Source of the DNA: Bacteroidota bacterium | GTDB lineage: Bacteria > Bacteroidota > Ignavibacteria > Kapaibacteriales > NICIL-2 | Direction: 5' to 3' | Length of the DNA: 64,000 nucleotides | Assembly: GCA_019695345.1 (NCBI GenBank) | Contig: JAIBAE010000004.1 | Span: 39,765-103,764 of the forward strand | Shown: positions 1-64,000 of the stretch, piece by piece | How the letters are laid out: each line of letters starts with the position of its first letter | How positions within the stretch are numbered: the first letter of the stretch is position 1 | Translations under genes and position numbers: made by a program | Notes under the pieces: generated by a model | Databases searched by the model: none | Told to the model about the DNA's origin: nothing | Seen by the model: only the letters and a program-made list of their open reading frames with translations

Positions 1-3000
1 GATGGTAGAATACAACCCCATATTGCTATTACTGTAGCCATTAACAACAGTTGAATATAATGTATCAGCTTTGTTGTCGTTGCCGGATAGTATTGCTGAA
101 TACATTCCGGATGCTATTTGATTTGCAACCGTTCTTGAGTGTTGCAAATCCACAGCGTTAAAACCTCGTTTATTACCACCAAAGATATTTCCGTTTGCTG
201 CATCAAGGGTAAAAGCACCAGCTCCCTTTGGCGAAAACACAGCATCAATATCTGTTGCTGTTCCGTTTGCTTTTAGAATTGAATTGAAACGTACAGAGTT
301 AGGTGCGGTGCTATCTTGCCACGCAAAAAAACCATCAATATTCGAAACAGAAAAACTTGAAGGATTCGACCAACTCATTACTCCTGCTGTTGAGCTGCTT
401 AAAACTTGTCCATTGGTAGTTGGTGCGGCTGTTGGTAATGTATACGTCACATCTGCCGACTGCACTCCGGCCTTAAATGCAGTATAGTTCGTTCCGGCAG
501 CAGGGAAGTCTCCATCTGCCGCTTGTGCTTCAAAAAATTTTAGTTCGCTTGCTGTGTTGTCCGTATTTCCAAGCCAGAGATCAACGTTACCAAAGTATGC
601 TGTTTTAGGTTCATTTATAAACACACTATCTGGACTGCTCGGATTCGTTCCTCCGTTAAAGCCAAATGAGCCATCAGCCAATGACCCGAATCTCAATCTA
701 TACCCCCCAGGAACCGATGAAAAATCGGCTGTAGAGTTATTCCAATAACCACCAACCGTGCTAACAAACCCACCGGAAACATTAGTCAATCCACCTGTGA
801 CAGTAGAACCAGAGCCACTTGCTGTGTTTAATGCACCACCAGGTATTACTGAGTTCGCACCACTTGCTGTGTTGATAGATCCTCCACCAACAGTTGAGTT
901 CTGACCTGATGCAGTGTTTACTTGACCTCCGGCTATTGTAGAATTTTGTCCAGATGCTACTTCTGACGAGCTACTTCGTAATAATTGCATGTCAACCGCC
1001 CATTGGCCTCTAGGGTTACCACCAGTTGCCGTTCCATCTGGTTTGTTAACAACAAGAGCACCGTTACCTTTGGGAACTAAAGCTAATGTAATGTTCGCAG
1101 TGCTACCGTTATCTGCTCGAATAGCTACTGTGTTTATAGGCGGTGCCTCTAAATCATCAATAACAATTGCGCTGCCCTGTACGGTATCGCCTGTTGCATT
1201 ATGATAACGGGTAAGTTGATTATCTGTAACTGTACCAAGTGTAACAACATCGCCGGTTGCATTGCTTGGAGTGCTCCACCCCAAGGTAACATTATTACCG
1301 CTAACGCCTGTTGCTGTTAAAACCTGATTTGTACTTGGCGTAGTACCGGGCAACGTCCACGTAATATCTGCTGTTTGAGTTCCAGCTTTTAGCGCGGTAT
1401 AGTTGGTGCCTGAAGCAGGGAAAGCGCCAGTTGTAGATTGTGACTCGTAAAAACGAATGGATGACGCAGAGTTTTTTGTGTTGCCTAACCAAAAATCTGT
1501 ATTACCAAAGTATGCGACACCTGCTTGAACAAGTGTAACAGTATCAGAAGCAGTAAATGGTCTGTGGTAAGCAAGGATACCTACGTTGTTGAGTTTCAGT
1601 AAACCTCCCCCTAACACAGTAGAACCAGGCATTGTAGTACTGCCATAAGCATCAATAATAATTCCACCAGTAGAAGTATTATTGCTTCCTCCTAAGATTA
1701 TTCCGCCTGAACTTACACCGTTTACAACATTGTCTGCTCCACCTAAAGTAACTCCATAAGGGTTATCAACGATATTATCGCTGCCACCTAGCGCTACAGC
1801 ATATAAAGATGAAGCTGTATTCCGATAACCGCCAACTAAGGCGGAATAATCACCGCTTGCAACTTGTGTTGCAGAAATTCTAGCAATCTGTAAATCAACT
1901 GCATTAATGCCGCGTGCATTTCCGCCTGTTGCTGCTCCGTCTGGTTTATCGGCTATCAAAGCTCCGTTGCCTTTGGGAGCAAGAACTAAGGAAATGTTTG
2001 CCGTACTACCATCATCAGCTTTAATTGTTACATTGTTTTGTGTTGATGTTGTATAGTCATCAATAACAATTGCACTTGATTGAATGGTATCACCACTTGT
2101 ATTATGGTACCGTGTTAATTGATTATCAGCAACTGTACCTAATGTAATTACATCACCACTTCCACCTGCATCAGTACTTGGCTCCCACTGTGATGTAGTG
2201 TTATTCCATTTCAATACCTGACCATTTGTTGGAGCCGTGGATGCAACAGTTCTATTCTGCAACTTTACTACATTCGGGTTTGGATACGTTCCGCTCAAGT
2301 CTCCACCGGCAGCTCCGGATGCTGTAATTGTTGAAGGTATCCAAGCAGTGCCACTCCATACTAATGTTTGTCCGGACGTTGGGGCAGCACCAGATACATC
2401 TCTATTTTGAATCCTAACCACACTCGGGTTTGGATACGTTCCACTTAAATCACCGCCGGCTGTTCCACTTGCACTCACTGTTGAAGGCGTCCACGATGTT
2501 CCATTCCATACTAAAGCTTGCCCTGTTGTAGCAGACATTTGATTCAGCTTCGCAGACGTCACCGAGCCATCGGCTAACTTAGTTGTCGTCACATTGCCGT
2601 CCAGAATCTTTGCTGTTGTAATAGCGTTTACCGCGACACTTGGGTTAGGATACGTCCCTGTTAAATCTCCACCTGCCGAACCACTTATAGATACTGCACT
2701 CGGAGCCCACGCTGTACCATTCCACACTAATGCTTGTCCGGTTGTTGGTGCAGTACTCGATATGTCTCTCGTTTGTAACTTTACTACATTCGGGTTAGGA
2801 TACGTTCCGCTTAAATCTCCACCTGCAGCCCCTGATGCTGTTATCGTTGAAGGTATCCAAGCAGCGCCACTCCATACTAATGTTTGTCCGGACGTTGGGG
2901 CAGCACCAGACACATCTCTATTTTGAATCCTAACTACATTTGGATTTGGATATGTACCGCTTAAATCTCCACCGGCTGTTCCACTTGTTGTAACTGTTGT

Positions 3001-6000
3001 CGGAGTCCATGCGGTTCCATTCCATACTAACGACTGCCCGCTTGTAGCTGACATCTGATGCAATTTTGAAGATGTTACTGAACCATCGGTAATCTTCGCA
3101 GTAGTAACAGCATTATTCGCTAGTTTTGCTGTCGTAATAGAACCATCCGTTACACCAATTGCACCGGCTGTTATATTAATCGCATCACCTGCTGTATATA
3201 CATCACCATTATCTGTCGATGGTGTCCATGCCGTTCCATTCCATTTTAACACCTGTCCGTTTGTAGCCGACATCTGGTTCAACTTCGCAGACGTTACAGA
3301 ACCATCCGCGAGTTTAGGAGTTGTTACATTAGCATCAGTAATCTTAACTGTCGTTACAGCATTGTTCGCTAGTTTTGCTGTCGTAATAGAACCATCTGTT
3401 ACTCCAATTGCACCGGCTGTAATGTTAATAGCATCACCTGCGGTATATACATCACCATTATCTGTCGATGGTGTCCATGCTGTGCCATTCCATTTTAACA
3501 CCTGTCCGTTTGTAGCAGACATCTGATTCAACTTCGCAGAGGTTACAGAACCATCAGCAAGTTTTGGTGTTGTTACATTAGCATCGGTAATCTTAGCTGT
3601 CGTAACAGCATTGGTAGCAAGTTTAGCTGTTGTGATTGAACCATCAGTTACGCCAATTGCTCCTGCTGTTATGTTAATAGCATCACCTGCTGTGTACACA
3701 TCACCATTATCTGTCGATGGTGTCCATGCCGTGCCATTCCACTTTAACACCTGTCCGCTTGTAGCCGACATCTGATTCAACTTCGCAGAGGTTACTGAAC
3801 CATCAGCAAGTTTTGGCGTTGTTACATTAGCATCGGTAATCTTCGCAGTAGTAACAGCATTAGTAGCAAGTTTAGCTGTTGTGATTGAACCATCAGTTAC
3901 ACCAATTGCTCCTGCTGTTATGTTAATAGCATCACCTGCTGTGTACACATCACCATTATCTGTCGATGGTGTCCATGCAGTTCCATTCCATTTTAACACC
4001 TGTCCGTTTGTAGCCGACATCTGATTCAACTTCGCAGAGGTTACTGAACCATCAGCAAGTTTAGGTGTTGTTACATTAGCATCGGTAATCTTCGCAGTAG
4101 TAACAGCATTAGTAGCAAGTTTAGCTGTTGTGATTGAACCATCAGTTACGCCAATTGCTCCTGCTGTTATGTTAATAGCATCACCTGCTGTGTACACATC
4201 ACCATTATCAGTCGATGGTGTCCATGCAGTTCCATTCCATTTTAACACCTGTCCGTTTGTAGCCGACATCTGATTCAACTTCGCAGATGTTACAGAACCA
4301 TCAGCAAGTTTAGATGTGGTTACATTAGCATCGGTAATCTTAGCAGTAGTAACAGCATTGGTAGCAAGTTTAGCTGTGGTTATGGAACCATCAGTTACAC
4401 CAATTGCACCGGCTGTAATATTGATAGCATCACCTGCTGTATACACATCACCATTATCTGTTGATGGTGTCCACGCTGTACCATTCCACTTCAACACTTG
4501 TCCGCTTGTTGGAGCTGTACTCGATACATCACGTGTTTGCAGTTTAACCACATTCGGGTTTGGATATGTGCCACTTAAATCCCCACCTGCTGTTCCACTT
4601 GTACTTACTGTTGTTGGTGCCCAAGCTGTTCCATTCCACACTAACGATTGCCCTGTTGTAGCAGACATCTGGTTCAACTTTGCAGAGGTTACTGAACCAT
4701 CGGCAAGTTTAGGTGTAGTTACATTAGCATCGGTAATCTTTGCTGTTGTCACAGCATTAGTAGCAAGTTTAGCTGTCGTTATTGAACCATCGGTTACTCC
4801 AATCGCTCCTGCTGTAATGTTAATAGCATCACCTGCTGTATATACATCTCCATTATCTGTTGATGGTGTCCATGCCGTGCCATTCCATTTTAATACCTGC
4901 CCGCTTGTAGCCGACATTTGATTCAACTTCGCAGAGGTAACAGAGCCATCTGCGAGTTTAGATGTAGTTACGTTAGCATCGGTAATCTTAACAGTCGTAA
5001 CAGCATTGGTAGCAAGCTTGGCTGTTGTGATTGAACCATCAGTTACACCAATTGCACCGGCTGAAATGTTAATAGCATCACCTGCAGTATATACATCACC
5101 ATTATCTGTCGATGGTGTCCATGCTGTACCATTCCACTTCAACACCTGCCCACTCGTTGCCGACATCTGGTTCAACTTCGCAGAGGTTACAGAACCATCG
5201 GCAAGTTTAGGTGTGGTTACATTAGCATCAGTAATTTTTGCTGTAGTAACAGCATTAGTAGCAAGTTTAGCTGTTGTGATTGAACCATCAGTTACACCAA
5301 TTGCACCAGCTGTTATATTGATAGCATCGCCCGCTGTATATACATCTCCATTATCTGTTGATGGAGTCCACGCCGTGCCATTCCACTTTAACACCTGTCC
5401 GCTTGTAGCCGACATTTGATTCAACTTCGCAGAGGTTACTGAACCATCAGCAAGTTTTGGCGTTGTTACATTAGCATCGGTAATCTTCGCAGTAGTAACA
5501 GCATTATTCGCAAGTTTAGCTGTTGTGATTGAACCATCAGTTACGCCAATTGCTCCTGCTGTTATGTTAATAGCATCACCTGCTGTGTACACATCACCAT
5601 TATCTGTTGATGGTGTCCATGCCGTTCCATTCCATTTCAACACCTGTCCGTTTGTAGCCGACATCTGATTCAACTTCGCAGATGTTACTGAACCATCAGC
5701 AAGTTTAGGTGTAGTTACGTTAGCATCGGTAATCTTAGCTGTTGTCACTGCATTGGTAGCCAGTTTAGCTGTGGTGATAGAACCATCGGTTACTCCAATC
5801 GCACCGGCTGTAATGTTAATAGCATCACCGGCTGTATACACATCGCCATTATCTGTCGATGGTGTCCATGCTGTTCCATTCCACTTCAACACTTGTCCAT
5901 TTGTTGCACCTTTTTGTGCGATAGTTGGTGCAGGATATGTTCCTGTTAAATCACCGGAAGCGGTTGTTGAGTTTGTTATATCATTACTTGCATCTGTATC

Positions 6001-7692
6001 TCCTGTGTTGGTTACAACTCCAGCCGTAATGTTAATTCCAGTTCCGGCTGTATATGTTTGTCCGTCATCATTTGCAGGTTGCCATGATGTGCCATTCCAC
6101 TTTAATACTTGGTTATTGGTTGCACCTTTTTGCGCCAATGTTGGGTTAGGGTATGTTCCCGTTAAATCTCCACCGGCAGAACCACTTGTTTGTGGCGTTA
6201 CGGGTATCCACGCACTTCCGTTCCATCCTAATACCTGACCATTGCTTGCACCTTTTTGTGCTATGGTTGGATTTGGGTACGTTCCGGCTAAATCTCCACC
6301 TGCAACACCGCTGCTTCCTGTGTTTATGGTAACCGGTTCCCATGAGTTTGTTGTAGCATTAAACTGTAACAACTGTCCGTTGGTTGGAGTGGTTGATGAT
6401 ACATTTACATTCTGAATCTTCTCAACTTTAAGATTGTTAAACACACCACTTACATCTCCACCTGCGGTTGATGTTATGGTAACATCGTTTGTTGAATCAG
6501 CATCACCGGTGTTAAGTATCAACGCACCGTTTATAGAAATACCTCTACCTGCGTTGTACACCTGACCGTTATCATTATCAGGTTGCCATGATGTACCGTT
6601 CCATTTTAGTACCTGACCATTTATTGCACCTTTTTGTGCCAAAGCTGGTGCAGGGTAGGTGCCGGATAAATCACCTCCGGCAGTGGTAGCGGTTGTAATG
6701 TCATTGTTAGGGTCGGTATCTCCCGTGTTGCTAATTGTGCTGCCGTTTATTGATATACCTCCACCGGCATTGTATATCTGTCCGTCATCATTAGCAGGTT
6801 GCCATGCAGTTCCTGTCCATTTTAATACTTGTCCATTGGCAGCACCTTTTGGTGCTAACGTAGGATTGGGATATGAACCTGTTAAATCACCGTCTGCCGA
6901 ACCGGATGGTGGTAGGGAAGTAGGAATCACTCCTGTTGCTAATTTGTTGGAGGTTATTGCGCCATTCTGAATTTTAGTTGTTCCTATCGAGCCATCTGCA
7001 ATTTCTACGTCCGCACCGGTGGATGTAAGCGTCACTTTAATCGAACCATCGGTACTTGTTATGGTTGTTATTCCGGTTGATGTAGATGAGATGCGTAATG
7101 TATTTCCAACTGTACTAACCGTTGTACCACCTTCGCCAAGAATACTAATTCTACCTTGCAGGTTGTTTAGACTTAGTACAACGTTTTTGGCATTGTCGGA
7201 AATCTCATTTGCTATGAGCGCAGTATCGCTTGTTCTTGAGTGCCCGGCTACAGAAGCAGAATCACTTAACAAAGCTTTTGTTGCATATGTAGCAGAGTCT
7301 GCATTGATTGCTTTTAATGCACTTAATGCAAATGGAACACTTACCAATGGTACACGAGGTGTCATTTCTTGCTGACCTTCAATTTGCACCGATAACCAAT
7401 ACGGCTTATCAAAAGCAAGGTTAAGAAGAGTTTTGTTTCCTAAAATTGCATCAAACACACCTTGGAATGTAACAACGGTTTGTTGTTCAGCCCACAACTC
7501 ATTTCCATTCGTTTCCGAATCGTACATTCTAAAGGTAACATTGTATTGTGCATCGGGCACGGGGTCGTTGTTTGGTAACGCAAGCGCACCCTGATAGTTT
7601 ATGGTCTTGGGTATCTGCGCTGTTGCATCCATAGTAAATGCACAGAATAAAACCATGAGTGTGAACAACAATGTATAAAATGTACTTTTCAT
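1..7692 (-). CDS. Giant repeat-rich secreted surface protein (tail-fibre/adhesin-like), paralog of the 28813..42132 gene. Partial: the C-terminus lies beyond the window start.
   Basis: The reverse complement of 7692 reads ATG AAA AGT ACA..., giving M-K-S-T-F-Y-T-L-L-F-T-L-M-V-L-F-C-A-F-T-M, a signal peptide. No in-frame minus-strand ORF with a stop is listed in the ORF track across 1..7692, consistent with a frame that stays open past the window edge. The plus-strand ORFs at 2594-6970 give the same peptides as the antisense ORFs inside gene B, so the coding strand here is minus. Tandem DNA repeats of 240 bp run from about 3060 to 5700. The N-terminal segment resembles gene B's N-terminus (NYQGxL..., ...PYWL..., ...SVPYAL...). 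Confidence 0.7.
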   Translation of the reverse strand, partial: MKSTFYTLLFTLMVLFCAFTMDATAQIPKTINYQGALALPNNDPVPDAQYNVTFRMYDSETNGNELWAEQQTVVTFQGVFDAILGNKTLLNLAFDKPYWLSVQIEGQQEMTPRVPLVSVPFALSALKAINADSATYATKALLSDSASVAGHSRTSDTALIANEISDNAKNVVLSLNNLQGRISILGEGGTTVSTVGNTLRISSTSTGITTITSTDGSIKVTLTSTGADVEIADGSIGTTKIQNGAITSNKLATGVIPTSLPPSGSADGDLTGSYPNPTLAPKGAANGQVLKWTGTAWQPANDDGQIYNAGGGISINGSTISNTGDTDPNNDITTATTAGGDLSGTYPAPALAQKGAINGQVLKWNGTSWQPDNDNGQVYNAGRGISINGALILNTGDADSTNDVTITSTAGGDVSGVFNNLKVEKIQNVNVSSTTPTNGQLLQFNATTNSWEPVTINTGSSGVAGGDLAGTYPNPTIAQKGASNGQVLGWNGSAWIPVTPQTSGSAGGDLTGTYPNPTLAQKGATNNQVLKWNGTSWQPANDDGQTYTAGTGINITAGVVTNTGDTDASNDITNSTTASGDLTGTYPAPTIAQKGATNGQVLKWNGTAWTPSTDNGDVYTAGDAINITAGAIGVTDGSITTAKLATNAVTTAKITDANVTTPKLADGSVTSAKLNQMSATNGQVLKWNGTAWTPSTDNGDVYTAGDAINITAGAIGVTDGSITTAKLANNAVTTAKITDANVTTPKLADGSVTSAKLNQMSATSGQVLKWNGTAWTPSTDNGDVYTAGDAINITAGAIGVTDGSITTAKLATNAVTTAKITDANVTTPKLADGSVTSAKLNQMSATSGQVLKWNGTAWTPSTDNGDVYTAGDAINISAGAIGVTDGSITTAKLATNAVTTVKITDANVTTSKLADGSVTSAKLNQMSATSGQVLKWNGTAWTPSTDNGDVYTAGDAINITAGAIGVTDGSITTAKLATNAVTTAKITDANVTTPKLADGSVTSAKLNQMSATTGQSLVWNGTAWAPTTVSTSGTAGGDLSGTYPNPNVVKLQTRDVSSTAPTSGQVLKWNGTAWTPSTDNGDVYTAGDAINITAGAIGVTDGSITTAKLATNAVTTAKITDANVTTSKLADGSVTSAKLNQMSATNGQVLKWNGTAWTPSTDNGDVYTAGDAINITAGAIGVTDGSITTAKLATNAVTTAKITDANVTTPKLADGSVTSAKLNQMSATNGQVLKWNGTAWTPSTDNGDVYTAGDAINITAGAIGVTDGSITTAKLATNAVTTAKITDANVTTPKLADGSVTSAKLNQMSATSGQVLKWNGTAWTPSTDNGDVYTAGDAINITAGAIGVTDGSITTAKLATNAVTTAKITDANVTTPKLADGSVTSAKLNQMSATNGQVLKWNGTAWTPSTDNGDVYTAGDAINITAGAIGVTDGSITTAKLANNAVTTVKITDANVTTPKLADGSVTSAKLNQMSATNGQVLKWNGTAWTPSTDNGDVYTAGDAINITAGAIGVTDGSITTAKLANNAVTTAKITDGSVTSSKLHQMSATSGQSLVWNGTAWTPTTVTTSGTAGGDLSGTYPNPNVVRIQNRDVSGAAPTSGQTLVWSGAAWIPSTITASGAAGGDLSGTYPNPNVVKLQTRDISSTAPTTGQALVWNGTAWAPSAVSISGSAGGDLTGTYPNPSVAVNAITTAKILDGNVTTTKLADGSVTSAKLNQMSATTGQALVWNGTSWTPSTVSASGTAGGDLSGTYPNPSVVRIQNRDVSGAAPTSGQTLVWSGTAWIPSTITASGAAGGDLSGTYPNPNVVKLQNRTVASTAPTNGQVLKWNNTTSQWEPSTDAGGSGDVITLGTVADNQLTRYHNTSGDTIQSSAIVIDDYTTSTQNNVTIKADDGSTANISLVLAPKGNGALIADKPDGAATGGNARGINAVDLQIARISATQVASGDYSALVGGYRNTASSLYAVALGGSDNIVDNPYGVTLGGADNVVNGVSSGGIILGGSNNTSTGGIIIDAYGSTTMPGSTVLGGGLLKLNNVGILAYHRPFTASDTVTLVQAGVAYFGNTDFWLGNTKNSASSIRFYESQSTTGAFPASGTNYTALKAGTQTADITWTLPGTTPSTNQVLTATGVSGNNVTLGWSTPSNATGDVVTLGTVTDNQLTRYHNATGDTVQGSAIVIDDLEAPPINTVAIRADNGSTANITLALVPKGNGALVVNKPDGTATGGNPRGQWAVDMQLLRSSSSEVASGQNSTIAGGQVNTASGQNSTVGGGSINTASGANSVIPGGALNTASGSGSTVTGGLTNVSGGFVSTVGGYWNNSTADFSSVPGGYRLRFGSLADGSFGFNGGTNPSSPDSVFINEPKTAYFGNVDLWLGNTDNTASELKFFEAQAADGDFPAAGTNYTAFKAGVQSADVTYTLPTAAPTTNGQVLSSSTAGVMSWSNPSSFSVSNIDGFFAWQDSTAPNSVRFNSILKANGTATDIDAVFSPKGAGAFTLDAANGNIFGGNKRGFNAVDLQHSRTVANQIASGMYSAILSGNDNKADTLYSTVVNGYSNSNMGLYSTI

Positions 7693-7955
7693 AAGTACTC
7701 CAAGTAAGTGAAATACAATTTTCTAATATCAATTCTGTTGGGCAATACCTTTTGCATCATAGCTATTACTATGAGTACAGAAAAGGAACACCCGCTCAGT
7801 TTAACGTGGTAAGAACGGTCTATCCAAGATTACAATTTACGTCCCTGACTAAACTACGGTAAGAGTAGAACTACGTAATTGAGTAGTTCTTTGTAAAAAT
7901 AGGGCTATTTCATTCCGTTGGCAAGACATTCTTTAGGTAATTTTTCTAAGTCTAA

Positions 7956-8188
7956 CAGATAGGTTTTTGCTAACGCAGGACGGCAGCGCCCCAATTCAAT
8001 CAAAAACACTCATTTTGCCGATAAGAACCTCAACTTTCCCGGCTACCTTTATCATGGAGAAATAACAGTAAAAATGCCGGCGTAAACGATAAACACATTT
8101 TGCTTGCAGGGGGAGCTGTCCCGCAATACGGTGGTAGGTAAAAGCAGGTCATCAGGTGCGGTCGGGCGAAAGCAAAAAAAAGGTGTGC
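7956..8188. repeat. Composite palindromic copy of the intergenic A/B element family: a degenerate forward half at 7964-7990 and a reverse half at 8116-8181.
   Basis: tttttgctaacgcaggacggcagcgcc ... ctgtcccgcaa ... ggtgcggtcgggcgaaagcaaaaaaaa. Confidence 0.5.
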
Positions 8189-8212
8189 TGAACTACAACA
8201 CACCTTTAACGT
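8176..8212 (-). terminator. Rho-independent terminator for proS.
   Basis: On the minus strand: aaaggtgtgttgtagttcagcacacctttttttttgc. A 7 bp GC-containing stem is followed by a T-run immediately 3' of the proS stop. Confidence 0.6.
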
Positions 8213-8224
8213 TGCAGGTAAAAA

Positions 8225-9694
8225 TTAATATGCTTTGGCGAACAAAACGCGCTGTGCCGATGGCTTGCCCGAGTACACGCATACGCCTTGCTCTTGTGGG
8301 TTATCCAACGGAATGCAACGGATGGTTGCTTTGGTTGCATCTTTTATTGCTTCTTCGGTTTCCGGAGTGCCATCCCAGTGTGCGCTTATAAAGCCACCTT
8401 TGGTTTCCAGAACATTTTTGAATTCATCGAATGTATCTACGTTGGTGATATGTTCATCGCGATATTGTTTTGCACGGTTGAATAAATTCTGCTGAATTTC
8501 TTCCAGAAGATTAACCACATATTCTACAACAGAATTCATGCTGATAACAGTTTTCTCTTTGGTATCTCTGCGGGCAACTTCTACGGTGTTATTTTCAATA
8601 TCACGTTTGCCAATAGCAATACGCACAGGAACGCCACGCATTTCGTACTCGGCAAATTTGAAACCGCTACGTTTGGTGTCGTCGGTATCGTACTTAGCAC
8701 GAATACCACGCGACTTCAGGTTATCAAGAATAGAATTGGCAACGCCATCTACAACATCGCCTGTTGTTGGTATTGGAACAATAACAACCTGTAATGGTGC
8801 AAGACGTGGTGGTAACACCAAACCATCGTCATCGGAGTGCGTCATAATCAAGCCACCAATTAAACGCGTACTAACTCCCCACGAGGTAGCCCAAACGTAC
8901 TCTTGTTGATTTTGCGAGTTGAGATATTTAACTTCGAATGCTTTTGCAAAGTTTTGACCCAAAAAGTGCGATGTACCTGCCTGCAATGCTTTACCATCTT
9001 GCATCAACGCTTCAATACAATACGTATCTTCTGCTCCGGCAAAACGTTCGCTTTCGGTTTTAACACCTTTAATAACAGGCATAGCCATAAAGTTTTCGGC
9101 AAAGTCTGCATATACATTTAGCATACGTACGGTTTCCTCACGTGCTTCTTCGCTTGTTGCATGCGCGGTGTGTCCTTCTTGCCAAAGGAATTCGGCAGTA
9201 CGTAAAAACGGACGGGTGCGCATTTCCCAACGGACAACGTTTGCCCATTGGTTTATAAGCAATGGCAAATCGCGGTAGCTCTGAATCCAATCTCGGTACG
9301 TGTTCCAGATAATTGCCTCGCTTGTTGGGCGAACTACTAATTCCTCTTCCAATTTAGCGGCGGGGTCAACAATAAGTTTGCCTTTGTGTTCAGTATCTGC
9401 CTTTAAACGGTAATGCGTTACCACGGCACATTCTTTTGCAAAGCCCTCTGCATTTTTTTCTTCTGCTTCAAATAAACTTTTTGGTACAAACAACGGGAAG
9501 TACGCATTAACGTGACCTGTGTCCTTAAACATCCGGTCGAGCGCATCGCGCATGTTTTCCCAAATGGCATAACCTGTAGGTTTAATAACCATACAACCGC
9601 GCACAGCAGAGTTATCCGCCAACTGTGCTTTTTTAACAATATCCAAATACCACGCAGAGTAATCTTCCGCTCTTGGTGTTATTTCCTTTGCCAT
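8225..9694 (-). CDS. proS: Prolyl-tRNA synthetase, archaeal/eukaryotic-type class II ProRS.
   Basis: Translation begins [27 protein letters not shown]... The likely start is the internal Met at 9694. Class II motifs and the C-terminal Zn/anticodon region are typical of the Bacteroidota-type ProRS. Confidence 0.9.
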
Positions 9695-9774
9695 AACAAA
9701 CTTTCTACTGCAAATAATGAAACGTACATAATCAACTACATACAAATGTACGAAGTTCGGCTGCAAGTACGGTA

Positions 9775-9820
9775 TTTGCTATCGCGGGACGGCACCAAAC
9801 GTTCTTGTACGGGCAGAATT
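9775..9820 (+). repeat. Degenerate A/B element, forward, just upstream of the proS start.
   Basis: tttgctatcgcgggacggcaccaaa ... gtacgggcagaa. Confidence 0.4.
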
Positions 9821-9941
9821 TCTGCCCCAACTGCCTTTATACTGCCGGAGAGAAAGTTGAGTTATAACAATATATTCAGTCTTCTGAAACATAAGAGTTG
9901 TGGCTTTGTCATATTATGAAAACTCAATCTATGGATATGTT

Positions 9942-10406
9942 ATGATTAAGCTACTTCCAATTGTTGTCACAATGCTGCTTTATTCTGAAACTCTGTTTGC
10001 CGATGGCAAGTCGTTCTTTCCCGATTTTAGCGTTAATGCAGGAGTCAAACTTGGGTATCAATGGAGTAAAAAAAGTAGTTTTATATGGGGTGTGGAAGTA
10101 AGTGCAGTATATAACAACAGAGTTAACTGTATTTATGGAATTGTACTTGATATGGATAAAGGTGACTTTGGTAGTAAAGTACATATTGGTGCGCAGGCAT
10201 CAATACTGTATGGCGGTGCAGAGATTGGACCAACCTTTTTTACATTTAGAGATGGTAAAAAAGAAACAGGTTGGGGAATATCTATTTTTAGTGGTTTGTT
10301 ATTATATCCCAACTATACATTCTCATTTACAAATACCGATGTCACCATCCACGAATTGGATTTGCTTATTAAATATCCTGCCTTTCAGTACTTTAAAACA
10401 TATTAG
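9942..10406 (+). CDS. Hypothetical small secreted or outer-membrane protein.
   Basis: The ORF is 9900..10406. The likely start is MIKLLPIVVTMLLYSETLFA, a signal peptide. Alternating hydrophobic residues are rich in Y, G and F and look beta-barrel-like. The gene is flanked by A/B elements at 9775 (forward) and 10570 (reverse). Confidence 0.45.
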   Translation: MIKLLPIVVTMLLYSETLFADGKSFFPDFSVNAGVKLGYQWSKKSSFIWGVEVSAVYNNRVNCIYGIVLDMDKGDFGSKVHIGAQASILYGGAEIGPTFFTFRDGKKETGWGISIFSGLLLYPNYTFSFTNTDVTIHELDLLIKYPAFQYFKTY

Positions 10407-10507
10407 AATAGTATTCTTCTAATTGTTACAATTACAGATTCAGTGTTGTTTTTTCATCAACACAGACCCGTTTTTGTTTTCAGAAACATACGTTCAGAAA
10501 AAAGCGG

Positions 10508-10570
10508 TATTTTCCCGCCGCCAGAGGGCGGGGTAATTGGTGCCTTTTGGTGCGGTCCGGCGATAGCAAA
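10508..10570 (-). repeat. Intergenic A/B element, reverse copy, 15 bp upstream of the 10585 start.
   Basis: ttttcccgccgcc ... ggtgcggtccggcgatagcaaa. Confidence 0.55.
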
Positions 10571-10584
10571 TAATACAGTGAACC

Positions 10585-12525
10585 ATGAATACTAATTCTG
10601 AACATCACGCCAGAGAATTGTTGCAAGAAGCAGAACAATGCTGGCAGAAAAATTTAACTCATGCCAAACGACTTCTTGAAGAAGCATTACAGGTTTCCTT
10701 ACAGTTACAGAATGAACTTTTAACAGCGGATGTATTACTGCTGCGTTCTGTTGTGTTTGCAGATGCACGCGAACACGAAAATGCCGAGCGTGATGCAAGG
10801 TCTGCCTTACTTACTTACAAAGCACAAGGGAGTGAATTACAAATTGCACAGGCGCTAAAAGCAATTGCTACAACATACTCATACCGAAGTATGTTTGCGG
10901 AGTCTGTTGAGTATTGCAAACAGGTTCTTGAAATAGCTGAACGTTTGAATAATACTCCGTTGGTGATTGATATGTATGCGCGTATTGGTTGGGATAACCA
11001 CAGCCAGAATATCTACGCCGAGGCACTTGAGTATTTTAATAAAGCACTTGCTTTAGCCAAAGAGATAAACGATGAAATGCGTATTGCCAGTTGTATGGCA
11101 GATATTGCAGCTGTCCTTACACGCACTGCTAAACTTGAAGACGCTATTGTGTATTTACAGAATGCCTTGGCAATCTATGAGAAGTTAGATGTTCAGCGAG
11201 GGAGAATGCGGTGTATAAGCGACCTTGCCTTAATTTATGCCCGGCTTCACGATTATGCAACCGCCCTGCAAATGAATTTCCAGGCGTTAGAAATTGCAGA
11301 GAAAATTCAGTTGACATATTCGCAAGCGGTAGCATTCACAAATATTGCTGTAGTGTATTACAACTTGTTCGATTTAGCGCAGTCGGTTGTGTACTTAAAG
11401 AAGGCTCTTGCAATACATGAACTAAACAACGACCCATTAGGCATAGCCACTAACCTAAGCAATATTGTTGTAATCTATACCGAGCTGAAAGATTACAATG
11501 ATGCAATTGAATTTGCCGAGCGCGGTTTGGAGATAAGCAAGAAGATTAACTCAAAAGATTTGATTGCGCTTAATTATGCAAATCTATCTACAGTGTATGT
11601 TGGAGTCCGTAATTACAATAAAGCGTTGGAATGTGCAGAAGAATCGTTAAGAGTTCATAGAGAACTTGGATATACTGTAGGTGTGATAAACAGTTTAATT
11701 AATAAAGGTGCTGTACTGCAAGTATTGAATAAGTATAGCGAAGCAGAATCGTGTTTTACAGAAGTGTTACCGTTGCTACAAGAAGCACAAAATATCGAGG
11801 CTCAAACAAAAGTATATCTTGGTTTAAGTACACTATTTGCAACCAAGGAATGGAATAAGTATAATCCGGAACAAAGCGAAGCATGGTTGTTGGATGCAGA
11901 AAAAATCAATACCAATACTGTTGATAGAAACGATGAACTATACTACAAACTATCGGAGTTTTATGAGCAGAAACAAGAATATAATAAAGCGTTAGAATAC
12001 ATTAAAAAAGCTAATGCTATTCACAACGAAGTATTCTCCGGCGAGACGGCAAAGCAAGTATTAACACTACGAGCTGAGCGTGAACTTGCCGCTAAAGAGA
12101 AACAACGCTTGATTATAGAAAACGAAAGGGAAGTAGCACGTAAGGATGCTGAAATCTACCGCTTAGAAAAAATAGAACTTGCCGCTCGTAATAAAACAAT
12201 TGAAGAACAAAACGAACAACTCCATATCAAACAACAGCAGCTGAATATTTCAAATAATAAACTGCGTCAGGCCATTGCCGATTTAGCTACTCTCACTGCA
12301 TCGCGCAAAGCACGTACATACTTTATGATGTTCATGATTCTGTTGTTTGTATTTTCCGAAGTGGTGGTTGAGCCAATAATACAGTTTATCACCAGCTCGG
12401 TTATCGTTGGTATGTTGCTTCGGTTTGGAATTGGTTTGCTATTCCGTCCCATAGAAGCTTTTGCCGAACACTTGACTACTAAAAAACAACGCGAAGAAAT
12501 TTTAGATACAGCTAAGTCTGCATAG
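10585..12525 (+). CDS. TPR-repeat protein with a C-terminal coiled coil and a transmembrane segment.
   Basis: There are many 34-aa TPR-like helices (A-x-x-Y, L-x-x-A-L patterns). A C-terminal heptad coiled coil (EKQRLIIENEREVARKDAEIYRLEKIELAARNKTIEEQNEQL) is followed by a hydrophobic stretch, FMMFMILLFVFSEVVV. No kinase domain is present. Confidence 0.7.
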   Translation: MNTNSEHHARELLQEAEQCWQKNLTHAKRLLEEALQVSLQLQNELLTADVLLLRSVVFADAREHENAERDARSALLTYKAQGSELQIAQALKAIATTYSYRSMFAESVEYCKQVLEIAERLNNTPLVIDMYARIGWDNHSQNIYAEALEYFNKALALAKEINDEMRIASCMADIAAVLTRTAKLEDAIVYLQNALAIYEKLDVQRGRMRCISDLALIYARLHDYATALQMNFQALEIAEKIQLTYSQAVAFTNIAVVYYNLFDLAQSVVYLKKALAIHELNNDPLGIATNLSNIVVIYTELKDYNDAIEFAERGLEISKKINSKDLIALNYANLSTVYVGVRNYNKALECAEESLRVHRELGYTVGVINSLINKGAVLQVLNKYSEAESCFTEVLPLLQEAQNIEAQTKVYLGLSTLFATKEWNKYNPEQSEAWLLDAEKINTNTVDRNDELYYKLSEFYEQKQEYNKALEYIKKANAIHNEVFSGETAKQVLTLRAERELAAKEKQRLIIENEREVARKDAEIYRLEKIELAARNKTIEEQNEQLHIKQQQLNISNNKLRQAIADLATLTASRKARTYFMMFMILLFVFSEVVVEPIIQFITSSVIVGMLLRFGIGLLFRPIEAFAEHLTTKKQREEILDTAKSA

Positions 12526-12590
12526 TATGCTATCGCAAACCGCACCAAGCCTTGCATACCAGACAACCGTAGTGGTGCGGGAGAGAAGGG
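12526..12590 (+). repeat. Intergenic A/B element, forward copy, starting one nucleotide after the TAG stop of the TPR gene.
   Basis: tatgctatcgcaaaccgcaccaag ... ggtgcgggagagaaggg. The stem is ccgcacca/tggtgcgg. Confidence 0.6.
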
Positions 12591-12653
12591 TAGTGTATAC
12601 AGAAAGATGATATTCAGACATCACTAATAATTCTTCAATAGACCTTATTCAGA

Positions 12654-13244
12654 TTATTGTATCCTCGTTTTAATAAACTCTTTGATTTGTTGTCGTTTCG
12701 ATTTAGTAAGTGTAGTATTAATTTCAAGTGTTTTCTGGAGATATAATTGTAATGTATTATCTAAACTGGGATATAGTTCTATTATACCCCAAGAGCAATT
12801 TTGTGCAAGTAGATAGTCTAGTAGCTCTTTATGTAACGAAGGCATTTTACTCTTTTCGTTAAGTTGATGCCGTATTTCAAGTACTGAATTAGCCCAATAC
12901 CCTTCAGGAACTAATACTTTTAAGCGACTCAAACTTTCAGAATTGATTTTAGGGTGAATCATTGCATAAATCCCAATTGCATTCTGAATAATATCAAAGT
13001 AGCTATGATTGTTATTATAGTGCAATGCCAGATTCTCAAATTCAGAGATACAATCCACTTCGGGTAACTCATTAAGAGAGTCACAATAGTTTGCCAACGC
13101 TTTGTAGTAAACAAAGTCTATTCTGGAATCTTCAAATTCAGTAAATAAATCGCGTAAATAAATCAACTCATCATTTTGTAATTCTGCTATCTTTTTGTCA
13201 AAGATTCTTTTTAGTGCATTTCGGTAAAACTCATGTTGTTCCAT
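12654..13244 (-). CDS. Hypothetical protein (AT-rich).
   Basis: A 196-aa ORF in a low-GC stretch with no recognisable motifs. It lies same-strand downstream of the alpha/beta hydrolase. Confidence 0.4.
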   Translation of the reverse strand: MEQHEFYRNALKRIFDKKIAELQNDELIYLRDLFTEFEDSRIDFVYYKALANYCDSLNELPEVDCISEFENLALHYNNNHSYFDIIQNAIGIYAMIHPKINSESLSRLKVLVPEGYWANSVLEIRHQLNEKSKMPSLHKELLDYLLAQNCSWGIIELYPSLDNTLQLYLQKTLEINTTLTKSKRQQIKEFIKTRIQ

Positions 13245-13560
13245 ATTCTTTGATGAAGTAATTACAAAGTTCTACCATATCATTCTTATAACATTCTTCT
13301 GCTGTTGAAATTTTATAGAGTTGCTTCTTCAACGACAGTTCGTGCCAAAGTTTGTATTGTTCCGGCGAAGGTAAACAATCAGTTTCAGATTCAATACACC
13401 TAATACTATCCCAAATTTCGTTGTTCTTGACGTTAAAGCATATATATGCAGAATAGAATATTCTTATACATGTAATAAAATCAACTTCACCACGAAGATA
13501 TTGTCCTGAAGTATTAACTAACTCCAAGGAAAGTGCTGATATATGTTCATTCTGATCCAT
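13231..13560 (-). CDS. Hypothetical small protein (AT-rich).
   Basis: The ORF is 13231..13701. The likely start is the internal Met (MDQNEHISALS), which avoids overlap with the upstream hydrolase. No known motif. Confidence 0.35.
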   Translation of the reverse strand: MDQNEHISALSLELVNTSGQYLRGEVDFITCIRIFYSAYICFNVKNNEIWDSIRCIESETDCLPSPEQYKLWHELSLKKQLYKISTAEECYKNDMVELCNYFIKEYGTT

Positions 13561-13648
13561 TTTATACTTATAGATTTTGGAGGACTCTCCGGCATAGGAA
13601 CTTGTTGGTGGTACTTGCCGCCCGGTGCCGTCACGCGCCAGCATATAA

Positions 13649-14962
13649 TTATTTCTTTGTGATAAACGTTGCAATATCATCGAGAAGGATATCCGCAACA
13701 TGACCTTCGGCTTGGTATTCCGTAGGTGTGGATTTGCCGGTGCCTTCCATAAACAAATGGTTGAGTGTTGGGTATAACTTTTTGGTGATGTTTTTACGGT
13801 TACCCCAGTAGGTATCCCATGCTTTGTAATCGGTTGTTGTTACCTGGTAGTCGCGCTCGCCTTGTGCTATAAAAAAGCGTACCGATTGCGGTACGTTTTG
13901 TCCGTGTTTGGGATTCAGCATCTCTCTTAACGAGAGCCAATAGTTGCCCGGTAAATTAAGCGGCAGTGTTTCCGGTGATGTGTTGGTTGTTAGTGTTGGC
14001 GACTTAGCCGCTTTAACTCGTTTTTCAATTACCTGAAGTTGTTTCTTGGATTCGGCATCAGTGCCTAACAAGTATTTCATTTGGTCTAAGATTACATCTT
14101 CTAACGGGCGTGGTGAACCGGCAAGTATAATTGCACCGGCAATGTTTGTTGCTTTAGCCGAGATATACGGTGCGCACATACCGCCAAGTGAGTGACCGCA
14201 CAAGTACACAGCATTGGTATCAACTCCTTGCATTGTTTTAGCAAATTGTAGTGCGGTAATGGCATCGTTAATGGTTTCATCGAAAACAGTTATGCCATTG
14301 GTGTCGGTTGAGGCATCGTTGGCGTACATAAAGGTGCGTTTATCGTAACGGATTACACCAACTCCGCGTTTTGCCAAACCAAGAGCAATATCGCGGAAAG
14401 GTTTGTTTGGACCTATTGTTTCGTTTTTATCGTTAGGACCCGAACCATGCACTAATACTACAACAGGGAAGTTCGTTTTACCAACGGGCTTTGTATAGAT
14501 TCCTGTTAGGGTAAAGTTGCCGTTTGTAATTGCAATAAGTTGTTCGTTCACGAATGCGTTGTTTACAAGAGCTTGTTCAATTTTTTCTTTGGGTCGGTCT
14601 AAAAAGAATCCGGCTACTTTACCATCAGTTTGGAGGGTTACTCTAAACGTAACACTCGCTTTTTCAAATTCTACCGGAACTGCGTATATGGTAAAGGTAT
14701 CGCGGGTGGAGCTGGTGATGTCATCGCTAATGGATTTTATAGCACCATTCATTTGTTCAATGCTTTGCATGCTTAATTTTATTTTTTCTTCCGTTACCAA
14801 TTTTGCAAAACCCGGAGAGAAAAATCCGAGACTCTCTTTGTACTTTTTATCTTTTAGATGTTCAATTAATGCTTTGGCTTGTTGTGGAGTGTTCTGGGCA
14901 AATAGCGATGTAGAGAAGAGTACACCGAATATTACGAGAGTAATTTTGGAAACGGACTTCAT
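13649..14962 (-). CDS. Secreted alpha/beta-hydrolase-fold serine hydrolase.
   Basis: Signal peptide MKSVSKITLVIFGVLFSTSLFAQ. A nucleophile elbow G-H-S-L-G-G sits in a dienelactone-hydrolase/peptidase S9-like context (VVVLVHGSGPNDKNE...). Confidence 0.75.
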   Translation of the reverse strand: MKSVSKITLVIFGVLFSTSLFAQNTPQQAKALIEHLKDKKYKESLGFFSPGFAKLVTEEKIKLSMQSIEQMNGAIKSISDDITSSTRDTFTIYAVPVEFEKASVTFRVTLQTDGKVAGFFLDRPKEKIEQALVNNAFVNEQLIAITNGNFTLTGIYTKPVGKTNFPVVVLVHGSGPNDKNETIGPNKPFRDIALGLAKRGVGVIRYDKRTFMYANDASTDTNGITVFDETINDAITALQFAKTMQGVDTNAVYLCGHSLGGMCAPYISAKATNIAGAIILAGSPRPLEDVILDQMKYLLGTDAESKKQLQVIEKRVKAAKSPTLTTNTSPETLPLNLPGNYWLSLREMLNPKHGQNVPQSVRFFIAQGERDYQVTTTDYKAWDTYWGNRKNITKKLYPTLNHLFMEGTGKSTPTEYQAEGHVADILLDDIATFITKK

Positions 14963-15179
14963 GTCTGGTACCTTGTTAGTTCTGAAATTATGTTGCAATA
15001 TATTGAATGATTAATCATACGCACAAGGATTTGTCCCGCAAGTGGATTGATTTATTGGTAACAAATGCCCGGTGCGGAACTGCGACAGCAAAAGAATATT
15101 TATTGATGACATATACAGAACAGAGATTCTATTGTGTATTTTCGCGTGTGAAAGAATTACTCACCGCAGAAAAACAGGA

Positions 15180-16124
15180 ATGGAATCCGTACTTAGCATC
15201 TCGTTTAATAAAAATCGCACGTATGTTGTGCAGGCACAATATGCACCAAAAGGATTGCACGTAACGCATATAGATGTTATCCGCGACCCTATTGATGTTA
15301 GCACCGATGCGGTGGTTGAGTGCGAAGGTGCATTTGCTTTATTGCAGACGTTAACCGAGTTGCCATCTAAGCCGCACCATGTGTATATTACGTTACCAAC
15401 CGATGTAATGATGATTCACACAATGCCTGCTGTGCCGTTTACTTCTGCCGATGAAGTGCGCGATATGGTTACGTTAGAAATTATTCAACACGCGCCCGAA
15501 AAAAATCTTGATGATTACGCAGCTGAGTTCTACACACTTACCCCGCGTCTGGATGGAAGTGAAATTATTGTTGCCGTATTAACCGAGCGCACTGCAATAG
15601 AGCGCGTACAAAAATTGTTAACGCCGGCCGGCTTACAGCTTACATCTACTATTGCACGTCAGTTTGCCGCCCATGCGTCGTTCCGGTATAATTATCCGGA
15701 ATGGAGTACAAAGGCAATTGCGGTGTTTGGCATTACCGATAACCATATTGAAACAAGTGTGTTGAACAGGGGAGAGTTATCGTATTATAATTCGGTTCCG
15801 TTTGCCCATAGCGGTAGCATCAGCGATATATGCGATTCTGAAATTGAAAAAATTCTTTCGGCGTATGCTCCGTTTCTCGACGGATGTTTTCTGTATGGCG
15901 ATGATGTTACCAAAGAAATTCTCACAGCTGTGCAGTTGCGTCTGGCAGGACTGTTACCAAGTATAGAACGCCTGAATGGTTTCCGCATGACTACTACATC
16001 GTTAGACTCACGCCATAAAGAGTATTGCACCCGCATGGCACATGTGTATGTACCCGGCACCGGTGCCGTAATTCCGCAATTCCATAAACCAACCTATATA
16101 TTAGATTCTGCTGTTGGTGTGTGA
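15180..16124 (+). CDS. Hypothetical protein, possibly PilM-like with an actin-like ATPase fold.
   Basis: The ORF is 15072..16124. The likely start is MESVLSISFNKNRTYVVQAQ. The N-terminal I-S-F-N...V-V-Q pattern and an internal LTPAGLQL segment are reminiscent of PilM/FtsA-like proteins. The similarity is weak. Confidence 0.4.
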   Translation: MESVLSISFNKNRTYVVQAQYAPKGLHVTHIDVIRDPIDVSTDAVVECEGAFALLQTLTELPSKPHHVYITLPTDVMMIHTMPAVPFTSADEVRDMVTLEIIQHAPEKNLDDYAAEFYTLTPRLDGSEIIVAVLTERTAIERVQKLLTPAGLQLTSTIARQFAAHASFRYNYPEWSTKAIAVFGITDNHIETSVLNRGELSYYNSVPFAHSGSISDICDSEIEKILSAYAPFLDGCFLYGDDVTKEILTAVQLRLAGLLPSIERLNGFRMTTTSLDSRHKEYCTRMAHVYVPGTGAVIPQFHKPTYILDSAVGV

Positions 16125-16170
16125 TATTTTTCTTGCCGGAAGCTCCAAACCACAAACAATAAAGGCGTGT

Positions 16171-16207
16171 TTATTCAACACGCCTTATCGTTGTTTTTGC
16201 ATGGGCA
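16171..16207 (+). terminator. Rho-independent terminator.
   Basis: aaaggcgtgtttattcaacacgccttatcgttgtttttgc. The aggcgtgtt/aacacgcct stem is followed by a T-run, 3' of the gene ending at 16124. Confidence 0.55.
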
Positions 16208-16238
16208 GAACCTTTTACAAGGAACTACCGCTTATCGT

Positions 16239-17288
16239 TTAGGCTAATCCGCTTTTTTGTAAAAGCTCTTTGCCTTGCTCGTTACCAGCCACAGATGCTT
16301 GCTCCCACGGTTGTAACGTTGGATACACCTCGCGGAATAATGAAATAGCTTCTTCTTCTTTACCGCGTTTAAGACGATAAACTGCCAATCTTACCGAACC
16401 AAACTTGTACAATGGATTAACAACCGGAATCTCTTCCATTAAAGAATCAGCGAGTTCAACATTGCCATCTTGTTCGTAGTATCCAGCTAACCTGATACGA
16501 GCACCAACATAACTATGCTTTGCTCCAATAGCACGGCTACACCAATGTTTTGCCGTTTCAATATCGCCAAGCTTTTCGTAAATGCCTGCTAACGTATACA
16601 TGGTTGTTTCATCGTCGGGAAACATTGCCAAACAACGTAAAGCGGCTTCGCGGGCTGCTTCGTGGTTACCCATTACCGTATGGTATCTCATCAACAAATT
16701 ATAATTAGAAGGCAGTTCGGGATGCACTTCTAACAGCTTATGAATTACAGGAAGTACATCTCGTTCTAAATCTTGATCCATACCCGTTTGTTTCAGATAC
16801 ATCAACATTCCGCAATAGCTTCCCCATTCTGGCTGTCCTTCGTTAGAGAAACGTTCAGGAAATGTTTTAAGAACCTGATATGCATCATTTGTTTTTCTAC
16901 GCCAAGAATACGCATTGGCGATTGCCGCTTGGGCATCAAAGGATTCATCCTGTTTTGCTTCTTCAAGCCATTGGTCAGCATCTTCGTCTGTTTTAGCAAC
17001 TGCCGCCATCCATGCGCGTGATACAGCTGATTTAGTTGCGGCATATCCATCCTCTAATGCTTTCTGTCCTTGTTCATCGGGTACCTCAGCCGAACGGAAA
17101 CAAACAAACGACCACGTTAAGTAGGGTTCGTAGCTTGCAGCCGGCTCAAGTTCAATAGCACGTTTTGCAAAGGTTAAAGCAAAGTTTAACCTGTTTAGCG
17201 TTTCCAAGGTATCTGCTACTTCCATAAGAACTTTTGCATTGTTCCAGTTAGCATATCCTTTTTCTATAAGAGATAAGATTGTAATCAT
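16239..17288 (-). CDS. TPR-repeat protein.
   Basis: A 349-aa all-helical protein with repeated A/Y/W/L TPR consensus positions. Confidence 0.65.
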   Translation of the reverse strand: MITILSLIEKGYANWNNAKVLMEVADTLETLNRLNFALTFAKRAIELEPAASYEPYLTWSFVCFRSAEVPDEQGQKALEDGYAATKSAVSRAWMAAVAKTDEDADQWLEEAKQDESFDAQAAIANAYSWRRKTNDAYQVLKTFPERFSNEGQPEWGSYCGMLMYLKQTGMDQDLERDVLPVIHKLLEVHPELPSNYNLLMRYHTVMGNHEAAREAALRCLAMFPDDETTMYTLAGIYEKLGDIETAKHWCSRAIGAKHSYVGARIRLAGYYEQDGNVELADSLMEEIPVVNPLYKFGSVRLAVYRLKRGKEEEAISLFREVYPTLQPWEQASVAGNEQGKELLQKSGLA

Positions 17289-17299
17289 ACATCATTATA

Positions 17300-19996
17300 T
17301 TAGTGTATTACAACTACTTTTTGAGTTGTAATTGTTTTACCCGATTGTAAGCGAACATAGTAAACACCGCTTTCTACATTCTGTGTATTCCAGTTAAGCG
17401 AATGATGTCCTGCATCAAATTGTTGTTGTGCCAACTGTTCTACAAGTTCACCGCTTGCATTAAATACATCAACAGTAACAATGGCGGAATTTGTTACAGT
17501 AAAACCAAGTGTTGTTGTAGTTGTACTTGGGTTAGGTGATATGGATGTATTGTTTGTGTTTACAGATTCTTCTTCAACCGGAGTTGGGTCTTGCGTCCAC
17601 TTAGCTAAGTTTACACTGGATTTCTCGCCGGCAGCACCAAACTGTCCGCCAAAGTACATACCGCCAAATGCAGGAGCCATAGCAAACACATTGTTTCCAT
17701 CAATTCCGCTGCCTAATGCATACCATTTCTTTCCCGGAATGTGGTAACGAGCAACATGTGGAGCGCGAATACCACCTATAGTATCAAACTGACCGGTAAC
17801 ATACAGGAACTCACCATGACGTAGAAAACGTGTGATTTGACCATTTGCATTCCCAACAGAACTCCATTGCTTGGTTGTTATGTTCCACACAGCAATATTA
17901 CGAATAGCCTGAGCACCAATAGCTGAAAAGCGACCTCCTATAAATACATTGTCATCTGCAACTGCAACTGCCTGTACAAACGGTCCGTTATTAAAACCAC
18001 CACCGCCGCCGCCACCTTGGCGTACAGAAAGTGTATCTGTTCCTAAGGTTTCCCACGCTGTGCCATTCCATTTTGCTACACACGAAGCGCGAGTATCGCC
18101 AGTATGGCTAAAACTACCACCTACATACAAATCCGATGTTTTTGAATCAACTCCAATAGCAAATGCAGAACCGAATATGGTAAAGTCATTACCTTGGAAA
18201 CGACCTTTTGTTAAAAGCCCATTACCTAAACCCTTCCAACTTGTGCCATCAAATTTTGCAATTGCTCCAATAGTAGTATCACCATTTACACTTCTGAAAT
18301 TTCCGGCAATGTAGAGGTCGGTACCTACTTTTACAATTGCTTGAGCTTGTGCGTTGTTGTTATTACCGCCAAACTGATACGCTTCCAATTTTGCAAGTAT
18401 ATTCATTTCCTTTGTAGATGGATTAAATCGAATTACACCGGCTCCATCTATTTCGCCATCTTTCTTAAATGCACTTGCCATCAAAAGGTTGTTTACATCC
18501 GGTTCAATAACAATGTTGTTAAATTGATTTGCAAAAGGTACACCTTCTACAGCACTCCATGTAGTACCATCAAACTTTGCCAGAAAGCGTGCTTCTGTGG
18601 TACCAATATGGTTGAATCCACCGGACATGTATAACGCGCCATCTTGTGTTTGTGCAAAGTCAAATACAGCTCCGTCAGTTCCATTTCCTTTTTTGTTTTC
18701 GTTAATAGTAGTCCATTCAGTGCCACTCCATACAGCAATGCCTTTTATCTCGGTAGTAGTGCCTGTTACCGCAAACTCACCACCAATTAATACATTGCCG
18801 TGTAATAGTCCAACTGTATTGGGGGCAATATCTAAATTATCACCACCCAAAGCCGACCACGTTGCTCCATCCCATTTTGCAATGTAATAGATTTCTTTAG
18901 TAGCATTGTTTACCATGTCAAACCCACCACACACATAGATGTTATTGCCATCTATATACAGCGATTTTACAGCTTCGTTTACACCTCCACCAACCGGTGC
19001 CCAGACAGATCCTGTCCAGCGTGCTAAGTTATTAACCGCTACCGTACCCGATTTAACAAAGCTTCCGCCAATCACCAAATCACCATTTGTCATAAATCCG
19101 GCTGTATAAACATTTGCCGATGACCCGCTTGGTGTTAAACCCGCTCCCATAATTTCCCACGCTTTAGCGGACTTATTCCACGCCACCATACTCAATGCTG
19201 TTTTATCATCAACCTTCTTAAAATTACCACCAACATAAAGGTACTTATCGTTAGATATAACCATCGAAACACTTCCATCGGTTATACCTTTACCAATAGG
19301 TTCCCAATCAGTACCGTTCCACTTTGCAATGTTTCTTGCCGTATCCGAAGCGGTAGGTATAGAAAACTGTCCACCAACATATAAAGCATCTGTTCTGTAA
19401 TCAACTGAAATCACCGAACCGGTAATACCGCTATCTAATGCAATGTATTGCTGTCCGTCCCAACGTACAATATTGTTTACGGTAACACCGCCAGCTGTTT
19501 CAAATGTACCGCCAATATATACATCACCATTTTGAGCAATCGAAATTGAGTTTACAACACCATCGCCACCACTGGCAGACACTAATCCGCTTCCTAACGA
19601 TCTCCACCGCGAACCATCCCACATCACAACCGAGCGTGAGTTCATACCTAAAAACGAAGGCCAACTACCGCCTATGTACACTTTGCCATCCTTAACAGCA
19701 ATTGTATTTACAGTAATGTTGTTTTCTACTTGTGTAGCTGCAAATCCATTATCCCAGAACACATCTTCATAAACACCTTGTATTGTAACAGGTGTTTTTG
19801 CAAAACGTGGCGCTTCGGTAGGATTTTTCACAACAAGGTTATAGCCACTGGTATTTACAGTAGTAGCGTTTTTTAAGGCAGATATATCTAACGTTCCATC
19901 CTTACGTAAAAAATGTTGAAGAGATGAAACTTGCGCCTGGCTCACCGTTAAACAAACAGCTATTGCAATCAGGCATACTATGTACAAACGGTGCAT
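17300..19996 (-). CDS. Large secreted beta-propeller-repeat protein with a T9SS C-terminal sorting domain.
   Basis: Signal peptide MHRLYIVCLIAIAVCLTVSQAQV. A unit of about 50 aa repeats many times (..(K/R)W(N/D)GTxWxx(L/I)GxG...). The C-terminal 80 aa (VFNASGELVEQL...GVYYVRLQSGKTITTQKVVVIH) match the T9SS CTD pattern. Confidence 0.75.
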   Translation of the reverse strand: MHRLYIVCLIAIAVCLTVSQAQVSSLQHFLRKDGTLDISALKNATTVNTSGYNLVVKNPTEAPRFAKTPVTIQGVYEDVFWDNGFAATQVENNITVNTIAVKDGKVYIGGSWPSFLGMNSRSVVMWDGSRWRSLGSGLVSASGGDGVVNSISIAQNGDVYIGGTFETAGGVTVNNIVRWDGQQYIALDSGITGSVISVDYRTDALYVGGQFSIPTASDTARNIAKWNGTDWEPIGKGITDGSVSMVISNDKYLYVGGNFKKVDDKTALSMVAWNKSAKAWEIMGAGLTPSGSSANVYTAGFMTNGDLVIGGSFVKSGTVAVNNLARWTGSVWAPVGGGVNEAVKSLYIDGNNIYVCGGFDMVNNATKEIYYIAKWDGATWSALGGDNLDIAPNTVGLLHGNVLIGGEFAVTGTTTEIKGIAVWSGTEWTTINENKKGNGTDGAVFDFAQTQDGALYMSGGFNHIGTTEARFLAKFDGTTWSAVEGVPFANQFNNIVIEPDVNNLLMASAFKKDGEIDGAGVIRFNPSTKEMNILAKLEAYQFGGNNNNAQAQAIVKVGTDLYIAGNFRSVNGDTTIGAIAKFDGTSWKGLGNGLLTKGRFQGNDFTIFGSAFAIGVDSKTSDLYVGGSFSHTGDTRASCVAKWNGTAWETLGTDTLSVRQGGGGGGGFNNGPFVQAVAVADDNVFIGGRFSAIGAQAIRNIAVWNITTKQWSSVGNANGQITRFLRHGEFLYVTGQFDTIGGIRAPHVARYHIPGKKWYALGSGIDGNNVFAMAPAFGGMYFGGQFGAAGEKSSVNLAKWTQDPTPVEEESVNTNNTSISPNPSTTTTTLGFTVTNSAIVTVDVFNASGELVEQLAQQQFDAGHHSLNWNTQNVESGVYYVRLQSGKTITTQKVVVIH

Positions 19997-20137
19997 AAAG
20001 CAACCTCCCAAATTGAGATGAAAAAATTAATGATTCCCTAAGAAGTGCGAAGTTGTACGTGGTAGATAATCCCAAGTTACAGAGATTCTGTGCAACATAC
20101 TGTTAATTTTTGTCAAAGGAAAAATGATAGTCAGGAA

Positions 20138-21145
20138 TTACAACGTTTCGATGTATTTCATACATAATTCAACCGTTGCTTCCAATCCTTTAACGTGTGT
20201 TCGTTCCATCCCGTGCGAAGCCGCCACACCCGGACCTATCAACGCAACGCGGTAATCTTTTCCGGCTCGTAATGCAGCTGTACCGTCCGAACTATAAAAC
20301 GGATATACATCAATGGCGTGCCGCACCGAATGTTGTTCCGCAAGGTGTACAAGTTGTTTACGGAAATTATAATCATATGGTCCGCCCGAATCCTTGGCAC
20401 AGATTGAACACGAATACTCATTCCCTTCGCAACTATCACCAAGAACGCCCATATCAATTACCAGCAAATCTTTTATCGTATCAGAGTAACCGCACGTTCC
20501 GCCATGACCAACTTCTTCGTACGTGGAAAAATACAATTCAACGGGAGCTGTTTTTCCTTGTTCGTGTAAACGGCGGGCAATCTCAAACTGAACAAAACAT
20601 CCGGCTTTATTATCCAAAAAGTGGCTCTTTACAAAACCGCTTGGCGTATGCTGAAACTTTACATCAAAACACACAATATCACCCGTTCTTATGCCAAGGG
20701 TTTTTACGTCGTCTTTGGTTTTAACTTCTTCATCAATGCGGATGTGCATGTTATCGGTAGAGCGTTCAGCTGTTGCTGCTTTTTTATTAGAGTGTGCAGA
20801 AGGATTGTTAAACAACACCGTACCCGTAAAAACAGCACCATCTAATGTGTAGATACGCACATAACTTCCCTCAAATGTTGGAAGTAGTGGCCCGCCCAAT
20901 AACGAAAACGCTAATGTTCCGTTGGAGTTTATTCCACTTATAATTGCGCCAAGTGTATCGGTATGTCCGGCAATGGCAAGTGTTGGAGTCTCTCCCAAAC
21001 TGCAACGCACAGCACCTTTTTGCGTGCGTTCGGGTTTCCATCCGTATCCTTCCAGAACGCCTACAATGTATTCTGCGGCGCGGTCGGTAAATCCTGTTGG
21101 CGAGTCAATTAACAATAATTCGCGAAGTGTAGTAATATCAAGCAT
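20138..21145 (-). CDS. M42 family metallo-aminopeptidase (glutamyl aminopeptidase/endoglucanase-like).
   Basis: Has IAGHTDTLG, the ...HxDxIG... metal-binding context, and the C-terminal GPGVAASHGMERTH motif typical of M42/FrvX. Confidence 0.8.
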   Translation of the reverse strand: MLDITTLRELLLIDSPTGFTDRAAEYIVGVLEGYGWKPERTQKGAVRCSLGETPTLAIAGHTDTLGAIISGINSNGTLAFSLLGGPLLPTFEGSYVRIYTLDGAVFTGTVLFNNPSAHSNKKAATAERSTDNMHIRIDEEVKTKDDVKTLGIRTGDIVCFDVKFQHTPSGFVKSHFLDNKAGCFVQFEIARRLHEQGKTAPVELYFSTYEEVGHGGTCGYSDTIKDLLVIDMGVLGDSCEGNEYSCSICAKDSGGPYDYNFRKQLVHLAEQHSVRHAIDVYPFYSSDGTAALRAGKDYRVALIGPGVAASHGMERTHVKGLEATVELCMKYIETL

Positions 21146-21200
21146 GATGTTTTAATAGGGTAATACAATAGTAAATACAAATATAGAAGTAACTACTGTA

Positions 21201-21268
21201 TTTTTGCTATCGCGTGACCGCACCGAACGTTAATGCTACATTTACCAACAGCTTGCGGGAGAGGAACT
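21201..21268 (+). repeat. Intergenic A/B element, forward copy.
   Basis: tttttgctatcgcgtgaccgcacc ... gcttgcgggagaggaac. Confidence 0.6.
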
Positions 21269-21387
21269 CAAGTTTCAAATTTGTACGAATCGTGATTGTA
21301 GATTAGTACATATATAAGCAAGAGTTTAGAATGCGCATTATTGAGGAATTCCATCATACATCAACATAGTACGCTGATAATAAAGTA

Positions 21388-23279
21388 ATGAGTAAACGTT
21401 TTAAATATCTACATATCAGTGTAATAATCTTCTTTACAAGCATTTGTACTACCTTATCTCAAGCACCTGTTGTATGGGATAATCTTAAAACAGATAGTAT
21501 AATGTTATTTGGTATGGAGGGTAGATTAAATACAGGTGACTTTTGGGGTGGTATAGGATACTACAGTGGGAAAGCACATCCTACTTTAGGAAATGGGGTC
21601 AGAGGTACAATATTTTTTGGCAATGATATTATTCCAAAAGTTAAATTGAAAGATATTAATGCCGCAAGAGGTAAGTATTTATTATTGCCAAATGGTAAAG
21701 TTTATTGTGGTACAGGTATGACACCTATATTATATGAGTTATCAAACGAAGGCAAGCAGTGGGATACTGTAGTTAACTTTTACAAAGACTATGGTTTGAA
21801 TAGTGATGTCCGAGTTTTAGAAGCAGATAAAATGGGAGTAATTTACCTTGGAACAAAAGACGGTAGCTTTTTACGATCAACAGATTTAGGAGATACGTGG
21901 CAGGATATTGTTTACCAAGGTAATGCACCGGAGAAGTTAATTTTTGATGAGAACAATACGATGTTTCATCAAACTGAATTTATAGGACAGCAACGATTAC
22001 ACAAGAGCACTGATTATGGTCAAACATGGCAACGTTTGGATTCATTATTATTATTGCCTTACAATAGATTATCGGCTGAATGGTTAATTACATATTATAT
22101 GTTTGGTAGATTATTAGTGTATTATAATAACACCAGTATTGATGATCAAGTTCGGGTTTTATTGACCGCAGATAAAAATGGAAATAGTGCTACTGAACTT
22201 GTTATGGGTAGAAGACTAGACTTTAATACGAATGTACCGCAGTTTATCATTGAAGATTCACACATACATTACATAGTCTATCCTATAGTACTGGTTCTTT
22301 GCAATATAGCATAGACTCTGGCAAAACCTGGCGGGAAACAGGGTATATTGATCCTCGTCCCGATGCACGCCCTATTGTTTATGATACAGTACAGCATATT
22401 CGATATGATTCTTTGGATATTGGTATGTATCCAACAGACCATTTAACTTTATTACCCACCGGTCATATCCATATAAGCCATTTTCATTATCGGTCACGGT
22501 TCAGTAATCCAACTCCACCACAACGCATATCAAGTATGGTTAGGTGCGGGTATGCAACTGAAACATTTGTCAGTGATACTTTAACAATGGTAGAGGTGGT
22601 GAAAGCTGGGAGTATGAATGTAATAGTACGATATGATACCATTGTACCCAAACGTTCTATACAGGTGCATATTTATAGTAAAGATACATCGCAGTATGCA
22701 CATTTTCTTGTTCGTGCAAAAAATTCGAAAGGATATGAGACCCAATGGAGTGAAGATATGTTTCCAAGGGTAAAACAAGAACTAACAATCCGTAGGGCTT
22801 CAAACATTAAACAAGTAGATACACTTGATGCAGGGTTTGCCGTAAACTATGTATGGTACAGAAACGGAATCAAAGTGACATATCCAAACAACCCTACGTT
22901 TTTATGGTTTTACCGAACAATGCCATTAGATTCGGTTGGCACCTACTGGTGTGAAATTTTCGATACAACAGGGTGTGTACAAACAACCGCACCGTACACC
23001 TACAACCCTGTAAGTGTACCGGAGGAAACTAACACTGAAATTCGGGTATTTCCAAACCCTGCAAACGAGAGTATAACTATTACAGGCATTGGCGATTTGG
23101 TAGGACAAATAGAAATCATTGATATGTTGGGGAATGTGCTGTTGGTATCCGACGCGAGGCATCGTGCCGCTACGGGTATGGGTGTAATTGATATTCGCGA
23201 GTTACCAAACGGTGTATACGGTGTTCGTATTCCAACATCACACGGTCTATATCAAACACGGTTTGTTGTTGCACGATAG
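21388..23279 (+). pseudogene. BNR/Asp-box repeat secreted protein with a T9SS CTD. The reading frame breaks near 22290-22315, so this is a frameshifted gene or a sequencing error.
   Basis: ORFs 21388..22314 and 22299..23279 overlap by 16 nt in different frames. The first has a signal peptide and SxDxGxTW Asp-boxes (STDLGDTWQ, STDYGQTWQ). The second starts inside another Asp-box (SIDSGKTW) and ends with a T9SS CTD (VFPNPANESITI...YQTRFVVAR). Confidence 0.55.
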
Positions 23280-24130
23280 GTATAATGAAGTACAAAGAAA
23301 CATATAGAACTTCTACTTCTCGTTTGGCATCGTGGGATTACTCTAATACAGGTGCATACTTTGTTACAATTTGTACTCGTGACAAAAAACAATACTTTGG
23401 AAGTATCAATGTACATGAAAACAATGAACTTGCTAATGTATCTGTTGTAACAACACAACTTGGACAAAGGGCAATTGAGGAATGGCATAAAACACCGGAG
23501 ATTCGGCCTGATATGAATATCGAGTTATTGGATTTTGTATTGATGCCAAATCACATACATGGAATAATATTCATCAAAGAGAATGAATACAATACTCGTA
23601 GAGACGCGATGCCTCGCGTTTTGAATGACACATCAATACAATCACGTAGAGACGCGATGCCTCGCGTCTTAACAGGTGAAACAGAACGGTGTAATCGTTT
23701 TTCAAGTCAATCAAAGAATCTTGCATCAATAATACGGGGATATAAATCTGCCGTTACAATGTATGCCCGGTTACACAACATAGAGTTTGCGTGGCAACCA
23801 AAGTATTACGAGCATGTAATCCGAAACGAACAGGATTTACAGCGTATTCAAGTTTATATCCAGAATAATCCTGCACAATGGAAGTTGGATGAGTTATATA
23901 ATAACGAGTAGAAAACACAAATGCGGATGATTTCCGACGCGAGGCATCGCGTCGCTACGATTTGTTGGTGTTACTCTCAAATTGTGCTGTTGCTATCCGA
24001 CGCGAGGTATCGCGCCGCTACTGGAATGAGTGTAATTGATATTCGCGAGGTACCAAACGGTGTGTACGGTATTCGTATGACAACACCTCACGGTTTATAT
24101 CAAACACGGTTTGTTGTTTCGCGATGATTC
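23140..24130. mobile_element. REP/RAYT-like unit. The transposase is flanked by, and internally carries, copies of the palindrome gacgcgaggcatcgcgtc, and a 135 bp piece of the upstream gene's 3' end is duplicated.
   Basis: Hairpin copies lie at about 23147-23170 (imperfect, inside the CTD-coding sequence), at 23601-23620 and 23649-23668 (reverse orientation, inside the transposase ORF), and at 23933-23957 and 24003-24026. The segments 23143-23279 and 23997-24127 are about 88% identical. ORF 23921..24127 encodes ...SDARYRAATGMSVIDIREVPNGVYGIRMTTPHGLYQTRFVVSR. Confidence 0.65.
23285..23911 (+). CDS. IS200/IS605-family (RAYT-like) HUH tyrosine transposase.
   Basis: N-terminal ...GAYFVTICTRDKKQYFG..., the HuH motif MPNHIHGIIFI, and the C-terminal YEHVIRNEQDLQRIQVYIQNNP catalytic-Tyr region. 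The ORF contains an in-frame 48 bp tandem duplication that carries the REP-like hairpin. Confidence 0.8.
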   Translation: MKYKETYRTSTSRLASWDYSNTGAYFVTICTRDKKQYFGSINVHENNELANVSVVTTQLGQRAIEEWHKTPEIRPDMNIELLDFVLMPNHIHGIIFIKENEYNTRRDAMPRVLNDTSIQSRRDAMPRVLTGETERCNRFSSQSKNLASIIRGYKSAVTMYARLHNIEFAWQPKYYEHVIRNEQDLQRIQVYIQNNPAQWKLDELYNNE

Positions 24131-24192
24131 TCTCCGGCAAGTGGATTGTTGTACTATGAACAATGGTTCGGTGCCGTCAGGCGATAGCAAAA
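24128..24192 (-). repeat. Intergenic A/B element, reverse copy.
   Basis: tctctccggcaa ... ggtgccgtcaggcgatagcaaaa. Confidence 0.55.
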
Positions 24193-24207
24193 AATAAATG
24201 ACATGTT

Positions 24208-24918
24208 ATGGCAAATACATTTTTTCAGTTTAAGAAATTTAGGGTAGAGCAGAGTGTAAACGCTATGAAGGTTTGCACCGATGCATGTTTGTTTGGTGCG
24301 TGGATTACTGTACATAATGCTACAACGGTTTTGGATATTGGTACCGGAACCGGTGTGCTTGCTTTGATGATAGCGCAACGAAGTTCCGCTTCGATTACTG
24401 CGGTTGAGCTAATGCCTGAATCTGCCGAGGAAGCCAAACGCAATGTGCAAGCAAGCAAATGGCATGAATCCATTCTGGTTGTGTGTGGGCGAATTCAGGA
24501 GTATGCGGAACACGTTGAAGAAAAGTTTGATGTAATTGTGTGTAATCCGCCATTTTATAAAAACTCATTGCGTTCACAACACACAACGCGTCGTGTTGCC
24601 CACCATGACGACGAACTTTCTTTTAGCGAGTTGTTAGATTGTGTTCAACAATTGCTAACGCGTTTAGGAACATTTGCGGTATTAATACCAACACTTGCAG
24701 TTACTGAATTCATAGATTTAGCAGAAGAGAGGGAACTACATCCCAAACGCATATTACATATTGCCGATGTGCCGGATAAACCACCAATTCGTTCCTGTAT
24801 TGAGTTTACGTTTTCTCAAGCCGAAGTTGATGTGCGTACTATTTCCATTAAGAATAACGATGGAAGTTATACCGAAGAATTTATCGAATTGCTGGAACCG
24901 TATTATTTGTATTTGTAG
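24208..24918 (+). CDS. tRNA1(Val) (adenine37-N6)-methyltransferase-like (TrmN6/YfiC family) SAM-dependent methyltransferase.
   Basis: MANTFFQFKKFRVEQ...MKVCTDACLFGAW... The SAM motif VLDIGTGTGVLAL and the N6-MTase motif NPPFYK are present. Confidence 0.7.
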   Translation: MANTFFQFKKFRVEQSVNAMKVCTDACLFGAWITVHNATTVLDIGTGTGVLALMIAQRSSASITAVELMPESAEEAKRNVQASKWHESILVVCGRIQEYAEHVEEKFDVIVCNPPFYKNSLRSQHTTRRVAHHDDELSFSELLDCVQQLLTRLGTFAVLIPTLAVTEFIDLAEERELHPKRILHIADVPDKPPIRSCIEFTFSQAEVDVRTISIKNNDGSYTEEFIELLEPYYLYL

Positions 24919-25545
24919 TTACATTTCTGCATCGAAGAAGACAAGTACTGCGCCGTTATGAACATGGATTTGAATGTGATTTCCTGTTGCACGGTTACGG
25001 GCACCTTCGCGTACACCAAGCTCTAATGTTTCATCTTTTAACTCCCATTGTAACCCTTTTGTTGTTACCTGCGCAACCGGCTGTGGAATTAACGAAATAA
25101 GCTCGTTGTGTTTTGTATCTAAGGTAAACGTATCAAGTACCGGAACGGCTATGCGTCCGGCATCGTACACATGGAGTTTGTGCGTCCACGCATAGCGGGT
25201 AAGTACACTCCAGTTGTTTAGGGTGTGTTCTAACTCTCCGCCGTGCATGCCGCACACAAGCAAAGAATGGATGCCACGCTCGTGCGTTACCAGCAGAATT
25301 TTTTCAAAGTCATTGCTTTCTTGGTCGGGCATCCAGATGTGTTCTGCGTGCTGAAATTCCCCTTGATGTGGCTGTTGAGAAAATGAGTCCATATCGCCAA
25401 CAATTACATTGGGAGTAATGCCTATAGAATGGAGTTTCCATGCTGCGCCATCGGCGGCGTAAATTGGTTTTTGGTGCTCGGCAAAAAAGTCTGCCGATGG
25501 AATATCTCCATTCAAACAGACAATACTATCGTAGTTGATTCTCAT
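24919..25545 (-). CDS. Thiamine pyrophosphokinase.
   Basis: IVGDMDSF and DQESNDFEKIL match the TPK GDxDS and DQdxTDfxKAL motifs. The length of about 208 aa is typical. Confidence 0.6.
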   Translation of the reverse strand: MRINYDSIVCLNGDIPSADFFAEHQKPIYAADGAAWKLHSIGITPNVIVGDMDSFSQQPHQGEFQHAEHIWMPDQESNDFEKILLVTHERGIHSLLVCGMHGGELEHTLNNWSVLTRYAWTHKLHVYDAGRIAVPVLDTFTLDTKHNELISLIPQPVAQVTTKGLQWELKDETLELGVREGARNRATGNHIQIHVHNGAVLVFFDAEM

Positions 25546-25885
25546 TTTGAGCTTTTCTTTTGTGTTGTGAATGCTGTATCGTTCATCTACCGATTGTCAT
25601 GCTCGTGAAAACGGGCAACCCATTTCTACGAATGGAGAGATTTCTGGATTCCCGATAAACGCTTCATCAGCGTTTTCGGGAATGACAATCTTTACCTTGC
25701 TGAACAGAAACTGACTCCAAATGAAGATTGATGGAATTCTTAATTTGTATCTCAAAGATAATGTTTCTTCCGTATTGTGACGGAATATCAGTAAAGCGTA
25801 GTTTTGCGTTGGAGGAACTCTCCCGCACCAAGACGGTTGTACTTGTAGTGTTATTTGGAGCGGTTGAACAAAAAAAAATATTCTT

Positions 25886-26839
25886 ATGAAACTACTAGAT
25901 ATTACAGAAGGAACGCTTTGGAAGCAAGCCGGTGAGAAGGTGTTTGAGCATGGCGTTTTGATAGAAAAAGAACAGCGGGTTAGAGAGTTTGAGGTAGTTG
26001 CAAGTGCAAGTACAATTCAGGCAGTTGTTGGTGGAAGCAGAGACGAAGATTACTGTGTGGATATTCGATATCAGGATGAAATTGAATACTCCTGTGAGTG
26101 TTCGTATAAGGTTGGAATGTGTAAGCATGTTGTTGCTGTGTTGTTGAAGTATCTTCATGAGTTGGCTCCGGCTAAAGAACCAGTTGCGTTAAGCACACCA
26201 ACACCCGAAGTAAAGAAGAAGGCGATTCCATTACGTAAACACTTAGAAAACTTAGAGCGCGAAGAGTTGATAGAGTTACTTGTGGAAGAATCGAAACGAA
26301 GTAAAGAGTTCAACACAATTTTGCAATTGCGTTTTCAGGATGTTACCACAAGTAGTGAGCTTTTGAAGGAAGAGTTACAGTTGTTGTTTCCGGCATCGCG
26401 CAAGGAGATGGGGAACTTTGATGAAAAGAAAACCGTAAAGCATATACATAAGTTGCTGAAGCCACTTGAACAACTTCCGCACGTTGAGCAAGTTGACGTT
26501 GTTTGGTTTACGGTGGATTTGTGTTTATCGGTGTTGCATGAGTATAATTATACGAACAAGACAATAGAGACATTCATCACAGAGAAACTTGATGAGATTG
26601 TTACTCAACTTAATCAGATTGATGTTGCAACAACCCGTGCAATGGTGTTGAATGGAATGTTGTATTATGTTGGAAAGATGTATCACCCAACTGTGGAAGA
26701 CCAGTTACTATCTGCTGTTGAGATTATTGCAAACACAACAGCCGAGTACGAAATTGTATTACATGCTCTACAACGGTTACCACGTAACACCTATAACGAT
26801 TCACTTATAACAAAGTACTCACAGAAGCTTAGTAAGTAG
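25886..26839 (+). CDS. SWIM zinc-finger domain protein.
   Basis: The sequence YSCECSYKVGMCKHVVAVLLKYL matches the CxCx(n)CxH SWIM signature near the N-terminal third. The rest of the protein is helical. Confidence 0.65.
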   Translation: MKLLDITEGTLWKQAGEKVFEHGVLIEKEQRVREFEVVASASTIQAVVGGSRDEDYCVDIRYQDEIEYSCECSYKVGMCKHVVAVLLKYLHELAPAKEPVALSTPTPEVKKKAIPLRKHLENLEREELIELLVEESKRSKEFNTILQLRFQDVTTSSELLKEELQLLFPASRKEMGNFDEKKTVKHIHKLLKPLEQLPHVEQVDVVWFTVDLCLSVLHEYNYTNKTIETFITEKLDEIVTQLNQIDVATTRAMVLNGMLYYVGKMYHPTVEDQLLSAVEIIANTTAEYEIVLHALQRLPRNTYNDSLITKYSQKLSK

Positions 26840-26843
26840 AAGG

Positions 26844-28310
26844 TTACTCAGGTTCTACAAACCATTCTAACAAGTCGTTATAATTTTCTACAATACCGGC
26901 ATACTTGGTTTTATCCAGTTGTGCTAAGTTTTCTTTGAAGTTTTTAAGCGAACGTTGAAAACCTTTTGTGGTATTATTGATGTTACTTGATGTTATGAAA
27001 GAAATGAGTACTTTCTCAAATTCACCAAGTTTTCCTTTCTTTGTTAAGTAACGTTTTAAGGATAGAGTGCGAGAATCAATTAAATCCTGTGAATGTAGTT
27101 TCCAATGTATTAGTATTTCGAGAATTTTAGCATACACAAAAACGTAGTTTCTGCCTTCTATGTTAGGTATATCAAAAAAGTATTGTAACCAACGCAGTGA
27201 ATCATCTATCCTATGAATTTTGGTGTATAGTAATGCAATATTAAAAGTGTAATCTCCTCGGCGTACTACATGCGTTTGTACAAGATTAGTTTTACTCGAC
27301 TCAATGTAATCTAACGCTTGTTCAAAAATTGAGTAGTCATGTGTTAAAGATATTTTACCAAACAGCATGGACATTTCAACTTCAAGTTTAGCAGTTTCTT
27401 CACCCGGAATGTTTTGCATGTAATTACGAACTACATCGCCAACGCCTGAATAATACGTGAAATCTCGTTTATGAAAAGCATAAGAAAGCATATTATTCAT
27501 TTGCCTAATAACTTCTTTTTTTCTATCCCGCTGAAACTCTTCAGGTGTCTGGAAGTATAGTTTAAGATATTCAAGCATTGCATTAACAGCCTCATCGTTC
27601 TCTTGCATTATGTGATAAGCCAATGCAACGGATGAGTGTTTTTTTACCATAGATAAAAATGACGCAGGTGAATGAGGTGTCTTGTTGATTTCTTCTTGCA
27701 ACGCTCTAACTTTTAACTTAACATCGTCTGGCAAACGCGTGCCGTATTGAATGTAATACTGATAGACAGCTCTGTTCTTACGGTTAAAAAACTGTTCTTC
27801 TTTAATATATTCTAACACCACATCAGTTTCATCTAAAATATTCGTTGTGTCCTTAACCTTAGTGTTATATATATCTTCTTCAACACCAAGTATTTCAAAC
27901 ACCAACGGAAATTGTCCGGCAGCGTACCCTAACGTTTTGTATTTCTCCACATATTTAGAGGCTGTATCTTGCAGGCCTTTTCGTAACAATAACCTTATTT
28001 TATTCAGGCCGTACTGTATTTCATTATAAACTAATACTGTTGTGTTGTTTTGTAGTAAAGATTCGTAAATCGCTTCTAATAACAGTGCTTTTGTTTTAGA
28101 ATAATATGTAATAGTAGAATCGCCTTTGAATTTTTTCTCAAGTTTGGATTTATCCCATACTTCCATTTGGGCAATCGCATCAAAAACCTTGATGTATTTT
28201 GTTACATCACTCTGGGCGTTCCGCTCAAAATATAATTTAAAAGCTCTTCGTTCGGCAGGATTTAGTGCGTGGATTAGCTCAAATAGCTCATCGTTTTCTT
28301 TTGCTGCCAT
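26844..28310 (-). CDS. Hypothetical all-alpha protein (AT-rich), convergent with the SWIM gene.
   Basis: 488 aa with no recognisable catalytic motif. It is low-GC relative to its neighbours. Confidence 0.45.
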   Translation of the reverse strand: MAAKENDELFELIHALNPAERRAFKLYFERNAQSDVTKYIKVFDAIAQMEVWDKSKLEKKFKGDSTITYYSKTKALLLEAIYESLLQNNTTVLVYNEIQYGLNKIRLLLRKGLQDTASKYVEKYKTLGYAAGQFPLVFEILGVEEDIYNTKVKDTTNILDETDVVLEYIKEEQFFNRKNRAVYQYYIQYGTRLPDDVKLKVRALQEEINKTPHSPASFLSMVKKHSSVALAYHIMQENDEAVNAMLEYLKLYFQTPEEFQRDRKKEVIRQMNNMLSYAFHKRDFTYYSGVGDVVRNYMQNIPGEETAKLEVEMSMLFGKISLTHDYSIFEQALDYIESSKTNLVQTHVVRRGDYTFNIALLYTKIHRIDDSLRWLQYFFDIPNIEGRNYVFVYAKILEILIHWKLHSQDLIDSRTLSLKRYLTKKGKLGEFEKVLISFITSSNINNTTKGFQRSLKNFKENLAQLDKTKYAGIVENYNDLLEWFVEPE

Positions 28311-28423
28311 GGTAAAGAATGTTTGGTGTAACTAGTTTTAATGTAAAGACTTGAATTGTATTTGGTGTACCTGAATGCGGTAAAAATAGGAAAAAAGTGT
28401 CTGAATTTTACCATGTACCATGT

Positions 28424-28525
28424 AACATATTTGTACCGTTGTGATTGGGAATGCCGTAGAAATACCGTAGTCCATTCGGTAGAAATGAAAACATATTTGT
28501 ACCGTTGTGATTGGGAATGCCGTTT
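28424..28525 (+). promoter_or_regulatory. Two perfect 34 bp direct repeats separated by 34 bp, about 290 bp upstream of the giant gene. Candidate regulator binding sites.
   Basis: aacatatttgtaccgttgtgattgggaatgccgt occurs at 28424-28457 and again at 28492-28525. Confidence 0.3.
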
Positions 28526-28812
28526 ACGGTACACAACAAAGGGGTTCGTAGGTATATTATTTTTTTCTGGATGAAGCCGCACCAAACCACGTTGTAAGCA
28601 AGTAACTTACTGTGCGGGATAGAACAATGTTGTAGAATAGGACGTTCATCGTTTAGGATTGAGAGATACAATTCGTAAACGATAAATACCAAGCAGTTGC
28701 CATGACGTATATGTCAATGCAATGCACCCTTTTGTTGTTAGTTGAGCATCGGAGCAGTCTACCAAAAACACAACTCCACTTAAATTCCTGTTGTTCTATA
28801 CGGAGCGTTGTG

Positions 28813-31800
28813 ATGAGTTTCTCACGATTTACTCTTTTCCTGTTTTTGTTGTGCAGTTCGGTCGTATTTGCACAAATACCACGTACGGTAAATTACCAAG
28901 GTGTATTGCTTGATGCACAAAACCAACCCGTTACCGATTCTACGTACCTTGTAAAGTTCTCGTTGTTTACATCAAGTGCTAACGGGACTGAATTATGGAG
29001 CGAAGATAAATTGGTAACTACCAGTGGTGGTGTTTTTGATGTTATACTTGGAACACGTGCACCATTATCGTTATCGTTTGATGCACCATATTGGCTTGAA
29101 ATACAGGTTGAAAATCGTGCACCATTTACTCCACGGATTGGATTAACATCTGTTCCGTATGCGCTACGTGCAGATACAACTACTGTAGCACTTGAGGTTT
29201 CGTCAAATGCCAAAGTAGTCCGTAGTATTAATGCAATATCAGGTAATGTGCGGCTGAAAGCAGGAAGCGGTGTGCAGATTACTGAACTTGGCGATACTAT
29301 TACAATTTCTACCACAGCTGTTGGTAGCGCAAATCCAATTATACGTAGTCCACAGGGAACATTAGTTGTATCGGGTAAAGATACGATTGACATTGATGTT
29401 GCCGATGGTGGGATATTAACAAAACATCTTGCCGATAAATCAATAACAACTGTAAAGATTGCACAGAACGGTGCTACGAACGGTCAGGTTTTAAAATGGA
29501 ATGGAACAACGTGGGTTGCTGCCGATGATAATGGCAGTAGTTATTCCGCAGGAAGTGGTATTACAATAAATGCCGGTGTAGTAACCAATACCGGTGATAC
29601 TGATCCAAACGATGATATAACAAACACATCAACCGCCGGTGGAGATTTGACTGGAACTTATCCAAATCCAACAGTTAAAGCTGGCGCTATTACAACTCCT
29701 AAAATTGCTGATGCAGCAGTTACAGGTGCTAAGTTAGAAGATATTATTACTTCAGGAACATTTGGTAATGCAAGCACGGTTCCACAGATTACAGTTGATA
29801 CTAAAGGAAGAATAACCGGCGTTCAGAATGTACCTATTAGTGCTACTAATCTTACCACTGCCGGAGGTGATTTAGATGGAACTTATCCAAATCCGACCTT
29901 AGCACAAAAAGGTGCAACAAATGGTCAGGTATTAAAATGGAATGGTACATCATGGCAACCTGATAATGATAACGGTCAGGTGTACAACGCAGGTAGAGGT
30001 ATTTCTATAAACGGTGCGTTGATATTAAACACCGGTGATGCTGATTCAACAAACGATGTTACCATAACATCAACAGCAGGTGGAGATGTAAGTGGTGTGT
30101 TTAACAATCTTAAAGTTGAGAAGATTCAGAATGTAAATGTATCATCAACCACTCCAACCAACGGACAGTTGTTACAGTTTAATGCCACAACAAACTCATG
30201 GGAACCGGTTACCATAAACACAGGAAGCAGCGGTGTTGCAGGTGGAGATTTAGCCGGAACGTACCCAAATCCAACCATAGCCCAAAAAGGTGCAAGCAAC
30301 GGTCAGGTATTAGGATGGAATGGAAGTGCGTGGATACCCGTAACGCCACAAACAAGTGGTAATGCCGGCGGAGATTTAACGGGAACATATCCTAACCCAA
30401 CATTGGCGCAAAAAGGTGCAACCAATAACCAAGTATTAAAGTGGAATGGCACATCATGGCAACCTGCAAATGATGACGGACAAACTTATACAGCCGGAAC
30501 TGGAATTAACATTACGGCTGGAGTTGTAACCAACACAGGAGATACAGATGCAAGTAATGATATAACAAACTCAACAACTGCTGCAGGTGATTTAACAGGA
30601 ACATATCCTGCTCCAACTATTGCGCAAAAAGGTGCAACCAGTGGACAAGTGTTGAAATGGAATGGAACGGCATGGACACCATCGACAGATAATGGTGATG
30701 TATATACCGCAGGAGATGCTATCAATATCACAGCCGGTGCGATTGGTGTAACTGATGGTTCTATCACTACAGCTAAACTTGCGAACAATGCTGTTACTAC
30801 TGCTAAGATTACTGATGCTAATGTTACTACACCAAAACTTGCTGATGGTTCTGTAACCTCTACGAAGTTGAATCAGATGTCTGCTACAAGCGGACAAGTG
30901 CTGAAATGGAACGGAACGAGTTGGCAACCTGCCAATGATGACGGACAAACATATACAGCCGGAACAGGAATTAATATTACTTCTGGAGTTGTAACCAACA
31001 CAGGTGATACTGATGCAAGTAATGATATAACAAACTCAACAACAGCCGCAGGTGATTTAACAGGAACATATCCTGCACCAACAATAGCACAAAAAGGTGC
31101 AACGAATGGTCAGGTATTAGGATGGAACGGAAGCGCGTGGATACCTGTAACACCACAAACAAGTGGTTCGGCAGGTGGCGATTTAACGGGGACATATCCT
31201 AACCCAACATTGGCGCAAAAAGGAGCAACCAACGGACAAGTGTTGAAATGGAATGGAACGGCATGGACACCATCGACAGATAATGGCGATGTGTACACAG
31301 CAGGAGATGCTATTAACATAACAGCCGGTGCGATTGGAGTAACCGATGGTTCGATTACCACGGCTAAACTTGCGAACAATGCTGTTACTACAGCTAAGAT
31401 TACTGATGCTAACGTTACAACACCTAAACTCGCTGATGGCTCTGTGACGAGTGCGAAGCTGAATCAAATGTCGGCTACAAGCGGGCAGTCGTTAGTGTGG
31501 AATGGAACCGCATGGACTCCGACAACAGTAAGTGCAAGTGGAACAGCCGGTGGAGATTTAAGTGGTACATATCCAAACCCAAATGTGGTGAAGTTACAAA
31601 CACGTGACGTATCAAGTACTGCACCAACGAGCGGACAAGTGTTAAAGTGGAATGGAACGGCATGGACACCATCAACAGATAATGGTGATGTGTACACAGC
31701 GGGTGATGCTATTAACATAACAGCAGGAGCAATTGGCGTAACTGATGGTTCAATCACAACAGCTAAACTTGCTACTAATGCTGTTACTACTGCGAAGATT

Positions 31801-34800
31801 ACCGATGCTAACGTTACAACACCTAAACTTGCCGATGGCTCTGTGACGAGTGCGAAGCTGAATCAAATGTCGGCTACAAGCGGGCAGTCGTTAGTGTGGA
31901 ATGGAACCGCATGGACTCCGACAACAGTTACAACAAGTGGAACAGCAGGTGGAGATTTAAGCGGCACATATCCAAACCCGAATGTGGTGAAGTTACAAAC
32001 ACGTGATGTATCGAGTACAGCACCAACCAGTGGACAAGTATTAAAGTGGAATGGAACGGCATGGACGCCATCAACAGATAATGGTGATGTGTATACAGCC
32101 GGTGATGCAATTAACATTACAGCAGGAGCAATTGGCGTAACTGATGGTTCAATCACCACAGCTAAACTTGCTACCAATGCTGTAACGACTGTTAAGATTA
32201 ATGATGCTAATGTTACTACACCAAAACTTGCTGATGGTTCAGTAACATCTGCGAAGTTGAATCAGATGTCGGCTACAAGCGGGCAGGTGTTGAAGTGGAA
32301 TGGCACGGCATGGACACCATCGACAGATAATGGCGATGTGTATACAGCGGGTGATGCTATTAACATTACAGCAGGTGCAATTGGAGTAACCGATGGTTCT
32401 ATAACGACAGCTAAACTTGCTACCAATGCTGTAACTACAGTTAAGATTACCGATGCTAATGTAACAACACCTAAACTCGCTGATGGTTCTGTAACCTCTG
32501 CGAAGCTAAATCAGATGTCGGCTACAAGTGGACAAGTGTTAAAATGGAATGGCACGGCATGGATACCATCGACAGATAATGGTGATGTATATACTGCAGG
32601 TGATGCTATTAACATTACAGCCGGTGCAATTGGTGTAACTGATGGTTCTATCACCACAGCGAAACTTGCAAACAATGCAGTGACAACTGCAAAGATTACT
32701 GATGCTAATATTACTACACCAAAACTTGCTGATGGCTCTGTTACTTCTACAAAGTTGAATCAGATGTCGGCTACAACAGGGCAATCGTTAGTGTGGAATG
32801 GTACAGCATGGACACCAACAACAGTAAGTGCAAGTGGAACAGCAGGCGGAGATTTAAGTGGAACGTATCCAAACCCGAATGTGGTGAAGTTACAAACACG
32901 TGATGTATCGAGTACAGCTCCAACGAGTGGGCAGGTGTTGAAGTGGAATGGCACAGCTTGGACACCATCGACAGATAATGGTGATGTGTACACAGCAGGA
33001 GATGCGATTAACATTACAGCCGGTGCAATTGGTGTAACAGACGGTTCCATCACCACAGCTAAACTTGCTACCAATGCTGTTACTACTGCTAAGATTACCG
33101 ATGCTAATGTAACCACACCAAAACTTGCGGATGGTTCTGTAACGTCTGCGAAACTGAATCAGATGAGTGCAACGAACGGGCAGACGTTAGTATGGAATGG
33201 TACGGCATGGACTCCGACAACAGTAAGTGCAAGTGGAACAGCAGGGGGTGATTTGAGTGGTACATATCCAAACCCAAATGTTGTGAAGTTGCAGAACAGA
33301 AATGTTGCTGCAACAGCACCAACAAACGGACAAGTTTTGAAATGGAATAACACCACAAGTGTTTGGGAGCCAGGTGCTGATAACAATACAACGTACACAG
33401 CCGGAGCAGGAATATCGATTGCAGGTAATGTTATTAGCAACTCAGGCGATACCGATGCGAGTAATGATATTACCAATACAACAACAGCAGGTGGAGATTT
33501 AAGCGGAACATATCCTAATCCAAATGTAGTGAAGTTACAAACGAGAGACGTATCGAGTACTGCACCAACCACCGGACAAGCATTAGTATGGAATGGTACA
33601 GCGTGGGCACCAAGTGCAGTATCTGTTAGTGGTTCGGCAGGTGGAGATTTAACAGGGACGTATCCTAACCCAAGTGTCGCGGTAAACGCTATAACAACAG
33701 CAAAGATTCTGGACGGCAATGTGACGACGAGTAAGTTATCCGATGGCTCGGTGACGTCTGCGAAGCTGAATCAAATGTCAGCTACGAGCGGGCAATCGTT
33801 AGTGTGGAATGGAACGGCATGGACGCCAACAACAGTTACAACAAGTGGCACAGCAGGAGGAGATTTAAGTGGTACCTATCCAAACCCGAATGTGGTTAAA
33901 CTGCAAACACGTGATGTATCGAGTACTGCACCCACGAGTGGGCAATCGTTAGTGTGGAATGGAACGGCATGGACTCCGACAACAGTAAGTGCAAGTGGAA
34001 CAGCAGGTGGAGATTTAAGCGGTACATATCCAAATCCAAATGTAGTGAAGTTACAGAACAGAAATGTTGCATCTACATCACCAACAAATGGACAGGTTTT
34101 GAAATGGAATAACACCACAAGTGTGTGGGAACCGAGTGCCGATAATAACAATACATACACAGCCGGAGCAGGTATAAGTATAGCTGGTAACGTTATAACA
34201 AATACCGGAGATACAGATGCAAGCAATGACATCACTAACACAACAACAGCTGGTGGAGATTTAAGTGGCACCTATCCAAACCCAAATGTGGTGAAACTGC
34301 AAACGCGTGATGTATCGAGTACGGCTCCAACAACAGGTCAGGTACTAAAATGGAATGGCACTGCTTGGACCCCATCTACAGATGCAGGTGGTTCGGGTGA
34401 TGTAACTACACTTGGCACTGTAATAGATAATCAACTAACACGATACCATAATACAAGTGGCGATACAATCCAATCAAGCGCTATTGTTATTGATGACTAC
34501 ACAACAACTACACAAAATAATGTAGCCATAAAAGCAGATGATGGTGCAACAGCTGATATCACACTTGTTCTTGCTCCTAAAGGTAATGGTGCTCTGTCGG
34601 CGGATAAGCCGAATGGTGTAGCTGCAGGAGGAAATGCTCGCGGAATAGCAGCTGTCGATTTTCAGATGGAGCGATCTGCTGCAACGCATGTTGCATCTGG
34701 TGACTACTCTACTATTGGCGGAGGCTATGCAAACACGGCAAGTGGCAACTATTCAACTGTTGCAGGCGGTTATCAGAATTCCGCGACCGCTTTCCGATCT

Positions 34801-37800
34801 TCGGTAACAGGTGGTTATCTAAACGTAGCCGGAAATACTAACTCGGTTGTGGCTGGTGGTCACACGAACAACAGTAGTGGGGCACAGTCTGCAATTCTCG
34901 GAGGTAGCGACAATGTCATTACGAGTACAGCCAACAACTCATCAATTGTCGGAGGTAGCACTAATACTCTCGAGGGAAGCTACAGCACAATACTGGGTGG
35001 AGTAGGTTTGCGTTTTACAGGTTCGTACAATTTCGGATTCAATGGTTTGACAACTACTGCAGACTCTGCATACATCAATTCATCTCGTGTTGGTTACTTC
35101 GGAAACGTAGATCTCTGGCTTGGAAATACGAATGGATCAGCAAGTTCGCTTAAGTTCTTCGAAGCTCAAGCGTCTGATGGAACCTTTCCTGCGGCTGGAA
35201 CTAACTACACAGCATTTAAAGCAGGAACTCAAACAACAGATGTTACATACACACTGCCAACTGCAGCTCCTGCAAGTAACGGACAAGTATTAAGTAGTAC
35301 AACGGCAGGAACAATGAGTTGGGTAACTCCAAGTACGGGTACTGGTGATGTAACAACACTTGGCACTGTAACTGATAATCAACTAACACGATACCATAAT
35401 ACAAGTGGTGATACAATCCAATCAAGTGCAATTGTAATAGATGATTATACAACAACAACACAAAACAATGTAGCTATAAAAGCTGATGATGGTGCAACAG
35501 CTGATATCTCACTTGTTCTTGCTCCTAAAGGTAATGGTGCACTAACAGCAGATAAACCGGACGGCACCACAGCAGGTGGGAATGCACGTGGCACCAATGC
35601 TGTTGACTTTCAGATGGTAAGAGTTGCAGGTAACCAAGTAGCAAGTGGAGATAACTCTTTCATTGGCGCGGGCTCAAGAAATAAAGCCACTGGTGGTAAT
35701 ACGGCGGTTGTGTCCGGTTATCAGAATACTGCGAATCAGGGTGCTATTCTAACTGGTCAAGATAACACTGTTTCTGGTGCTGCTTCGGCAATTGCAGGTG
35801 GATATGGTAATACAGTTGGTAGCTCAGGTTCATGGTCAGCTATACTTGCCGGTTATCAAAACACTGTAAATGCTGCTACTAGTTCGATAGTAGGAGGAAA
35901 TAAACTTACGTTAGGCGGAGTTGGCTCATTAGGATTTAATGGTAAAGATAGTGCTGTTGTTGGAGCACAGTACACTGCATACTTTGGAAATGTTGATGTA
36001 TGGCTTGGCAATACAGATACAGTTGCCCGTTCTTTGCGTTTTTACGAGGCTCAGACTTCAAGTGGAAACTTCCCTGCGGCAGGAACTAACTACACAGCAT
36101 TTAAAGCAGGAACACAAGCAACCGATGTAACCTACACATTACCAACTGCTGCACCAACAAGTAACGGACAAGTTTTAAGCAGTACCACAGGTGGAACAAT
36201 GAGTTGGGTTACACCAAGTACAGGCACTGGAGATGTAATTACACTTGGTACTGTAACAGATAATCAGCTAACACGTTACCATAATGCAACGGGTGATACC
36301 GTGCAAGGTAGTGCAATAGTTATAGATGATTATACAACAACAACACAAAACAATGTTGCTATAAAAGCAGATGATGGAAGTACTGCTAACATTTCGTTGG
36401 TAATGGCACCCAAAGGTACAGGAGCATTGATTGCAAGTAAACCAGACGGCACAGCTACTGGTGGTAATGCACGTGGTGCAAATGCAGTGGATTTACAAAC
36501 AGTTAGAGCGAATGCTGCCTATGTAGCAAGTGGAAATTATTCTGTGATTGCTGGGGGGGCTGAGAATAGAGCAACTGCCCTCTACTCAACAGTTGGTGGT
36601 GGCTACAATCACATTGCATCCGATACAGGTGCAACTATTGCAGGTGGTAATCAAAACTGGGCACAAGCTAACTATGCAACAGTAGGTGGAGGCTCTGGAA
36701 ATAGAGCCACAGCAGACTACGGAACGGTAGCAGGTGGAAATAGCAATGATGCCTCTGGACAATATTCTTTTGCTGGTGGTGGTAAATCAAATAATGCGTC
36801 AGGTCAATATGGAGTTGCTCTGGGCGGTTTGACCAATCAGGCAGATGGGGTATATTCTACAGTTATAAACGGTACAGATAACATCGCATCTGGTGATATA
36901 TCAACAATTCTTGGTGGAACTAAAAACATCACCGCAGGTAATTATACTATTGTTGGCGGGCATGGATTAAATTTTGGTAGTAACGCGGATAATAGTTTTG
37001 GGTATCATGGTTATAATGTATTGAGTGATTCGGTGTATATCAATACATCCAACATTGCTTACTTTGGTAATGTGGATATGTGGCTTGGTAATACAAGAAA
37101 CACAGCCAGCCAACTTAAGTTTTTTGAGCCACAATCAACCGACGGAACCTTCCCTGCAGCGGGTACTAACTATACAGCATTTAAAGCAGGAACGCAAACA
37201 ACTGATGTTACATACACATTGCCAACCGCAGCACCTGCAAGTAACGGACAAGTGTTAAGTAGTACAACAACAGGTACAATGAGTTGGGTAACACCAAGTA
37301 CAGGTACTGGTGATGTAGTTACACTTGGCACTGTAACAGATAACCAACTTACACGTTACCATAACACAAGTGGGGATACAATACAATCTAGTGCAATAGT
37401 GATTGATGACTACACAACAACTACTCAAAATAATGTAGCTATTAAGGCCGATAATGGTGCAGCTCTTGACATCTCCTTAGTTCTTGTGCCTAAAGGTAAC
37501 GGAGCATTAATTTCTAGTAAACCTGATGGAACCGCAACCGGGGGTAATGCTCGTGGAATGTATGCAGTTGATTTACAACTAAATCGTGCAGCAGCATCTC
37601 AAGTAGCAAACGGTGCCTACGCTACGGTTCTTGGCGGTAGGCGAAATACGGCTAATGGGCAGTATAGTATTGTGAGTGGCGGTGATGGTAATACAATTGG
37701 CGCAGGTGGCTTAGTTGCAACCGTTTCAGGCGGGTCATCAAATACTGCTACTAATACGTGGTCAACTATTGGTGGCGGAAATACAAACACAGCAACTGGA

Positions 37801-40800
37801 GTAGGAACTACTATTGGTGGTGGGCAAAATAATCAAGCAAGTAATAGTTATTCGGTTGTAGCGGGAGGTTTAACAGATACAGCGTCCGGTGATTACTCTG
37901 TTGTTAGTGGTGGAACTGCGAATGTTGCGAGTGGCACGAGTGCTGTAGTATCCGGTGGTGAATTAAACAAGGCAACAGGCAATCAAACTACAATTTTAGG
38001 TGGATTTGGTTTACGATTAGGAGGCACTGGTTCATTTGGTTTTAATGGTTTTAACACCGTTGCTGATTCTGCCTTTGTTTCGAATGATAGAACGGCATAT
38101 TTTGGCAACGTAGATTTGTGGTTGGGTAATACAGATAATACAACAAGTGAATTACGTTTCTTTGAAGCACAATCAACAGATGGAATCTTCCCTGCGGCCG
38201 GAACTAACTACACTGCATTTAAAGCAGGTACACAAACAGCAGATGTTACTTACACTCTTCCCACAGCGTATCCAACTGTTAGCGGGCAAGTTTTAAGCAG
38301 TACTACAGTTGGTGTTATGAGTTGGGTAACGGCAAGTAGTGGGTTAACGCATTTTACAGAATCAGTTAATACTTCAGCACCTAATGTAACAGTACCTGTA
38401 GTACGCTTGCTTGCAACAAATGCAGCTACCAATGTTGATGTGGCACTAAGCCCCAAAGGTAGCGGTGCACTAACAGGTAATGTAGCAGATAATACTCTAA
38501 GTGGTGGCAACAAACGTGGCACCTATGCTGTAGATTGGCAACTAAATCGATCTGCTGCTAACCAAGTAGCAAGTGGAAACTGGTCAGTTCTATCTGGTGG
38601 AGCTGGAAATGTTTCAAGTGGATTGTATTCAACTGTAGGTGGAGGATGGTTTAATCAGGCAACCAATCAACATGCAGTTGTAGGTGGTGGAGAAGGCAAC
38701 TCTGCAACTGCTGCCGCTTCTTCTGTTTTAGGTGGCTCTGGTAATATTGCAAGTGGGCAATATTCAGCTGCTGTTAGTGGATGGGTAAACACAGCAAGTG
38801 GAGGTTATTCCAATATTACTGGGGGTGATCATAATACAACCAGTGGAAGTTATTCCAATATTAATGGCGGCGGTTATAATACAGCAGGTGCTAACTATAC
38901 GGTAATTGGAGGTGGCTATCTAAATATAGTTGCGGCTGATTATACATCAATTGCTGGCGGTTATGCTCTTCGAATGGGAGGGGTCGGATCTTTTGGATTT
39001 AATGGATTCAATGCTCTAACTGACTCAGCTTACATAACTGCAAATAGAACGGCATATCTTGGTAATGTTGATTTATGGCTTGGAAATACTGACAACACTA
39101 CAAGTGAGCTTAGATTTTATGAAGCTCAGTCAACTGACGGAACTTTTCCAGCTGCTGGTACAAACTACACTGCATTCAAAGCAGGTACACAAACAGCAGA
39201 TGTTACTTACACTCTACCAACCGCAGCACCTGCAAGTAACGGTCAAGTGTTAAGTAGTACAACAACAGGAACAATGAGTTGGGTTACCGCCGGTGGCGGG
39301 GACGTGACCGGACCGGCATCCTCCGTTGATAACGCCTTAGCACGATATGATGGTACAACTGGTAAAATAATCCAGAACAGCGGTTTGATTCTTGACGATT
39401 ATTCTACAGCTACACAGGCAAACGTTACACTTCGCGCCGATAGCGGTTCGGTAGCAAACATTTCGATGGTATTATCACCGAAAGGAACTGGAGCTTTACT
39501 TGCTAACAAGCCAAATGGTGCTGTTACAGGCGGTAATGCAAGAGGCATCAATGCTGTTGACTTACAAACGAGTAGAACAGCATCTACTCAAGTAGCTTCT
39601 GGTGATTACACTGTTATATTAGGGGGTAGTGATAACACTGCCACTGGAACAGCATCCTCTATTCTAGGAGGGTATGATAACACGGCAAGTGGTAGCTTCT
39701 CTGTAATATCAGGTGGTTTTTCAAATTCAAATACAACTATTAGTTCTTATTCTGTTATCGGTGGCGGGCTTCATAATTCTGTGAGTGATGGTGGATCAAC
39801 GGTAGGTGGTGGGGTAGATAATTCGGCCTTAGCACAGGGGAGTGCTATAGCTGGTGGTGGAAGAAATTATACTAACCAAAATTATGGAAGTATTAGTGGC
39901 GGTTTTGAGGATACTATAAACACTTCTGCCACCTACGCTACAATTTCAGGTGGACAAAGAAATAAGATTACTGCATCTTTAGGATCAATTGGGGGTGGTA
40001 AGGCTAATACCGTTAGTGGTGATTATTCTACCATAGCAGGTGGTTATTCGTTACGCCAGACAGGCATTGGTTCATTTGGGTTTAATGGTTATAACACAAT
40101 TGCCGATTCTGCTTATGTATCAGCAAATAGAACTGCTTACTTTGGCAACGTAGATTTGTGGTTGGGTAACACAGATAATACAACAAGTGAACTACGTTTC
40201 TTTGAAGCACAATCAACCGACGGAACCTTCCCAGCCGCAGGTACAAACTACACTGGGTTTAAAGCTGGCACACAAACAGCAGATATAACATACACGTTGC
40301 CAGTCGCAGCACCTGCAAGTAACGGTCAGGTATTAAGTAGCACAACAGGTGGTGTTATGAGTTGGGTAACAGCTGGAAGTGGTGATGTAACCGGACCTTC
40401 CGCCTCTGTAAATAACGCTATTGCACGATTTGATGGTACAACAGGTAAAATTATCCAAAATAGTGGAATAGTTATAGATGACACAGTTACAGTAAGTGCT
40501 AAAAAAATAGTAACCCTTAGAGCTGAAGATAATACTACAGCAAATATTACTTTATCGTTGTTACCAAAAGGTACCGGTGCACTAACCGCCAGCAAACCAG
40601 ACGGTACAGCATTTGGCGGGAATATCAGAGGTGATTATGCAGTAGATTTACAGACATCAAGAGGTACCGGTACACAAGTAGCAAGTGGCAACTACTCTGT
40701 TATAAGTGGCGGAAAATTTAATACTGCATCTGGATTGAATTCTACCATTGCAGGTGGTTCGAGTTGTGTTGCAAGTGGCAACTATTCATTTGTAAGTAGT

Positions 40801-42132
40801 GGATTAAATAATGTTGCCAATGGGCTTTACTCAGCTATTGGTGGGGGTAGTGATAATTATGTTACACAACAAGGTAGTTCCATTTCCGGTGGCAGTAGGA
40901 ATTATGTTAATCAAGACTTTTCAACAATTGGTGGTGGTATTGATGATACCATCAATACTGCTGCAATATATTCCACTATTGCTGGCGGACAAGCCAACAA
41001 GATAACTGCAAATCGTTCTGCTATTGGTGGTGGTTATGGAAATTATATCAGTGGGGCGAGTGGTACAATTGCCGGGGGCTATCTGGACACAGTTTCCGGT
41101 ACTTTTGCAGTTGTTGCTGGTGGTTATAAAAATAATGTTAGTGGAAGCTATTCAACTATTAGCAGTGGTTATGTTAATTATGTCAGCAGTCAATACTCTG
41201 CAATTTTAGGAGGTGCTAATAATGATGTTACTGCAAACTATTCTTCAGTTCTTGGTGGGCAAGCAAATACAGCAAATGGCCAATACAATTTGGTATTTGG
41301 AAATGCAGTTGTACCAACGGTAACAGAAAACTACCGTGTATATTTCTTCGAACCTACAAGCTACGGGTTCTTGGGAATTAACCGTGAAGATTTAGACTAC
41401 CCTATTCATGTTGGGACGAGTGCTTCCAATGGTAATGGCGCGTATCTGACGACTGGTGGAGTGTGGACAAACGGTTCATCACGAACATTCAAAGACCGTT
41501 ATACAAGTTTGGATAGTGCCGAAGTACTTAAGAAAGTTCGCAATCTTGATGTTCGTGGGTGGTGGTACAAAGGAACACAAGAGTATCATGTCGGACCTTT
41601 TGCCGAGGATTTTCGTGATGCCTTTGGAACAGGTGTTCTGGACAACACTGATAGTAGAAAATACTTAGCCGCCACAGACATTGCAGGTGTTGCGTTGTAC
41701 TCATCGCAACAACTTATCAAACAAAACGAACAACTCTTTTCTGAAAACGAGCGCATGAAATCCGAAAACGAATCTATTAAACTTCGTTTGGAACGTTTGG
41801 AAAGTATTATTTCTAACAAACCCGTTTCTACCGAAACTGTTACACCTGTTCAGCAAACAAAAACAAATGCTCCGCGAATTGTTAGCATTGCGCCGGACCC
41901 GGCAGGAAACTACGCAGTAGTAAAATTCGAGTTGCCAAAAGCTGCTAATGTTGAACTGTTTGTTTCGGCAGGTAATGGAACTCGTACGCTTGATATTATG
42001 AGTGGCGTGTTTATGCAAGCAGGTACCTACGATGTAGAAGTAAATCTTAACGATGTAGCAAACGGTTGGTATGTATGCGAACTTCGTGCATCGGCTGAAT
42101 CTGCACAACGGTTGTTCAGAGTAGTTAAATAA
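28813..42132 (+). CDS. Giant (about 4440 aa) secreted tail-fibre-like adhesin. It has a signal peptide, an N-terminal domain, eight 80/126-aa repeats, seven repeats of about 330 aa, a C-terminal intramolecular-chaperone (peptidase S74-like) domain and a T9SS CTD.
   Basis: The ORF is 28702..42132. The likely start is Met at 28813 (MSFSRFTLFLFLLCSSVVFAQ). DNA repeats of 240 bp (period example 32281 to 32521) encode ...AINITAGAIGVTDGSITTAKLA... Repeats of about 1 kb begin at approximately 34380, 35340, 36230, 37310, 38340, 39300 and 40380 (GDVTTLGTVTDNQLTRYHNTSGDTIQ...YFGNVDLWLGNT...). The C-terminal GNGAYLTTGGVWTNGSSRTFKDRY...HVGPFAEDFRDAFG...DIAGVALYSSQQLIKQNEQL matches the phage tail-fibre chaperone domain. 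The final 85 aa (IVSIAPDPAGNYAVVKFELPK...LFRVVK) match the T9SS CTD. Confidence 0.85.
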   Translation: MSFSRFTLFLFLLCSSVVFAQIPRTVNYQGVLLDAQNQPVTDSTYLVKFSLFTSSANGTELWSEDKLVTTSGGVFDVILGTRAPLSLSFDAPYWLEIQVENRAPFTPRIGLTSVPYALRADTTTVALEVSSNAKVVRSINAISGNVRLKAGSGVQITELGDTITISTTAVGSANPIIRSPQGTLVVSGKDTIDIDVADGGILTKHLADKSITTVKIAQNGATNGQVLKWNGTTWVAADDNGSSYSAGSGITINAGVVTNTGDTDPNDDITNTSTAGGDLTGTYPNPTVKAGAITTPKIADAAVTGAKLEDIITSGTFGNASTVPQITVDTKGRITGVQNVPISATNLTTAGGDLDGTYPNPTLAQKGATNGQVLKWNGTSWQPDNDNGQVYNAGRGISINGALILNTGDADSTNDVTITSTAGGDVSGVFNNLKVEKIQNVNVSSTTPTNGQLLQFNATTNSWEPVTINTGSSGVAGGDLAGTYPNPTIAQKGASNGQVLGWNGSAWIPVTPQTSGNAGGDLTGTYPNPTLAQKGATNNQVLKWNGTSWQPANDDGQTYTAGTGINITAGVVTNTGDTDASNDITNSTTAAGDLTGTYPAPTIAQKGATSGQVLKWNGTAWTPSTDNGDVYTAGDAINITAGAIGVTDGSITTAKLANNAVTTAKITDANVTTPKLADGSVTSTKLNQMSATSGQVLKWNGTSWQPANDDGQTYTAGTGINITSGVVTNTGDTDASNDITNSTTAAGDLTGTYPAPTIAQKGATNGQVLGWNGSAWIPVTPQTSGSAGGDLTGTYPNPTLAQKGATNGQVLKWNGTAWTPSTDNGDVYTAGDAINITAGAIGVTDGSITTAKLANNAVTTAKITDANVTTPKLADGSVTSAKLNQMSATSGQSLVWNGTAWTPTTVSASGTAGGDLSGTYPNPNVVKLQTRDVSSTAPTSGQVLKWNGTAWTPSTDNGDVYTAGDAINITAGAIGVTDGSITTAKLATNAVTTAKITDANVTTPKLADGSVTSAKLNQMSATSGQSLVWNGTAWTPTTVTTSGTAGGDLSGTYPNPNVVKLQTRDVSSTAPTSGQVLKWNGTAWTPSTDNGDVYTAGDAINITAGAIGVTDGSITTAKLATNAVTTVKINDANVTTPKLADGSVTSAKLNQMSATSGQVLKWNGTAWTPSTDNGDVYTAGDAINITAGAIGVTDGSITTAKLATNAVTTVKITDANVTTPKLADGSVTSAKLNQMSATSGQVLKWNGTAWIPSTDNGDVYTAGDAINITAGAIGVTDGSITTAKLANNAVTTAKITDANITTPKLADGSVTSTKLNQMSATTGQSLVWNGTAWTPTTVSASGTAGGDLSGTYPNPNVVKLQTRDVSSTAPTSGQVLKWNGTAWTPSTDNGDVYTAGDAINITAGAIGVTDGSITTAKLATNAVTTAKITDANVTTPKLADGSVTSAKLNQMSATNGQTLVWNGTAWTPTTVSASGTAGGDLSGTYPNPNVVKLQNRNVAATAPTNGQVLKWNNTTSVWEPGADNNTTYTAGAGISIAGNVISNSGDTDASNDITNTTTAGGDLSGTYPNPNVVKLQTRDVSSTAPTTGQALVWNGTAWAPSAVSVSGSAGGDLTGTYPNPSVAVNAITTAKILDGNVTTSKLSDGSVTSAKLNQMSATSGQSLVWNGTAWTPTTVTTSGTAGGDLSGTYPNPNVVKLQTRDVSSTAPTSGQSLVWNGTAWTPTTVSASGTAGGDLSGTYPNPNVVKLQNRNVASTSPTNGQVLKWNNTTSVWEPSADNNNTYTAGAGISIAGNVITNTGDTDASNDITNTTTAGGDLSGTYPNPNVVKLQTRDVSSTAPTTGQVLKWNGTAWTPSTDAGGSGDVTTLGTVIDNQLTRYHNTSGDTIQSSAIVIDDYTTTTQNNVAIKADDGATADITLVLAPKGNGALSADKPNGVAAGGNARGIAAVDFQMERSAATHVASGDYSTIGGGYANTASGNYSTVAGGYQNSATAFRSSVTGGYLNVAGNTNSVVAGGHTNNSSGAQSAILGGSDNVITSTANNSSIVGGSTNTLEGSYSTILGGVGLRFTGSYNFGFNGLTTTADSAYINSSRVGYFGNVDLWLGNTNGSASSLKFFEAQASDGTFPAAGTNYTAFKAGTQTTDVTYTLPTAAPASNGQVLSSTTAGTMSWVTPSTGTGDVTTLGTVTDNQLTRYHNTSGDTIQSSAIVIDDYTTTTQNNVAIKADDGATADISLVLAPKGNGALTADKPDGTTAGGNARGTNAVDFQMVRVAGNQVASGDNSFIGAGSRNKATGGNTAVVSGYQNTANQGAILTGQDNTVSGAASAIAGGYGNTVGSSGSWSAILAGYQNTVNAATSSIVGGNKLTLGGVGSLGFNGKDSAVVGAQYTAYFGNVDVWLGNTDTVARSLRFYEAQTSSGNFPAAGTNYTAFKAGTQATDVTYTLPTAAPTSNGQVLSSTTGGTMSWVTPSTGTGDVITLGTVTDNQLTRYHNATGDTVQGSAIVIDDYTTTTQNNVAIKADDGSTANISLVMAPKGTGALIASKPDGTATGGNARGANAVDLQTVRANAAYVASGNYSVIAGGAENRATALYSTVGGGYNHIASDTGATIAGGNQNWAQANYATVGGGSGNRATADYGTVAGGNSNDASGQYSFAGGGKSNNASGQYGVALGGLTNQADGVYSTVINGTDNIASGDISTILGGTKNITAGNYTIVGGHGLNFGSNADNSFGYHGYNVLSDSVYINTSNIAYFGNVDMWLGNTRNTASQLKFFEPQSTDGTFPAAGTNYTAFKAGTQTTDVTYTLPTAAPASNGQVLSSTTTGTMSWVTPSTGTGDVVTLGTVTDNQLTRYHNTSGDTIQSSAIVIDDYTTTTQNNVAIKADNGAALDISLVLVPKGNGALISSKPDGTATGGNARGMYAVDLQLNRAAASQVANGAYATVLGGRRNTANGQYSIVSGGDGNTIGAGGLVATVSGGSSNTATNTWSTIGGGNTNTATGVGTTIGGGQNNQASNSYSVVAGGLTDTASGDYSVVSGGTANVASGTSAVVSGGELNKATGNQTTILGGFGLRLGGTGSFGFNGFNTVADSAFVSNDRTAYFGNVDLWLGNTDNTTSELRFFEAQSTDGIFPAAGTNYTAFKAGTQTADVTYTLPTAYPTVSGQVLSSTTVGVMSWVTASSGLTHFTESVNTSAPNVTVPVVRLLATNAATNVDVALSPKGSGALTGNVADNTLSGGNKRGTYAVDWQLNRSAANQVASGNWSVLSGGAGNVSSGLYSTVGGGWFNQATNQHAVVGGGEGNSATAAASSVLGGSGNIASGQYSAAVSGWVNTASGGYSNITGGDHNTTSGSYSNINGGGYNTAGANYTVIGGGYLNIVAADYTSIAGGYALRMGGVGSFGFNGFNALTDSAYITANRTAYLGNVDLWLGNTDNTTSELRFYEAQSTDGTFPAAGTNYTAFKAGTQTADVTYTLPTAAPASNGQVLSSTTTGTMSWVTAGGGDVTGPASSVDNALARYDGTTGKIIQNSGLILDDYSTATQANVTLRADSGSVANISMVLSPKGTGALLANKPNGAVTGGNARGINAVDLQTSRTASTQVASGDYTVILGGSDNTATGTASSILGGYDNTASGSFSVISGGFSNSNTTISSYSVIGGGLHNSVSDGGSTVGGGVDNSALAQGSAIAGGGRNYTNQNYGSISGGFEDTINTSATYATISGGQRNKITASLGSIGGGKANTVSGDYSTIAGGYSLRQTGIGSFGFNGYNTIADSAYVSANRTAYFGNVDLWLGNTDNTTSELRFFEAQSTDGTFPAAGTNYTGFKAGTQTADITYTLPVAAPASNGQVLSSTTGGVMSWVTAGSGDVTGPSASVNNAIARFDGTTGKIIQNSGIVIDDTVTVSAKKIVTLRAEDNTTANITLSLLPKGTGALTASKPDGTAFGGNIRGDYAVDLQTSRGTGTQVASGNYSVISGGKFNTASGLNSTIAGGSSCVASGNYSFVSSGLNNVANGLYSAIGGGSDNYVTQQGSSISGGSRNYVNQDFSTIGGGIDDTINTAAIYSTIAGGQANKITANRSAIGGGYGNYISGASGTIAGGYLDTVSGTFAVVAGGYKNNVSGSYSTISSGYVNYVSSQYSAILGGANNDVTANYSSVLGGQANTANGQYNLVFGNAVVPTVTENYRVYFFEPTSYGFLGINREDLDYPIHVGTSASNGNGAYLTTGGVWTNGSSRTFKDRYTSLDSAEVLKKVRNLDVRGWWYKGTQEYHVGPFAEDFRDAFGTGVLDNTDSRKYLAATDIAGVALYSSQQLIKQNEQLFSENERMKSENESIKLRLERLESIISNKPVSTETVTPVQQTKTNAPRIVSIAPDPAGNYAVVKFELPKAANVELFVSAGNGTRTLDIMSGVFMQAGTYDVEVNLNDVANGWYVCELRASAESAQRLFRVVK

Positions 42133-42195
42133 TATGCTATCGCAAACCGCACCGAGGCGTTGTGCATACTACAACATTTTTCTGCGGGAAAGAAC
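42133..42195 (+). repeat. Intergenic A/B element, forward copy, immediately after the giant gene's stop codon.
   Basis: tatgctatcgcaaaccgcaccgag ... ttctgcgggaaagaacg. The first 21 nt are identical to the copy at 12526. Confidence 0.6.
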
Positions 42196-42370
42196 GTTCA
42201 TCGTATCCTTACGTTTATCGTTTTGTACGGTGTTCGTAACAAACATAAAGCCGGATACTTGATAAACAGTAGTATAAGTAAACATCGCGAAGCTGAAGGA
42301 TGTGTCCCTACCGGGTTGCGGCGCAGGATGGGTTGCTTCGGCAGTTGAGAGAAACAACAAATAAAAAAGA

Positions 42371-43309
42371 ATGATAACGAATGTATCACATACAACTCAC
42401 GTACTGACCGCCATACTGTGCGCTATGCTTAGCTTCTTCCCAATTGCAACATTGGCGCAGTCCCCGGCATCGCAACGCGGTGTTGTAAGTAGCGGCGGTC
42501 AGAGAGTGAGTACAAACAACGGACGAGAGATTCTGAACGGAAGTGTTGGACAGTTTGCTATTGGTAGAATTAGAGAAGCGAATACCAAAAATAATGTTGG
42601 TTTTTGGTACGGTGCTGTTTCGTTGTTTGCTAAACCTAACAGCGAGAGCATTATAGAGCTGCCAAACGTTACTGCGGATATTGGCGTTATGATTGATGTT
42701 CCGTTGATTTTAGTGCAGTCGAAAAATTTACAACGGGTTAAGGCAAAATCGTTTGAGGCAGTTATACGATATAACATCCATGTGCTGGAAAGCAAGCAAT
42801 GGAGCGGTGTTAGAAGCGGTGACTCGATGCGGATAACAGTTAAGGGAACTTTGCAAAGTAATGATACATTACTTTCGATACCGTTTTTAACCAAGTTAGG
42901 CAATGCCGAATACACACCCTTGATTATAGAAAAGTTTACGTGGTTGGAATCGCCAACTACAAACAATATAGTTCGCAACGGAAGAGTTGATTTTACCGGT
43001 ATCTGCCACGAAGGTGATACTACACGATTAGTATTTTCGGCTGCAACAACAGCATTGCTATCGGTGTTTCCAAACCCAGCAAACGAAGAAGCTACAGTAC
43101 GTTTTCAGGTAGGGGAGAAAGGGCAAACGGATATTGCATTGGTTGATATGAATGGGCGTGTAGTAATGGGTGTGTACAGTGGTAAAGTTGAGAGATTAGG
43201 AGAATACACCGAAACGATAAATGTATCCACCATTGCAAGCGGATTATACTACGCTGTGTTGCGTTCCAGAACACGAACACAGGTTCACCAAGTAATAGTC
43301 AGGAAATAA
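42371..43309 (+). CDS. Secreted protein with a T9SS C-terminal sorting domain.
   Basis: Signal peptide ...AMLSFFPIATLAQS. The C-terminus LLSVFPNPANEEATVRFQV...LYYAVLRSRTRTQVHQVIVRK is CTD-like. Its stop overlaps the next gene's start (TAATG). Confidence 0.7.
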   Translation: MITNVSHTTHVLTAILCAMLSFFPIATLAQSPASQRGVVSSGGQRVSTNNGREILNGSVGQFAIGRIREANTKNNVGFWYGAVSLFAKPNSESIIELPNVTADIGVMIDVPLILVQSKNLQRVKAKSFEAVIRYNIHVLESKQWSGVRSGDSMRITVKGTLQSNDTLLSIPFLTKLGNAEYTPLIIEKFTWLESPTTNNIVRNGRVDFTGICHEGDTTRLVFSAATTALLSVFPNPANEEATVRFQVGEKGQTDIALVDMNGRVVMGVYSGKVERLGEYTETINVSTIASGLYYAVLRSRTRTQVHQVIVRK

Positions 43310-45306
43310 TGCGATATATCGTAACATCCATAGTGTTTATACTTTGTTATACACTTGCATTGGCGCAGGATACGATTCCACGGTTGCTGTATCACGTGTC
43401 GGGAGGTTTGCGATATGGTCTGACGTCGTATTCAACTACTCTTCATTCATTACCGGGAGTTCCTTCGTGTTGTCCGGGTTATGAGAGTGGTAGCGGCTCG
43501 GGGCTTTCCTATCAGGCACAGTATTTACAACCGGTAGCAATGGAAGACGATGTTTGTGTAGGAGTTGATGCCGGAGTTGAAAACATGAGCGGCACGTTAA
43601 CAACAACTGAAACTGAAACACTTGATGACGACGGAGTAACAAAACAAGGCGTGTTTGAGCATAGCATACAAACATCGTTACCAATGTTACGCATAAGTGG
43701 TATGGCACGAGCGCGCGTTTGGAACGATGTACTTATTAACGCAGGAATTGGAATGGGAATTCCGTTAGCACCGACATACCATCAGCAAGAGTTAATAACC
43801 GACCCACAAACATTACTTTTTAGCAATGGTACAAAAATCCGTAACGAACGTTCGGGCAGCTTACCCGAAGCAACCAGCGTGCATACTATACTTAATGTAG
43901 GTGTTGGGTATGCACTACCTGTATCGGCAAATAAACATTGGCAGTTGATTCCGGAGTTGCGGTACACCAAAAGCATGAATGATGTGATTGCAGGTACATA
44001 TTGGTCGGCACAGAGTTTTAGCCTTGGTATTGCATTGCAGTTTAGCATGTACTCAACACCACCGCCACCACCGCCGCCAGTTATTAAGCCAGATACTCCA
44101 AATGTAATAGCATTTGTACCGCCACCGCCGCCACCTATAAAACCTAAAACCGAGTTGATAAAACCATTTGAACTCAAACTAACAAAAGGTGATGGGAAGA
44201 CTATAGATACCATTGTGGTTACAAATATTGTTGCAACTACAATGTTTTCTCTGATGCACTATGTATTTTTTGACAGTCTCTCAACGGAAATACCAAAACG
44301 TTATGAACTCTTAACCCCAGAACAAGTTAATAGTTTCTCAATATCAATGCTGGAAGGAAAAGGAACGTTTGGTGTGTATTATAACATGCTAAACATGATT
44401 GGATATAGGATGAGAAATACTAAATCAAAGATTACGTTGATTGGCTGTAACTCCAATACAGACACCGAAAAAAATAATCTTGAACTTTCAAAAGGTAGGG
44501 CTGAATCAGTTAAAAAGTATCTGACTGATGTGTGGGGTATTGCACCTGAACGAATACAAATTTCTGCGCGTAACCTACCGGAAACACCATCAAATCCTGT
44601 TTCGCAATATGGTATTGAAGAAAACCGTAGGGTAGAGATTCAATTCGAAGAACTATCGCTGTTTACTCCAACTGCCTTTCAGGATACAACAAGAACATTG
44701 AATAATCTTAACTTTGGCTTTACAGCCGGTGTTGAATGTGAAGCAGGTGTTGATACATGGGAGTTCTCAATTCTGCAAGGAAAGAAATCCATTGTTAGTG
44801 TAAATGGCAAAGATTCAATGCCCACATTGTTACAACAACAGTGGGATGAAAGAAAAATTGTTATTCCCGAAGCTGGAATACCAATAAATGGTAGATTAGT
44901 TATTAACGACAAAAATGGTAACCAAACTGTGTTTGAAACTAAACCTTTAGTTGTACAATCTCAGATAGAACAAAAGTTTATTCTAAAAAAATTCTCACTC
45001 ATTGTATTTAAGTTTAAAGAAAGTGCAGTTTCACCATTAAACTTACTAATATTAGATATGATACGCTCTCAGATTGAAAGTAACTCGATTGTTAATGTAA
45101 TCGGACACACAGATATATACGGGAATCCTGCATATAATCAAAAACTTTCCGAGCAGCGTGCTTTACAAATATCCAAACTTTTAAAACTTCCTAATTCTGC
45201 GGCAAGTGGAGTAGGAGGTTCCGACCCAATTCACGATAATACGTTGCCGGAAGGACGCTTCTACTCACGAACAGTTCAGATAAATATCGAGACTCCTAAA
45301 AAGTAA
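43309..45306 (+). CDS. OmpA-family outer-membrane protein with two OmpA-like peptidoglycan-binding domains and a poly-proline linker.
   Basis: OmpA-like segments NSNTDTEKNNLELSKGRAESVKKYLTD...EENRRVEIQ and IGHTDIYGNPAYNQKLSEQRALQISKLL. Poly-proline runs PPPPPPPVIKP and PPPPPPIKP. N-terminal signal peptide. Translationally coupled to the upstream gene. Confidence 0.75.
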   Translation: MRYIVTSIVFILCYTLALAQDTIPRLLYHVSGGLRYGLTSYSTTLHSLPGVPSCCPGYESGSGSGLSYQAQYLQPVAMEDDVCVGVDAGVENMSGTLTTTETETLDDDGVTKQGVFEHSIQTSLPMLRISGMARARVWNDVLINAGIGMGIPLAPTYHQQELITDPQTLLFSNGTKIRNERSGSLPEATSVHTILNVGVGYALPVSANKHWQLIPELRYTKSMNDVIAGTYWSAQSFSLGIALQFSMYSTPPPPPPPVIKPDTPNVIAFVPPPPPPIKPKTELIKPFELKLTKGDGKTIDTIVVTNIVATTMFSLMHYVFFDSLSTEIPKRYELLTPEQVNSFSISMLEGKGTFGVYYNMLNMIGYRMRNTKSKITLIGCNSNTDTEKNNLELSKGRAESVKKYLTDVWGIAPERIQISARNLPETPSNPVSQYGIEENRRVEIQFEELSLFTPTAFQDTTRTLNNLNFGFTAGVECEAGVDTWEFSILQGKKSIVSVNGKDSMPTLLQQQWDERKIVIPEAGIPINGRLVINDKNGNQTVFETKPLVVQSQIEQKFILKKFSLIVFKFKESAVSPLNLLILDMIRSQIESNSIVNVIGHTDIYGNPAYNQKLSEQRALQISKLLKLPNSAASGVGGSDPIHDNTLPEGRFYSRTVQINIETPKK

Positions 45307-45445
45307 TTTTTGCTAACGCAAGCCGTACCACATCTTGTGCTTTTAAAGGCCATACCACGCGGGACAGAATCTTAGCAAAGGAAACTTCCCGCACAATGTC
45401 GTGCTTTGTTATAGTGTCATTTGATGCGGTCTGGCGATAGCAAAA
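45305..45445. repeat. Head-to-head pair of A/B elements forming an imperfect palindrome of about 140 bp (MITE-like) between convergent genes.
   Basis: tttgctaacgcaagccgtacc ... cgcgggacag ... cttcccgcac ... gatgcggtctggcgatagcaaaaaaaa. Confidence 0.6.
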
Positions 45446-45450
45446 AAAAA

Positions 45451-47364
45451 CTATTGATTACTACGAAGTTTATTAAGTGCTTCCTGCGCGCGGGTGTTTT
45501 TAGCATCAACGCGTAAGGCACGGTTAAATAGAGTATCAGCTTCTGCTTTTCTGTTGTTACTCATAAACCACATACCAAGAGTGGTTATCTCGCCCGAGCA
45601 AGTTTCTGCAATAGTTTTTTCTAAATGTGGGTCGGTATATTTTTTAGCAGTAGCAGCGAACATATCCACTTGAATTTTTTGTACATCGCTGAAAGTAGGC
45701 GTGGAGTCGTTTGAGATGGCAAGCATTAAACCGAACGGTGTTTTTGTTTGAGTAGCGGCAAAGCCATCCTCTCCCTGAAACACTTCAGGCGAAGCAATGA
45801 TAGGATGTGTAGCAATGTTGTTATTTACTATGGAGTTTAACATAGCGATAAAACGTTGTTGAATAACGGGGTACTCACTTTGCGGTAGTTCGTTGCGCTC
45901 AAATTGATTGAGGTATTCCATGTAGGCATCAATTTCTTTTTTGCATGGCTTGATTACTTCCGGATACCAACGTTCAAGTTGCGGTAAGTACCACGTGCGG
46001 CGCAATAGTTCCTTATCAATTATTACAATGTCCGGACGGTAACCCTCAATTTGTTGTTTATACCAAAACGCGGAAACGTAATAATCCCATTGTTGTGAAA
46101 ATACTATTGAATTTTTGGGTAGAGATTCTGTCATGAGTTTTGTGTATTCGGGTACAAGTACGTTCTCTTTTTCGTTATTCTCTTTGTAATTAATACCAAT
46201 GGTTACTAATGGAATAAGAAAGACAGGATACAACGTACCGGGAACCAGTTGTGTTAATTCATACACACCAATACTCATCATTACGATAAAGGCAATGAAT
46301 GATAGCAGGAAGTATGAATCAATATCGTGAATGTTGTAGTTAATGGAGTAACCAACACAAAACACAACCAGCAATGTAAAGAACACTCCAAGCTGCATAG
46401 AGCGTGCATACAGTTTTACCAATCCCCATACAGTAAATACTAAACCAATAAACCCAAGCTGATACGGAACAAGCGATAAAAACTTCTCGAATTGTTTGCC
46501 ACGTGTACCTTTAACAAACATCCACACCTGATATTGTTTGCCAAGTACATGGTAGGTAAACTCATCCCAACCACGGTGTACTGCACCCCAGTTAAATAAT
46601 GGTTCCGATGAACTGCGGATAAGCATCGCAACATATATAGCGGCACACGATACAATTACACCAAACAGTATACTAAATTCTACTAAACGTGGTTTACTTA
46701 GCGATAATGTTTCATCTGTCCGCCAGAAGAACATTAACAGTATAGCTGGTAATACAAGAATAGTGGTTAAGTGATTGCCAAAGCTCAACCCAAGCATTAA
46801 AGCCGATAATAATAGCCATCGGTTATGCTTTTCCAAAATGCCACGTAAAAACGTGTACAGCACAAGAGTAATCATAAGCAAGTGTAGCGAATACACTTCT
46901 ATGCTTGTAGCTTGCGCCCACACTGTGCGAGCACCCATGTAGGTTAAGGCACTAATAGAAGAGATAATGGAAACATTTAACGATGGTGCATCAGTTGTTA
47001 GTACGGGCATCTGTGGCACAGACTTTTGTTTACCTTGTTGCTTAACTAGTGGTTTCTGTGTTTTGTAAAATTGTAACACTACCGAGCTAATCAAATACAC
47101 CACACTTACCGATAGTGCCGTACAAAAGGCAGCAAACAAATTCATCTTATATATAACACTAAAAGGTAAGGGCAGTAAACTCCACAAGTGACCTACCATA
47201 ATAAACAGTGGATACCCTGTTGGATGCGCAACTCCGTACGATGAACATGCACCGGCAAGTTCACCTGCATCGGTAAAAGTGACATCGGGTGCAAGTGTTG
47301 TAACGTATAAAACAAATGCAACGCAAAACAGTACAACGGGTAATATCAATCCACGGTTTTTCAT
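45451..47364 (-). CDS. Polytopic membrane protein, DUF2723 or PMT/ArnT-like glycosyltransferase-fold, with a C-terminal TPR.
   Basis: The ORF extends to 47406. The likely start is MKNRGLILPVVLFCVAFVLYVTTLAPDVTFTDAGE. There are many transmembrane helices. The C-terminus EADTLFNRALRVDAKNTRAQEALNKL is TPR-like. Confidence 0.55.
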   Translation of the reverse strand: MKNRGLILPVVLFCVAFVLYVTTLAPDVTFTDAGELAGACSSYGVAHPTGYPLFIMVGHLWSLLPLPFSVIYKMNLFAAFCTALSVSVVYLISSVVLQFYKTQKPLVKQQGKQKSVPQMPVLTTDAPSLNVSIISSISALTYMGARTVWAQATSIEVYSLHLLMITLVLYTFLRGILEKHNRWLLLSALMLGLSFGNHLTTILVLPAILLMFFWRTDETLSLSKPRLVEFSILFGVIVSCAAIYVAMLIRSSSEPLFNWGAVHRGWDEFTYHVLGKQYQVWMFVKGTRGKQFEKFLSLVPYQLGFIGLVFTVWGLVKLYARSMQLGVFFTLLVVFCVGYSINYNIHDIDSYFLLSFIAFIVMMSIGVYELTQLVPGTLYPVFLIPLVTIGINYKENNEKENVLVPEYTKLMTESLPKNSIVFSQQWDYYVSAFWYKQQIEGYRPDIVIIDKELLRRTWYLPQLERWYPEVIKPCKKEIDAYMEYLNQFERNELPQSEYPVIQQRFIAMLNSIVNNNIATHPIIASPEVFQGEDGFAATQTKTPFGLMLAISNDSTPTFSDVQKIQVDMFAATAKKYTDPHLEKTIAETCSGEITTLGMWFMSNNRKAEADTLFNRALRVDAKNTRAQEALNKLRSNQ

Positions 47365-47435
47365 ATTATCACAAAGTAGTAGGGTAAAACAAAAAAGGGA
47401 TGACAAGTGCCATCCCTTATTCTACAGGAAGACTT

Positions 47436-47663
47436 TTAGTTGTTATCGCCGCCGAACATTCCACCTAGCATGTTCGATGCCTGACCCATAATATCTCCAC
47501 CACCTTCGCCACCCGCATTACCACCAATAACATTATCTACCATGCCTTGCATACCTTCCGGAAGTTTATCTTTAATAAAACTTAAAACCGCGTTAACAGC
47601 CGATTGTGCTTGTTCATGTGATAATCCTGTTTTTTCAACAACAAAGTTGATTAGCATATCCAT
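47436..47663 (-). CDS. Small hypothetical protein with a Gly-rich C-terminus.
   Basis: The likely start is MDMLINFVVEKTGLSHEQAQSAVNAVLSFIKDKLPEGM...GGNAGGEGGGDIMGQ. The upstream part of the listed ORF overlaps an A/B element. Confidence 0.45.
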   Translation of the reverse strand: MDMLINFVVEKTGLSHEQAQSAVNAVLSFIKDKLPEGMQGMVDNVIGGNAGGEGGGDIMGQASNMLGGMFGGDNN

Positions 47664-47739
47664 TTCGTTACTCCAATAAATGTAAGGTAAATTTGTGGCG
47701 CGAAAATACAGTATGCTATACTTTTTGCAATACGGTAGT

Positions 47740-47880
47740 TTTTTGCTGTCGCCTGACCGCACCAAATCACACTTCTACAAACGCCCTTATATTGCGGGAA
47801 AGGAACACAGACTTACTTCTCTCCCGCATAGTAAGGATTATTGACTGATAACGTTCGGTGCGGTCTGGCGATAGCAAAAG
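47740..47880. repeat. Head-to-head pair of A/B elements forming a palindrome of about 140 bp.
   Basis: ttttttgctgtcgcctgaccgcacc ... attgcgggaaaggaac ... ttctctcccgca ... ggtgcggtctggcgatagcaaaag. Confidence 0.65.
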
Positions 47881-47886
47881 TTATTA

Positions 47887-48231
47887 TTATAATTGCCCAA
47901 GATGTGTATGCTTAAAGTTATCGGTGTATTTAAGTCCATAGCCCAATAGTCTATCTAAAGCCGAATGTCCTACCATTATAACTCCAGCCAACAACAGCAC
48001 CTGATGTGATAGTACAAAACCTATTAACGCAATGCCAAAGGCAATACCTTTGTGGTGTGTAAGGTTGTACGTGAACGCACCAATGCGTGTGTTAACAAGG
48101 TAGCCAATCATTCCAACATCGGGCAACAGAATACACGCTGGATACACCCACCAAGCAAATGGTAAATAGGTAAAAAGAATTATAGAAGCTATAAACTGAA
48201 CGGCTTCTTCAAGTTTTAGTAAGAGGTTCAT
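47887..48231 (-). CDS. Small integral membrane protein (DUF4260-like).
   Basis: 114 aa with three or four hydrophobic helices. Confidence 0.45.
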   Translation of the reverse strand: MNLLLKLEEAVQFIASIILFTYLPFAWWVYPACILLPDVGMIGYLVNTRIGAFTYNLTHHKGIAFGIALIGFVLSHQVLLLAGVIMVGHSALDRLLGYGLKYTDNFKHTHLGQL

Positions 48232-48233
48232 GG

Positions 48234-49538
48234 TTAGTTGAGTTGAAGTTTGCCCGCAATTAAACGTAGTTGAAGTTCGGCAGACTTTGCGGTGTACTGC
48301 GCGTTGAGTAAACGTGTGGCAGACTCAATAGTTGCATATTGAATCTGGCGCAATTCTACCGAAGTGATGGTTTGTCGTTTAAAACGCTCCAACGCAATCT
48401 GTGCATTCTCTTTTGCAAGGAGTATGTTCTGTGCTTCCAACTGCATTAGCTTTAGTGCATTGTTGTAATCGTTTTCGGCATTGGTTAATGATTGTTGTAC
48501 TTTACGTTTAATGTTATCAATCTGTAGTTGTTTGCTTTGGAGTTGTATATCCGTTACATCCAATTGTGTTTGTGTTAGTAAACCATTAAATAACGGAATG
48601 CTAATACCAACTCCTACATTTAAACCATTGGTTTGGTTTAGTAACGAGAACCCGGCGCTGTTGCTGTTTCGGTTATAGTTATATCCACCATTTATAGAAA
48701 CCGATGGTAATCCCTGCGAGGCAATTTCTCTGCGGGTTTGCAAGGCAATGGCTACATCTTGTTTGGCAAGAAGCGTAGAGTAGTTTTGCTCGGTAGCTGT
48801 GGAAGTAATACTGTTCAAATCCAAGTTCAAATCTACCATAATACTATCCTCAACATCAAGTCGCTGTGTTGGAATTCTACCAATCAGTGTATTAAGCGAT
48901 ACTTCCAATTGTGCAATGGCATTTCCTACATTATACAACGCAGAGTGTTGTTCATTCAAATCCATTTGCGCTTGCAAAAGGTCGTTCTTTGCTGCAACGC
49001 CAACATTAAACCGTGTTTGTGCAATTCGTTTACGTTCTTCTAAAACTGTAATCAGTTCCTGTGTTGCTTTTAATTGCTGGTGCAGACGTACTAACCCATA
49101 GTAGGCAAGCGATATATCAAAAATTGTTTGGCTAATACGTTGTTGTAATGAGATGTTGCTTGAGCGTTCTAACTCTTCCAACTTGCTTTTTGTGGCAAAC
49201 ATTTTCATGCCATCAAACACCTTCCAGTTTATGGTGGCAAAAGCTTGCATGGAGCTTTGTGTAACGCCACTGGTTGATACTTCGTTTCCATTAGAAAACT
49301 TCTGCTCAATACTCACTGCCGAAGTATTTCCGGTAATTCCGGCAACTGCTGTTGGGTACGCGCCCGATGTAGCCCACGAATTATTTACTTTACTTATATC
49401 CGCGTCGTTACGGGCAATTTGAACATCGTAATTATTCTTCAACCCACGCCGTATAGCATCTTCCAACGTTAGTTTATCCTGAGCGTATATAGTTGCAGTG
49501 ATTACCAGTAACAGAAAAAAGTAAATAAGTGGTTTCAT
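48234..49538 (-). CDS. TolC-like outer-membrane efflux protein (OEP family).
   Basis: Signal peptide MKPLIYFFLLLVITATIYAQ. Begins LTLEDAIRRGLKNNYDVQIA... The characteristic duplicated coiled-coil/beta architecture of about 435 aa is present. Confidence 0.75.
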   Translation of the reverse strand: MKPLIYFFLLLVITATIYAQDKLTLEDAIRRGLKNNYDVQIARNDADISKVNNSWATSGAYPTAVAGITGNTSAVSIEQKFSNGNEVSTSGVTQSSMQAFATINWKVFDGMKMFATKSKLEELERSSNISLQQRISQTIFDISLAYYGLVRLHQQLKATQELITVLEERKRIAQTRFNVGVAAKNDLLQAQMDLNEQHSALYNVGNAIAQLEVSLNTLIGRIPTQRLDVEDSIMVDLNLDLNSITSTATEQNYSTLLAKQDVAIALQTRREIASQGLPSVSINGGYNYNRNSNSAGFSLLNQTNGLNVGVGISIPLFNGLLTQTQLDVTDIQLQSKQLQIDNIKRKVQQSLTNAENDYNNALKLMQLEAQNILLAKENAQIALERFKRQTITSVELRQIQYATIESATRLLNAQYTAKSAELQLRLIAGKLQLN

Positions 49539-49560
49539 TGAATATACATGTATATAAAGT

Positions 49561-49626
49561 TTATGCTTTCGCCTGACCGCGCCAAATATACGCATAAGGA
49601 ATAACCCTTATTGTGCGGGAAAGGTG
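49561..49626 (+). repeat. Intergenic A/B element, forward copy.
   Basis: tgctttcgcctgaccgcgcc ... ttgtgcgggaaagg. Confidence 0.6.
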
Positions 49627-49746
49627 ATTCGGTAAAGAAACTACTGTTCACCGTGTAGTTGTAGAGTAAAATCAATGCTGTGCATACAGAAAAAGTTGTA
49701 GTTTAGAATCAGATATTATTTTCTCAATACTCTGACACACAACATC

Positions 49747-50265
49747 ATGAAATATCCACGTACATTATCGTCCGGTGCTAATAATACGGTGATTGTTCTT
49801 AGTGATAGTGAGGTTGGAAAGTTGTTTACCGGCGATACTCGTTCCGAAATTGGAAGTGAGGCGGAGAAAATGCAGTTCGCTAATTCCATTAACTCGTTGG
49901 TTGTTGAATTTAAGCGTCTTGAGTTTAATGAAGACCTTAACGCTGAGATGTTAGTGATGGAACGAATATATCCTTTTGACTTCCGCTCGTATGAGGTAGA
50001 AATGCGTGAGTTATGGCTTTCGGTATTTGAAGATGAACTACGTGCATTACATGCGGCCGGATTTGTTCACAGAGATTTGAAACGCCCATCGAGTATTAGT
50101 GGTTTATCGTTTGATAATATACTGCTTACCAATTCAGGGTTACGATTGATAGACGTTGGCATATCAGCACTTCGCAGACAAATAGGGGATGTGATTTTTG
50201 AAAAATATGTTGAAGTTGAATTACAGGAAATTCAAGACTTTAGAGATTACTTTTTGAACAGGTAG
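49747..50265 (+). CDS. Small atypical protein-kinase-like-fold protein.
   Basis: The catalytic-loop-like sequence FVHRDLKRP...DNILL and the DFG-like LIDVGIS are present. The hinge-like LVMERIYP is present. 172 aa, low GC. Confidence 0.45.
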   Translation: MKYPRTLSSGANNTVIVLSDSEVGKLFTGDTRSEIGSEAEKMQFANSINSLVVEFKRLEFNEDLNAEMLVMERIYPFDFRSYEVEMRELWLSVFEDELRALHAAGFVHRDLKRPSSISGLSFDNILLTNSGLRLIDVGISALRRQIGDVIFEKYVEVELQEIQDFRDYFLNR

Positions 50266-50321
50266 TTGTAACTCTTTTTCAGTTCATGGTTCTGTGGTAC
50301 CGATTACTAATACAATAAACT

Positions 50322-51308
50322 ATGAAAAAGCTAACTAAAAGAAAACCAATAGGATTCTTACCATTTAGCATAACTGCTTATTGTATTGCAGTGCTCTTAC
50401 CGATACTTGCAGTATTACATGTATTAAACCAAGCTGATTTTGTTGACCCTGCTAAAACAATTAGAAAATCTAATACCTATGCAGTACAGGCTCAATATGA
50501 TAAAGAAGATTCACGTTTTATGTGGCCTTTAAAGAGAGAGTATGCATATCACATTTCCAATAGCTATCCAGATATTTCAATATGGGAATATAAAATTGAG
50601 AATGAAGCACAAGATTTAAGAATAAAAACGAATACTATTATATTAGGAAGTAACAGGTTCACCAAACTTATATATTCAGACCATCCAAAACATAGCCAGA
50701 GCAAACTACAAAGTCATGCAATGTTGATTACTGTTTATTACAACAATACTGGTATTCACGTTTGTACCATGGATACGTTGATGCAGACATATCTACCTTC
50801 CATGCAATCACAAATGTTATATGATGTTGCAAGGTTTGTTAAACAACACAGAGCATTGTATCCAGATATATTTAGTGAAATTGTTCTATTGTATAAAGTT
50901 GCACCGGAGGTATTGTTTGGTGATGCAATGAGTTTATATGATGGCTTGTTACCGTTAGGTAACATACAAGGAGTCAAAATTCTACATTCTAATTATCTTG
51001 GAGATGTAAATACTATTATTAGAAAGATAAAGTATTATAATACAATAAAAGTAGATTCGCACTTTGATCCATATCCTAAGCCCATAAATTGTGGTTTAAT
51101 TGGGTGTTGTTGTGTTAGATTACCTGAACCTTCAAATGCAATGCTGTTATCAATGAAGTTAACTGATACACTTACTATTTTTTTGTTATCCTATTTTCTA
51201 TTACTCGTGGTGGTGGTATATCTATCCGGAAGTTTGTATTTCTTTAGAGGTAAACGAAGAACAGTTCTTCTTCATCGCCTTTCTCTCCCGCAAATTGAGG
51301 TTGTATAG
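50322..51308 (+). CDS. Hypothetical bitopic membrane protein.
   Basis: An N-terminal signal-anchor (ITAYCIAVLLPILAVLHVL) and a C-terminal transmembrane segment (LTIFLLSYFLLLVVVVYL). The CGLIGCCCV Cys cluster is notable. The final residues are encoded by an A/B element. Confidence 0.45.
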   Translation: MKKLTKRKPIGFLPFSITAYCIAVLLPILAVLHVLNQADFVDPAKTIRKSNTYAVQAQYDKEDSRFMWPLKREYAYHISNSYPDISIWEYKIENEAQDLRIKTNTIILGSNRFTKLIYSDHPKHSQSKLQSHAMLITVYYNNTGIHVCTMDTLMQTYLPSMQSQMLYDVARFVKQHRALYPDIFSEIVLLYKVAPEVLFGDAMSLYDGLLPLGNIQGVKILHSNYLGDVNTIIRKIKYYNTIKVDSHFDPYPKPINCGLIGCCCVRLPEPSNAMLLSMKLTDTLTIFLLSYFLLLVVVVYLSGSLYFFRGKRRTVLLHRLSLPQIEVV

Positions 51309-51343
51309 TGGTTGCCATTGGGCGCGGTCGGGCGATAGCAAAT
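51279..51343 (-). repeat. A/B element, reverse copy, overlapping the 3' end of the upstream CDS.
   Basis: ttctctcccgcaaa ... ggcgcggtcgggcgatagcaaa. Confidence 0.55.
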
Positions 51344-51481
51344 ACCTATATAGTACCTAAAATCCTGCCTGTAGGTAAAATCTGCTTGCATTGTTGATGT
51401 AAACGTCCTAATTTACGGTAATTCCAAAAGGGGATAGTAGCTTACCAATATTACTTTTACTTATCACACAAGAGGTACCAT

Positions 51482-52948
51482 ATGAACCGTCGTGCTTTTT
51501 TTGAGCGCATCGTTCGTGGAGGAACCCCTGCACCATTACAGATTACCGCAGGGTTAGAGCCGTACAAACCAAATGAGAATTTATCTGCCGCAGATGCCAT
51601 GCACTTGTTACGCAGAGCTACATTTGGCTATACTATGGCTGATATTACCAAAGCCAAATCCATGACGACTTCCGCAGCGGTTGAAGCATTATTTTCGGGT
51701 GAGCAATCGCCCACACCTCCTGCATGGGTAAACCTTGATCCATTAAAAGAAGATTTTTCAGATCCTAATGCCCGGCAAGCAGCATATTACCAACGCTATT
51801 ACGAAATGCAACGTTGGTGGTTTTCGTTGATGAAGAATGGCTCGTTTTCCATTTTGGAGAAGCTAACGTTTTTTTGGCATAACCACTTTTGCTCGGATTA
51901 TCTGAAGGTATATTACCCACAATATCTGTTCGCACAAAACGATGCGTTTCGCAAAAATGCCTGGGGTGATATTAAACAACTTACATCCAAAATGGTAAAT
52001 GATAACGCCATGCTTATTTACCTGGATTTAAATGCTAGTATTAAGGGTAACCCAAATGAAAATTTTGCTCGAGAACTTTTGGAGTTGTTCACGTTAGGCG
52101 TTAATCATTACACCGAAAAAGATATTGTAGAAGCTGCAAAAGCATTAACGGGCTGGCGGGTTGCTTGGCCAACAGGGACATTTAATGCACAAACGTGGGA
52201 TCCAAACGATAAAACATTTATGGGGCAAACAGGTAAATGGAATGCAACAGACGTAATCAGAATAATTTTTGAACAAGATGCATGTGCGCGATACTTTGCA
52301 ACCAAGTTCTATAAGTACTTTGTGTACGATGTCCCCGATGAAACTATTGTTACTGAACTTGCCGGTATCTTAAAGCAAAACAACTTCCAGTTAAAGCCAA
52401 TGCTAAAAGCGTTACTTGGCAGTGCGCATTTCTTTGATATGAATGTTCGAGGTGCACAGGTAAAATCACCACTTGAATTTATAGCTGGTTTTGAGCGAAA
52501 TCTTAACTATTTAACCATACCCGATGATTACGCAATTGAGCGTTCAACCCGGTTGACATTAGAGCCATTAAATCCGCCATCAGTAGAAGGATGGAAGGGA
52601 CATCACCTGTGGATTAACACAAACTCGTATCCAATTCGCGAGCGCACAGCAGAAGCTGCATTAGAAGGAAGACGGTTAGATAATAATACGGCTATGACAA
52701 CTAAACCCGATGTTATTACCTGGGCAAAACAGTTTGCTAATGTTAACGATGCACACATGTTTGTAAATGATGCAGCAAATTTCTTGTTGCCTATTCCGCC
52801 CGGAGCTAAAACACAGCAGTTGTTATTAGAAGAACTATTGCAAGGTGCGCAGGATTACGAGTGGAAGATAGATATGGCAAATGTTGAGTTCCGCTTAAAG
52901 GCATTCTTAGCAGCTGTTACTACATTACCAGAATATCAACTTAACTAA
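51482..52948 (+). CDS. DUF1800 family protein.
   Basis: 488 aa, beginning MNRRAFFERIV..., typical of DUF1800. It is followed by a DUF1501 partner, the conserved pairing. Confidence 0.65.
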   Translation: MNRRAFFERIVRGGTPAPLQITAGLEPYKPNENLSAADAMHLLRRATFGYTMADITKAKSMTTSAAVEALFSGEQSPTPPAWVNLDPLKEDFSDPNARQAAYYQRYYEMQRWWFSLMKNGSFSILEKLTFFWHNHFCSDYLKVYYPQYLFAQNDAFRKNAWGDIKQLTSKMVNDNAMLIYLDLNASIKGNPNENFARELLELFTLGVNHYTEKDIVEAAKALTGWRVAWPTGTFNAQTWDPNDKTFMGQTGKWNATDVIRIIFEQDACARYFATKFYKYFVYDVPDETIVTELAGILKQNNFQLKPMLKALLGSAHFFDMNVRGAQVKSPLEFIAGFERNLNYLTIPDDYAIERSTRLTLEPLNPPSVEGWKGHHLWINTNSYPIRERTAEAALEGRRLDNNTAMTTKPDVITWAKQFANVNDAHMFVNDAANFLLPIPPGAKTQQLLLEELLQGAQDYEWKIDMANVEFRLKAFLAAVTTLPEYQLN

Positions 52949-52970
52949 CACGCACAAGGAGAGTATAACA

Positions 52971-54545
52971 ATGAAACGCAGAGAATTTATATCTACTTCA
53001 GGGAAAACACTTGCGCTTGCAACATTAGCTACCGGATTTGGTAGTGTGCGTGTTAATGCATTAGCTGCATCGCCAAGTTTACAACAACTTCAACAACTTA
53101 CTGCCGATAGCGACCGTGTGTTTGTATTAGTACAACTAACAGGTGGTAACGATGGATTAAACACAGTAATACCCATTGAAAACCCTGTGTATTACTCATC
53201 CAGACCAAACATAGCTATACCAAAGGCACAAGCACTTCAGCTACGAACAGGTCTTGGATTACATCCTAAAATGACGGGCTTTAAACAACTGTTTGATGAT
53301 GGAAAGTTAAGTGTAGTTCAAAACGTAACGTATCCTAATCCGGACCGTTCGCACTTTCGTGGGACTGATATCTGGATGACTGCCACCGATGTTGACGTAT
53401 TTAAAACAACCGGTTGGATGGGACGTTATTTGCAAACCCTTGCACCTAACTTTCCGGATGTAATGCCGCCAGACCCTCTTGCAGTGCAGATAGGTACTTC
53501 GCTTGCGCTTGGTTTCCGTGGCGATAGAGGTTCCATGGGAATTACCTTCCGCGACCCCGATGCGTTTTATTCATCGGTTGACCAAACAAACAACGCCGGA
53601 AGTTATGATGCATCGCCCGATACTTTAGGTGGCGATGAATTAGACTTTGTACGCAGTATCGAAAAAGCATCACAAGTTTATTCAACTGCTGTAAAACGTG
53701 CGGCTGATAACGTAAAACAAAATAAGGTAACCTATCCAAATAACAACCCACTTGCCCAGAGTTTAAAGATTGTTGCGCGGTTAGTTGCAGGTGGATTAAA
53801 AACTAAATTCTATTTGGTTAATATTACCAATACCTCATTTGATACACACATAGACCAAGGAGCAGTTGATGGCGCACATCCAACCTTACTTAACTATTTA
53901 AGCGAAGGCATTAAACTCTTTATGGATGATTGCGAACAACTTGGAATTGGGGATAGAGTTGCGGGTATGACGTTTTCGGAATTTGGACGACGAGTGCAAG
54001 AGAATGGAAGTCGTGGAACAGACCACGGAACCGCTGCGCCATTGTTTGTATTTGGTAAGAATGTGATTGGTGGCAAGGTACATGGTCACGACCCGGATTT
54101 AACAAATCTCGATAACCGTGGCGATTTACTCATGGAGTTTGATTACCGTCAGGTCTATGCGGCATCGTTGCTGCAATGGTTTGGAGTTCCGGCAAATGAT
54201 ACTCAATCAATTCTCTACCGTGAGTTTAGTGCATTGCCATTGTTTAAGGAAATTGCCGCGGGAGTTGATGACAACAATGAAATATTATCATCGAGTATGT
54301 ACAACGCACCTAATCCTTGCGATGAGCTTACAGTTATCAACTACCTTGTACCGCAAACAAGCGATGTTTCTGTTTCTCTGCACGATATTCGTGGCGAACA
54401 ACTACAAGTTATCTTTAGCGGAGCTCAGGAGATGGGAGTTCATTCCGTTACAGCGCGCACGGCACATTTGGCTGCCGGAACTTATTTCTATAAGGTACGT
54501 GTGGGGCGTTGGGAACAAATGAAAGCCCTGAGTGTAGTTCGGTAA
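52971..54545 (+). CDS. DUF1501 family protein (sulfatase-like fold) with a twin-arginine signal and a T9SS-type C-terminal domain.
   Basis: The N-terminus MKRREFISTSGKTLALATLATGFG matches the Tat motif RRxF. The DUF1501-like core includes FDTHIDQG... The C-terminal 80 aa (LTVINYLVPQTSDVSVSLHDIRGEQLQV...YFYKVRVGRWEQMKALSVVR) are CTD-like. Confidence 0.7.
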   Translation: MKRREFISTSGKTLALATLATGFGSVRVNALAASPSLQQLQQLTADSDRVFVLVQLTGGNDGLNTVIPIENPVYYSSRPNIAIPKAQALQLRTGLGLHPKMTGFKQLFDDGKLSVVQNVTYPNPDRSHFRGTDIWMTATDVDVFKTTGWMGRYLQTLAPNFPDVMPPDPLAVQIGTSLALGFRGDRGSMGITFRDPDAFYSSVDQTNNAGSYDASPDTLGGDELDFVRSIEKASQVYSTAVKRAADNVKQNKVTYPNNNPLAQSLKIVARLVAGGLKTKFYLVNITNTSFDTHIDQGAVDGAHPTLLNYLSEGIKLFMDDCEQLGIGDRVAGMTFSEFGRRVQENGSRGTDHGTAAPLFVFGKNVIGGKVHGHDPDLTNLDNRGDLLMEFDYRQVYAASLLQWFGVPANDTQSILYREFSALPLFKEIAAGVDDNNEILSSSMYNAPNPCDELTVINYLVPQTSDVSVSLHDIRGEQLQVIFSGAQEMGVHSVTARTAHLAAGTYFYKVRVGRWEQMKALSVVR

Positions 54546-54559
54546 TACAACGCACATCT

Positions 54560-54600
54560 AAATATAAAGCCGTGGTAATTATACTACGGCTTTTTTTATT
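54560..54600 (+). terminator. Rho-independent terminator.
   Basis: aaagccgtggtaattatactacggcttttttta. Confidence 0.65.
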
Positions 54601-54826
54601 GGTGAATCCCGCCTCTGCCGAAGCGAGCAATACTGCGCCGCAACTCGGTCGGGTAAAAACGTTGCAGCACCGCAGGGAATTCCCTCTGTCCTTCGGACAT
54701 CTCCCTTTACCAAAGGGAGAAAAGATATCTTTGTATAATTTAGAGTTAAACAATTGTCCCCTTTAGTAAAGGGGGCGGATTCTCGCGCAGTGAGAATCGG
54801 GGGAATCCACAGTAACAGCATGTATT

Positions 54827-55213
54827 ATGTCGAAATTTGTTGTAGGCAAATACCACTTACCGTATAATCCCAATCTGAAGGAGAAGGCAAGAGAACTACG
54901 AAATAACATGACAGAGACAGAACGTATAGTTTGGAAGCATTGTTTGCAAAAGTTTAGAATACCTGTTCTTCGCCAACGGCCAATTGATAATTACATTGTT
55001 GACTTTTACATTGCATCGCATAAACTTGTGATTGAGATTGATGGCGTACAACACTCTACCGAATCAGGTAAGGAATATGATGAAAACAGAACAAACATCC
55101 TTGCAGGATACGGACTTACAGTTCTACGATTTACGAATGCAGATGTGTTATCTAACTTACAATCAGTATGTTCTGTAATATCACATACAATTACCAACGA
55201 AATCATAACATAA
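54827..55213 (+). CDS. DUF559/Vsr-like endonuclease-domain protein.
   Basis: RELRNNMTETERIVWKHCLQKFRIPVLRQRPIDNYIVDFY...VIEIDGVQH...RTNILAGYGLTVLRF matches the DUF559 consensus. Confidence 0.7.
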   Translation: MSKFVVGKYHLPYNPNLKEKARELRNNMTETERIVWKHCLQKFRIPVLRQRPIDNYIVDFYIASHKLVIEIDGVQHSTESGKEYDENRTNILAGYGLTVLRFTNADVLSNLQSVCSVISHTITNEIIT

Positions 55214-55425
55214 GAACACTTTTTTACTATTGCGCAGCACTTCGCCGGGTTCGCGCCGGGTCTGCGCGCTGGAAGGGTTGTTGCGGCAGATAAGAGTACC
55301 CAAAAATCTTCTACCGATACAGGTTCTTTCTGTTGGGTAAAAAGCATTATCTTTGTATGCTTGTTTGTTAGGGGACGTAACTACAGGCATTCCCACGTAA
55401 GTTTAACTTTACTTATAGCAACATT

Positions 55426-56511
55426 ATGTTTCAAGACTTAGAAATGTACGGGCATGAGCAAGTTGTTTTTTGTTCAGACCCAAAAAGCGGATTAAAAGCG
55501 ATTATTGGAATCCACGACACCACGTTGGGTCCGGCACTTGGCGGTACACGTATGTGGAATTATGCCTCTGATGCCGAAGCTATCACCGATGTTTTACGTT
55601 TATCACGCGGTATGACCTATAAAGCGGCTGTTGCCGGGTTAAACTTAGGTGGCGGTAAAGCAGTAATTATTGGCGATGCAAAGACACAAAAATCAGAAGC
55701 GCTATGGCGTTCGTATGGAAGATTTGTTGAAACATTACGCGGACGTTACATAACAGCAGAAGATGTTAACACATCAGTTGCCGATATGGAGTATATCCGT
55801 ATGGAAACGCGATTTGTTACTGGTGTTGCGGGAAGTGGCGGAAGCGGTGACCCTTCGCCATATACAGCGCTTGGCGTGTATTGCGGAATGAAAGCTTCTG
55901 CAAAAGCGCAATACGGTAATGATTCTTTAGCAGGTAAACGCGTTGTTGTTCAGGGTGCAGGAAACGTTGCAAAACACCTGGTAGGACATTTGGTTCAGGA
56001 AGGTGCAACAGTTTTTGTTACTGATATTTTTGAAGACAAAGCTCGTGCGGTATGTGCTGAATACGGTGCAACATATATTACACCCGATGAAGTCTATGGT
56101 TTTGATTGTGATATCTTCTCGCCAAATGCGTTGGGCGCAATTATTAACGATGATACAATCTCCCAACTAAAATGTGCAGTAGTTGCCGGAGGTGCTAACA
56201 ACCAATTAAAAGATGAAAAAGTACACGGTGAAGCATTAAAAGCACGTAACATAATTTACGCACCCGATTATGTTATCAACGCCGGTGGTTTGATTAACGT
56301 TTGTTCCGAAATTGAAAACTGGGGACGCGAGCAAGTTAAACGCAAAGTTGAAGGTATCTACGATACACTTATCAAAATTTACGATACAGCTAAAACTCAC
56401 AACATTTTATCGGTGGAAGCATCCAACAAAATTGCAGAAGAACGCATTGCTGCAGTTCGCCATATACATGGTAGCTTTATGGGGGTTCCAAATATTCGCG
56501 GCGGAAACTAA
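55426..56511 (+). CDS. Glu/Leu/Phe/Val dehydrogenase family protein (leucine/valine dehydrogenase-like).
   Basis: GGGK catalytic-lysine context (LNLGGGKAVIIGD), Rossmann VVVQGAGNVAKHL, and a length of 361 aa. Confidence 0.85.
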   Translation: MFQDLEMYGHEQVVFCSDPKSGLKAIIGIHDTTLGPALGGTRMWNYASDAEAITDVLRLSRGMTYKAAVAGLNLGGGKAVIIGDAKTQKSEALWRSYGRFVETLRGRYITAEDVNTSVADMEYIRMETRFVTGVAGSGGSGDPSPYTALGVYCGMKASAKAQYGNDSLAGKRVVVQGAGNVAKHLVGHLVQEGATVFVTDIFEDKARAVCAEYGATYITPDEVYGFDCDIFSPNALGAIINDDTISQLKCAVVAGGANNQLKDEKVHGEALKARNIIYAPDYVINAGGLINVCSEIENWGREQVKRKVEGIYDTLIKIYDTAKTHNILSVEASNKIAEERIAAVRHIHGSFMGVPNIRGGN

Positions 56512-56567
56512 ACAGATTTTTTATGCCCTCTTGGCATATGCTAAGGGGGCTTTTTTTGTTTAAACCT

Positions 56568-56909
56568 ATGGCATACGATAAACACTTAGCCGGAAGAATC
56601 ACCGATTGCCTGTCGCACATCCAACTGCTGGAAGAAAAGAAGATGTTTGGTGGTGTTGGTTTTATGGTAAACGAAAAACTTTCCGTCGGTGTAATGAATG
56701 ATGAAATGATTGTTCGGTGCGGACCGGAAATTACCGATGACTTGCTTACACAACAGGGAGTGCGTCCGTTTGACTTTACCGGTAAGCCCATGAAAAATTG
56801 GGTAGTAGTGCATCCATCTATTCTTAAAACCGATGCGCAGTTGCAAGAGTGGATTAACATCGCATTAGACTACAACAAAAAAGCAAAGAAAAGTAAAAAG
56901 AAAAAGTAA
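56568..56909 (+). CDS. TfoX N-terminal domain protein.
   Basis: The likely start is MAYDKHLAGRITDCL...EKKMFGGVGFMVNEKLSVGV, matching TfoX_N. The C-terminus is Lys-rich. Confidence 0.55.
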   Translation: MAYDKHLAGRITDCLSHIQLLEEKKMFGGVGFMVNEKLSVGVMNDEMIVRCGPEITDDLLTQQGVRPFDFTGKPMKNWVVVHPSILKTDAQLQEWINIALDYNKKAKKSKKKK

Positions 56910-56975
56910 CTGCTATCGCCAGACCGCACCAAACCTTGCATTACAGTCCATCCACACTTTTGCGGGAAGAAACGT
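56910..56975 (+). repeat. Intergenic A/B element, forward copy, between convergent genes.
   Basis: ctgctatcgccagaccgcaccaaa ... ttttgcgggaagaaacg. Confidence 0.6.
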
Positions 56976-57899
56976 TTACAACTTCCAAACAACTTTCTCT
57001 ATGTAAATTAACCTGCCACAGAAAAGCCCGATACCATCGCCGTTTATATTCCAATTGATATTCGTGCCGCCGCTGGAGAAAGCTCCATTACTGCCACTAC
57101 CACTACGGCGAGTGGTGTAGTATTCGTAGAATGGAAAGTCATTTAAATTCACAATCATAAAAGTATTATCGGATTTTTTCATTGAGTCAATGTGAGAAGT
57201 TGAAGTAGCATAGAGTGTTCTACTACCATATAGTGGGTAGCTTTTACTACCATCGTTCTTAGAACTCATAAAATTCCGTACTGCAAATTGGATACTTGAA
57301 AACGTTGTTGTATCATTAACTACATCTTGTGTCGTTAACAAAATACTAGGCGTACTCTTGGTATAAGCAAACCCAAATACCTGATATGGAAGCTTAGCAG
57401 ATATGTTATAAGATGCTATGTAATAGAGTGTTGAGTCTTTATCATCAAAATATACATAGTTAGTCCAATACTCATATTCAGTCTCAAAGGATGGAAGTGT
57501 TGGGATGGTTGTGGTAGCAGTAATGTTATGTCCTTTCCAACTTGCTTTAAGATTGTAAGTAATACCTGGTTGCACATATAAGGTATCGCCGTTTGATTTT
57601 ATTGCTACATAAAATCCCATACGTACATGCCGCATGGTTGCAGTATCTCCGGCGTTGGTGATAATAGTTGCATCAACATTTGTGAGACGGAAAGCCGCAG
57701 TATCGTATGGTTGTTTACTTACTACATCGGTTAACGGCGGCATTGTTTTAGAAAATGTGATTTGTAATGGAAGTCCGGATGTTATCATTCCGTCCACAAC
57801 TATTTTCTCTATGTACGGAAGTGTACCAAAGTCAACTACTGTTTCCCTGCAAGAGAGCAAGAGTACACAGCATACAACTATTAGTAATACATTTCTCAT
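56976..57899 (-). CDS. DUF4249-like lipoprotein (TonB-dependent-receptor-associated).
   Basis: Lipobox LLSC. A paralog of the next gene with the same length of 307 aa. Begins GTLPYIEKIVVDGMITSG... Confidence 0.55.
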   Translation of the reverse strand: MRNVLLIVVCCVLLLSCRETVVDFGTLPYIEKIVVDGMITSGLPLQITFSKTMPPLTDVVSKQPYDTAAFRLTNVDATIITNAGDTATMRHVRMGFYVAIKSNGDTLYVQPGITYNLKASWKGHNITATTTIPTLPSFETEYEYWTNYVYFDDKDSTLYYIASYNISAKLPYQVFGFAYTKSTPSILLTTQDVVNDTTTFSSIQFAVRNFMSSKNDGSKSYPLYGSRTLYATSTSHIDSMKKSDNTFMIVNLNDFPFYEYYTTRRSGSGSNGAFSSGGTNINWNINGDGIGLFCGRLIYIEKVVWKL

Positions 57900-58819
57900 T
57901 TAAACACTATCGGAGTTTTGTGGTTTGTTTTTGCTAAAAATAATCCTAATCCATCACCTTTAATATTCCACGAAACATTTTGCCCGCTTGCGCCAAAGAA
58001 GTCGCCATCTCCGTTGTTGTTCCATTCTGTATTAAGGTAACTCAGGAATTGGTGATCGTAACTTTCGGTAAGGACATAAACTTCCTTGTATAGATCTAAT
58101 GCTTCGCTTGCTGTTGAAACATATTCTTCGTTGTACGTAAAAATTCTACCGGAAGTAGAGTCAGCTGAAACATACGTACGGAAAACCGGACGGTAACTGT
58201 TAAATCTATCAAACTCCGACAAGCTATCTATATCAGATGGAACTTCATGAAAGGCTTTCCAACTCTTTTCATTTTGTTTGTAGGTAATCCATAAGCTGTT
58301 TGTTATAAGATCGTTAGTGTTTAAGAGATATTTATACTTGACATCAATCTCTAATACAACCGGATAATTGTCGGAAACAGGTGTAAACTTTGCAGTATTA
58401 ACTTGCAATTGTTTTTCTTGTGGTGCTGTTGTTGTAGCGGAAATTATATGTCCGTTCCACTGTGCGTTAAGGATGTAGGTTTTTCCAATTTCACAATACA
58501 AGGTATCGCCATTTGGTTTGCGTGCAAAGTATTCGCCAACACGGATATGTTGCAATGTACATACTTGATTATCTACGGTGATAGTAGCTACTACGTTTGT
58601 TAAACGGATTGCAGCAGTATCAAATCCACGCCAGGAATCCAGACTTGTGGTTGGCGGCATTGTTTTGGAGAATGTAACTTTGATTGGCTCGCCTGAAGTT
58701 ATCATGCCATCCACTACTATTTTTTCCAGATACGGAACTTCACCAAGTTCTACGGTTTGTTCGCAGGAGCTTAGTGTAACAAGTAATGCAATTGCTAAAA
58801 GTATAATGCTATGTTTCAT
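57896..58819 (-). CDS. DUF4249-like lipoprotein, tandem paralog.
   Basis: Lipobox LSSC. Begins EVPYLEKIVVDGMITSGEPIKVTFSKTMPP. It overlaps the downstream paralog by 4 bp (ATGA). Confidence 0.55.
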   Translation of the reverse strand: MKHSIILLAIALLVTLSSCEQTVELGEVPYLEKIVVDGMITSGEPIKVTFSKTMPPTTSLDSWRGFDTAAIRLTNVVATITVDNQVCTLQHIRVGEYFARKPNGDTLYCEIGKTYILNAQWNGHIISATTTAPQEKQLQVNTAKFTPVSDNYPVVLEIDVKYKYLLNTNDLITNSLWITYKQNEKSWKAFHEVPSDIDSLSEFDRFNSYRPVFRTYVSADSTSGRIFTYNEEYVSTASEALDLYKEVYVLTESYDHQFLSYLNTEWNNNGDGDFFGASGQNVSWNIKGDGLGLFLAKTNHKTPIVFK

Positions 58820-58920
58820 AGTTAGATGTATGTCAATTCTATAATGCGATGCTGAACGATTGGCTCCGCCTGTGTGCCGGAGCAGTTCGGTTGCTGCGGC
58901 AGAAGCGGGTTACCCAATAT

Positions 58921-61263
58921 CTAAAACTTAACACTTAGCCCAAATGTTGGAATTAACGGGAACAACGTAATTTGTTTTACCACTTTTTTAGAAGACTGTG
59001 TTGTGTTGTCGTATTCGGTTGCGATGTACTGTGCAAATGGATTTTTGTGATTGTATGCGTTATAAATGTTGATGGAAACTTGCCACGGAAGTTTAAACCA
59101 ACTGAATGAGTGCATAAAGTTTAAATCCATTTTGTGGAATGCCGGCAAACGATAGCCATTGCGTTCGCTATAATCGTAACGGATGCGGTCGCCAAATAAT
59201 CCGTTGTTGGGATAGTTAGGAATAACGTACACGCCTGTAGGCATTGTGTATGCTTGCCCTGTGCCATATACCCATGTAGCACCTAACTCCCACGATTCCC
59301 CAATACGGTAGGTTAGTGCTATGGATATATCGTGACGTCTGTCGTATCGTGGGTAGAATGGTTTCCCGTTGTTTAGTTCATCAAAGTAACGTTTGGTCCA
59401 CGATAATGTATAGCCAATCCATCCGGTAAACGAACCTACTTGTTTGTTTAAGAATACTTCTGCTCCGTATGCCTCGCCAAGACCTACAGTAAACTGCGAT
59501 TCGAGTGGTAAACCAAGCGAGAAGTTAGCGGTATCGCGGTATTCGTACAAGTTGCGCATGTCTTTGTAATATGCCTCAACACTGAGTTTGTATTCGTTAT
59601 CGTTCAGTGTTGTTTCGTAACCAAGTGTTCCTTGAATTGAGCGCGAAGGTTTAACTGTTTCGGTTGATGGAAACCACAAATCGGTTGGTAAAGCTATATC
59701 GTTACGTACAATAAGATGTAAGAACTGATGCGCCATCGCAAACGAGGCATTGATTCTCGATTCCGGAGTTAATGAATATGCTGCGGATAATCGTGGTTCG
59801 AACTGGAAGTAATTTCCTTGGTTAAAATAATATAATCTGCCACCAAGGTTAGTTGTCAGGTTTTCTGTTGCATCCCATTCGTCTTGTACATACAACGCAC
59901 CTTCAAAAGCATTTTTGGTAGTGGCGCGGAAGATTAACTCGTTACTATTTGGTGCGAGTGAATCGCTTGCATTTGCGGTGAACTTATGCAAAATAGTTTC
60001 AAACCCGGCTTTTATGCGATGTTCGGCAGCGGGGAAGTATTGAAGTTCGCCGCGTGCCATGTAATCACGGATTTGCGATAACGTAGAGAATGTAAAGTCC
60101 GACGACGTGTTGGGATTATGTTCTCCAAACGAGGTGTTAAAACTGTAGTCGGTATAAATTGCCGAGAAGTTTGTAAACACTTCGTCGGAGTGGATGTGCA
60201 TCCAGCGAATGTTTGCTGTTGAGTTTCCCCAATCAATACCAAAAGTGCTTCCTTGGTCGCGCTCCCGTTTTGGTTCGGCCAATACATCTTTACCAAAGTA
60301 ACCACTTACAAACAGACGGTCGTTTTCGCCAAGTTTGTAGTTTACTTTTGCATTTAAATCGTAGAAGTAATAGGTGGGAGTTTCATCGCGCGAGGCAGGA
60401 CTTAACATAGCAAGCAGTACATCCAAATACATACGTCTGCCGGAAATCATAAAGGTTGATTCCTTGTTAATAGGTCCTTCCACCATAGCACGTGAAGCAA
60501 TAAGCGAAATACCTGCTGTACCACTTATTTTTTCTTTTGTCCCTTCGCGCATGGTTAAATCTAATACAGAAGAAAGTCTTCCGCCGTATTCGGCAGGGAA
60601 GCCGCCTTTAATAAGTTTAATATCTTTAAGTGCGTCGCTGTTAAACGTAGAAAGAAATCCACCAAGATGCGAAGGATTATACACAATAACGCCATCTAAT
60701 AATGTAAGGTTTTGGTCTGGCGAGCCACCGCGAACGTATAATCCACTTGAAATCTCACTTGCACTTTTTACACCCGGTAACAACTGCAACACGCGGAACA
60801 CATCAACCTCGCCACCCAGCGATGGCATTTGTTGTATAAACTGTGGTGTTACCGTTACCGTACTAATTGTGCTTGTGGGAGTTTCCTTATCGGCTGTAAC
60901 GGTAACTTGTTGTGCTAGCCTTGCCTGCGAAACAATACTTACATCTATACGCTTTGTTTTGCCGCTTACCACAATTGGCACGCGTTGTTTTTTGTAACCA
61001 ATTAACGATACATTCAGAATGTACGTGCCATCGGCAATATTGGGAATAGAAAAGAATCCAAACTTATTTGTGATTGCTCCGCGAAGTGGCTTAGATACGG
61101 AATCCTTGGTAATATACACAGCCGCACCAACAACGGTTTCACCCGATGTGGAATCAGTTACTACTCCGGAAACTGTATATCCCGGTGTAGGCTGTTGCTT
61201 TCGTGCAAAAGCATTACCGCACAACCCCAATACTACTACACAAATACTAAAAATATATCTCAT
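58921..61263 (-). CDS. TonB-dependent receptor with an N-terminal carboxypeptidase-regulatory-like domain.
   Basis: The likely start is MRYIFSICVVVLGLCGNAFA. The N-terminal domain is GVVTDSTSGETVVGAAVYI. The plug region is EISSGLYVRGGSPDQNLTLLDGVIVYNPSHLGGF. The C-terminal beta-barrel ends in F. Confidence 0.8.
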   Translation of the reverse strand: MRYIFSICVVVLGLCGNAFARKQQPTPGYTVSGVVTDSTSGETVVGAAVYITKDSVSKPLRGAITNKFGFFSIPNIADGTYILNVSLIGYKKQRVPIVVSGKTKRIDVSIVSQARLAQQVTVTADKETPTSTISTVTVTPQFIQQMPSLGGEVDVFRVLQLLPGVKSASEISSGLYVRGGSPDQNLTLLDGVIVYNPSHLGGFLSTFNSDALKDIKLIKGGFPAEYGGRLSSVLDLTMREGTKEKISGTAGISLIASRAMVEGPINKESTFMISGRRMYLDVLLAMLSPASRDETPTYYFYDLNAKVNYKLGENDRLFVSGYFGKDVLAEPKRERDQGSTFGIDWGNSTANIRWMHIHSDEVFTNFSAIYTDYSFNTSFGEHNPNTSSDFTFSTLSQIRDYMARGELQYFPAAEHRIKAGFETILHKFTANASDSLAPNSNELIFRATTKNAFEGALYVQDEWDATENLTTNLGGRLYYFNQGNYFQFEPRLSAAYSLTPESRINASFAMAHQFLHLIVRNDIALPTDLWFPSTETVKPSRSIQGTLGYETTLNDNEYKLSVEAYYKDMRNLYEYRDTANFSLGLPLESQFTVGLGEAYGAEVFLNKQVGSFTGWIGYTLSWTKRYFDELNNGKPFYPRYDRRHDISIALTYRIGESWELGATWVYGTGQAYTMPTGVYVIPNYPNNGLFGDRIRYDYSERNGYRLPAFHKMDLNFMHSFSWFKLPWQVSINIYNAYNHKNPFAQYIATEYDNTTQSSKKVVKQITLFPLIPTFGLSVKF

Positions 61264-61329
61264 ACTTAACCTTACATTTTTACTACCGACAATATACGGT
61301 ATTACCATTCAATCATTTGTTAAAGGTTT

Positions 61330-61395
61330 ATTCTGCTATCGCCTGACCGCGCCTAACGCCATATAAGCCACAACCTTTGTGTGCGGGATAGAAGC
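61330..61395 (+). repeat. Intergenic A/B element, forward copy.
   Basis: ttctgctatcgcctgaccgcgcc ... gtgtgcgggatagaagc. Confidence 0.6.
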
Positions 61396-61535
61396 GTACC
61401 AAACATAAAACCATTGAACGTGCTATAATAACATGTGAGATGGAACGACAGCAGAATAGAGTATTTGTTTCAATAAATACTTCTGTATTGTTAAGAAAGA
61501 TAGGACAATGTACTTAAGTGTAATTATTGGTAACT

Positions 61536-62699
61536 TTAGTTCATAAGTTTGTAGGCAGAAGGTATGTTTCTACTAATAATATTAGATGGAGCACTAAGTC
61601 CATGAATAAAAACCTGACCATTCAATTTATTTACAAATTGTTGTGGTTTACCATTGTACCAATAAGCATATGCAGCTACATATACTTTTTTACCAGCATT
61701 TTGAATATGCCATCGTGAGACAACACGCTGGTCACCTGGTTCATACGTACTAAAACCATAGGATTTGTAAAATTCTCTTTTGGGATTGTAAACAGGTCCA
61801 ATAAATTGGTAGAATTCGTGATTATTAATTGATACATTTTCCGATGTACTATAAACCATCAATATACCTACTTGTTTCCCATATGCTTCTGGTGTTACTT
61901 TACCCGATATAGATAAGTATGTAATTGTATCCAAACTTCCATTTTGGTGATGGTAAATCACACACGTATCCTGAGTATAGCTTCCGTCCCAAAAGTTTAT
62001 GCCACTGGAAACTACATTTAGGTTTGGTTTTTGAGTTAAAATTATCGTAGTATAGCCATTAAGTGTTAATGTAAATGTTGATTGTAAAGTTGTAGAATCT
62101 GGTAGATATACATTTTCAACCTCCAAATCATCAAAACCTGAACATTGAAACAAAAGTGAATGGCTGCCCTTAGGAAAAGTTTTAAAGTTATAAGTGCCAT
62201 CCGAATTACTAGTTGTGAAAAATGAAGTTCCTTTTATACTAACACGTACACCACTTTTATCTTGGATATCATTACCATCCATATCAATCAATCGGATACT
62301 ACCTGTTAACCATTTATTCTTTGCAATTTCTTGAGTATCAGATTTTCTCATTTGCCGAAGTATTACATTTTGCATTGTATAAGTTCCATTTCCTACAAAC
62401 TGAAAATTTTCTACTGTATAATTAACAAAGCCCTCCTTTGAAAATACAACTGTATAAATTCCGGCATCAAGCTTTTCAATTAAATACTTACCTGATGAAT
62501 CTGTTGTAGAACTAATAGTACTATTTCCCTGAAAAGTAATGTTAACATCAGAATGGCTATTTAAAAGTACTCCAAGTGAATCTTTTAAATTGACAAGACC
62601 TTGAACTCTACCGTGTGGTATTGTCACTACTGTATCATTACATCCTGAATTCAAGGAAATGAATAATACTGCAAGCAAAAAAAAGGAAGTAACCTTCAT
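61536..62699 (-). CDS. Hypothetical lipoprotein with Ig-like or carboxypeptidase-regulatory-like beta domains.
   Basis: Lipobox LNSGC. Begins GKYLIEKLDAGIYTVVFSKEGF, with ...DGTYNFKTFPKGSHSLLF repeats. Confidence 0.5.
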   Translation of the reverse strand: MKVTSFFLLAVLFISLNSGCNDTVVTIPHGRVQGLVNLKDSLGVLLNSHSDVNITFQGNSTISSTTDSSGKYLIEKLDAGIYTVVFSKEGFVNYTVENFQFVGNGTYTMQNVILRQMRKSDTQEIAKNKWLTGSIRLIDMDGNDIQDKSGVRVSIKGTSFFTTSNSDGTYNFKTFPKGSHSLLFQCSGFDDLEVENVYLPDSTTLQSTFTLTLNGYTTIILTQKPNLNVVSSGINFWDGSYTQDTCVIYHHQNGSLDTITYLSISGKVTPEAYGKQVGILMVYSTSENVSINNHEFYQFIGPVYNPKREFYKSYGFSTYEPGDQRVVSRWHIQNAGKKVYVAAYAYWYNGKPQQFVNKLNGQVFIHGLSAPSNIISRNIPSAYKLMN

Positions 62700-62909
62700 A
62701 ACTTTGTTTAGTATAAATGAAACTTATCAGGTCTAAATTTAATTATGGAGTCATAACTCCAAGCAATGCTTCTTATGTTTACATTCTATAATTACATGAA
62801 TAACAACAAATAAACATTTGCTTTGTTTCATGCTTTCTTTTTGTTATCAGCTTCAAGTAACGTTGTAAGCTATTTTACCAAGTAGTTATGTAGAACATTA
62901 ATTTAAAAA

Positions 62910-63407
62910 CTATTGCAAATTTCTTGATACTACAGTGACAATACGCTTTGGTGAAAACTTCAACACTAAGTATTCAAGCTGATATAAAGGTATAGCCGGA
63001 GAGCATAAAATGTTGTTTTGAGATGATAATTTCAAAATTGATTTCAAATCATTTGGAGTATCGTAATAAAACCATGAATCCAAGGTGTCGTTATGAAGTT
63101 TTGAGTTAAAAACGTTTGTATATTTTGGGTAATAAGGATATGAACCCTTTATATGAATTTTTACTATATCTAGCAGATTCGAATCTAATATTACGGAATA
63201 TGGTAAGGTGTCAGAATTAGCACTATAACTCTGATAGGAGAATCTTAGTGATAATTGTTTGTTTGGAATAATTGGTACAAATACTGAAACAGAATCATTT
63301 TTTGTTAAAATCTGAATTGGCTTTGTATTTCCACAAGTATTATCTATGTCGCACCCAATTAAGGCAGTCATAGTTAGTGTGAGTAAAACAAGCAAGGTAT
63401 TCTTCAT
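62910..63407 (-). CDS. Hypothetical lipoprotein (AT-rich).
   Basis: Lipobox ALIGC. 165 aa with no motif. Confidence 0.4.
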   Translation of the reverse strand: MKNTLLVLLTLTMTALIGCDIDNTCGNTKPIQILTKNDSVSVFVPIIPNKQLSLRFSYQSYSANSDTLPYSVILDSNLLDIVKIHIKGSYPYYPKYTNVFNSKLHNDTLDSWFYYDTPNDLKSILKLSSQNNILCSPAIPLYQLEYLVLKFSPKRIVTVVSRNLQ

Positions 63408-63480
63408 ATAGGTTAGGTGCTAATAGTTTGTAATATGTTGCCCTTGTGACAAATGTACCAAGAGTTTGTTTCATAAAAAA

Positions 63481-63543
63481 AGTCCGATGGGTAGTCGGAC
63501 TTTTAAATTAGTCCAGTCAGGTGTTACACCTGACTTTTAGTAG
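63481..63543. repeat. Two perfect hairpins immediately 3' of the partial RAYT gene. They may be REP-like, a terminator, or both.
   Basis: aaaagtccgatgggtagtcggactttt and agtcaggtgttacacctgact. Confidence 0.5.
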
Positions 63544-63544
63544 T

Positions 63545-64000
63545 TTACCAGATTAATTCAGATACATGACGTACTTTTACAATGTCTTTAGATACTGCAG
63601 ATTCATAAAAGCCCGCACTAGAGAATTGATAATCATTTCTACTGACACACAGTTTACATTTTACAGGATTGTTATGTATATAATTGATTTTGGTGAGTAG
63701 TATCTCACGTGTCCAAAGTGGTACAGCGTCGTATCTGCTCATCCAGATTCTAAATTCTTGAGTCCTGTTTTGATATCTCAAAGCCTGCTCTACTAGTAGT
63801 CTATTGTCTTCTTGAAGTTTTCTACGTAAAACACTGGAGGCAAATTTCTTAAAGTCCCGCATGAAGTCTGATAGTTTTGATTCCACATTGAAATAAACTA
63901 CAAAGTGTATGTGGCTAGGCATCCACACATATCCAATTATGTCTGCTGAATATTTTTCACAACAGTAATTGATTGAATTGCTTAATACAAGATAATATGA
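63545..64000 (-). CDS. Second IS200/RAYT-like tyrosine transposase. Partial: the N-terminus lies beyond the window end.
   Basis: HuH motif WMPSHIHFVV. YIHNNPVKCKL is the catalytic-Tyr region. The frame stays open to position 64000. Confidence 0.7.
   Translation of the reverse strand, partial: SYYLVLSNSINYCCEKYSADIIGYVWMPSHIHFVVYFNVESKLSDFMRDFKKFASSVLRRKLQEDNRLLVEQALRYQNRTQEFRIWMSRYDAVPLWTREILLTKINYIHNNPVKCKLCVSRNDYQFSSAGFYESAVSKDIVKVRHVSELIW

Follow-up and report, generated by a model that had tools for sequence, protein, structure and literature searches.

A two-box intergenic repeat family in an uncultured Kapabacteria lineage is copied as a single module

Overview

Our analysis of a 64-kb stretch of DNA from an uncultured Kapabacteria genome (64,000 nt, hereafter the window) reveals that the genome is crowded with copies of an intergenic repeat of 60–77 nt, the A/B element, which carries two boxes. 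What is copied is the single module, which has neither terminal inverted repeats nor a target-site duplication. A/B elements probably constitute (at a probability of about 0.6) a new, lineage-specific family of REP/BIME-like repeats in which the single module is the unit and the convergent pairs do not form a separate unit. The family resembles REP/BIME more than it resembles a miniature transposon, because it is the single copy, not the pair, that is copied.

Anatomy of the A/B module

Each module opens with a T run, which is followed by the A box (22 nt; TTTGCTATCGCCnGACCGCACC), a 28–30-nt spacer, and the B box (12 nt; TGCGGGArAGAA). The A-box sequence TTTGCTATCGCCnGACCGCA occurs 11 times in the window with at most three mismatches, against 0 occurrences expected from shuffles. 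A covariance model trained on 37 copies and used to scan the 64-kb window identified 20 copies at E ≤ 5e-7, and the next match is far weaker (E = 2.8); the portion of the genome sampled is ~2.5%. The 37-copy alignment begins with the T run followed by TTTGC, and some copies carry a GTA upstream at variable distance. The spacer is held to length (28 nt in 10 copies, 29 nt in 20, and 30 nt in 7) with free sequence; one exceptional copy has a 46-nt spacer, owing to an inserted hairpin. Spacers are poor in G on the A-to-B strand (13% G, 27% C) and are without structure there. About ten copies contain a third box, GTTYATCGTTT, located ~23–25 nt past the GGGA of the B box. A short-A-box subfamily (GCTATCGCAAACCGCACC) lacks the GA, and three copies, those at 45308, 25880, and 28555, are decaying.

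A search of Rfam with the whole window gave no match at the gathering score, and a search with positions 45250–47950 gave nothing on the A/B elements at E ≤ 10. The A-box sequence retrieved only chance primer matches from the literature, a keyword search gave nothing relevant, and an A-box-only search of genome contigs gave, among the matches listed, only chance ones in high-GC genomes. Possible resemblances of the A′ box to the 3′ end of 16S rRNA (helix 45) and to the Haemophilus uptake core GTGCGGT are both short and were set aside.

A short helix connects the two boxes

The two boxes are connected by a GC helix of 4–5 bp, in which CCGCA of the A box pairs with TGCGG of the B box across a loop of ~49 nt. 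Over 52 copies, 96% of the cells of this helix are paired, and sliding the partner by 1–3 columns decreases the paired cells to 26–59%. Specifically, helix pair 26–98 is CG in 44 copies, GC in 8 copies, and broken in none. At the fifth position, 10 of the 52 copies have a broken pair. The support for the helix consists of this one covarying pair, and the eight GC-type copies could share common descent. Changes from C to U or from A to G that preserve pairing as G·U occur on the A-to-B strand and favour that strand as the strand of the helix; one G-to-A change in the close strain L074, outside the G·U counts, favours the opposite strand.

Shuffled sequences fold as well as single copies do (z from −0.9 to +1.3). 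Three further arrangements seen in single copies were rejected: pairing between CUAUC of the A box and GAnAG of the B tail, a tandem G·A or kink-turn arrangement, and a pseudoknot between spacer and 3′ flank, for none of which does the alignment, judged by eye, provide supporting covariation.

The A box sits against gene ends

Of the ~27 intergenic gaps in the 64-kb window that measure 40 nt or more, 17 (~60%) contain A/B copies. The A box sits against the end of a gene, either past the stop codon, in sense orientation, or just upstream of the start codon, on the opposite strand. Over 24 copies, the A side is closer to the neighbouring gene (median gap 12 nt) than the B side is (47.5 nt), and the gap is 10 nt or less on the A side of 12 of the 24 and on the B side of 3. 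In 12 copies the A box lies 0–9 nt past a stop codon in sense orientation.

Copies past stop codons include a degenerate element with a short A box, GCTAACGCAAGCCGTACC (45308..45372, +; 46.4 bits, E = 5.5e-13), which begins 2 nt past the stop of an OmpA-family gene (43309–45306); an element with a canonical A box (45383..45444, −; 62.8 bits), 7 nt past the stop of a TMEM260-like gene (45451–47406, −); an element 9 nt past the stop of a DUF4260 gene (47818..47878, −; 68.8 bits; gene 47887–48231, −); and an element 4 nt past the stop of gene 13649–14998 (−) (13584..13645, −; 50.6 bits). Two members of the short-A-box subfamily directly follow the stops of a TPR gene (12526..12593, +; 47.8 bits) and of a gene encoding 4476 aa (42133..42200, +; 51.8 bits). 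The element at 56909..56971 (+; 57.3 bits) begins at the stop codon of a TfoX-like gene and fills the gap up to a convergent gene ending at 56976, and the element at 8115..8176 (−; 59.3 bits) lies directly past the intrinsic terminator of the proline-tRNA ligase (ProRS) gene (hairpin 8179–8207).

At gene starts, copies lie on the opposite strand 81 nt upstream of ProRS (9775..9853, +; 52.1 bits; with a 17-nt perfect hairpin within the spacer), 58 nt upstream of an M42 peptidase gene (21203..21264, +; 68.9 bits), 23 nt from an outer-membrane efflux gene with likely start 49538 (49562..49624, +; 55.7 bits), and upstream of a TonB-dependent receptor gene with likely start 61263 (61332..61392, +; 62.3 bits). 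The A side is likewise directed toward the start of a small gene (47436–47663, −) in the copy at 47742..47803 (+; 68.6 bits), and is 15 nt from the ATG of a TPR gene at 10585 in the copy at 10509..10570 (−; 60.2 bits) and 17 nt from the ATG of a methyltransferase gene at 24208 in the copy at 24129..24191 (−; 70.2 bits). A copy with a degenerate A-box 5′ half is 6 nt from the ATG at 25886 (25810..25880, −; 34.4 bits), and a partial copy upstream of the 4476-aa gene (28555..28628, +; 27.7 bits, model positions 24–75) has lost the 5′ half of the A box and retains the helix, spacer, and B box. The remaining copies are one between divergent genes (15030..15092, −; 49.6 bits; end at 14998, −, and start near 15072, +), one whose B side overlaps the end of ORF 50322–51308 (51282..51342, −; 69.9 bits), and one of the CGGCA/TGCCG helix type (7966..8031, +; 52.5 bits), which is the left half of a 211-bp pair.

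A canonical intrinsic terminator together with an adjoining sense copy is found only at the ProRS end; at seven other gene ends the element stands alone. Four single copies are antisense to the co-directional genes that flank them. Copies on a predicted viral contig of a related host obey the same rules of placement.

Two standard functions were rejected for the element. As a promoter, the Bacteroidota −7 motif TAnnTTTG fits the A-box TTTG in only 2 of 37 copies, no consistent −33/−7 pair was found by eye on either strand, and matches to sigma-70-like motifs occur no more often than in shuffles. As an intrinsic terminator, the element presents no hairpin followed by a U tract, and the T and A runs of pairs have the wrong polarity.

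Convergent pairs arise where both bordering genes carry a copy

Strand alternates in 18 of 23 neighbouring copies (p = 0.005), and tight pairs are all convergent. Because the A box adjoins the gene end, copies that share a gap point toward each other, and the A-B-B′-A′ palindrome arises whenever both genes bordering a gap carry a copy. The window contains three such pairs. The abutting forward and reverse copies that the earlier note placed at 45305–45445 and 47740–47880 are found at 45308–45444 (copies 45308–45372, +, and 45383–45444, −) and 47742–47878 (copies 47742–47803, +, and 47818–47878, −), spanning 137 bp each, and a unit put at 7956–8188 and about 230 bp is confirmed as a pair at 7966–8176 (copies 7966–8031, +, and 8115–8176, −) spanning 211 bp. 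A third degenerate copy within 7966–8176, proposed by eye only, was rejected, since the covariance model returns none there at E ≤ 10. The order A-B-B′-A′, with the A boxes outermost and flanked by T or A runs, is borne out at all three pairs: a T run precedes each A box, and therefore an A run follows each A′. Further tight pairs occur outside the window, one in the same genome (L071 17699/17872, 174 bp) and two in relatives (L069 459/633, 175 bp; L070 320/539, 220 bp).

The long imperfect hairpin predicted for the pairs is recovered on folding. In particular, the pair at 47739–47881 reaches −63.3 kcal/mol (z = −9.1), a value that 0 of 200 shuffles equalled, while the pair at 45305–45447 folds less well (−41.6 kcal/mol, z = −2.6), because its + copy is degenerate. 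The halves of a pair have only the boxes in common; spacers and B-B′ linkers are unrelated (ACACAGACTTAC versus TCTTAGCAAAGG), and pair spans are heterogeneous (137, 137, 174, 175, 211, and 220 bp). Pairing is also the minority state: 14 of the 20 window copies are single and 6 are paired. The earlier reading of the single copies as half-elements does not hold, as each of the 14 is complete, with A box, 28–30-nt spacer, B box, and covarying helix.

The unit copied is the single module

Recent copying was found only on IMGVR_UViG_3300033075_001822, a related, predicted viral contig, which carries three copies that are 84–87% identical with the spacer included. All three are singles with unrelated flanks and no partner nearby, their similarity begins at T(A/C)TGC and ends at TGCGGGAnAG, and no target-site duplication was found at any of the three. 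An HNH endonuclease was rejected as cargo or mobiliser on this contig, its two 137-aa ORFs being mutually unrelated. In the window's own genome, spacers of copies other than orthologs have a median identity of 0.55, against 0.52 when shuffled; because they are no more alike than shuffled spacers, 80 kb of this genome gives no sign of recent copying. A guide-like or spacer-like role of the variable segment was rejected, three spacers tested having no exact match in IMG/VR. Comparison of the spacers with 86 kb of the genome gave no match elsewhere beyond one chance 14-mer, and an origin of spacers as captured DNA fits poorly because they are G-poor.

The recent single copies contradict, and largely refute, the explanation of the pairs as a MITE, in which a ~140-bp A-B-B′-A′ unit with the A boxes as terminal inverted repeats would be moved by a DDE transposase encoded elsewhere, and singles would be either halves that remained after a deletion or the termini of longer units with cargo. 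Several observations would suit such a transposon: the 22–24-bp inverted termini and strong hairpin of the pairs, the 137 bp common to two of them, the alternating orientation of copies along the chromosome, the variable DNA on the B side in three comparisons between relatives, and the +/− neighbours that enclose small accessory-looking genes (9775–10570, 49562–51342, and 12014–12639 of L071, the last of which has an empty pair as its counterpart in the relative L069). However, the inverted ends belong to pairs only, the copied A-to-B unit having no inverted termini, and the interiors are conserved neither between pairs nor between halves. The proposed check for target-site duplications gave no consistent direct repeat at the three window pairs, the L071 pair, or the three recent singles, whose flanks show just the T and A runs of the element itself. 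The B end is intact in all singles, the similarity of the recent singles stops at the B box, and same-strand neighbours exist (13645/15092, 24191/25880, and 28555/42133/45308). In ~190 kb of related loci, no transposase was found that lies between A-box ends or adjoins one, and no parent insertion sequence turned up in the loci examined. We therefore regard the MITE reading as very unlikely. The earlier note had offered MITEs and BIME clusters as alternative architectures; the comparison with BIME-type clusters of alternately oriented repeats is supported by pairs that recur and are always convergent. Units of a BIME alternate in orientation and are linked by a few conserved motifs; A/B copies alternate as well, but the linkers between their B boxes are not conserved, and their clusters never exceed two clear units.

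Established copies persist in relatives

Copies at the same sites were found in the relatives L055, L057, L069, L074, and L075. Against distant relatives, the A box differs at 4 of 88 positions, the B box at 5 of 48, and the spacer at 39 of 115 (Fisher 4e-8), corresponding to a divergence of 5–10% for boxes and 34% for spacers. An established copy thus persists for a long time; its boxes stay conserved while the spacer drifts or is replaced. Specifically, at one site shared by L071 (12014) and L069 (459) the A boxes are identical and 18 of 29 spacer positions differ, while in the neighbouring copy only 3 of 29 spacer positions differ. The arrangement of 8115–8176 past the ProRS terminator is kept in L075, where ProRS is 85% identical. 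No copy was found in Kapabacteria loci with ProRS of 80–82% identity or OmpA of 55–62% identity; the family is lineage-restricted, and sister lineages without it have gaps of 15–33 nt.

Presence/absence differences between relatives exist, including the absence of copy 45383–45444 from the close strain L074 (97%), but they take the form of replacement of B-side DNA rather than the clean 140-bp empty sites sought under the earlier reading. The ortholog of 21203–21264 in L055 is conserved to just past the B box, where homology ends, and four homology breakpoints between relatives lie 0–7 nt from the outer end of the B box. These breakpoints, together with the alternating orientation and the one spacer swapped between otherwise identical boxes, could suggest that the elements are sites of recombination or exchange (portable homology or a site-specific crossover, as for pdif modules or neisserial intergenic mosaic elements) or DNA-uptake signals kept by biased uptake. 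The high density, the restriction to one lineage, and the conservation without obvious per-site function would fit such a drive process, and a TfoX-like gene is present. However, breakpoints are expected beside a constrained element in any case, no recombinase is associated with the copies, and no inversion variants occur in the same-species contigs L043–L051 (9 retrieved of the 13 that carry the gene). Essential genes, ProRS among them, lie between copies, and uptake signals would leave both the covarying helix and the gene polarity unexplained. This explanation is the least probable of those considered here.

The conservation of boxes at orthologous sites is unexpected for purely selfish, immobile copies and points to function in place or homogenisation. 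In a host-element explanation, the A/B element would be a cis-acting site at the borders of transcription units, read as DNA or as read-through RNA by a lineage-specific factor, serving as a polar terminator, insulator, or 3′-end element pointing outward from the adjoining gene, with any mobility past or irrelevant. Boxes conserved 3–7 times better than spacers at orthologous sites, a spacer held at 28–30 nt despite free sequence and G-poor and unstructured on the A-to-B strand, the position of the A box at stops and starts, the occupancy of a majority of intergenic gaps, the seven gene ends with an element alone as against ProRS with both terminator and sense copy, and the identical placement on the viral contig all agree with this explanation. 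Against these stand the lack in single copies of a stable fold or of a U tract past any hairpin, and the T run 5′ and A run 3′ of the pair stem, which is opposite to the order in an intrinsic terminator. C is only slightly more frequent than G over the element as a whole, which makes the element a poor Rho-loading site. The four singles antisense between co-directional genes, the short gaps of sister lineages that do without the family, the decaying copies, and the recently copied singles of the viral contig also speak against a host element. We consider this explanation possible but unlikely. A broader proposal, which we put forward as rather improbable, is that the family is not merely selfish and constitutes a genome-wide polar boundary signal. 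Here a two-box module would be read on single-stranded nucleic acid by a lineage-specific factor, with the A box inward at both ends of most transcription units, and would replace intrinsic terminators or insulators in this clade of Kapabacteria and its phages, while also spreading as a 60-nt unit, without inverted repeats or duplications, with any 28–30-nt spacer.

Comparison with known repeat systems

The REP/BIME-like reading that we prefer draws on features common to A/B elements, the REP and BIME of enterobacteria, and the REPINs of Pseudomonas: short, extragenic, and very numerous copies, often right past stop codons; singles and inverted doublets with long hairpins and alternating neighbours; and long vertical retention, with no terminal inverted repeats or target-site duplication. 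By the criteria used for REPs, the A/B family is extragenic, is high in copy number, occurs as singles and inverted doublets, and lacks terminal inverted repeats and target-site duplications. There are also differences. A REP unit is a palindrome of 20–40 nt with a stable hairpin, whereas an A/B unit has two boxes 28–30 nt apart and no stable fold; REPs carry a conserved 5′ GTAG or CGTC tag, which the 37-copy alignment of A/B elements lacks; and the halves of A/B doublets, unlike those of REP doublets, have only their boxes in common. REPs and REPINs are mobilised by RAYT, an HUH Y1 transposase. The only HUH transposase of the window is a RAYT-like gene at 23285–23911 (NCBIfam REP_Tyr_transpos, 52.9 bits, below the cut-off of 80), and the repeats around it are not A/B elements but five copies of GTAG(A/C)GACGCGATGCCTCGCGTC, a classic GTAG-type REP; no mobilising enzyme for the A/B family was found in the loci examined.

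Other systems match in part. MITEs such as the Correia elements of Neisseria are comparable to the A/B pairs in size (137–220 bp), inverted termini of 22–24 bp, intergenic position, and possible double-stranded RNA hairpin, but for A/B pairs we found no duplication of TA or another target, no conserved interior, and no related insertion sequence, and what is copied is the single half. The BOX elements of Streptococcus pneumoniae (boxA-boxB-boxC) are likewise modular, with distinct boxes, intergenic, and obscure in mobilisation, and their presence in hundreds of copies is a further point in common, as is the third box of about ten A/B copies; BOX modules are 45–59 nt, conserved throughout, and stably folded, whereas an A/B element has in its middle a spacer that is fixed in length and free in sequence. 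Like A/B elements, integron attC sites pair at their ends, which are conserved, around a variable centre; recognition of a folded single strand is conceivable for A/B elements as well. However, the R″/R′ and L″/L′ boxes of attC (RYYYAAC ... GTTRRRY) are absent from A/B elements, the A/B pairing is only 4–5 bp, and attC sites are arrayed one way beside an integrase, whereas A/B copies are scattered in both orientations among core and housekeeping genes in a window with no integrase. DNA uptake sequences (DUS/USS) fit in density and lineage restriction and leave the helix and gene polarity without explanation.

Under the REP/BIME-like reading, A/B elements would be copied in trans by an enzyme that recognises both boxes, at a distance fixed by the helix, on a single strand of DNA or RNA. 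Such copying may proceed as it does in REP/RAYT or IS200/IS605-type systems, not as in cut-and-paste MITEs. The long hairpins of pairs would then be by-products, which in read-through transcripts might act as double-stranded structures for processing or stability.

Implications

A/B elements account for most of the inverted repeats in these genomes, as well as for some synteny breakpoints and some ORF calls that extend too far. Knowledge of REP, BIME, BOX, and Correia repeats comes mostly from a small number of cultured Proteobacteria and Firmicutes, and their spread and their use by the host are debated; the A/B family comes from an uncultured lineage of Bacteroidota. The combination of features is unusual: two boxes at fixed distance that do not form a palindrome, polarity with respect to gene ends, occupancy of ~60% of gaps of at least 40 nt, conservation of boxes at orthologous sites, recent copying of singles, and presence on a predicted viral contig. 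Because it combines these features, the family offers a clean test of commensal mobile DNA versus gene-boundary signals.

Copies and pairs of the A/B element

Our searches reveal numerous copies of the A/B element, an intergenic repeat comprising an A box, a spacer, and a B box. For the A box, TTTGCTATCGCCnGACCGCA, 11 matches at ≤3 mismatches were found versus 0 in 100 shuffles, and a search of the window with R1, a covariance model of the element trained on 37 copies, identifies 20 copies at E ≤ 5e-7, with the next match at E = 2.8. Three tight convergent pairs (A-B-B'-A') are present: 45308/45444 and 47742/47878 (both +/-, 137 bp), and 7966/8176 (+/-, 211 bp). Folding of 47739-47881 as one strand gives −63.3 kcal/mol (z −9.1), and folding of 45305-45447 gives −41.6 kcal/mol (z −2.6); single copies show no stable fold beyond shuffle level. 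The sequences at these sites, the A-box enrichment, the R1 matches, and the pair folds therefore uphold the earlier note's observation of palindromic, head-to-head copies.

Extra copies came from a 16-kb stretch of the same genome that lies on the left side of the window (L071), short metagenome contigs from relatives (L055-L070), a strain with an OmpA 97% identical (L074), and a relative with a ProRS 85% identical (L075). An IMG/VR contig classed as viral (IMGVR_UViG_3300033075_001822, 51.6 kb; L077 and L080), which could be a phage, a prophage, or a misclassified island, carries 12 copies within 25 kb. Its ORFs are small and mostly unannotatable, with PHROG matches only to an HNH endonuclease, an ATPase, a DNA-binding protein, a radical SAM protein, and phrog_4652 of unknown function; a tandem-repeat block is located at L077 1793-2626.

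Anatomy of the element

Read from A to B, a copy comprises a T run, the A box TTTGCTATCGCCnGACCGCACC, the spacer, and the B box TGCGGGArAGAA. The spacer is 28-30 nt long in 37 of 38 copies, the sole exception having a 17-nt perfect hairpin inserted; its sequence is free except for a weak consensus and is G-poor (13% G, 27% C). CCGCA of the A box is positioned to pair with TGCGG of the B box, with 96% of cells paired across 52 copies, versus 26-59% when the partner is slid by 1-3 columns. Specifically, the second pair of the helix is C-G in 44 copies, G-C in 8, and broken in 0, and this one covarying pair supports a putative short A-B helix on one of the two single strands. The helix and the fixed box spacing suggest that both boxes would be recognised on a folded single strand. 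Members of a subfamily with a short A box (GCTAnCGCAAnCCGCACC) include 12526, 42133, and 45308.

A third motif, GTTYATCGTTT, is located 23-25 nt past the B-box GGGA in ~10 copies and occurs 19 times in the window versus 3.4 expected (8084, 28644, 28677, 42196, 42213, 51252, and 13 other sites). It is also found within genes, and 28644/28677 form an inverted pair upstream of the gene encoding a 4476-aa protein. The motif could be a third repeat module or a separate regulatory site.

The copied unit is a single module

Spacers of non-orthologous copies in the window's genome have a median identity of 0.55, versus 0.52 when shuffled. Three copies on the IMG/VR contig, L077 8833-8907 (-), L080 3469-3544 (-), and L077 4629-4704 (+), have spacers 84-87% identical. 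Because the similarity of these copies is bounded, running from T(A/C)TGC to TGCGGGAnAG, with unrelated flanks and with neither a duplication nor a nearby partner, the copied unit is a single module of ~60 nt that lacks inverted termini and target duplications. Pairs vary in span (137, 137, 174, 175, 211, and 220 bp), and their linkers and spacers are unrelated; these differences rule out, at least for the copies examined, a paired mobile unit of which singles would be halves. Of the MITE-or-BIME architecture proposed in the earlier note, the BIME likeness is thus retained, and the MITE with half-elements is abandoned, since singles are copied alone and pair interiors are unrelated. We consider a MITE model very unlikely.

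Placement relative to genes

Elements occupy 17 of the ~27 intergenic gaps of ≥40 nt in the window, and the A box faces the gene end. An ORF boundary lies no more than 10 nt from the A side in 12 of 24 copies and from the B side in 3 of 24, and the median gaps are 12 nt and 47.5 nt, respectively (Mann-Whitney p = 0.04; not significant in a paired test, p = 0.13). Copies are located either in sense orientation immediately 3' of a stop codon (e.g., 12526, 13645, 42133, 45308, 45444, 47878, 56909) or on the opposite strand 5' of a start codon (e.g., 10570, 24191, 25880, 49562, 21203, 9775), and the same A-toward-gene placement holds on the contig classed as viral. Given this polarity, any gap with two copies contains a convergent pair, and adjacent copies mostly lie on alternating strands (18 of 23, p = 0.005).

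Canonical intrinsic terminators are present at 8179-8207, 16162-16186, 47395-47418, 54566-54593, and 56525-56550; only that of ProRS has an adjoining element. Longest-ORF starts at 49538-49595, 61263-61308, and 56523-56580 extend into elements or terminators. For the efflux-protein and TonB-receptor genes the true start is most likely a downstream ATG before the signal peptide; at 56523-56580, the TfoX ORF and the preceding gene's terminator overlap.

Retention and turnover at orthologous sites

Sites are shared with relatives for the 21203 copy (L055), the 47878 copy (L057), and L071 12014/12639 (L069). The site of the 8176 copy is kept in L075, with the A box still directly after the terminator, the stem of which shows compensatory substitutions. 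Differences from distant relatives number 4/88 in the A box, 5/48 in the B box, and 39/115 in the spacer (Fisher 4e-8), and this deficit in the boxes indicates that they are constrained or homogenised in place. L071 12014 and L069 459 have the same site and A box and differ at 18/29 spacer positions; the neighbouring copy differs at 3/29.

In L074, copy 45383-45444 has undergone a recent replacement by ~540 bp containing a 140-aa ORF (L074 4713-5135 versus window 45373-45450), which extends between the B box of 45308-45372 and the TMEM260-like gene's stop codon. L071 has a 131-aa ORF between two copies where L069 has an empty pair, and L055-window homology ends a few bases beyond the B box. 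In these comparisons the variable DNA is on the B side.

There is real room for a reading in which the element is a host cis-element that may act in place as a transcription-unit boundary or 3'-end signal, consistent with the conserved boxes, the polarity toward genes, the high gap occupancy, and the copies on the contig classed as viral. Exchange-site and uptake-signal models are likewise very unlikely.

A RAYT-like gene and other repeats

A RAYT-like HUH transposase gene is located at 23285-23911 (+; HIH motif, YYEHVIR; NCBIfam REP_Tyr_transpos 52.9 bits, below cut-off). Classic REPs, GTAG(A/C)GACGCGATGCCTCGCGTC, flank it or lie in it: 23151-23173 (-), 23598-23620 (+), 23646-23668 (+), 23936-23958 (-), and 23999-24021 (-). 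The two within the reading frame yield a duplicated peptide, RRDAMPRVL. The 3'-terminal ~80 bp (23200-23279) of the T9SS-sorting-domain gene 22299-23279 are repeated at 24040-24118, downstream of the RAYT gene, and this tail appears to have been duplicated when the RAYT/REP block inserted; before insertion, the stop codon would have adjoined the B side of 24129-24191.

Two giant repeat-protein genes in inverse orientation, 1-7692 (-; cut by the window start) and 28702-42132 (+; 4476 aa), contain arrays of 249/399-nt units, 85-97% identical, and inverted matches that reach 1198 nt in length at 87-91%. A T9SS-tail gene and an OmpA-family gene come after each of the two, a paralogous arrangement that L071 shows for the left one. 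GC-rich intergenic stretches at 54600-54680 and 58845-58917 have 77-82% matches in relatives' contigs (L068 2806-2870; L064 1087-1159 and L067 576-642) and appear to represent one or more further repeat families with short GC hairpins.

A probable REP/BIME-like family confined to one clade

The A/B family fits best as REP/BIME-like, because it is small, extragenic, numerous, and long retained, occurs as singles and inverted doublets, and lacks TIRs and TSDs. It differs from REPs in the anatomy of its unit, which has two boxes separated by a spacer of fixed length and forms no stable hairpin, and it is unrelated to the GTAG-type REPs around the RAYT-like gene. The family has no match in Rfam, nor was its sequence found in the literature searched, and we know of no earlier description of such a family in this lineage. 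The family is confined to one clade, since examined Kapabacteria loci with ProRS 80-82% identical or OmpA 55-62% identical contain 0 copies; the corresponding gaps there are just 15-33 nt. To our knowledge, the A/B family is a new form of a known kind of element, and one new to its lineage.
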